Made by a program: the position numbers and the translations under genes. From NCBI RefSeq assembly GCF_001412615.1, contig NZ_CP013011.1:1920001-1952000 (forward strand): a stretch of DNA of 32,000 nt, in the 5' to 3' direction. The notes beneath the pieces were generated by a model that was given only the letters and a program-made list of their open reading frames with translations, made no database searches and was not told the DNA's origin. Shown here piece by piece: positions 1-32,000 of the stretch; the stretch's first letter is position 1; the number at the start of each line of letters is the position of its first letter. Source of the DNA: Pyrodictium delaneyi (GTDB taxonomy: Archaea > Thermoproteota > Thermoprotei_A > Sulfolobales > Pyrodictiaceae).

Positions 1-1211
1 GACCACATCTGGTGACTGCCCACACCAGTAACAGTTATCGTGTTACGGGGGACGGCTTGTCTGAGCGTCTTCAGCACCTTCCACGGCGCGAACTTCCTCA
101 TCCGGGCCGCCAGCTTCTCCATGGCGTCTTCGTAGCGGCGGCGTATCCATAGGAGCCACTCGATGAACCTCTTGTCGCGCTGAGGAACTGCCGGCATTTC
201 GCGGAGTATAGCCTGTAGTGCTTCCCGTGCATCAGCTATGATGCTTACAGCTGGTGGGACGTTCTTGCCATGCTCACTGGGGTCTATGTCTATGTGGATT
301 ATTTTCTTCTCACGCAGCTCTGGCTCGAATCTGCCTACAGTCCGGTCGGAGAACCGTGTACCCACGGCAAGTATCACGTCGGCATTAGCGAGTGCTGCAT
401 CGGCCTCGGCGCGGCCATGCATGCCAGCTGGGCCCATTACCAGGGGGTGGTCGGCTGGAACAGCATTCTTTCCAGGGAGCGTCGTGACTATCGGCGCTTG
501 CAGCCGCTCGGCGAGCTCGATGACCTCGGCTGTGGCCCCCGACCAGTATACGCCAGTCCCGACGAGGATTACCGGCCTCGAAGCGGCAAGGAGTAGGCGT
601 GCTGCTCTCCTCACGGCCTCGGGGTCGGGGCTCGGCGGCTGGTACTTGGCGAAGTCTATTGGGAGGTACTCGGGCTCGTCTCTTGGCTCGTATTTGGTTA
701 GCTGCACGTCTCTGGGAAGGTCTACGAGTGTTGGACCCGGCCTACCCTCCACGGCTAACCTATATGCTGTACGTATTGCGGGACCTGCCTCCTCCGGCTT
801 CTTTACCTGGTAGGCGAACTTGGTTATCGGTGCTGTTACTCCGACGATGTCGGTCTCCTGGAAGGCGTCTCGCCCAAAGACGCTTGTAGGTACTTGCCCC
901 GTTATGGCCACCATCGGGGCGGAGTCGAAGTACGCGTTAGCTATACCGGTTACCAGGTTTGTCGCACCAGGGCCGCTCGTGGCCAGGGCTATTCCCGGCC
1001 TGCGCGCTATTCGGCCGTAGGCGTCGGCTGCATGTGCTGCTCCTTGCTCGTGGCGGAACATGTATATCTCGAAGTCTTCGAGCGCCAGGGCGTCGAAGAG
1101 CCCCATTATGCTGCCGCCGGTTACTCCGAAGACTTGCGTTGCACTCAGGTCTTTGAGAATACGAGCTATGTGGTCTACCACGCGAGTTCCATTTTCGACT
1201 GCACCCCTCAC
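1..1211 (-). CDS. ilvB: TPP-dependent enzyme, acetolactate synthase large subunit-like. Only the N-terminal part is present. The gene runs off the left edge, so it is missing from the ORF track.
   Basis: My own minus-strand translation from GTG at 1211 reads VRGAVENGTRVVDHIARILKDLSATQVFGVTGGSIMGLFDALALEDFEIYMFRHEQGAAHAADAYGR...PGIALATSGPGATNLVTGIA. These are classic ALS/TPP N-domain motifs. The + strand ORFs at 238-1325 are antisense shadows of this gene. Confidence 0.8.
   Translation of the reverse strand, partial: MRGAVENGTRVVDHIARILKDLSATQVFGVTGGSIMGLFDALALEDFEIYMFRHEQGAAHAADAYGRIARRPGIALATSGPGATNLVTGIANAYFDSAPMVAITGQVPTSVFGRDAFQETDIVGVTAPITKFAYQVKKPEEAGPAIRTAYRLAVEGRPGPTLVDLPRDVQLTKYEPRDEPEYLPIDFAKYQPPSPDPEAVRRAARLLLAASRPVILVGTGVYWSGATAEVIELAERLQAPIVTTLPGKNAVPADHPLVMGPAGMHGRAEADAALANADVILAVGTRFSDRTVGRFEPELREKKIIHIDIDPSEHGKNVPPAVSIIADAREALQAILREMPAVPQRDKRFIEWLLWIRRRYEDAMEKLAARMRKFAPWKVLKTLRQAVPRNTITVTGVGSHQMW
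1182..1205 (-). repeat. Arm 1 of a 24-nt inverted repeat shared by the 5' ends of the ilvB-like and leuA-like genes
   Basis: Reverse complement ggtgcagtcgaaaAtggaactcgc against 1460-1483 ggtgcagtcgaaaGtggaactcgc (23/24 identical). Confidence 0.9.
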
Positions 1212-1216
1212 ATAAT

Positions 1217-1274
1217 GTTTGACATCTGGACCACCTCCGGTTACATAGGGACGTTTGACATCGAGACCACCTCC
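1217..1274. repeat. Two 22-bp direct repeats, gtttgacatcNNgaccacctcc, with a 36-bp period in the ilvB/leuA divergent control region
   Basis: 1217-1238 gtttgacatctggaccacctcc against 1253-1274 gtttgacatcgagaccacctcc (20/22 identical). Confidence 0.85.
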
Positions 1275-1459
1275 AGCCAGGCCGCGCTACAGCTCAGCCG
1301 CTCTAGGAGGCGTCGGGTATCCTGACCCACATTCCTCCCTAGTTAAAACTCTTTCTGTCCCATTCTAACATACGGGAAACAACGCTTAAATAGACGGTTG
1401 TGGGCGCCCAGTGTCCCTGGCCCAGCAAGAAAGACCAGCTTCATCGAGCATGAACCGGA

Positions 1460-1483
1460 GGTGCAGTCGAAAGTGGAACTCGC
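1460..1483 (+). repeat. Arm 2 of the 24-nt inverted repeat. It is preceded by GGAGGTG at 1457-1463.
   Basis: See arm 1. It lies in the leuA-like 5' region, in frame with the catalytic-motif codons. Confidence 0.9.
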
Positions 1484-1522
1484 ATAAGGGTCTTCGATAC
1501 CACCCTCCGTGATGGCGACCAG

Positions 1523-2623
1523 ATGCCTGGAGTAGAGCTCGACTTCTACGACAAGATAGAGATCCTACGCGCCCTCGACGAACTAGGCGTCGACATTATA
1601 GAGGCCGGATTCCCGGCCTCCTCCGACATAGACCGCAAAGCCGTAAGAGCTGCCGTCAAGGAAACCTCTAGGGCAAAGATAGCAGCCCTAGCCAGGGCGC
1701 ATCCACGCGACGTTGACGAGGCTGCTGCCGCCGAGGCTCACATAATCCACGTGTTCATAGCCACGAGCGATGTACACATGAAGTACAAGCTGAGGATGAC
1801 CCGGAGCCAGGTAATAGAACGTGCCGTCGAGGCCGTAGAGAGGGCGCGAAGCTACGGGGCTACAGTCCTATTCTCCGCTGAGGACGCCACCCGTAGCGAC
1901 CCTGGGTTCCTTGTGAAGATTTACCGGCGCGTCGTAGAGGCTGGAGCCGGCTACATCAACATACCGGATACAGTGGGCACAGCCACACCCTGGTACATGG
2001 AGTGGCTTGTGAGCCTCATAAGGAGGAGTCTACCCAGCTGGGTCTGGATAGACGTACACTGCCACGACGACTTCGGCATGGCCACCGCTAATACACTTGC
2101 AGGCGTGAGGGCTGGAGCCGATGGCGTCCAGGTAACCGTCAACGGGTTCGGAGAGAGAGCAGGCAATGCTGCCCTCGAGGAGGTTGTAGCTGCTCTACAC
2201 TACCTAATGGGCAGGACCACAAGTATCCGCATGGAGCTGCTGACGCCTATCTCGCGGCTTGTAGCCAGCAAGTTCGGCGTTGAGACTCCACCAAACAAGG
2301 CTATCGTTGGCCGCAACGCATTCGCCCATGAAGCTGGTATACACGTGCACGGCATACTGAAGAACCCTGCCACTTACGAGCCCTTGCCACCTGAATCTGT
2401 CGGCAACCGTAGACGCATCGTGTTAGGCCGTCACAGCGGCCGTGCAGCTGTAGAGTGGGCCCTAAAGAACATCGGGGTAGACCCGGAGCCCGATCTAGTG
2501 AAGTATATACTGGATAAGCTGAAGGAATATGCACCAAGGATGAAGAAGGTCAGCGAGGACATAATCGTTAAATGGATAAACGAGTACACGCGACAGGAGC
2601 GTGTAAAGACGCCTTACCCCTAA
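1523..2623 (+). CDS. leuA: 2-isopropylmalate synthase / homocitrate synthase family, short form without the C-terminal regulatory domain. The functional start is probably upstream of 1523.
   Basis: HMGL-like domain motifs HCHDDFGMATANTLAGVRAGA and VNGFGERAGNAALEEVV. The in-frame sequence 1454-1522 encodes TGGAVESGTRIRVFDTTLRDGDQ, which is the conserved catalytic N-terminus. It contains no ATG, GTG or TTG. Confidence 0.8.
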   Translation: MPGVELDFYDKIEILRALDELGVDIIEAGFPASSDIDRKAVRAAVKETSRAKIAALARAHPRDVDEAAAAEAHIIHVFIATSDVHMKYKLRMTRSQVIERAVEAVERARSYGATVLFSAEDATRSDPGFLVKIYRRVVEAGAGYINIPDTVGTATPWYMEWLVSLIRRSLPSWVWIDVHCHDDFGMATANTLAGVRAGADGVQVTVNGFGERAGNAALEEVVAALHYLMGRTTSIRMELLTPISRLVASKFGVETPPNKAIVGRNAFAHEAGIHVHGILKNPATYEPLPPESVGNRRRIVLGRHSGRAAVEWALKNIGVDPEPDLVKYILDKLKEYAPRMKKVSEDIIVKWINEYTRQERVKTPYP

Positions 2624-2816
2624 GCCAGCACAGCTGACGAGTAGAAGCCCTGGTCTAGCTCTACTAGTCCTTTTACGGGTTCTAGGCTGAGGTGCCGGGC
2701 CTTAACTACTCGCAGTACATGATTAACTGAAGCTCCTAACCTCTCTAGGAGCTTGATCTATGCTACTAGACCATGAGCCTAGGAGCTGCTCCGCTAGGGA
2801 GCGGTGTGGGTGAGTT

Positions 2817-3827
2817 GTGTTGGCTGCTCCAAGGGTGCTGGTTATACCAGGCGATGGTATAGGTCCCGAAATCGTAGAGGCTACTATGTTTATTCTCGAG
2901 AAGGCCATGGATCTATATGGGTTCGACCTCGAGATACGCTATGCAGAAGCTGGGGACATTGCCGCTCGCGAGTATGGAGAGCCTCTGCCACACGAGACTC
3001 TGGAGCTAGCCCGGAACTGGGCTGATGCTGTGCTCAAGGGGCCTGTGGGCGAGACTGCACGCGACGTCGTAGTCGTCTTGAGGAGGGAGCTGGGAGTCTA
3101 CGCTAATATCCGGCCGGCTCGTAGCCTTCCCGGTGTCGAGAGCGTTAAACCAATAGACCTGGTCATAGTCAGGGAGAACCTTGAGGACGTCTACGCGGGT
3201 ATAGAGTTCAGCGTGCCGGGCGCAGCGTTCGCGGTGAAGGTCGTCACTGAGGCGGGGACCCGGCGGATAGCACGGGTTGCTGCGCGTTACGCTTCCTCCC
3301 GGACGGGGCGCGTCACTATAGTCCATAAGGCTAACGTGCTCCGTGTCGCCGACGGACTCTTCCGGGATGTAGCACGCCGGGTGCTAGAGGAGGAGGGTAT
3401 TAGCGTAGACGAGATGTATGTCGATGCCGCCGCGATGGAGATGGTGCGTAATCCTGCACGGTTTGACGTGGTGCTCACAATGAACCAGTACGGCGACATT
3501 CTCAGCGACCTAGCTGCACAGGTCGCGGGAAGCCTCGGCCTAGCCCCCTCGGCCAACATAGGCGACGAGAAAGCTCTCTTCGAGCCAGTCCACGGCGCTG
3601 CTTGGGACATAGCTGGAAAGGGTGTGGCAAACCCCACAGCAATGATACTGTCAGCTGCCATGATGCTCGACTACCTCGGATACCATGAGGCAGCACACAG
3701 CGTCGAGACAGCTGTGGAGCAGGCTCTTGCAGCTGGGCTCGCGACGCCGGATCTAGGCGGAAACCTCTCCACAATGGAGTACGCCCAGGCCGTGGCACGG
3801 TTCCTAGCAGCAGGGAAGAGGAGGTGA
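2817..3827 (+). CDS. leuB: 3-isopropylmalate / homoisocitrate dehydrogenase (beta-decarboxylating dehydrogenase family)
   Basis: 336 aa with the pattern VIPGDGIGPEI...NLEDVYAGIE...NQYGDILSDLAAQVAGSLGLAPSANIG. It lies between the leuA-like and leuC-like genes. Confidence 0.8.
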   Translation: MLAAPRVLVIPGDGIGPEIVEATMFILEKAMDLYGFDLEIRYAEAGDIAAREYGEPLPHETLELARNWADAVLKGPVGETARDVVVVLRRELGVYANIRPARSLPGVESVKPIDLVIVRENLEDVYAGIEFSVPGAAFAVKVVTEAGTRRIARVAARYASSRTGRVTIVHKANVLRVADGLFRDVARRVLEEEGISVDEMYVDAAAMEMVRNPARFDVVLTMNQYGDILSDLAAQVAGSLGLAPSANIGDEKALFEPVHGAAWDIAGKGVANPTAMILSAAMMLDYLGYHEAAHSVETAVEQALAAGLATPDLGGNLSTMEYAQAVARFLAAGKRR

Positions 3828-3836
3828 CCCTGGAGC

Positions 3837-5114
3837 ATGGCCAGCCTCGCAGCCCGCATCATAGAGAAGCACGCTGTTGAGAAGCCCCGTGGGAGCGTCG
3901 AGCCCGGGGACATAGTCGTAGTCGAACCCGACGCTGTGCTCGTGAACGATGTGACCGGGCTCCTGGCGCTCCGGGTACTAGAAGAGACGGGCGCTGACAG
4001 ACTCATAGATTGCCGGAGGCAGCGGCCCCGGATAGTATTCGCCTTCGATCACTATAGCCCCGCGCCCACCGCCGCCACAGCTACTGGTCACCGCCGCCTT
4101 AGGCTATTCGCCCGAGAGAAGGGCTGCCGGGTTTGGGACGTCGGCTACGGCGTCATGCACCAGGCTGCCGTGGAGGAGCTCGTGGAGCCCGGCTGGCTTG
4201 TCTTCGGCGCAGACAGCCACACGATAACCTACGGGGCTCTCTCGGTCTTCTCAACGGGGGTTGGGAGCACCGAGGCAGCCTACGCCATGGCGACTGGTAG
4301 GCTTTGGCTACGGGTCCCCGAGCCGCTCTACATTAAGCTCGAGGGCAAGCTACCCGAGGGGATTACGGGCAAGGACCTGGTGCTAACGCTGCTGGGGATC
4401 CTGGGCGGCGACGGCGCCATCTATCGCAGCGTAGAGTTCCACGGGCCAGGTGTAGCAACGCTACCGATGCACGACCGGCTCACAGTAGCCAACATGATGG
4501 TAGAGGCTGGAGCGAAGACCGCGCTCTTCCCCTTCGACGACACCGCGAGGGAATGGTACCGCGCTACGCGGGGCCGCGAGCCCCCGGAAGAAGCCCGGGA
4601 ACTGCGTGTCGAGCCTGAACCAGGGACCGACTCTCTGAGCATCAGTCTCGCGAAGCTAGAGCCAATGGTGGCTAAGCCTCTTGCACCCTATAATGTCGCC
4701 CCCGTCGCGGAGGTGGAGGGCGAGGAAGTGGACCAGGTGTTCATAGGGAGCTGTACTAATGGCCGCTACGAGGACCTTGAAGCAGCTGCCCGGATACTCA
4801 AGGGCCGCCGAGCACGGGCCCGGCTCATAGTGGCGCCGGCAAGTCGTAGGATATACCGTCGGGCGCTCGAGACAGGGGTGCTCGAGATACTCCACGAGGC
4901 TGGCGCCGTCATAGCGCCGCCGGGGTGTGCAGCCTGCTTCGGAGCACACATGGGTGTGGCGGGCGACGGCGAGGTCGTGGTCTCTACTAGCAATAGGAAC
5001 TTCCCGGGGCGCATGGGGAGCCCGAGTGCCAGGGTCTACCTCGCCTCGCCCTACACAGCCGCCGCTGCCGCAGTGGAGGGCAGGATCGTGGATCCACGTG
5101 GGCTGCTTAGCTGA
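3837..5114 (+). CDS. leuC: 3-isopropylmalate dehydratase / homoaconitase large subunit (aconitase family)
   Basis: 425 aa with GADSHT, FIGSCTNGRYEDL and STSNRNFPGRMG motifs. No small-subunit gene follows it in this window. Confidence 0.8.
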   Translation: MASLAARIIEKHAVEKPRGSVEPGDIVVVEPDAVLVNDVTGLLALRVLEETGADRLIDCRRQRPRIVFAFDHYSPAPTAATATGHRRLRLFAREKGCRVWDVGYGVMHQAAVEELVEPGWLVFGADSHTITYGALSVFSTGVGSTEAAYAMATGRLWLRVPEPLYIKLEGKLPEGITGKDLVLTLLGILGGDGAIYRSVEFHGPGVATLPMHDRLTVANMMVEAGAKTALFPFDDTAREWYRATRGREPPEEARELRVEPEPGTDSLSISLAKLEPMVAKPLAPYNVAPVAEVEGEEVDQVFIGSCTNGRYEDLEAAARILKGRRARARLIVAPASRRIYRRALETGVLEILHEAGAVIAPPGCAACFGAHMGVAGDGEVVVSTSNRNFPGRMGSPSARVYLASPYTAAAAAVEGRIVDPRGLLS

Positions 5115-5868
5115 GGTCGCCGCAGCTACAGCTCATCTCGAGTACTAGCCGGTGTAGCTCCTCGATTCCTTCACCCTTTAGGGCGGAGACCCTTGGGACC
5201 TCGACACGGCGGTTGTACTTGAGCAGTACTCGTAGCATCTCGCGGAGCATCTCGGCGTAGACGCTGCCGGCCTCGCGTAGCGCGCGGGAGACGCGGCCGA
5301 AGTCGCGTAGCAGGTCGCCGGTGATCTCTACGTCGGGTACTAGGTCTATCTTGTTTAGCACCGGGGCTGTCTCGAGCCCTAGTCTTAGCTGTACTGCTGT
5401 AGCCATGGTTACTAGGAACGCGTAGTCGGCGGGATCCCTAATCACCGAGGCGTCTAGGACGAATACCGCGTAGCTCTCGGGGCTGATGCCCCGGAGGGCC
5501 TCGGCGAGCCTCCAGGAGAGGTCACGGAAGAGGAATACCTCCATCTGACCCGGCGTGTCCACGAGCACGTAGTCGGCTTCGGCCGCAGCTATCTTCGACG
5601 TTATCTCCTCCAGCCTCTCCGTTACCAGCTCCATGCTCTTGACTAGCGCCCCGTTAGGGCCGAGCCCATACTTCCGTGCAACCTCCCTGGCGTCCACGAT
5701 GCTCCTCACGTCCAGGCTTGGCTCGTACGGTAGCGTCTCCGCCGCTGGGTCGAGGTTCACAGTGTAGACGCTGGCATCGCCCTCTCGTAGCCACTTGGCG
5801 TAGGCTGCTACTAGGGTCGACTTGCCGCTACCTGCAGGCCCCACGAAGACAACTATCACCTTGCCCAT
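5107..5868 (-). CDS. GPN-loop GTPase (PAB0955/Npa3 family)
   Basis: P-loop GPAGSGKST, the diagnostic GLGPNGAL motif, DTPGQMEVF and NKIDL. It is convergent with leuC and overlaps it by 8 nt. Confidence 0.8.
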   Translation of the reverse strand: MGKVIVVFVGPAGSGKSTLVAAYAKWLREGDASVYTVNLDPAAETLPYEPSLDVRSIVDAREVARKYGLGPNGALVKSMELVTERLEEITSKIAAAEADYVLVDTPGQMEVFLFRDLSWRLAEALRGISPESYAVFVLDASVIRDPADYAFLVTMATAVQLRLGLETAPVLNKIDLVPDVEITGDLLRDFGRVSRALREAGSVYAEMLREMLRVLLKYNRRVEVPRVSALKGEGIEELHRLVLEMSCSCGDLS

Positions 5869-6044
5869 GCTGTGTTCCCCTCTCCCGGGTTTCTTCGGGC
5901 AGCTTCTGTGCTGTAAGTCTTGCCGCTAGCTGTAGGCCCCTCCCAGGGCTTGATCCCGGGCCCCGTCGTGCCGGGGGAAACGCTTATGCAGGCGTGTTTG
6001 CTACATGCAATGTTTGGAGCGCTCGGTAGGAGGTGTACACCAGG

Positions 6045-6383
6045 ATGCCATGGAGATGGGGACGCGGAGGATGGGGCAGAGGAGGCTGGCGGCGTGGCCA
6101 AGGATGGGGACGCGGCCGGGCCTGGTGGCTCCAGGCACAGCAGACTAGCGAGTCAAAACAACCACCCCTGCCGCCAACAACCCCGCCAGCACAGGCTAGC
6201 CAGCAAACGCCGCCAGCACCACCGGCCACTATAGGGCCCTGGCCGGGCCGCGGGCCCTGGAGCCACCTACCGCCCTGGGAGAGGCCGGGCTGGCTCCTAG
6301 GCAGGGGATGGTGTCGCTGGCTATACTGGTGGAGCTGGCTAAGAGACAGGGAGAAAGAAGAGAAAGACGAGACTGGCCAGTAG
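6045..6383 (+). CDS. Candidate small Trp/Gly/Arg-rich low-complexity protein (hypothetical)
   Basis: A perfect GGAGGTG at 6029-6035 lies 9 nt before the ATG at 6045. Product: MPWRWGRGGWGRGGWRRGQGWGRGRAWW, then a Pro/Thr/Gln linker, then GWLLGRGWCRWLYWWSWL and an acidic tail. The region is GC-rich and open in several frames, so the coding call is tentative. Confidence 0.35.
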   Translation: MPWRWGRGGWGRGGWRRGQGWGRGRAWWLQAQQTSESKQPPLPPTTPPAQASQQTPPAPPATIGPWPGRGPWSHLPPWERPGWLLGRGWCRWLYWWSWLRDREKEEKDETGQ

Positions 6384-6653
6384 AGGGGTGCAGCCTAAAC
6401 CCTTACCCATTTGTTTGCTTCCTTCCCATCTCATCGCTTCCTCTAGGGCCTCTCCTCTACTCCTTATACAACCGTGAGAACCCTATGCTTAGCTCCCAGA
6501 CCCCTCCGGAAAGAATAGGCATATACCTTTAGCCGCTGGGCTGCCGCGGACGCTAGACACACCCATACACGCCACGCTAATATATGCTCGGCCCCGCATA
6601 GCTTCCGTGGCGCCAACAAGGGGCAGACGAGAGAGCGTGACGGGGATACCTCC

Positions 6654-7679
6654 TTGGCTCTAGTCTACGCACTAGCCTCGGGCCTCGTCGCCTTCGCGCT
6701 AGTCCTGGTTATCGAGCCTGCATGGATCCGGGTAGCCAGGGCCCGGGGCCTAGTCGGCCAGGACATGAACAAGCCAGGCAAGGTCATGGTCGCTGAGGCG
6801 GGCGGCATCTGGGCGGTCGTTGCTGCCGCCTTCGGGCTCTTAGCCCTCGAGGCTCTCTACACCTACTTGGAGGGGGCGCCCTACCGGCCCGCCGAGCTCT
6901 ACGCGCTTGTAGCCCTCCTACTCCTGGCTAGCCTCCTAGGCTTCATCGATGATATTCTGGGGTGGAAGCGGGGCCTGCCACGCTGGCAGCGGGTGGCCTT
7001 CATGGCCCCCGTATCGCTGCCGCTCGTCGTGATAAAGGCGGGCAAGTCCACACTATCACTGCCCCTAATAGGCACCGTGGACCTCGGAGCCGCGTACCCC
7101 CTGGTAGCCGTGCCGGTGGGCGTGCTAGGCGCCGCTAACGCGTTCAACATGCTGGCAGGCTACAATGGGCTCGAGGCCGGCATGGGCCTGCTGCTAATGC
7201 TCTTCACCGCCGCCTATGCAGCCCTAAAGGGACTAGACCTAGTACTCCAGGCAGCCCTCGTCATGGCAGCAGCGCTGCTGGGGTTCCTACGGTACAACTG
7301 GTACCCCGCCCGCGTGTTCCCCGGCAACGCCTTCACCTACGGCGTCGGCGCATACTACGCCGCCCTGGTGATACTAGGCAACATGGAGAAGTTCGGCCTA
7401 GTCCTCTTCACCCTGTACTTCGTGAAGGCGCTACTATACTTTCGCGGCGTACTTCACGGCGTATGGAGGCCCGGCATAGAAGACTTCGGAGTACCCAGGC
7501 CCGACGGCAGCCTAGAGCCCCCGCTCCAAGGCGCCTATAGTCTCCAGCACCTCGCGATAAGACTGCTGAAGAGGACGAGAGGCCGTGCAACCGAGAAAGG
7601 AGTAGTACTAGTCATCCTCCTAGCACAAGCTGTGATAGGACTCGTAGCCCTCGTACTGGCTCTAGAAGGCCTCCTCTAA
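6654..7679 (+). CDS. aglH: UDP-GlcNAc:dolichyl-phosphate GlcNAc-1-phosphate transferase (GT4 MraY/WecA/Alg7 family)
   Basis: 341-aa polytopic membrane protein with FIDDILG and NAFNMLAGYNGLEAG motifs typical of the MraY/WecA/AglH family. TTG start. Confidence 0.75.
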   Translation: MALVYALASGLVAFALVLVIEPAWIRVARARGLVGQDMNKPGKVMVAEAGGIWAVVAAAFGLLALEALYTYLEGAPYRPAELYALVALLLLASLLGFIDDILGWKRGLPRWQRVAFMAPVSLPLVVIKAGKSTLSLPLIGTVDLGAAYPLVAVPVGVLGAANAFNMLAGYNGLEAGMGLLLMLFTAAYAALKGLDLVLQAALVMAAALLGFLRYNWYPARVFPGNAFTYGVGAYYAALVILGNMEKFGLVLFTLYFVKALLYFRGVLHGVWRPGIEDFGVPRPDGSLEPPLQGAYSLQHLAIRLLKRTRGRATEKGVVLVILLAQAVIGLVALVLALEGLL

Positions 7680-8155
7680 GGCCTTGCCGCAATGGGGGTT
7701 ACGGCTGGACCGGTGTTCGCCTTAAATCCGTGAAAGTATAGCGCTCTAGCATCTAGGGTTACAATCTTCTGAGTTTCTAACTAACTTATAAAACTCTTAA
7801 AACCTTGCCAGCCAGCATCACGTTCTCCTCTTCTCTAGCTTCTTCATCTCCTCCGCTAGATCCTTCACCACCACCTGGAGCCTAAGGCCGCCACCCTAAG
7901 AACCATGACCAAAGGGTTCTCCAACAGCTTCATTCCATACCTGCAGTTCAGGACATAGAGCATTAGCGAAGACTGAGAGCATTCACTAGAGGCGATAATT
8001 CATGCAAAATATATTCCGCCGAAACAGTATCAACGGTAACGGGCTACTGACAGCCCGATTATCGTGCTAACTTGGGGTAATAAACTTAGAAAACGCCTGC
8101 ATCCACATTATATTGCCGCCGTAGTATGCGGAGTAGCCGCAGCACTGAGTCTGCA

Positions 8156-8557
8156 CTAGTATTTGTTGGCCAGCTCGCTGCTAGAGACCGTCTCTACATA
8201 TCTTGATGCTCTATTTCTAAGCTCTCTGTCATCGGTTACGAGAATGTAACCGTTCTTCATCGCCACGTATAGATAGGAGGCATCGTACACCGTGAGGCCA
8301 TCCCTAGCCGCTAACTCGAAGATACCTTTCTCCAGGCCCTTCACCGACAATACCTCTATAACATTGAATACGCTACTAATAACATCTACGAGTTCTAGTG
8401 CCGTTTCCTCGTCGATCCTTCCCAGCAGTTTGTACTCCTTCCATACAGCGTTCAGGGACTCGTAGAGCGCTAGCTCGATCGTAGCTCCTCTGGCGAGTGG
8501 TCTAACCCTACCCTTCTTAACCATGTTCACTAGGGCACTCGCGTCGAACAAGTACAT
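8156..8557 (-). CDS. vapC: PIN-domain ribonuclease toxin VapC
   Basis: N-terminal MYLFDASAL, internal DASYLYVA and C-terminal LVTDD acidic residues of the PIN fold. It sits 6 nt downstream of a small antitoxin gene. Confidence 0.75.
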   Translation of the reverse strand: MYLFDASALVNMVKKGRVRPLARGATIELALYESLNAVWKEYKLLGRIDEETALELVDVISSVFNVIEVLSVKGLEKGIFELAARDGLTVYDASYLYVAMKNGYILVTDDRELRNRASRYVETVSSSELANKY

Positions 8558-8563
8558 CCCCGG

Positions 8564-8791
8564 CTACCTCTTTCCCCGGTCCTCGCGTATCAGCCTAGCA
8601 ATCTCCTCGTCAGGTATATGAGAGACCTTGCTGCTCAGCGCTCTAGCCTTCGCCTCGATCTCCTCAAGCATGCGCTTCCTAACCTCCTCCTCTAGAGCCC
8701 TCCTAATTACTGGGCCGGGTTTAACCCCGTACCTATCGAGCAGCTCCTTCAACCTACGGGGGATCTTAGCAGAAACAGTGACATAGCCCAC
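8564..8791 (-). CDS. vapB: VapB-type antitoxin (ribbon-helix-helix-like)
   Basis: 75 aa with the pattern VTVSAKIPRRLKELLDRYG...VIRRALEEEV. It lies immediately upstream of vapC on the same strand. Confidence 0.65.
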   Translation of the reverse strand: MGYVTVSAKIPRRLKELLDRYGVKPGPVIRRALEEEVRKRMLEEIEAKARALSSKVSHIPDEEIARLIREDRGKR

Positions 8792-9258
8792 AAACCCCCA
8801 CCCCGGGGTACCACCTACAGGTGAACCACGTATAAGGTCTACCCACTACCAGTCTACCGAGCGGCCGCCCCAGCTACAGGTCACGCGCCCGCCTAGCCAT
8901 CATGACCCGGAGACAACACTCGTAGCTCGCTCAGAGCCTGAGGCGTAGCGGGGACAGGAGCTAGAGCTACAGGAATTTGCCGCTACACTTAATTCACTAC
9001 ATATAGATGCACAATTGAGTCGCCATCTCTCCTGAACTAGGCTACGACTTCCAGCACCTCTAACCAAGCATCGAAAGGGATCCGTGGGAGATACTAGAGA
9101 AAAGGCGGTAGGAAGCTCTTTACCGAAGACGTACTCCTAGCTCTACATGTAACATAATCTACACAGAGCCATAAACGGATAAAACGAGATATACAAGCTA
9201 CTAGGCTACTAGCTGCTGGAAAGACCGGGTACAAAGAGCTCGCGCAGCAGCACAGCTG

Positions 9259-9990
9259 TTACCCCTGCTCCCACAGTCTCTTCCGCTCCTCGTACTCGTC
9301 CCGGGACATGATCGGACGGGCCGGGACACCAGCTACTACAGTCCCAGGAGGCACGTCTCTGGTCACCACGCTCCCGGCAGCTACCACAGCCCTCCGGCCA
9401 ATCCGCACCCCGGGCAGTATGACCGCGTTCGCCCCGATAACCGCCCCGTCCTCGACCACAACACCCACGAGCCTCCGCGAGGGCGGGTACTTGTCGTTCG
9501 TGAACACCGCCCGGGGGCCAATGAACACCTCGTCGCCTATCACAGTGCCAGGTGGTATGTACACGCCAGTCTCTATGCGGACACCACGGCCCACACGGAC
9601 ACGACCATCGACCACAGTAGCCGTACCCACTATCGTGCCGTCACCTATCACCGTCTCCTCCCGGATCACTACATGGTGCCCCGTCTCCACGCGGTCACCA
9701 AGCTGCACACGTTCATACACCACAGCTCCACGGCGAAGTATACAGCCACGCCCGATCACAGAGCCCTCGCTAAGAGCATCCATCTCTTCCCAGAGACTAC
9801 TGCCGGAACTACCACTGCCGGCCAGCTTCCGGAGCTTCGAGCGGACAGGATACCCTAGTACAACATTATCATCGATAAAGCTGCCCTCCCCCACCACACT
9901 GCTACCAAGCACGACAGCAGAAGGAGCCATCAGGCCCTCTACACGGGCACGCCGCGACACAAACCCGGCCAAGCCAAGCCAGCCCTCCAC
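9259..9990 (-). CDS. Left-handed beta-helix (hexapeptide-repeat) sugar N-acetyltransferase, WlbB/WbpD-like
   Basis: Repeated [LIV]G motifs: VIGDGTIVGTATVVDGRVRVGRGVRIETGVYI...VIGANAVILPGVRIGRRAVVAAGSVVTRDVPPGTVVAGVPARP. The start may instead be the Met at about 9930 (MAPSAVV). Confidence 0.7.
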   Translation of the reverse strand: MEGWLGLAGFVSRRARVEGLMAPSAVVLGSSVVGEGSFIDDNVVLGYPVRSKLRKLAGSGSSGSSLWEEMDALSEGSVIGRGCILRRGAVVYERVQLGDRVETGHHVVIREETVIGDGTIVGTATVVDGRVRVGRGVRIETGVYIPPGTVIGDEVFIGPRAVFTNDKYPPSRRLVGVVVEDGAVIGANAVILPGVRIGRRAVVAAGSVVTRDVPPGTVVAGVPARPIMSRDEYEERKRLWEQG

Positions 9991-10034
9991 AGCCTCTAGG
10001 AGGCCAATCCGACCAGAGGAGAGACATCAATGCC

Positions 10035-11492
10035 CTAAATCCTGTCACGGAGCTTAGCCAGCGCCGCCCGGGCCAAGCCCCGAGCCCACACATCAACAAA
10101 CAGGACCAGGGCCACGTAGAGCAGCAACGCACCAGCCGCCGAGGGCGCTACAGCCCAGAATGTCTCCCAGAACCGGGGCGAAGGAGCACTACGAGGAGGG
10201 AAAACTAGTGCGGCAAGAACTGCTAGCAGCGGGTAGACTATGAGGCCCCAGAGGAGGGGTCTATAGAGTACTGAGCGGATGCTCTGCGGCGCATACACGG
10301 CTAGCAGTATGAGGATTATCAGGCTACGTGCTAGGAATGCAAGCGCCCAGGCAATCGCTTCGCCGCGTCTAGTCCCCGCTAGCAGGAGCCCAGCCCCTAG
10401 TAGTACTAGGTAGCCCGCCGATGCCACTAGCAGGACAGAGTATAGGCCCGCAAGCCGTCTACCGGACCTCCCATCCTCCTCCACGAGCCCTGCTAGCAGG
10501 TTAAACACACCCATAGCTATCATGAGCGTCAGCGACGCAGCCGCCGCAATGGGGGCCGCGGGAGCCGCCCAGGAGTAGACAGGATTGAGCAGGTACACTA
10601 GATGCAGGGGGTACACCGCCGCGTAGACTAGGAGAGGGGACGCTAGGAGGGCTGCTATCCTCACCGCGTTGGCAGCGGACACGTAGTCGCGGGTAGAGAG
10701 CACAAAGCCCTGTAGGTAGACAAAGCTATTCCTAGCCGCCTCGGTGACCAGCATAAAGATGTTAGTTATCGCGAAGAACGCCGCCACTACACCGCTGCTC
10801 GAGAGCGCATAGGCCACTACAACGTCCAGCGCATGCAAGACAACAGCCGCATTGCCTATCGCCGTTACATAGGCTCTACGCATCCACTCCCAAGCTATCC
10901 CGAGTACACGGCGCAGCCCCGGCCATACGAGTACGCCGCGGCTCCGGAGCCACAAGAGCCCCAGAATCGTCACAGCCGTGTACGATGCCGCTGGGGCCGC
11001 GAAAGCACCCCCAACACCTAGCCGCATGAAGTATACCAGTACTAGCACCAGTATGCTGTACAGTAGCCGTTGCATGAGCACCGCCATGGCTACGCGTAGA
11101 GGCCGGGCAGCATCCACCGCCACACGTACACCAGTCCACACGACCATAGCCGCCGAGGCGAACGCCGCAAGCAGCGCCGTGCCAGGCTGCGCCCCCAGCT
11201 GGGCCGCCGCAGAATACCCTACTACTGCCGCTACGAGCCCCGAGGCCAGCGAGAGAAGAAGCCCGGTAGCCGCAGCACCCCGGACCCCCTGCACCGTGTA
11301 CCGGTAGAGCCAGAGCCCATAGAGCCCCGGGAGCCCCGCCGCATACCGTGTTACACGCTTCATCACAGTCTGGTAGAGCGCGTAGTCCTGGACACCGAGC
11401 CGGCGGACGAGAACCACCGAGGCCACAGCATTAACAAGCAGCGCAACCGCGTACAGCAAGCCGCGAATAAGCGTCGAAGCCAGGACCCCCAT
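10035..11492 (-). CDS. Multi-pass membrane protein, polysaccharide/oligosaccharide flippase-like (MOP/Wzx type)
   Basis: 485 aa, almost entirely hydrophobic helices with short basic loops. It is embedded in a sugar-modification operon. Confidence 0.5.
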   Translation of the reverse strand: MGVLASTLIRGLLYAVALLVNAVASVVLVRRLGVQDYALYQTVMKRVTRYAAGLPGLYGLWLYRYTVQGVRGAAATGLLLSLASGLVAAVVGYSAAAQLGAQPGTALLAAFASAAMVVWTGVRVAVDAARPLRVAMAVLMQRLLYSILVLVLVYFMRLGVGGAFAAPAASYTAVTILGLLWLRSRGVLVWPGLRRVLGIAWEWMRRAYVTAIGNAAVVLHALDVVVAYALSSSGVVAAFFAITNIFMLVTEAARNSFVYLQGFVLSTRDYVSAANAVRIAALLASPLLVYAAVYPLHLVYLLNPVYSWAAPAAPIAAAASLTLMIAMGVFNLLAGLVEEDGRSGRRLAGLYSVLLVASAGYLVLLGAGLLLAGTRRGEAIAWALAFLARSLIILILLAVYAPQSIRSVLYRPLLWGLIVYPLLAVLAALVFPPRSAPSPRFWETFWAVAPSAAGALLLYVALVLFVDVWARGLARAALAKLRDRI

Positions 11493-11523
11493 GCCGCCGC
11501 TGCGCCCCCGAGGCCGGCAGCCC

Positions 11524-12636
11524 CTAGAGCCCTAGCAGAGCCTTAGGCTCATCCCCGACCGCCTCCCGGTACCGCATATAGCCCCTGAGGGACTTCTCGA
11601 CATACCCCCTGTAGCCCTGGTAGACATCATACTCGTCCAGAGCCAGCTCACCGCCCAGCCGCGCCGAGGCGAGGACAGCCGCACAGACAAGCATAGCCGC
11701 GAAACCCTGGTATATGTCCACCAGCGGCTCTCTACCATGTGCAAACGAGGCTAGAAGGACTAGGTCCTCCAGGTACAGAGGCTCCTCACGGGCAACACGT
11801 ATCAGCGACTCCTCCTCCGGCGTGTAGACCCGCAGCTCCTGCCCCATATAGTCCAGGTAGGCTACTCCACGCGATCCCGTAAGGTAGAGCACCCTCTGCT
11901 TGAACGGCGTTATCCGGTTCACCTCAAGGCTAGCGAAGCCCCCGCGGAACCCGAGAACCATCAACGCGTAGTCGTTGAGATCAGTGACGATACTCCGGAG
12001 AGTATAAGCGCGCACCGTCTCGGGGAGAGAGCCAGTCAACGCAAGCGCATTGTCCACCTCGTGCACGCCTAGGTCGTAGACCACGTCCGTGTCGCCCGCA
12101 CGTGGCGCGAAGGGCCCCACACGGCGAGCCGCGATAGTCAATATGTCCCCAAGCCTGCCCCTAGCCGCGAGCCGGTGGAGGCTCCACACCGCCGGGTTAA
12201 ACCTCTCCACGTGCCCCACAGAGGCCCAGACACCAGCCTCCTCGACCCGCTCGACAAGCCGGATAGCCTCCTCGATGTCCGCAGTAAGAGGCTTCTCCAC
12301 CAAGAGGCCCCCAACACCACGGTCGAGCAGCTCGAGCACCACACGGAGATGGTGCCGCGTCGGCACCGCGACTATCGCGAAATCAGCGCCACCCCGGGGG
12401 ATATCCCTTACAGAGCGCAGCGGCTCGCCGCCATAACGGGCCGCAGCAAGCCTAGCCCTCTCAAGATCCACATCAACTATGTATGCTAGCTCGACGAGCC
12501 CCGGGTACTCGCCAGCAATACGCCTCACAACCCTAGCATGGGCAGAGCCCATGTAACCAGCGCCGACTACAGCAACCCTCACGGTCATCAGCGCCACCAG
12601 AGACGGAAGCCGGAGAGACTTGGAGGGCCAGGACAC
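11524..12636 (-). CDS. Gfo/Idh/MocA-family NAD-dependent sugar oxidoreductase, WlbA/WbpB-like
   Basis: Rossmann motif VRVAVVGAGYMGSAH and an EKP motif (LLVEKPLT). The start is probably at Met17, about 12588 (MTVRVAVVG). Confidence 0.7.
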   Translation of the reverse strand: MSWPSKSLRLPSLVALMTVRVAVVGAGYMGSAHARVVRRIAGEYPGLVELAYIVDVDLERARLAAARYGGEPLRSVRDIPRGGADFAIVAVPTRHHLRVVLELLDRGVGGLLVEKPLTADIEEAIRLVERVEEAGVWASVGHVERFNPAVWSLHRLAARGRLGDILTIAARRVGPFAPRAGDTDVVYDLGVHEVDNALALTGSLPETVRAYTLRSIVTDLNDYALMVLGFRGGFASLEVNRITPFKQRVLYLTGSRGVAYLDYMGQELRVYTPEEESLIRVAREEPLYLEDLVLLASFAHGREPLVDIYQGFAAMLVCAAVLASARLGGELALDEYDVYQGYRGYVEKSLRGYMRYREAVGDEPKALLGL

Positions 12637-12657
12637 TCCTCCCTAGCCGGCTCCTTC

Positions 12658-13644
12658 TTAGAGCCTATGCCTCCCCTCAGCGAAGCTGACGGCTATCCGG
12701 GCTATGGTCTCGCCGCCGTTAGGATAGCTCGGCGGCTCCAGTTTCTCGGCGAGCTCTAATCCCCTACGGAGGAGGCTTGGCGAGGCACGGGGGAGGAGTA
12801 TTGCGCGGAGCCGCCGAGCGTAGTAAACTGCATCGGCTATACTCGCCGCGAGTGGTAGGCCGGGGTTAACCACCATGACCACGGGCTTCCGGTACGCGAG
12901 AGCCGCCGTAGCCGCGGTGGATCCCGGGAACTGTGTTACAACGATACTAGCACCGGCGAGCCAGCGGTGAAAGTCCGGGTCGAAGTCGAACACTATCCAT
13001 CCAGGGTTGCGCTTCTGGTAGGGCTCTGGGTCTACACGCCCCGTCTGGAGGACTACGCGGCGTAAGCCAAGCCTCTCCACCGCGTCGAAGAGCCCCCGGA
13101 ACCCTATGGTGCCGGCTGTTACGAGCACGTAGCCCTCGTCGCGCGGCTTATACCGGGGCGGCTCGTAGACAGGCCCCGTCACGACCGCATCCGGGTAGAG
13201 CCTGCGCTGCTCCGGCCAATGCACCAGCGTAGCAGCGGAAAACGGGCGCAGAATACGGGCCGCCTTAGCGGGCACTGTAAACCTGTCAATACTCTCAAGG
13301 TTGAGCAACAGAGCGCCACGCAGCCGCGAGACAAGAGCAGGTAAGACACTATGATTACTACCAGTGCTCACGAAGACCCGGCAGCGGGGGAGCCGCAGCG
13401 AGTCAACCAGCGCCAGAGGCCAACGGGGAAGCGTCCTGCCAAGAGGCTCGCCAGCACGCCGCGGCATAGCAGCCTCCACTACATCACCTAGCCTCCGGAG
13501 CCGCTCCACGGCAAGCCGGTCGCCCCGGGCGACAACGAACAAGGGTCTATACCCCATACGGGCCAGAAAGAACCCAATAGAGTAGGCAAACCCCATGTGC
13601 CCTCCGGGGGCCGCCGAGATGCAGACCCCTGCTTCCGTCTGCAA
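12658..13644 (-). CDS. GT-B glycosyltransferase of the MurG / Alg14-Alg13 type (candidate Agl24-like chitobiose-forming enzyme)
   Basis: N-terminal CISAAPGGHMG (a GGH motif). The C-terminal half, VLVTAGTIGF...ASIVVTQFPGSTAATAALAYRKPVVMVVNP, resembles the Glyco_tran_28_C/Alg13 nucleotide-sugar binding half. The assignment rests on motif resemblance only. Confidence 0.5.
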   Translation of the reverse strand: MQTEAGVCISAAPGGHMGFAYSIGFFLARMGYRPLFVVARGDRLAVERLRRLGDVVEAAMPRRAGEPLGRTLPRWPLALVDSLRLPRCRVFVSTGSNHSVLPALVSRLRGALLLNLESIDRFTVPAKAARILRPFSAATLVHWPEQRRLYPDAVVTGPVYEPPRYKPRDEGYVLVTAGTIGFRGLFDAVERLGLRRVVLQTGRVDPEPYQKRNPGWIVFDFDPDFHRWLAGASIVVTQFPGSTAATAALAYRKPVVMVVNPGLPLAASIADAVYYARRLRAILLPRASPSLLRRGLELAEKLEPPSYPNGGETIARIAVSFAEGRHRL

Positions 13645-13650
13645 CCCTTT

Positions 13651-15144
13651 CTACAGCCCCCGCGCGAGACGCTTACCAATACGGGCTATCACACGGTAGC
13701 TCCTCCGGCCAAGCCTCCCAGGATCCACACCCTCCAGCAACGGCTCGCCATCGAACTCCGGGTCCAAGGGAAGCCCGAGGAAAGCCAACACAGTGGGCAC
13801 GATATCTGCCGTTGAAGGAAGCCTATCCCCTGGAAGCCTCACCCCCACGTCGCCATCATTGGTATAGAGCGCTAACATGCCACGGCTAGAGTGCACATAC
13901 CACCGGCCATCCTCTACAACACGGCGATACATAAGCTTCGTAGTCACGTTGAACCCGTCCCGGGGAATAACCACGACATCCGGAGCACGGCCCACATAGG
14001 GGCCCCAGAAGAACCGGTCACCATACTCCACCACAGAGAGCATATCACTATACCTCCTAAACGCCTCGAGAACAGTAGAGCGAACCCGCTGCCTCACCTC
14101 CCGGCCAAGCCGAGGGTTAACATACACGTTATACGATGTCGTCATGAACGCCATGCTAGACGAGTAGTCAACCGGCAGACTACTCATCATAAACGGCTCA
14201 GCAGCACCCACCTTCCTCACCAGGAAGGCCAACGAGCTATACTTGAGCCTAGACTTAAGCCACGACGGAAGCAGACGAGCAACACTAAGCAACAACCGAG
14301 AACGCAACGAGAGCCCCGACTCCCGGCGCTTTAGCAGCCCAAGCCTCTCAAGCAACACGTTCCCGTTAACGGCCCTCCTGGCAACAGCAAACCCGTGGTC
14401 GGAACACAAGACCACGAAACTGTTATCCGGCAAATTCTCGAAGACAAGCCTAAGTACCCGATCAATACGCTCAAACACCCTCAACGCACGCCGTCCACGT
14501 CTACTCCCCTCCAGTATGTCGCCGTAGAGGTAGTGGAAAACCCAGTCAGGCTCCGGCAGCATAAAGTAGAACAGACGCCACCGACGCCGCGTATAATAGT
14601 ACTCTATAAGCTCAGCCTTCCTCTCCAAGCCCTCCACAATAGAGTCCACATAACCCTCCAGGTCACCCGGGCTAGGCGGACCCTCAGCCACACCAAACCT
14701 CCTAGCAATCTCCTCCTCACCTGGAGGCCACGCCCGGAGCCTCGGTGTAAGCCACCCAGAGACAACAACATTGTTACTCCGGACAAACGGGGGATAGGCA
14801 AAAGGAACACCAAGCACAATGGACTCTAGGCCAGATGTTGCAGTAATCTCGTTAACAAGGGGACGCTCAACCATAGCCTTAGTAACCGGCCTAAGCTCGG
14901 AATGATCCACGTCCACATAGAAGAAGTCAAAGACGCCATGCTTTCCAGGGTTAACACCAGTACTGATACTAACCCAGCTAGGCGCCGTAAGCGGCACAAA
15001 CACATTACTCTCCGAGACTACCAGCCTAGACCATACAGACCTCGTAAACGGCATTACACCATTCTCGAAAACTAAATCGAATATGGACAAAGGCATACCA
15101 TCAAGCCCGATAACTATGGTATTTCTCAGCGTCTGGCCATTCAT
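13651..15144 (-). CDS. Alkaline-phosphatase superfamily protein, type I phosphodiesterase/nucleotide pyrophosphatase-like (paralog 1)
   Basis: IVIGLDGMP (metal Asp), LTAPSWVSISTGVNPGKHGVFDFF (nucleophile Thr/Ser segment), VVLCSDHGF and C-terminal DIVPTVLAFLGLPL. It is the first gene of the 15144->9259 operon. Confidence 0.7.
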   Translation of the reverse strand: MNGQTLRNTIVIGLDGMPLSIFDLVFENGVMPFTRSVWSRLVVSESNVFVPLTAPSWVSISTGVNPGKHGVFDFFYVDVDHSELRPVTKAMVERPLVNEITATSGLESIVLGVPFAYPPFVRSNNVVVSGWLTPRLRAWPPGEEEIARRFGVAEGPPSPGDLEGYVDSIVEGLERKAELIEYYYTRRRWRLFYFMLPEPDWVFHYLYGDILEGSRRGRRALRVFERIDRVLRLVFENLPDNSFVVLCSDHGFAVARRAVNGNVLLERLGLLKRRESGLSLRSRLLLSVARLLPSWLKSRLKYSSLAFLVRKVGAAEPFMMSSLPVDYSSSMAFMTTSYNVYVNPRLGREVRQRVRSTVLEAFRRYSDMLSVVEYGDRFFWGPYVGRAPDVVVIPRDGFNVTTKLMYRRVVEDGRWYVHSSRGMLALYTNDGDVGVRLPGDRLPSTADIVPTVLAFLGLPLDPEFDGEPLLEGVDPGRLGRRSYRVIARIGKRLARGL

Positions 15145-15526
15145 GTCCGCCGCCGTAGTTAACCATGCAAATCACACGTTATAAACCAGACATAAGGTTG
15201 AGTCTTGCCTTACTATAACATACAGTTAACTGTAGCCATAATCTAAAATAACAATAATTATTTATTATTATATATTTTTAACATATACTATCTATAGTTC
15301 AGACTTAAAAACGTAACCTATAGCATTATTAACATAAACTTAATGATAAATATAACCAGAAAGATAGCCAGCTTACTCTTCACTAATAACCTGATTTATG
15401 CAATATTATAGTCCTAGTACTAGATTATTCATGTATACTTAACATTATTCATTATAAGGGTAAACAAGTTGAATCCCAACCTGGTGAACCAACAAGAATT
15501 GACAAAGACGACTCTACGGTGAAATA

Positions 15527-16378
15527 ATGAATTTACTTATCATTGTACCTGCAAAGAATGAAGAAAAATTTCTGCCATACGCACTAAAAAGTATAGTAAG
15601 GAATGTTAATAAGCTGAAATACGATATCAATGTAACTGTAATAGTAGTTGATGATGCAAGCACAGATAGGACTCCAGAAATAATTAGACAATTCTCTCAT
15701 AAATATAAGTTTATAAAACACGTAAGGATCAATGTAACTAGAGAGTATGATTCAAGCATTGGCCTCGTACGCGCAATAAGAGCGGGTCTCATATATGCAG
15801 AGAAAGTGTTGAACATTAATTGGAATTACTTTATGCAAGTAGATGCTGATACAGTACTCCTATCAAATTATATAGACAAATTACTAAGTGTAATGACAGC
15901 ATACGATCACATAGGCATAGCAGGCGGTGTATCTATAAATGCACATCAATCAAATCTACATATCCATAACACTGGGATGATAATAAGGAAAGAAGCCTGG
16001 ACAGCATGTAGAGGTTACAAGCCTTTGCCGTCTCCTGACACAATAATACAGCTATGTGTCCTAAGCAAGGGCTGGAAGGTAGCCATTGTAAAGCAAGCCA
16101 AGATGTATTTCTTACGCCCTGTAAGACTCAACCCCTACAAGGTAGGATTAGCTGATAAAATCACCGGAGTCAGTTTCCCATACTCAATAATCAAGTCAAC
16201 AAGGTTATCAATATCCAATAGAAGTTTCAGCTGCATAAAAGACTACTTCGCAGGCTACATTTCTGCTCGCAGGATAAATATAGAATGTAGAGACAGAATT
16301 ACAAGGTATCGGAGAATTATAGAAAAGCTGAGGATAAAAGAAATGCTACACAGGTACATTGCACATGTGAACATATAA
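15527..16378 (+). CDS. Family 2 glycosyltransferase
   Basis: LIIVPAKNEEKFLPYAL...VIVVDDASTDRTPEII and a DXD-like QVDADT motif. Confidence 0.7.
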   Translation: MNLLIIVPAKNEEKFLPYALKSIVRNVNKLKYDINVTVIVVDDASTDRTPEIIRQFSHKYKFIKHVRINVTREYDSSIGLVRAIRAGLIYAEKVLNINWNYFMQVDADTVLLSNYIDKLLSVMTAYDHIGIAGGVSINAHQSNLHIHNTGMIIRKEAWTACRGYKPLPSPDTIIQLCVLSKGWKVAIVKQAKMYFLRPVRLNPYKVGLADKITGVSFPYSIIKSTRLSISNRSFSCIKDYFAGYISARRINIECRDRITRYRRIIEKLRIKEMLHRYIAHVNI

Positions 16379-16422
16379 AGTTAACTATGACCCTATACAT
16401 ATTGCTTGGGGAACTACAACAC

Positions 16423-17400
16423 TTATAGTCTCCGCGCGTAATAGTTTATCGTCTCCATAAGCCCCTTCTCTAATGTCACGGAAGGACGCCATCCTAGTTC
16501 TCTTTCAGCTTTCTCTATACTTGCTACGCTTCTTCTTACATCACTAGGTCTTGGTGGATAATGCCTAGGCTTGGGACAATAGCCAATAATATTACATATT
16601 ATACGATACAGTTCAAGTATGCTGGTCTCCCGTCCTGAGCCAATATTATAAACGCCGTTGACATGCTGTTGTAACGCCTTGATGTTTGCTTCTGCAACAT
16701 CCTCTACATATACAAAATCTCGGGTCTGCTTACCATCACCATATATGATGGGCTGGCGCCTCTCAAGCAGAGCCTCTATAAATTTGTAAACTACACCTGC
16801 ATAGGGCCCCGGTTTCATACCTGGCCCGTATACATTAAAGTACCTAAGCACGACTGTACTAAGACCATAATCTCTAGCATATCCCTGAACAAGTGCTTCA
16901 CCCGCAAGCTTTGTCGCCCCATACAGGTTCACAGGATCCTTAGGATGATCCTCATCTATAGGTACATATCTAGGTTCGCCATACACTGCTGCACTCGAGG
17001 CATAAACAAACCGGGCAGCATCGATCCTCCGTGCCAACTCAAGTACACTAAATGTCCCTTCCACATTACTGGTATATCCCTGAACCGGATTGCCACGAAC
17101 CTCGGTCACACCAACAACGGCCGCTAAATGAATAATCCCAGTAGCACCTGGAACAACTAGTCTACTAATCCTATCCCAAAGCATTTCAAACCGTGACACG
17201 TCAACATTTAGTATCATCAATACCTCTCGACCACAATGCTTATATAATTCATTAATACTTTGTCGAGTATGAAGATCAACTACCAATATTCGTAGTCCAT
17301 CTTCAACTATATGCTGCATGCTACATAGTCTCTTCACTGTATTACTTCCTATGAATCCAGCTCCACCTGTCACAACAATAGTTTCCAGTTCATCCTTCAA
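16423..17400 (-). CDS. NAD-dependent nucleotide-sugar epimerase/dehydratase (GalE-like SDR)
   Basis: VTGGAGFIGSN Rossmann motif and the YGATKLAGE catalytic YxxxK. 325 aa. Confidence 0.8.
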   Translation of the reverse strand: MKDELETIVVTGGAGFIGSNTVKRLCSMQHIVEDGLRILVVDLHTRQSINELYKHCGREVLMILNVDVSRFEMLWDRISRLVVPGATGIIHLAAVVGVTEVRGNPVQGYTSNVEGTFSVLELARRIDAARFVYASSAAVYGEPRYVPIDEDHPKDPVNLYGATKLAGEALVQGYARDYGLSTVVLRYFNVYGPGMKPGPYAGVVYKFIEALLERRQPIIYGDGKQTRDFVYVEDVAEANIKALQQHVNGVYNIGSGRETSILELYRIICNIIGYCPKPRHYPPRPSDVRRSVASIEKAERELGWRPSVTLEKGLMETINYYARRL

Positions 17401-17466
17401 TTTACTTACCCCTCATTAGCATCATAGGAACTTATTCAATACTCTTGCTCTCTCATATAGGTATGT

Positions 17467-19002
17467 CTAAATCACATCTTTGATCTTACGCATAATTTTG
17501 AAACGACTACTATAATTAAATTTATCTTTAAGTATAAAATCATCTATATTAATAAGCTCAATTAGAGGTCTACCGTCACTATCGTGTGGAAGTGGCAAAC
17601 CAAGATAACTAAGCACAGTCGGGACTATATCATACATGGTAACATTTACTTCATTACCAGGCACTACATTATCCCCATAAAATGCTATCAACGCATGTGT
17701 ATCATGTTCTCCAACGAATTTACTATATACTGGTTCTGCATAGATCCTTGTATCAAATATAACGTCACTTTGAGGTATTAGTATTAGATCGGGCGCCAGA
17801 TTAGCATACCGTCCCCAGAATATGTTTCTACCATATGTTATTTTCTTAATATACTTAACATGCTTGAGTAGTGATTTAACCATAGTAATGTATTCATCCT
17901 TCACATAAACGCCCCAGTTTCCGGTCTCTAACATAAACGCAGAACTCCGAGAGTAATCTATCTCCATGGAGATAGGTATTATTGGAGCTATTTTCATCAA
18001 TATACCTGACGGTACAACTTTTTTTAACATATTTACTGTATTATTAATAGCCATATTTATAATCTTACTAAATTTATGACTAATGGTACTATTCTCATTG
18101 TCACTAGATGCTTGTGCTAGGAACGTACTTTTGTTTAATAATTTGCCAAAATTAAGCTTATATTTAAAGGCTATTAATTTATTTTCATATAGTATCCTGT
18201 TTATGCTTACAATAGTCTGTGCAGTCGTAAATCCATGGTCACTTACGAGAATAACCATATTACAAGTATTAATTGCCCTATGTATGAAAGTATCTATAAT
18301 ACTTAATATTTTGCTAACATAACTTATTTCTTTACCGTTAATAATCTCTGGTATGCGATGCATGAGCCAATCAAGTTCACTAAATACCACAATGAAGAGG
18401 TTATAGTTCTCTTGTTCGAGGAGATCATAGTACATGTTAATTCTAGTTTTAAGGAATTCCTCAACCTTATATGCATATTTCTTGTTATCAGTTGCTAGTG
18501 ACCAATTATGCGGTGGGTTTACTAAGTATTCTTTGTATTTACTATCGTAACTCTTAGGATGGATAAACTGACTTGGCGACGCCCAGTCACTTACTACAAT
18601 AACGTTTTTCAGTCCAATTAGACCGTGAACTGGATATACCAGTGGCACGTTTATAATAACACTTTTCATATTAAACATTGTAAGCATTTCAAAAATTCTA
18701 GGATACTTAATGTCGTATGAACTAGCTAATGTTACAGTAAAATTTTTGTTTTTATTTTTTATTACTTTATAAAAGCCATATATACCATGTTTGCCAGGAT
18801 TTACTCCAGTAAAGATACTCGTCCAAGCCGACGGAGTATAAGGTGGAATAGAGCTAAAAGTTGAACTAAATCCTTTATTAATTATCTTCGATATATTATT
18901 TAATGGTAGCTTATTAAGAAATAAACGTATATTATGCAGACCGACGCCATCTAACCCGATTATGCATACCTTTTTTGTTTCCACCATATTAAGTTCCACC
19001 AC
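17467..19002 (-). CDS. Alkaline-phosphatase superfamily protein, type I phosphodiesterase/nucleotide pyrophosphatase-like (paralog 2, AT-rich version)
   Basis: CIIGLDGVG, YTPSAWTSIFTGVNPGKHGIYGFY, VILVSDHGF and DIVPTVLSYLGLPLPHDSDGRPL. It is colinear with paralog 1. The start is probably the ATG at 18987 (MVETKK). Confidence 0.7.
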   Translation of the reverse strand: MVELNMVETKKVCIIGLDGVGLHNIRLFLNKLPLNNISKIINKGFSSTFSSIPPYTPSAWTSIFTGVNPGKHGIYGFYKVIKNKNKNFTVTLASSYDIKYPRIFEMLTMFNMKSVIINVPLVYPVHGLIGLKNVIVVSDWASPSQFIHPKSYDSKYKEYLVNPPHNWSLATDNKKYAYKVEEFLKTRINMYYDLLEQENYNLFIVVFSELDWLMHRIPEIINGKEISYVSKILSIIDTFIHRAINTCNMVILVSDHGFTTAQTIVSINRILYENKLIAFKYKLNFGKLLNKSTFLAQASSDNENSTISHKFSKIINMAINNTVNMLKKVVPSGILMKIAPIIPISMEIDYSRSSAFMLETGNWGVYVKDEYITMVKSLLKHVKYIKKITYGRNIFWGRYANLAPDLILIPQSDVIFDTRIYAEPVYSKFVGEHDTHALIAFYGDNVVPGNEVNVTMYDIVPTVLSYLGLPLPHDSDGRPLIELINIDDFILKDKFNYSSRFKIMRKIKDVI

Positions 19003-19071
19003 ACAATCATTATTTTTATTTTAATTATTTTAAATTATAGATTGTCTCTACTAATATTAATTATTTAATAT

Positions 19072-20097
19072 TTAACTTTCTTTCAATATTTTTTCAAATA
19101 TAGTTTTATGCATAATAGCGCTTTTTCTCCACGTAAATTTTCGTGCACGTTCCAGACCTTTACTTATGAGCATCCTACGCAAATCCTCGTTTTCAGCTAT
19201 CATTTTCATTGCAGCTGCTATTTCTTTTGTCGAATAAGGATCTACGTAAATAGCAGCATCACCGACTACTTCAGGTAAAGCTGTTACATTAGAAGCTATG
19301 ACGGGACATCCTGAGGCTATAGCTTCTAGGGCTGGCATTCCGAAGGTTTCATGAAGCGACGGAAACACAAGTGCCAACGCACCACGATAGAGTTTTGCGA
19401 GTGCTTCTTTATCTAACCGTTTACGTATTAATATAACTCCATCAATTTCAATGTTCTTTGGATATCCGGGTATTACGAGCACTAAGTATGGTTTAGGGTC
19501 AAGATCTAAACGAGTATAAGCAGCTATTATTCGCCTTAGGTTCTTCATATTATGGAATGGGTATACATACTGTGATACATGTAAGAAGTACGGTCTATTT
19601 AGTGTTACACGCTCACCCTTTGGATTAAATATATTTAAATCTACCCCATGATAAACTACAAACACTCTCTTCTCATTAAATTTTAAGTGTTTTACTAATG
19701 TATTTTTAGCATATTTCGAGACAGTTATTATTGCACTAGAACGTCTCTTAAATATACTCCATTTAATAAGGAGCCTCGTTTTTAGTACATACCTACGTAC
19801 AAGACTTTGTAAAGGTCCTGCTCCATAAAAGTCCCATGCGGGTATATCTAAACCATAATCTCCAAGCAGCGAGATTACAAGTGGTTTACGTACTTTTACC
19901 AAGGACCACGGAGGAGTTGAAAAAGGATACCAATATAAGTCTACATCAGCTTTCGTTGATATGTCATTTTTCTTGTTTATATATATGAATTCAACACCTA
20001 ATTTTTCCATCTCTCGCGTCACATTCTCAATATAGTTCTTAAAACTCAGAATTGACACCGGTTTGTTGGAGTATATTGCTACTCTCATAACTAGCAT
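19072..20097 (-). CDS. Family 4 (GT-B, GT1-type) glycosyltransferase
   Basis: C-terminal signature [42 protein letters not shown]. Confidence 0.75.
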
Positions 20098-20107
20098 AAC
20101 CCCTTAG

Positions 20108-20893
20108 TTAAGTTATCTTACCTGTTTTCTTGAAGAGCATTGCTGCAGCTACAGCTTTTTTCCTAGGCAGAATAGCCAATAAGTAGTAGTCTACATAATA
20201 ATCTATCTTTACAAGCATGTCGTTAACAGCCTTTGGGTAATTATCTATCCCAATTATCCCAAGTGTTTTCCGGAATATATCTCTTAGAATCCAGTAACGT
20301 ACATATTTGATCTTTACTAGTTTTGCACGCCCTCCTTTTTCAACTTCCGATACCCAGTCGTGAACAGGTCTAGCAAAAGTATTGAACCACGTCTTTTTGC
20401 GTCCACCATGAGCAATACCTTCAAGTAAAAAAATGTAACCATTAGGTTGCGTAACTCGTACAAGTTCATCTATTAGCTTACTTTGAGCATCATAATTATT
20501 GTGATGTATAACAGTTATAGAAAAAGAAAGATAAAAAGAATTATCTGGAAATGGTAAATCTGTTGAATCAATTTTATAGAAGCTTGCATTAGGAAACCGT
20601 TTCCTGGCAACTTCTATCATGTTTTCCGAGATATCAACACCCACATACTTTGCTCCATAACTTGTTATAAATGGCACCCAACGTCCCACACCACATCCAA
20701 GTTCAAGAACCTTCTTTCCCCTTAAGTCTACACCCTTCAGCATCGATGCAAATACTTTCTTCTGTATAATATCCATGGCCTTGTTTTCTATGTGCGAACG
20801 ACCGTAAGCACAGACAGCTTGGTAAATATCCTTTACCGCAAGCTTTGCTCTTTCCTCCCAATACTTCTTTGGAGAGTACTCGTTATGCATCAA
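20108..20893 (-). CDS. Class I SAM-dependent methyltransferase
   Basis: Motif I VLELGCGVGRW, followed by YVGVDISENMIEVARKRFPN. Confidence 0.7.
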   Translation of the reverse strand: MMHNEYSPKKYWEERAKLAVKDIYQAVCAYGRSHIENKAMDIIQKKVFASMLKGVDLRGKKVLELGCGVGRWVPFITSYGAKYVGVDISENMIEVARKRFPNASFYKIDSTDLPFPDNSFYLSFSITVIHHNNYDAQSKLIDELVRVTQPNGYIFLLEGIAHGGRKKTWFNTFARPVHDWVSEVEKGGRAKLVKIKYVRYWILRDIFRKTLGIIGIDNYPKAVNDMLVKIDYYVDYYLLAILPRKKAVAAAMLFKKTGKIT

Positions 20894-21260
20894 ATCTAGT
20901 CACCAGAATTGAAAGTTATAACCCGTATTATCTCCGATAAGATCTTAATAGTTGTACAAACGCTTTTAGTTTCTCTTGCGTTATCATTTCGATAATACTT
21001 TATAATATTACTAAGTTATTGAAGATGAGAATCCAGTTTTCCAACAGCTGGCATAATCTCGTTATTCCGGCTAAGCAAAGGATTTTGTCTCTTGACGATT
21101 CTCTACAATAGACATTCGAACTACGTCTAAAAACCTTCATTGATGTCTGCTAATTACCTTGCCAGCTGATAGTCTAGCAGGCCAACCCATCAATCCCTTC
21201 TTGAGACACTAGAGCTTACTTTTGTAGCCATCCTTAGAGGCCGTGAGTGTCTTTCAGTGG

Positions 21261-22052
21261 CTATGGTGTTAAGACCGTGGTGCATGTTCGTAGTAGTTGA
21301 GTTATCATAGAGGCTGTTAGTGTGGCTGCGAGGAGTGGGGCTAGTTTCTCGGGTTGGGCTCGGTGTAGGAGTTTGGCTGCGGTGGGTAGGGAGGCTAGTG
21401 CGCCGGCTGCTAGGGCTAGGGTGTTGGTGGGGTTCATGTATCCTGTGTGGGTGTAGGAGGCGGCTATGGCTATGAATGGTAGTAGTTTGGCTGCGGGTGT
21501 TAGTGCTATTGCGCTTCGTAGGTCTATGCCTGCTGCTAGCTGGGCTGTTACTATTAGTATGCTGTAGCCTCCTCCGAGGACTGCTTTGTCTAGGCCTGCC
21601 AGGGCGCCTAGGGCTGCGGCTGTGGCTGTTGTCTTCCGGGGTGGTGGGGGTTTGGTGTTGTCTCTGTTGTTGTGGTGGGCTAGGATGTAGAGGGGTGGGA
21701 TGAGTGTTGCTAGGGCTAGGGCGTATGCTAGGTGGGCTTGGCTGCTGGTGAGCCGAGCTGCTAGCGTGGCTGCTGTTAGGGCTGTGAGGGTGGAGGAGGC
21801 TGATAGCACGGTTACTACTTTCTTTGCGTCGTCGAGGGCTTCTGGGGCTATGTTTCCGGCTCTCCTGTGTGCCGCTATTGCGGGGAGTGTGGTTAGTAGC
21901 TGGGCTGCTGCGGCGGCTGCTGCTACGGCACGGGGGTCTTGGCCGAGGAGGACGACTAGGACTAGGCTGGCGGCTAGCCCGAAGCCGAGGCCGAGGCCGT
22001 AGTCTGCTAGGCCCGCTAGTAGGCCTGCTAGTAGCCAGGCGGCTGCCTCCAC
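21261..22052 (-). CDS. TauE/SafE (DUF81) family anion permease-like membrane protein
   Basis: 263-aa polytopic protein with two internally repeated halves. Gly-rich helices GLADYGLGLGFGLAASL and DKAVLGGGYSILIV resemble the GxGGG motifs of TauE/SafE. GTG start. Confidence 0.5.
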   Translation of the reverse strand: MEAAAWLLAGLLAGLADYGLGLGFGLAASLVLVVLLGQDPRAVAAAAAAAQLLTTLPAIAAHRRAGNIAPEALDDAKKVVTVLSASSTLTALTAATLAARLTSSQAHLAYALALATLIPPLYILAHHNNRDNTKPPPPRKTTATAAALGALAGLDKAVLGGGYSILIVTAQLAAGIDLRSAIALTPAAKLLPFIAIAASYTHTGYMNPTNTLALAAGALASLPTAAKLLHRAQPEKLAPLLAATLTASMITQLLRTCTTVLTP

Positions 22053-22103
22053 GACGCCTCAATCCCATTAATTACATCTAATTATGGCCGGACGGCTCCA
22101 CTC

Positions 22104-22126
22104 CTTAATAACATTTAATTAATGCC
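22104..22126. repeat. Left copy of an exact 23-bp direct repeat, cttaataacatttaattaatgcc
   Basis: Identical to 25704-25726, exactly 3600 bp away. AT-rich and TATA-like. It lies 52 nt upstream of the TauE-like gene start. Confidence 0.95.
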
Positions 22127-22606
22127 TGGCGTAGCTGGCTGTGCTGCCACGTTGGCGCAATTCTCTACTACACTCTACGTTGTTTGCCTAGACTCGCAGG
22201 CGTAGCAGCCTCGGAGTCCAGGTTCATGCAGCTATCATTCGTCCGGAGATGTTCTGTACTACTCCCCCGTGGTCGCCTGGCTGGGTGAAGCCCTGTGGCG
22301 GCGTCAATTACTCTTTTCGGAAAAACGGGCAAGAGCCCTCTGGGGCATCGCGTATGCCTTGAAGAGCCGGGCTAGCTGTGGATGGTATGATACGGGTTAC
22401 CGTCGAGCCCCAGTAGCGGCATTGGTCGACAGTGCTAGTGGGAATATACCCGCTCGGCTATATAATTGATAGCTAGCTGCAATTAATGGGATCGCGGCTC
22501 CGTTGAACGAGGAAATGCTGACCGTGGCTACAGAGGACGATCGGTCATGTGTGGTTGCTTATGTTTCCCGGGTAGAGTCCTTCCAAAGGGGTAAGCTGAA
22601 AAGGCC

Positions 22607-23029
22607 TTGTCCAGGTATACTGGTACACCCGGGGCGACTGGGTTGCCTCTAGTGCTGAAGAAGATATCTCCGGAGAAAGTTAGGCTTCTTAAAGCCGAGG
22701 CTGCTCGCCGGGGCCTCTCACCTTCCGAGGCCGTGGAGGAGGCCATCGAACTCTGGCTACGCCGGAGCAGCGTAGTGGAGGACTCGACCGCGGACGACGA
22801 GGCGTGGGAAAGGCTGCGGCCCCGGCTCCTCCGGGAAGCCCGCGGCATGTACGTTGTGATAGCCGAGGGCCGGCTAGTCGGCGTCTACGCTAGCCTCGAG
22901 GAAGCCGCTAGGGTGCTGCGCGAGCTACGCCACCGCGGGCTAAGGAGGGCTGTTCTGGTGCGGCCTGGTGTAGACGACGAGGCCGGGGGAGAGGGCGAGT
23001 GGCTGGGCGGGGCGCTGGAGCCGGCATAG
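22607..23029 (+). CDS. Ribbon-helix-helix (CopG/Arc-like) protein with a DUF5678-like C-terminal domain
   Basis: KKISPEKVRLLKAEAARRGLSPSEAVEEAIELWL is an RHH pattern. The C-terminal GMYVVIAEGRLVGVYASLEEAARVLREL resembles the small domain usually found next to archaeal retropepsin-like proteases. The real start is probably the in-frame GTG just before LKKISPEK. Confidence 0.55.
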   Translation: MSRYTGTPGATGLPLVLKKISPEKVRLLKAEAARRGLSPSEAVEEAIELWLRRSSVVEDSTADDEAWERLRPRLLREARGMYVVIAEGRLVGVYASLEEAARVLRELRHRGLRRAVLVRPGVDDEAGGEGEWLGGALEPA

Positions 23030-23415
23030 AGTGCTGGAGCTACGCGCCAGGGGTGAGGCTCCCATATCCTGTGGTCCGGCTCCGTCTCTACAACGCGGCC
23101 CTGGAGGAGTACGGCGAGATAGCCCTTCAAGTAGACACCGGGTACGAGGGCCCGATAATGCTTCCCCGTGGCGAGTACGAGTTCTTCATGATAGGCGAGC
23201 TGCCCCGGAGCCTCTGGAGGACCTACCGCACACTAACAGACACAGTCACGATGAGGGTGGCCCGCGCCGTCGTGGAGGTGGCTGGACAGCAGCTCGAGGT
23301 CTACGTCGAGTCGCCCCTCTACGGCGGAGGCAAGCGCCTCGTAGGGAGAGGGGTACTGAACAAGCTACGCCTACTCCTCGATGGCCCCTCCTCCAAGGCC
23401 TGCATCCTCGCCTAG
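22999..23415 (+). CDS. Retropepsin-like (clan AA) aspartyl protease, AF_0612-type
   Basis: Catalytic motif ALQVDTGYEGPIMLP. About 120-138 aa. It overlaps the upstream RHH gene by 31 nt if it starts at 22999. An alternative GTG is at 23053. Confidence 0.6.
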   Translation: MAGRGAGAGIECWSYAPGVRLPYPVVRLRLYNAALEEYGEIALQVDTGYEGPIMLPRGEYEFFMIGELPRSLWRTYRTLTDTVTMRVARAVVEVAGQQLEVYVESPLYGGGKRLVGRGVLNKLRLLLDGPSSKACILA

Positions 23416-23917
23416 CAACCTAGAGTGGCTGAGACGCCGTCAACTCTTTACCCTACTCGATGCACCGTACACTATTTCTGGTAAGCAGCGACACTGTCCT
23501 CATCGTGCCCGACAGAAGCCCGGCATAATCACATCGGCGGCTGGCTACACGTGCAGAGTCTCCTGGAGCCTAAAGCTGCTAGAAGAAAAGACAAGAATCC
23601 ACATAATCTGTACCGAAGAACATAAGCAGCGAAAGCGATTCTCAAGGAGAAAGATAATGATGCGCACACAACTCCTTAGTCAAATACTTCTGTCCTTGCC
23701 GGGCATGCCCTCTGCCATTGTTCAGAGCTTTCCGCACTCTGCTACTAGGGGCTATTAGAACTGGGCACTGATGCTTCCAAAGCATACCTTGGGGACTTGT
23801 AAGCTTCATATAGTGTGCAGCCCTGTGTCATAGTGAAGGGTTTTTCGCTCCTCTTAGCTTTGCCGAGAAGGAGAGGATCCTGCAGCGCTGGAGGAGGATC
23901 GTGGGTTCCACTACGCT

Positions 23918-24537
23918 TTGATGGAGCGCTCAGCTATCGGGGTACTAGAGCGCATCACAAGGCTAGAGGAAGGGGTCCAGAGGCAAGGAAAGGAGTTCCT
24001 AAAACTCCGAAAGACCAGCAGCAACCTAGAGGAGCGTTTCGCCCAACTAGAAGAGAAGTTTGTAAAGCTGGAGGAGAGACAACAAAAGCTAGAAGAACGA
24101 TTTGCGAGGCTAGGGGAGAGATAACATAAAAACAGACTAGGGCTTAAAAAGCCGGATAGCGTCTAGCTACTACGGCACACAAGCTCGGCGTGCTGAGTAA
24201 AGGCACGTCCCAGGAAGCGCTGGCAGGGTTGCCCCGGAGGTACTTTGGGGGCAAATGCTAAGAGGTAGAATGACAGCGAGGGCTTAATTTACAGCTACCC
24301 TCCCATAGTCGAGGTGAACGTAGTAGTAGTGAGGGATGAGTCCACATACTCGTAGAGGTGGAGAGCCGGGCCAATCCCAGCGATGTACTCGATCTTGCCA
24401 GAATAGCCCAGCTCTACGAGAAAGCGACCAGGACGAACCACCGGCTCATCATGGTGACCGGCTACATAGGGAGGAGGACTTATGAAGTCGCAGCTCGGAA
24501 TAATGTGGAGGTGTACGAGTACCTCGACGAAGAGTAG
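23918..24537 (+). pseudogene. Decayed DUF3782-like gene (heptad coiled-coil N-terminus plus PD-(D/E)XK-like C-terminal domain), broken by stops and frameshifts
   Basis: The intact 68-aa ORF 23918-24124 is four heptads: LEERFAQ/LEEKFVK/LEERQQK/LEERFAR. Out-of-frame remnants follow (..ALAGLPRRYFGGKC*EVE*). A 60-codon open frame at 24358-24537 reads VESRANPSDVLDLARIAQLYEKATRTNHRLIMVTGYIGRRTYEVAARNNVEVYEYLDEE. Confidence 0.45.
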
Positions 24538-24866
24538 CCCAAGTCTAGGAATTTTAGAGGAGCCACAGGGACATCCATCAGTAGAGTAGTGCTGGTAATT
24601 TCCGCACAGACACTCCCCGTGTATAGCCTACTCCGCCTTACTGTTCTTGCCGTTTACATGTATGGGCTAAGGTTTCCTTGCAGGATACACCCGAGCCGGG
24701 TTAGTGGCTGCCTCGCAGAGTTCCTGGATCCTTGCTCATCCAAGGGGTGGTACCCTTTGAGCTAGTGTTGCGAAACATAAGGAGCGTAGCTAGCTGCCCT
24801 TACGTCTCTAGACGCCTGGACAAGGCTTATAGGGGGTAAACAGTGTGTATACATGTTGGTGTATGT

Positions 24867-25157
24867 ATGTCGGTGAACATCACTGTTCGTATACCACGCA
24901 GGCTCGCAGAAAAGATGAAGAAGCACAGGGAGATCAATTGGAGCGAGGTCGTTAGGCGTAGCATCGAGGAGTACCTCAGACGCCTAGAGGAGGTCAAGCG
25001 TCTAGAGACGCCTGCAGAGCTTCTCGAAGAGCTACACAGTCTAGGTGTCGGCGTGGAGGATCTTGAACCACTGCCTCCTGACACGGAGGAGAAGTACTAT
25101 AGGGAGATGGTGGCCGAGGAGTGGAGGAGGGTAAGATCTACGACACAAGCGCGGTAA
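24867..25157 (+). CDS. vapB: VapB-type RHH antitoxin
   Basis: MSVNITVRIPRRLAEKMKKHREINWSEVVRRSIEEYL, the same family as 8564-8791. The ORF track starts at GTG 24843, but ATG 24867 fits the family N-terminus better. Confidence 0.65.
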   Translation: MSVNITVRIPRRLAEKMKKHREINWSEVVRRSIEEYLRRLEEVKRLETPAELLEELHSLGVGVEDLEPLPPDTEEKYYREMVAEEWRRVRSTTQAR

Positions 25158-25462
25158 TAGAGCTGGTAGCGCGGAGGGGTGCACCGCTAGTACCGGGCTA
25201 TATATCCGTGCTGACGGCGGTAGAGTACCCGCCAGCCGTGCCCCGTGTGTTAGGGATACTATACCCTACGAAGCAGGACTACCGGCTCGCTATAGCGTGG
25301 CAGGCTCGGCTCCGCAAACTCGGCACACCGATGCCAGCAGTAGACCTCGTCATAGCAGCCCAGGCCTACAACAACGGCATGGAGCTAGTAGCACTCGACA
25401 AACACTTCAAGCTACTAAAGGAGAAGATAGCACCAGACATCAAGTTGACTGATAAACTCTAA
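25121..25462 (+). CDS. vapC: PIN-domain toxin VapC
   Basis: The KIYDTSAVIEL N-terminus and the later VDLVIAAQA segment are typical of PIN/VapC. It overlaps the antitoxin gene by 37 nt. Confidence 0.65.
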   Translation: MEEGKIYDTSAVIELVARRGAPLVPGYISVLTAVEYPPAVPRVLGILYPTKQDYRLAIAWQARLRKLGTPMPAVDLVIAAQAYNNGMELVALDKHFKLLKEKIAPDIKLTDKL

Positions 25463-25703
25463 GCATCAACCCTGGCTGCCAATACTACAATCAGCCTCCC
25501 AGAGGAGGTCTACCGAAGCCAGAACACTGGCCCCCGGGATCCAGAGAGAGGGCCTGGTTATGACTACCTGTTCTAGGCCTACGTTCTCGGGCTAACTTCC
25601 TGACCCATTATCGTCAAATACAGCCATCTTGCTCAGCCAGGGCTAGGAGTAGGGCTAAGAACTTTCGAAAGAGAGCCTTGTAGGCCTTAGGCTAGCCCCG
25701 TTT

Positions 25704-25726
25704 CTTAATAACATTTAATTAATGCC
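25704..25726. repeat. Right copy of the exact 23-bp direct repeat, cttaataacatttaattaatgcc. Probable promoter/operator of the RHH-sat operon.
   Basis: Identical to 22104-22126. It ends 37 nt upstream of the GTG start at 25764. Confidence 0.95.
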
Positions 25727-25763
25727 CTGTAGGGCCTCCGCTTCTATGGGGGTTTGAGACGCT

Positions 25764-26000
25764 GTGACTGAGACGGGGAGGAGGACGCGCTACACCACTG
25801 TCTCTATACCTGTGACGCTCTACGAGAGGATAAAGAGGCTGATAGAGGGGACGGGGTTCACTAGTGTCTCCCAGTTTGTCACCTACGTGCTCCGAGAAGT
25901 GGTGGCGGAGATGGAGGAGGAGAAGCTGAGGAGTAGTGGGGTCACTGAGGAGGAGAAGCGGGAGATCATTGAGAGGCTTAAGCGCCTAGGCTACATATAG
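25764..26000 (+). CDS. CopG/RHH-family DNA-binding protein (paralog A) with a conserved C-terminal ..ERLKRLGYI tail
   Basis: TTVSIPVTLYERIKRLIEGTGFTSVSQFVTYVLREVV is an RHH beta-strand plus two helices. It is the first gene of the sat operon. Confidence 0.7.
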   Translation: MTETGRRTRYTTVSIPVTLYERIKRLIEGTGFTSVSQFVTYVLREVVAEMEEEKLRSSGVTEEEKREIIERLKRLGYI

Positions 26001-26034
26001 CAAGACGTCCCGTCCATGCCATGAAGGGTGGAGG

Positions 26035-27204
26035 GTGTCTAGAGCCGTGGTCTCTAGGCCGCATGGAGGCCGGCTTGTGGACAGGGTTGCGCGTGGCCGT
26101 AGCCGGGAGAGGCTACTGGCCGAGGCCCGGGAGATGCCCCGGCTAGAGCTCAGCGATAGCCTGGCGGCTGACGCTGCCAACATAGCTCACGGGGTCTATA
26201 GTCCTCTCGAGGGCTTCATGGTGCAGGAGGATTACCAGAGTGTGCTCCACGACATGAGGCTTAGCAGCGACCTCCCCTGGACTATCCCGATAGTCCTCGA
26301 CGCCTCTCCCGAGGAGCTGGCCGGGGTAAGGGAGGGGGATGAGATAGCCCTCTACTACCGGGGCGGGCCGCTAGCAGTGCTACGAGTCGAGGAGATATAC
26401 GGCTGGGACCGTAGGGAGTACGCTCTCAGCGTCTACAAGACGACGGACCCCGGGCACCCGGGTGTGGCCAGGCTCGCCCGGAGGAAGGAGCTGTTTGTGG
26501 GCGGCCCGATACTGCTAGTCGAGGAGCCCCCGGAGCCGTTCGAGAAGGTCCGGCTCTGGCCGAAGGAGACCAGGGTGCTGTTCGAGGCGCGGGGCTGGAG
26601 GACTATAGCAGCATTCCAGACCCGTAACGTGCCGCACCTGGGCCACGAGTACGTGCAGAAGGCTGCGCTCACCTTCACCGACGGGTTGTTCATCAACCCG
26701 CTTGTGGGCTGGAAGAAGCCCGGCGACTACCGGGACGAGGTCATAGTCGAGGCCTACCAGGCACTCATAAGACACTACTACCCCAGGGAGAGCGTGGTCT
26801 TCAGCGTCCTAAGGATGGAGATGAGGTACGCAGGGCCCCGGGAGGCGATACACCACGCCATAGTCCGGAAGAACTTCGGTGCCACCCACTTCATCGTCGG
26901 CCGGGACCACGCCGGCGTCGGCAGCTACTACGGTCCCTACGAGGCCTGGGAGCTCTTCCGAGAGTTCCCCGACCTGGGTATAACACCGCTCTTCGTAAGG
27001 GAGGCGTTCTACTGCCGGAAGTGCGGCCAGATGGTCAACGAGAAGATATGCCCACACCCAGAGGAGTACCGGGTACGCATCAGCGGCACAAAGCTACGCC
27101 GGATGATAAAGTCCGGGGAGAAGCCGCCAGAGTACATGATGCGGCCCGAGGTGGCCGAGATCATACTAAGGCACCCGAGCCCCTTCATAGAGGAGCAGCA
27201 GTAG
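26035..27204 (+). CDS. sat: Sulfate adenylyltransferase (ATP sulfurylase)
   Basis: PHGGRLVDRV N-terminus, AFQTRNVPHLGHEYV (QTRNxxHxGH), VGRDHAGVG and a Cys/His cluster CRKCGQMVNEKICPHP. Confidence 0.9.
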   Translation: MSRAVVSRPHGGRLVDRVARGRSRERLLAEAREMPRLELSDSLAADAANIAHGVYSPLEGFMVQEDYQSVLHDMRLSSDLPWTIPIVLDASPEELAGVREGDEIALYYRGGPLAVLRVEEIYGWDRREYALSVYKTTDPGHPGVARLARRKELFVGGPILLVEEPPEPFEKVRLWPKETRVLFEARGWRTIAAFQTRNVPHLGHEYVQKAALTFTDGLFINPLVGWKKPGDYRDEVIVEAYQALIRHYYPRESVVFSVLRMEMRYAGPREAIHHAIVRKNFGATHFIVGRDHAGVGSYYGPYEAWELFREFPDLGITPLFVREAFYCRKCGQMVNEKICPHPEEYRVRISGTKLRRMIKSGEKPPEYMMRPEVAEIILRHPSPFIEEQQ

Positions 27205-27212
27205 AGAGGGAG

Positions 27213-28583
27213 TTGAGCCCGGCCTTGCCGCGCCGCGTCTTCGTCCTAGGCCTCGACTCTATGCCGCCCAGCGTCCTCTACGATGACATGGATGGCGGAG
27301 GGTTCAGCTACTTACGCGGCATAGTCGAGGAGTCCAGGCGCTACCGGATGAGGACCTGCCACCCGCCGATAACCGTCCCCGCCTGGATGGTGATGTTCAC
27401 CGGCAAGACCCCTGGCGAGCTGGGGGTCTATGGGTTCCGGCACCGCCGGCCCGGCGAGTTCGGCTACTACATAGTCAATAGCAGCTATATCAAACACCCC
27501 ACGATATGGGACGACGCCGGGAGGAGGGGCCTACGGGTAGGAGTATACGGCGTGCCGCCCACCTACCCGCCCCGCCCCGTCCACGGCTTCATGGTCACAG
27601 ACTTTACCACGCCGGGGCCAGAGAAGCCCTATACTTTCCCGCCCTGGCTCCGCCGCGAGCTAGAGCAGGCCACAGGGCCCACGATATTCGACATAGTGTA
27701 CCGTAGCCACGAGAAGAGCAAGGTAGCCAGGGAGCTCTTCAGGATGCTTGAGAACCACCAGCGCCAGGTGGAGTACCTGGCCACCCAGAAGCAGTGGGAC
27801 CTCTTCGTATACGTGGAGATAGCAGTAGACCGTGCACATCACGCCTTCTGGAAGTACTTCGACCGGGCGCACCCCCGGTACGAGGAGCACCCAGAGTATA
27901 GCCGTGTCATACCAGAGATGTACAGGAGGATAGATGAATGGTTCGAAAAACTACACAGGCAGCTCCCACGAGACACGGTGATAGTGATTGCTAGCGACCA
28001 CGGCATAAAGGCGATGAAGGGTGCCTTCACCATAAACCAGTGGCTAGCCGAGCAAGGCTACCTAAAGCTAAAGGTAAACCCCAAGGAGCTCAAGCCGGGC
28101 ACTGACCTAAAGGAGGACATGATTGACTGGGAGCATACAATAGCCTGGGCTTGGGGAGGCTACTATAGCCGCGTCTTCATAAACCTCAGGGGCCGGGAGA
28201 AGCGGGGAGCAGTAGAGCCCAGATACTACGAGGAGACACTGAAGCAGCTGCGCCGCGACATAGAGCGGATAAGGGGGCCCCAGGGTGAGCAATGGAGGAA
28301 CATGGTTTTTCGGCCGGAGGAGTTGTACCCAGAAGTCAACGGTGACGCCCCTGACCTCATGGTGTACCTCGACGATCTCGGCTGGAGGCCTGCTGGGACG
28401 CTAGGCTGGCCGAGCCTCTACCTCCCGGAGAACGACCGGGGCCCTGACGACGCTGTACACGACTGGATTGGTGTATACGCCGTCTATGACCCCGAAGGCA
28501 CGGTAAGTAAGGGCGACGTGGGCACGATAGATATACACGAGGTGAGACGCAACCTGGAAGAGATAATATTCTCGAGAAGATGA
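27213..28583 (+). CDS. Alkaline-phosphatase superfamily protein, type I phosphodiesterase/nucleotide pyrophosphatase-like (divergent paralog 3), translationally packed behind sat
   Basis: VFVLGLDSMP, ITVPAWMVMFTGKTPGELGVYGF and VIVIASDHGIKA. The track ORF (27021) overlaps sat only because that frame stays open. The first plausible starts after the sat stop are TTG 27213 and TTG 27225. Confidence 0.7.
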   Translation: MSPALPRRVFVLGLDSMPPSVLYDDMDGGGFSYLRGIVEESRRYRMRTCHPPITVPAWMVMFTGKTPGELGVYGFRHRRPGEFGYYIVNSSYIKHPTIWDDAGRRGLRVGVYGVPPTYPPRPVHGFMVTDFTTPGPEKPYTFPPWLRRELEQATGPTIFDIVYRSHEKSKVARELFRMLENHQRQVEYLATQKQWDLFVYVEIAVDRAHHAFWKYFDRAHPRYEEHPEYSRVIPEMYRRIDEWFEKLHRQLPRDTVIVIASDHGIKAMKGAFTINQWLAEQGYLKLKVNPKELKPGTDLKEDMIDWEHTIAWAWGGYYSRVFINLRGREKRGAVEPRYYEETLKQLRRDIERIRGPQGEQWRNMVFRPEELYPEVNGDAPDLMVYLDDLGWRPAGTLGWPSLYLPENDRGPDDAVHDWIGVYAVYDPEGTVSKGDVGTIDIHEVRRNLEEIIFSRR

Positions 28584-28609
28584 GGTAGAGCGGAGGGCGG
28601 TGTGAGGGT

Positions 28610-28822
28610 ATGTCTGAGAAGGTGTCTATACAGATAAGTAGGGAGCTGTACGAGAAGGCTAAGAAGTTCATAGAGGAGCAGGGCGGCTTCCAGAGCGTCG
28701 AGGAGCTAGTAGAGTTCCTCCTCCAGGAGGCCCTGTTAACGGAAGAGACTGGCTCTGCAGAGATGAGCCGGGAGGACGAGGAGAAGGTCAAGGAGAGGCT
28801 ACGAGCCCTAGGCTACATATAG
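28610..28822 (+). CDS. CopG/RHH-family DNA-binding protein (paralog B) with the same ..ERLRALGYI tail
   Basis: KVSIQISRELYEKAKKFIEEQGGFQSVEELVEFLLQEAL aligns with paralog A. The C-termini EEKREIIERLKRLGYI and EEKVKERLRALGYI match. Confidence 0.7.
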   Translation: MSEKVSIQISRELYEKAKKFIEEQGGFQSVEELVEFLLQEALLTEETGSAEMSREDEEKVKERLRALGYI

Positions 28823-28857
28823 CGGTTTCACAACATCTTCTACGTCCACGCCGGGAG

Positions 28858-29418
28858 CTAGGCCAAATACTCCCTTATTTTGGCTAGGAGCTTCTCTACA
28901 TTCCTTTCCACTGTATCGTTTACCGTATCCAGCACTAGATCAGGGTTCTCAGGCGGCTCATAGGGATCCGTTATCCCGGTAAAGTGCTTAATCTCACCCC
29001 TTAGGGCCTTCTTGTAGAGCCCCTTGGGATCCCTTCTAATACACTCCTCGAGCGGAGCATTGACGTAGACTTCTATGAATGGTACCTCTTCCTCTACTAT
29101 TCTCCGTACTTCGCTACGCACCTCCCGGTACGGAGATACAAAGCTGCATAAGACTATGACCCCGTTCCGGGCTAAGAGCCGAGCTATCCAGGCTACTCGG
29201 AGGAGATGGCGGCGACGCTCCTCCCGGGTAAACCCTGCATCTGGGTTAATAGTCTTCCGAACCCAGTCTCCATCAAGTACTTCGACACGGTAGCCCATCT
29301 GACGCAGCGTCGCAGCAGCCTTGGTAGCTATTGTAGTTTTGCCGCTCCCGGGCAGCCCCGTAAGCCAGACTACTAGGCCTTTATCGAGACACGTTGGCTG
29401 CCCGCCACGTACGGCCAT
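28858..29418 (-). CDS. cysC: Adenylylsulfate (APS) kinase
   Basis: P-loop GLPGSGKTT, LDGDWVRK and SFVSPY motifs. 186 aa. Confidence 0.9.
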   Translation of the reverse strand: MAVRGGQPTCLDKGLVVWLTGLPGSGKTTIATKAAATLRQMGYRVEVLDGDWVRKTINPDAGFTREERRRHLLRVAWIARLLARNGVIVLCSFVSPYREVRSEVRRIVEEEVPFIEVYVNAPLEECIRRDPKGLYKKALRGEIKHFTGITDPYEPPENPDLVLDTVNDTVERNVEKLLAKIREYLA

Positions 29419-29619
29419 TCCTCATGCCCATCCCGTGGTACAATTAGACGGACTTTTAGATGCGTTTTGCTCTAAGTCGGACAGCCATGTATACTTAGGC
29501 TGGGAACTAGGCTAGGCCACGTCTAGTAGAACCGCAGGTCTTACAGCTAGCTTCTGTAGTGTTATTTCATGTCCTCTAGTCCATTTGCCCGGCAGATGCT
29601 ATTGGCTCGTCTCTTGGGG

Positions 29620-30813
29620 CTATCCCTCTACTATTTGTTTCACAGTCTCTGCTATGGTTTTTGCCTGTTCTATTGTTACTGCTGGGTGTACTGGTAGGCT
29701 GAGGACCTGCCGGGCCGCTCTCCTCGCCTCGGGGCAACCCTGGGGGCAGTCTATGCCGAGGCTCTTGTAGAGTGGCTGGTCTGGTATGGCCCTTGGGTAG
29801 TGTACTGCTGTTGCTATGCCGTGTCCGCGTAGTTTCTCTGCTAGCTGGTCTCTCGTCAGCGGGAAGGAGTCTGTGACACGGATGACATATTGGTGGTAGA
29901 CGTGACGGACCCAGGGCTTCTCGACCGGGGGCTCTATACCCTTGACCGCTTGAAGTATCTTGGTCATTGTTTCGGCGTTTTCTCTTCTCCGCTGGTTCAT
30001 CCACTCTAGTTTGCGGAGCTGTACGCGGCCTATTGCTGCTGCTATGCTTGTCATCCTTAGGTTGTAGCCTAGCTCGGTGTGGAGGTATTTCTCTGCCTGG
30101 CCGTGGTTCCGGAGGAGTCGTATCCTCTCGGCTATCTTCTTGTCGCTGGTTGTCACCATGCCTCCTTCGCCGGTGGTCATGTTCTTGGTTGGATAGAAGC
30201 TGAACGCTGCTACGTCTCCTAGTGAGCCTACCTTCTTCCCCATGTATTCTGCTCCATGGGCTTGTGCAGCGTCTTCTATGAGTATTAGGTTGTGATCCTC
30301 TGCTATCTCGCGTAGGGGCTTCATGTCGGCTGGGTGGCCGTAGAGGTGGACTGCTATTATTGCCCGGGTCCGGGGCGTTATGAGTTCCAGGACCTTGTCT
30401 GGGTCTAGGTTGTAGGTCTCTGGGTCTATGTCGGCGAAGACTGGTCGGGCTCCCTGGTAGAGTATGGCGTTAGCAGTGGCTATGAAGGTGAATGGGGTGG
30501 TTATGACCTCGTCTCCATGGCGGATACGATAGGCCTTCAGTATGAGGTCTAGCGCTGCGGTGCCACTGGAGACTGCTACTGCGTAGTCTACACCTATGTA
30601 CTCGGCGAATTCGCGCTCGAATGCCTCCACTTCGGGGCCGTGGGCTAGTATGCCGGATCGTAGAACGCGAGCTACAGCCTCTATCTCCTCGTCGTCCACT
30701 ATGGGACGGGCTATCGGGATCAAGACTGAGGCCCCGCTTGTTTCCAGTGTTTCTAAAGGAGCTTCCCTAGGGCAACTATCTAGCATCTTCCTCGTATATA
30801 CGCGTGCCTGCAT
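29620..30813 (-). CDS. DegT/DnrJ/EryC1/StrS-family PLP-dependent sugar aminotransferase (WlbC/WbpE-like)
   Basis: IPIARPIVDDEEIEAV, SSGTAALDL, DAAQAHGAEY and FSFYPTKNMTTGEGGM (PLP lysine region). The start may be the Met at 30786. Confidence 0.8.
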   Translation of the reverse strand: MQARVYTRKMLDSCPREAPLETLETSGASVLIPIARPIVDDEEIEAVARVLRSGILAHGPEVEAFEREFAEYIGVDYAVAVSSGTAALDLILKAYRIRHGDEVITTPFTFIATANAILYQGARPVFADIDPETYNLDPDKVLELITPRTRAIIAVHLYGHPADMKPLREIAEDHNLILIEDAAQAHGAEYMGKKVGSLGDVAAFSFYPTKNMTTGEGGMVTTSDKKIAERIRLLRNHGQAEKYLHTELGYNLRMTSIAAAIGRVQLRKLEWMNQRRRENAETMTKILQAVKGIEPPVEKPWVRHVYHQYVIRVTDSFPLTRDQLAEKLRGHGIATAVHYPRAIPDQPLYKSLGIDCPQGCPEARRAARQVLSLPVHPAVTIEQAKTIAETVKQIVEG

Positions 30814-31043
30814 GAAATCGTGTAGATTGTTAACCGGCTTCCGGAGTGCTACACCCTTACCCCGAGGACCGTATGCTGGTCTTTGTCCCTGGCAGTACCC
30901 GCCAGGAAGAAGAGTATCATATATGGTATGATGCTTGGTATCTGTAACTATTACATGATGGTGCTGGGTTGTGCTAGACGCGCGCTTAGAGGGTTGTGAA
31001 CCGGGCAGGGATCCATTAAGCTTCAGATGTTAGTAAAGTATAG

Positions 31044-31472
31044 TCACTCTGTCGGGTTGTTGAAGTATTCCTCTAGTTCCTGTTCTTCTCGTTCTAGCTG
31101 GTCGAGGTTCTCTGGTATCCGTTTGATTCTGAAGACTCCTATCCGGTAGTCGTAGAACTCGCTGGGCTCCGGAGGCTCTATCACAGCTACTAGCTCAGCC
31201 TCGGCACCTAGGTCTTCGAGTGTGTAGCGTAGGTCGTCTACCCAGTCGTTTATCCCGCACGTAGCGCAGAAGCTTCCCTCAAAGACTACGTAGGCTCGGT
31301 CTCCCTGTATCTTTAGCAGCCGGGCGCGGGACTCGGCGCCGCGGTAGCGGTTGTAGCGGCGTATCGCTAGCTCCATGAGCCGGCGTAGCCGCTGCTCGTA
31401 GTTGGGGTCCCGTTTAACGGCCAGTATACCCTGCTCCATGAAGCGTCGCCCGGGACAAGCCAGCCTTAACAC
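31044..31472 (-). CDS. Hypothetical protein
   Basis: The ORF has plausible composition: RLRRLMELAIRRYNRYRG, FEGSFCATCGINDWVDDL and an acidic tail. I recognise no family. The start is probably MEQGILAV, about 31439. Confidence 0.4.
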   Translation of the reverse strand: MLRLACPGRRFMEQGILAVKRDPNYEQRLRRLMELAIRRYNRYRGAESRARLLKIQGDRAYVVFEGSFCATCGINDWVDDLRYTLEDLGAEAELVAVIEPPEPSEFYDYRIGVFRIKRIPENLDQLEREEQELEEYFNNPTE

Positions 31473-31583
31473 ATGTTAATAAAAAGTGCGTATTGCGCTA
31501 GGGCTCTGGCATGTTGTAGCCGGGCTCTTGCGGGTTTAGCGTGATATAAGGCTGCACTGCTAGTCTCACTAGAGGGATAGGCC

Positions 31584-31883
31584 ATGGTTGAGCTAAAAGT
31601 CGAGCTACTCGGCTCGGAGAAGACAGAGGAAGGACTCTACGCGGCGAGGCTGGAGATAGAGTACGAGGGGCGCCAGTACCAGCTAAAGGTGCCCCGGCTA
31701 GTACGTGAGCCGGCTAGACTAAATTTCCGGCTCAAGGGCGACTATCTCCTAGTCGAGCTCTTCGATCGCGAGGATAAGCCCCTAGCAACCTGCTGCATCC
31801 ACAAGGGGCATCTTGAAGAAGGCTGCCTGGACTGCCCATCGCTCATACCGCCCCCGCACAGGGAGGGCTCGAGCTGTAAATAG
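31584..31883 (+). CDS. Hypothetical protein with a Cys/His-rich C-terminus
   Basis: 99-aa ORF with ATG start. The N-terminal 70 aa look beta-rich, and the C-terminus is CCIHKGHLEEGCLDC. Its 3' end overlaps an open minus-strand frame that enters from the right edge. Confidence 0.35.
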   Translation: MVELKVELLGSEKTEEGLYAARLEIEYEGRQYQLKVPRLVREPARLNFRLKGDYLLVELFDREDKPLATCCIHKGHLEEGCLDCPSLIPPPHREGSSCK

Positions 31884-32000
31884 CCGGAAAGGAACTATTG
31901 CATAATCTGGAGCCGCCCCGGAGAGCACATAGTTTATCCTCTCCAGTATCCTAGCGATAATAGATGGAGGGCCGTGGGGCTCCCCCGGCCCCGCCCCGCC

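What the first reader, a model, noticed from the sequence alone, without database searches (positions are those of the whole stretch)
25704..29418. PAPS-synthesis locus containing an alkaline-phosphatase-superfamily enzyme between two paralogous RHH regulators: candidate uncharacterised sulfation or sulfonucleotide-handling system
What the sequence shows:
- The gene order is RHH-A (25764), ATP sulfurylase (26035), AP-superfamily protein (27213, starting 9-21 nt after the sat stop) and RHH-B (28610). APS kinase is convergent 35 nt away.
- No PAPS/APS reductase, sulfite reductase or canonical PAPS sulfotransferase is visible in this window.
- The locus sits inside a roughly 20-kb glycan-biosynthesis region containing glycosyltransferases, a flippase, sugar-modifying enzymes and DegT.

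Established knowledge: sat plus cysC make PAPS, the universal sulfuryl donor. The AP superfamily does phosphoryl and sulfuryl transfer through a covalent Ser/Thr/formylglycine intermediate. It includes true transferases (EptA/MCR-1, LtaS) as well as hydrolases (sulfatases, NPPs).

Inference: the embedded enzyme could be one of three things.
- A non-canonical sulfotransferase acting on a glycan or lipid-linked intermediate.
- An APS/PAPS or PAP phosphodiesterase that edits or recycles the sulfonucleotide pool.
- A sugar-phosphate mutase.

This paralog has Leu where paralogs 1 and 2 have His in the TG.xPG.HG segment (GKTPGELG against GVNPGKHG). That hints at altered metal or substrate chemistry.
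Basis: partly seen in the sequence, partly recalled or inferred. Interest (0 to 1): 0.75.

Follow-up and report, generated by a model that had tools for sequence, protein, structure and literature searches.

The report
Known archaeal sulfate-activation cluster with pyrophosphatase
This is the Pyrodictium delaneyi copy of a published archaeal gene cluster that makes the sulfate donor PAPS; the odd alkaline-phosphatase-like enzyme inside it belongs to a family whose Thermococcus member was shown to be a pyrophosphatase, not a sulfotransferase, so the locus is largely ordinary.

Summary
The genes lie as described: RHH-A, ATP sulfurylase, a PF01663 alkaline-phosphatase-superfamily gene ("AP3", Pyrde_1958), RHH-B, and a convergent APS kinase, beside an N-glycan cluster.

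Of 36 related archaeal loci with at least 3 kb on both sides, 31 carry sat and 27 carry cysC.

The cluster is already published (Thermococcus onnurineus TON_1704-1707; Pyrococcus yayanosii PYCH_17520-17570). The T. onnurineus gene at AP3's position, TON_1705, was characterised as an inorganic pyrophosphatase. AP3 is 49% identical to PYCH_17550. It keeps the full NPP-type two-metal site and the Thr nucleophile.

Best reading: AP3 is a dedicated pyrophosphatase that pulls the unfavourable sulfurylase reaction.

The consumer of PAPS remains open. The two other PF01663 paralogs in the glycan cluster are better sulfotransferase candidates, given the Halobacterium Agl30/Agl31 precedent.

New here: a TAATTA-N4-TAATTA operator-like motif, about 100-fold enriched upstream of the cluster's genes across archaeal phyla. 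It also ties a TauE permease into the system.

The parts
25704..25726 (+). Operator-like element upstream of RHH-A. Its core is TAATAACATTTAATTA (25706-25721), a TAATTA-N4-TAATTA motif with one mismatch, centred about 50 nt before the RHH-A start.
   Evidence: An exact 23-bp copy also lies at 22104-22126; 0 matches are expected in shuffles. The motif is about 100-fold enriched upstream of RHH, cysC and TauE genes in related loci. Binding by the RHH proteins is inferred, not tested.
25764..26000 (+). RHH-A, a 78-aa CopG-like ribbon-helix-helix protein and the presumed regulator of the cluster.
   Evidence: The RHH_1 hit is weak (E=1.7e-3, below cut-off). Orthologs sit upstream of sat in most related loci. 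The P. yayanosii equivalent, PYCH_17520, is called a putative copG factor (PMC8268124).
26035..27204 (+). ATP sulfurylase (sat): sulfate + ATP gives APS + PPi.
   Evidence: PF14306 and PF01747 (E=5e-95); NF003166 at 540 bits, cut-off 387.
27213..28583 (+). AP3 (Pyrde_1958): a cytoplasmic NPP-fold, PF01663 enzyme. It is the probable cluster-dedicated inorganic pyrophosphatase, in the TON_1705/PYCH_17550 family.
   Evidence: PF01663 E=4e-48. It is 100% identical to the P. delaneyi protein and 49% identical to P. yayanosii P0169. D15, T54, D206, H210, D262, H263 and H416 are invariant. T54 aligns with the PhnA nucleophile. The AF2 model has pLDDT 90.5, and its best PDB matches are NPP1, Xac NPP and PhnA.
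28610..28822 (+). RHH-B, a 70-aa paralog of RHH-A.
   Evidence: 35% identity to RHH-A, E=1e-10. Orthologs lie next to the cluster in many loci.
28858..29418 (-). APS kinase (cysC): APS + ATP gives PAPS + ADP.
   Evidence: PF01583 E=2.5e-62; TIGR00455 at 217 bits, cut-off 138.7.
21261..22052 (-). TauE/SafE-family anion permease, a candidate sulfate or sulfite transporter of the module.
   Evidence: 40% identity to the TauE next to RHH-A in L003. PF01925 is recorded for the called gene. TauE neighbours the cluster in 14 loci and in Pyrococcus and Methanocaldococcus.
22066..22126 (.). Two operator-like motif copies upstream of tauE: 22069-22084, a perfect TAATTA-N4-TAATTA, and 22106-22121.

Best explanation
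The locus is a sulfate-activation (PAPS-synthesis) module.
- A TauE-type permease is the candidate for bringing the anion in.
- ATP sulfurylase makes APS and PPi.
- The embedded NPP-fold enzyme AP3 hydrolyses the PPi. It would use its two-metal site and Thr54, through a phospho-Thr intermediate. This pulls a reaction whose equilibrium lies far towards ATP and sulfate.
- APS kinase then makes PAPS.
- Two paralogous RHH proteins probably control the unit through TAATTA-N4-TAATTA sites at the rhhA and tauE promoters.

Shown here: gene identities, conserved synteny, an intact catalytic site, orthology to PYCH_17550, and motif enrichment.

Taken from the literature: pyrophosphatase activity of the equivalently placed T. 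onnurineus protein TON_1705.

Inferred: that AP3 has that same activity in vivo, that the RHH proteins bind the motif, and that PAPS goes to sulfation (probably of glycans) rather than to sulfide.
For: - AP3 follows sat by 8-20 nt. In many lineages sat and AP3 are directly adjacent, with gaps of 5-117 nt.
- 31 of 36 well-flanked loci carry sat and 27 carry cysC. They span Pyrodictiaceae, Acidilobaceae, Thermofilaceae, Methanomethylicia, Geothermarchaeota, Bathyarchaeia, Nitrososphaerota and Freyarchaeota.
- The same order is seen in P. yayanosii, Methanocaldococcus and Archaeoglobus.
- AP3 is 49% identical over 433 aa to the P. yayanosii protein. The gene order in L081 matches the published PYCH_17520-17570 order, which places that protein at PYCH_17550.
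- PMC8268124 labels that gene the PPi phosphatase of the pathway.
- PMC4463584 lists TON_1704 APS kinase, TON_1705 pyrophosphatase, TON_1706 PAP phosphatase and TON_1707 ATP sulfurylase.
- PMC9653972 tabulates TON_1705 with Km 18.8 uM, kcat 2.1 s-1 and kcat/Km 1.1e5.
- PMC10322725 reports that pyrophosphatase activity was rate-limiting in a sat/cysC coupled assay.
- Very high conservation (45-85% identity across phyla, 139 invariant columns) fits a universal small substrate.
- Invariant cationic residues (R76, H77, R78, K138, R164, K266, R320, R328) fit a polyanion.
Against: - I could not retrieve the TON_1705 sequence or the primary paper. Orthology to the assayed protein therefore rests on gene position and on the Pyrococcus homolog.
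- The reported kcat (2.1 s-1) is four orders of magnitude below that of the same organism's family I pyrophosphatase Ton1914 (PMC9653972). AP-superfamily enzymes are promiscuous, so PPi may not be the only or the native substrate.
- No PAPS consumer is identified in the cluster, which leaves AP3 as the only enzyme without an obligatory role.
- In Caldisphaera and Acidilobus the AP3 ortholog sits directly upstream of AglH with no sat in view.
Confidence: 0.6

Rival explanations
1. AP3 is the missing PAPS-consuming enzyme. It would be a non-canonical sulfotransferase that takes the sulfuryl group from PAPS onto Thr54 and passes it to a conserved acceptor, for example a dolichol-linked first sugar. 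The pyrophosphatase activity would be an in-vitro side reaction.
For: - With sat, cysC, a DHH PAP phosphatase, TauE and regulators present, the conserved cluster lacks only a consumer.
- No Sulfotransfer or PAPS_reduct family recurs among 146 flanking ORFs.
- AP-superfamily proteins are genetically proven N-glycan sulfotransferases in Halobacterium; one of them is cytosolic (PMC11980604).
- AP3 lies directly upstream of AglH in Caldisphaera and Acidilobus.
- The reported kcat for PPi is low (PMC9653972).
Against: - The equivalently placed protein was assayed as a pyrophosphatase with a micromolar Km and kcat/Km near 1e5, which is high for a promiscuous activity (PMC9653972).
- Cross-phylum conservation is extreme, unlike acceptor-specific glycan-modifying enzymes.
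- AP3 has no membrane-association segment, unlike paralogs AP1 and AP2.
- PMC8268124 reports a sulfotransferase gene adjacent to the cluster in other archaea.
Confidence: 0.13
2. AP3 is a sulfonucleotide or nucleotide pyrophosphatase/phosphodiesterase. It would cleave APS, PAPS or another nucleotide anhydride to edit or limit the pool.
For: - NPP fold with the full catalytic set; the best structural matches are NPP1, NPP3 and Xac NPP.
- From general knowledge, NPPs cleave nucleotide anhydrides, and the phosphosulfate bond resembles pyrophosphate.
Against: - Co-transcription with sat would create a futile cycle.
- The DHH enzyme of the cluster is already reported to hydrolyse PAP and PAPS (PMC8268124).
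- The loop that carries the NPP Asn is replaced by an invariant YGFRHRxPG.
- The published activity is on PPi.
Confidence: 0.1
3. AP3 is a general pyrophosphatase, or another phosphoryl-transfer enzyme, that serves glycan-precursor synthesis as a whole (NDP-sugar formation as well as APS formation) rather than sat specifically.
For: - The module often neighbours NDP-sugar and glycan genes: NTP_transferase, epimerase, GT4/GT1 and flippase.
- AP3 is adjacent to AglH in Acidilobales.
- Five of 36 well-flanked loci lack sat and cysC nearby.
Against: The dominant and tightest partner by far is sat (31 of 36 loci, often within 5-20 nt), not NTP-transferases.
Confidence: 0.12
4. AP3 is a sugar-phosphate mutase of the phosphopentomutase or iPGM type.
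For: It is an AP-superfamily member with a Thr nucleophile.
Against: There is no NCBIfam or Pfam match to mutase families. Structural neighbours are NPP and PhnA, not mutases. The synteny is with sulfate activation.
Confidence: 0.02

Closest known systems
[quoted passage not shown] 2009, cited in PMC4463584 and PMC9653972)
   Same: It has the same enzyme set around a non-canonical pyrophosphatase placed between sat and cysC. The logic is the same: PPi removal coupled to sulfate activation.
   Different: P. delaneyi has no DHH PAP-phosphatase gene in the cluster or the window. Its cysC is convergent, and it carries two RHH genes. I did not compare the TON_1705 sequence directly.
Pyrococcus yayanosii PYCH_17520-17570 (copG, sat, DHH pApase, type I phosphodiesterase, APS kinase, TauE; PMC8268124)
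   Same: AP3 is 49% identical to the PF01663 member. The copG-like gene, sat, cysC and TauE are all present. Both loci abut a flippase, GT2, DegT and a second AP-superfamily protein.
   Different: The order is compact sat-AP3 without DHH. TauE is separated from rhhA by a 3.6-kb insert. The PF01663 protein was not assayed in P. yayanosii; its function there is described as speculated.
NPP family (Xanthomonas NPP, ENPP1-7) and phosphonoacetate hydrolase PhnA
   Same: The fold matches (TM 0.55-0.66, E about 1e-15). The Thr nucleophile and the positions I read as the six metal ligands are conserved.
   Different: Only 11-15% identity. AP3 is cytoplasmic, with no signal peptide. An invariant YGFRHRxPG loop and about 70 extra residues are present. 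The substrate is reported to be inorganic PPi rather than a nucleotide or phosphonate.
Halobacterium salinarum Agl30/Agl31 (VNG1056C/VNG1057C), AP-superfamily N-glycan sulfotransferases (PMC11980604)
   Same: They are alkaline-phosphatase-like core-domain proteins encoded in an N-glycosylation cluster. They show that this fold can serve glycan sulfation in Archaea.
   Different: They are sulfatase-like (closest PDB matches are sulfatases), not NPP-like. Sequence relationship to AP3, AP1 or AP2 was not tested. They are the relevant analogue for AP1 and AP2 rather than for AP3.
Eukaryotic fusions of pyrophosphatase with APS kinase or ATP sulfurylase (mentioned in PMC11210485, citing Bradley et al. 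2009)
   Same: A pyrophosphatase is genetically coupled to sulfate activation.
   Different: The coupling is by fusion rather than by operon. The enzyme is a family I pyrophosphatase rather than an NPP fold.

Membership tests
Archaeal PAPS-cluster NPP-type pyrophosphatase (TON_1705 / PYCH_17550 family) | PF01663 domain with an NPP-like fold | tested here: met
   PF01663 E=4e-48, full length. AF2 pLDDT 90.5; top PDB matches are NPP and PhnA.
Archaeal PAPS-cluster NPP-type pyrophosphatase (TON_1705 / PYCH_17550 family) | Full-length sequence orthology to PYCH_17550 | tested here: met
   49% identity over 433 aa, E=8e-145, against only 19-23% to the in-window paralogs.
Archaeal PAPS-cluster NPP-type pyrophosphatase (TON_1705 / PYCH_17550 family) | Position inside a copG-sat-(DHH)-X-cysC cluster | tested here: met
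   Window gene order. 31 of 36 loci have sat and 27 of 36 have cysC. P. yayanosii context.
Archaeal PAPS-cluster NPP-type pyrophosphatase (TON_1705 / PYCH_17550 family) | Sequence homology to the assayed protein TON_1705 itself | not tested
   The sequence and the primary paper were unavailable. Equivalence is inferred from the published gene order.
Archaeal PAPS-cluster NPP-type pyrophosphatase (TON_1705 / PYCH_17550 family) | Hydrolysis of inorganic pyrophosphate | not testable with these tools
   Needs an enzyme assay.
NPP / AP-superfamily two-metal phosphoryl-transfer enzymes | Thr (or Ser) nucleophile plus the Asp/His metal-ligand set | tested here: met
   D15, T54, D206, H210, D262, H263 and H416 are invariant in 13 orthologs and 5 paralogs. 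T54 aligns to the Thr that is mutated in PhnA entry 3t02. Ligand roles come from knowledge of NPP and PhnA structures.
Formylglycine sulfatases (PF00884) | C/S-x-P-x-R formylglycine motif and a Pfam match above cut-off | tested here: not met
   The sequence at that site is C49-H-P-P-I-T, with no Arg. Sulfatase scores 16.5 bits against a cut-off of 25.
Canonical PAPS-dependent sulfotransferases (Sulfotransfer_1/2/3) | Sulfotransferase domain with the 5'-PSB and 3'-PB PAPS-binding motifs | tested here: not met
   AP3 has no such Pfam or NCBIfam hit. No ORF in 82 loci fits a crude PSB/PB motif screen. The family is not among the recurrent flank families.
AP-superfamily N-glycan sulfotransferases (Agl30/Agl31 type) | AP-like core domain protein encoded within an N-glycosylation cluster | tested here: inconclusive
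   AP3 has the fold, but it belongs to the PAPS module that abuts the glycan cluster. AP1 and AP2 meet this feature.
AP-superfamily N-glycan sulfotransferases (Agl30/Agl31 type) | Sequence homology to VNG1056C/VNG1057C, and loss of glycan sulfation on deletion | not tested
The genetics cannot be done here.
Phosphopentomutase / iPGM mutases | Match to mutase family models | tested here: not met
   AP3 has no NCBIfam hit. Structural neighbours are NPP and PhnA.
CopG/RHH transcription factors (RHH-A, RHH-B) | Ribbon-helix-helix domain | tested here: inconclusive
   RHH_1 scores 18.7 bits against a cut-off of 20.5 for RHH-A. RHH-B has only a weak DUF6364 hit. The P. yayanosii counterpart is annotated copG (PMC8268124).

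The most novel reading that the evidence does not exclude
The AP3 family is not merely a pyrophosphatase. It would be the long-missing PAPS-consuming enzyme of this pan-archaeal cluster: an NPP-fold sulfotransferase with a Thr nucleophile acting on a conserved acceptor such as the dolichol-linked first sugar. The reported PPi hydrolysis would be a side activity. A milder version is that the neighbouring paralogs AP1 and AP2 are the sulfotransferases, and that Pyrodictium makes sulfated N-glycans from this module.
Probability: 0.13. Interest if true: 0.75.

Novelty: already known. Interest (0 to 1): 0.25.

Why it matters
**For annotation.** Pyrde_1958 and its thousands of homologs are labelled only "alkaline phosphatase family protein" or "nucleotide pyrophosphatase". 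They can be named as the pyrophosphatase of the archaeal sulfate-activation cluster.

**For biology.** The open question is not this enzyme. It is what anaerobic, sulfide-rich hyperthermophiles do with PAPS when no reductive pathway is linked to it. The module repeatedly neighbours N-glycan genes and extra AP-superfamily proteins, in Pyrodictium, Pyrococcus, Methanocaldococcus and many metagenome-assembled genomes. Together with the Halobacterium Agl30/Agl31 precedent, this makes sulfated glycans a directly testable answer.

**For regulation.** The conserved TAATTA-N4-TAATTA element gives a handle on how the module is controlled.

Tried and rejected
- Sequence search of AP3 against PDB found nothing. 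NCBIfam found nothing.
- I tried three identifiers for the primary TON_1705 paper; none is held.
- I spent two homolog searches trying to reach the T. onnurineus protein. They reached P. yayanosii, Pyrococcus sp. and Thermococcus sp. MV11, but not T. onnurineus.
- I suspected that Hfx. volcanii Agl7 (required for DolP-hexose sulfation, PMC3892788) might be a PF01663 protein. Its family could not be established from the held papers or supplements, so it remains an unverified lead.
- I suspected that the conserved 328-aa neighbour with no Pfam hit (12658-13644) was a hidden sulfotransferase. It is an Alg13/14-like (PssD/PssE) glycosyltransferase.
- A crude PSB/PB motif screen for canonical sulfotransferases in all flank ORFs gave zero candidates. 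That is weak negative evidence only.
- No DHH homolog exists in the window.
- The 6.5 kb to the right of the window holds TmcA, a Usp protein, archaemetzincin and an amidase. It has no PAPS consumer.

Full report
**1. Observation**

The window comes from Pyrodictium delaneyi. The central protein is 100% identical to Pyrde_1958.

- RHH-A lies at 25764-26000(+).
- ATP sulfurylase lies at 26035-27204(+), with PUA_2 and ATP-sulfurylase domains and NF003166 at 540 bits.
- A PF01663 protein, here called AP3, lies at 27213-28583(+), E=4e-48. It starts at TTG 27213, or at TTG 27225 in the NCBI call, which is 8-20 nt after the sat stop.
- RHH-B lies at 28610-28822(+).
- APS kinase lies at 28858-29418(-) and converges on RHH-B.
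- A DegT aminotransferase lies at 29620-30813(-).

RHH-A and RHH-B are paralogs (35% identity, E=1e-10).

The region to the left is a glycan-biosynthesis region. It holds:
- an AglH-type GT4 and an Alg13/14-like GT;
- a flippase-like protein;
- GT2 and GT1 glycosyltransferases;
- an epimerase, a methyltransferase, an acetyltransferase and an oxidoreductase;
- two more PF01663 paralogs: AP1 at 13651-15144(-) and AP2 at 17467-19002(-).

No reductive sulfate-assimilation gene and no canonical sulfotransferase domain was detected. This covers the window and the 6.5 kb beyond its right end.

**2. Is the linkage real?**

A scan of species-representative genomes returned 80 loci that encode AP3 orthologs at 45-86% identity.

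I mapped the window's proteins onto these loci. Of 36 loci with at least 3 kb on each side, 31 carry sat, 27 carry cysC and 17 carry a DHH protein. RHH-A and RHH-B homologs are also common.

The lineages include:
- Pyrodictiaceae, Acidilobaceae, other Desulfurococcales and Thermofilaceae;
- Methanomethylicia, Culexmicrobium and Geothermarchaeota;
- Bathyarchaeia, Nitrososphaerota and Freyarchaeota.

The same order is seen in Pyrococcus yayanosii, Methanocaldococcus sp. 28A and Archaeoglobus sulfaticallidus.

In many relatives a roughly 1-kb gene lies between sat and AP3. It encodes a DHH/DHHA1 protein, the family of the archaeal PAP phosphatases. P. delaneyi lacks this gene in the cluster and in the window.

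A TauE permease is a frequent neighbour, in 14 loci. The window has one at 21261-22052(-).

**3. What AP3 is**

The family is very strongly conserved:
- the best 120 hits are 57-94% identical;
- 139 columns are invariant among 13 diverse orthologs.

Its invariant residues include the NPP-type set D15, T54 (in PPITxPAW), D206, H210 (DRxHH), D262, H263 (SDHG) and H416. The same positions are conserved in AP1 and AP2.

A family profile aligns T54 with the Thr that is mutated in phosphonoacetate hydrolase entry 3t02.

The AlphaFold model is confident (pLDDT 90.5, pTM 0.90). Its best solved-structure matches are ENPP1, Xanthomonas NPP, ENPP6 and PhnA, with E about 1e-15 and TM 0.55-0.66.

The protein has no signal peptide. 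The metal-binding GLD motif begins at residue 13, within the first predicted strand.

The position is not one of the seven conserved positions I read as nucleophile or metal ligands. A Pyrococcus glycan-cluster paralog also has Leu there.

**4. What is already known**

The literature describes this very cluster.

In T. onnurineus NA1 the genes are TON_1704 APS kinase, TON_1705 pyrophosphatase, TON_1706 PAP phosphatase and TON_1707 ATP sulfurylase (PMC4463584, citing Lee et al. 2009, J Bacteriol 191:3415). PMC9653972 tabulates TON_1705 with pH optimum 9.5, kcat 2.1 s-1, Km 18.8 uM and kcat/Km 1.1e5.

In P. yayanosii the genes are PYCH_17520 copG, 17530 sat, 17540 DHH pApase, 17550 "type I phosphodiesterase/nucleotide pyrophosphatase" and 17560 APS kinase, with a TauE next to them. 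Equivalent clusters are reported in Ferroglobus, Aciduliprofundum, Aeropyrum and Ignicoccus. The pathway figure labels the PF01663 gene as the PPi phosphatase (PMC8268124).

I recovered the P. yayanosii protein (P0169) with exactly that context. It is 49% identical to AP3 over 433 residues.

I could not obtain the TON_1705 sequence or the primary paper. The link to the assayed enzyme therefore rests on position and homology.

**5. Mechanism**

The ATP sulfurylase equilibrium lies far towards ATP and sulfate (established biochemistry). In a reconstituted archaeal sat/cysC assay, pyrophosphatase activity was rate-limiting (PMC10322725).

A pyrophosphatase co-transcribed directly after sat therefore makes sense. 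Fusions of pyrophosphatase with sulfate-activating enzymes in eukaryotes give a precedent (PMC11210485).

I put 0.6 on this reading. The reservations are:
- the reported kcat is low compared with the same organism's family I pyrophosphatase (PMC9653972);
- the superfamily is known to be promiscuous;
- the conserved cluster contains no PAPS consumer;
- Caldisphaera and Acidilobus loci have AP3 directly upstream of AglH with no sat in view.

In those Caldisphaera and Acidilobus loci the contigs always break just upstream of AP3, so the absence of sat is not established.

**6. Where PAPS goes**

I ran Pfam on 146 ORFs that flank the core genes. No Sulfotransfer or PAPS_reduct family is recurrent among them.

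The recurrent flank families are instead:
- NTP_transferase;
- GT4 and GT1;
- MatE and Polysacc_synt flippases;
- UDP-glucose dehydrogenase;
- methyltransferases;
- further Phosphodiest (4) and Sulfatase (2) proteins.

In P. yayanosii and Methanocaldococcus the module abuts a flippase, a GT2 and an AP-superfamily protein, just as in P. delaneyi.

AP1, AP2 and their relatives keep the Thr and metal set. They also carry an extra hydrophobic or amphipathic insert and a sulfatase-like C-terminal DIVPTVL..LGLPLP.D.DG motif.

A 2025 study showed genetically, and by heterologous expression, that two AP-superfamily sulfatase-like proteins are the N-glycan sulfotransferases of Halobacterium salinarum. 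They are Agl30, which is membrane-associated, and Agl31, which is cytosolic (PMC11980604).

In this window it fits AP1 and AP2 better than AP3. This part is inference only.

**7. A regulatory element found on the way**

An exact 23-bp sequence, CTTAATAACATTTAATTAATGCC, occurs at 25704-25726 upstream of rhhA and at 22104-22126 upstream of tauE. None is expected by chance. A related copy lies at 22066-22084.

The core is TAATTA-N4-TAATTA. I searched 85 loci for it, allowing at most one mismatch:

| Region searched | Hits | Sequence searched | Density |
|---|---|---|---|
| 170-nt windows around RHH, sat, cysC and TauE starts (160 nt upstream to 10 nt inside) | 48 | 48 kb | 1.0 per kb |
| Elsewhere in the loci | 9 | 905 kb | 0.01 per kb |
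| Upstream of other ORFs | 2 | 87 kb | 0.023 per kb |

The motif is present in 36 of 56 loci that carry sat or cysC. It precedes 30 of 50 RHH-A-type genes, mostly within about 60 nt of the start.

It occurs as a perfect or one-mismatch copy in Archaeoglobus, Methanocaldococcus, Culexmicrobium, Freyarchaeota, Geothermarchaeota and Methanomethylicia.

The likely reading is an operator for the cluster's RHH proteins that overlaps the promoters. This is untested. I found no mention of it in the papers I read.

**8. Verdict**

The module is a known one, and its embedded enzyme has a published, mundane role.

The residual interest lies in three things: the unknown sink for PAPS, the candidate AP-type sulfotransferases next door, and the conserved operator.

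Noticed in passing
window 22066-22126 and 25704-25726; related loci L003, L007, L062, L064, L074, L075, L083, L084 and others: A conserved TAATTA-N4-TAATTA element lies upstream of the RHH, tauE and cysC genes of the PAPS cluster across archaeal phyla. It is about 100-fold enriched over the rest of the loci. It is probably the operator of the cluster's RHH regulators.
   Followed up: yes
window 22104-25726: Exact 23-bp direct repeats (22104-22126 and 25704-25726) bracket a 3.6-kb stretch of small ORFs. These include a PDDEXK_10 protein and an RHH_12/VapB-like plus PIN pair at 24843-25462. In relatives such as L003 and L007, tauE and rhhA are divergent neighbours about 60-150 nt apart. The stretch therefore looks like an insertion into the shared promoter/operator region. 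No integrase was seen.
   Followed up: partly
window 13651-15144(-) and 17467-19002(-); L081:10386-12023, L083:639-1976, L035:9340-13422: Two further PF01663 paralogs (AP1, AP2) lie inside the N-glycan cluster. They keep the Thr nucleophile and metal set, carry an extra hydrophobic insert and have a sulfatase-like C-terminal motif. Similar AP-superfamily proteins sit beside the PAPS module in Pyrococcus, Methanocaldococcus and several metagenome-assembled genomes. They are candidate glycan sulfo- or phospho-transferases, by analogy with Agl30/Agl31.
   Followed up: partly
window about 15000-21000: A low-GC island (31-43% GC against 55-64% around it) carries GT2, an epimerase, AP2, GT1 and a methyltransferase. 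It looks like a horizontally acquired, variable part of the glycan cluster.
   Followed up: no
window 27204-27213, compared with L001, L003, L004, L005, L007, L008: The closest relatives have a DHH/DHHA1 (PAP phosphatase-type) gene between sat and AP3. P. delaneyi has none there or anywhere in the window. The gene has been lost or moved.
   Followed up: partly
L029, L030, L051, L085, L023 (Caldisphaera, Acidilobus): The AP3 ortholog lies directly upstream of the AglH-type GT4 (gaps of 0-85 nt in four of the five loci), followed by a GNAT and an epimerase, with no sat in view. In all five assemblies the contig ends 40-730 nt upstream of AP3, which suggests a repeat there.
   Followed up: partly
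window 12658-13644(-): A 328-aa protein has no Pfam hit at the default threshold but is conserved next to the module in 9 loci. It has a GGGHxG motif and matches PssD/PssE (Alg14/Alg13-like) models. It is probably the glycosyltransferase for the second GlcNAc of the N-glycan core.
   Followed up: yes
P0169 against P0222, P0246 and others: The P. yayanosii AP3 ortholog is 82-83% identical to those of Methanocaldococcus, and the cluster order is the same. This suggests recent transfer of the whole module between Thermococcales and Methanococcales.
   Followed up: no
L084:3656-5062: In Archaeoglobus sulfaticallidus an IS605 OrfB (TnpB-type) gene occupies the place where sat normally sits, between the RHH gene and DHH-AP3-cysC.
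   Followed up: no
window 1523-5114: The left end encodes a homocitrate/isopropylmalate synthase-like protein, an isocitrate/isopropylmalate dehydrogenase and an aconitase-family large subunit. A GPN-loop GTPase follows at 5107-5868(-). These are unrelated to the finding.
   Followed up: no
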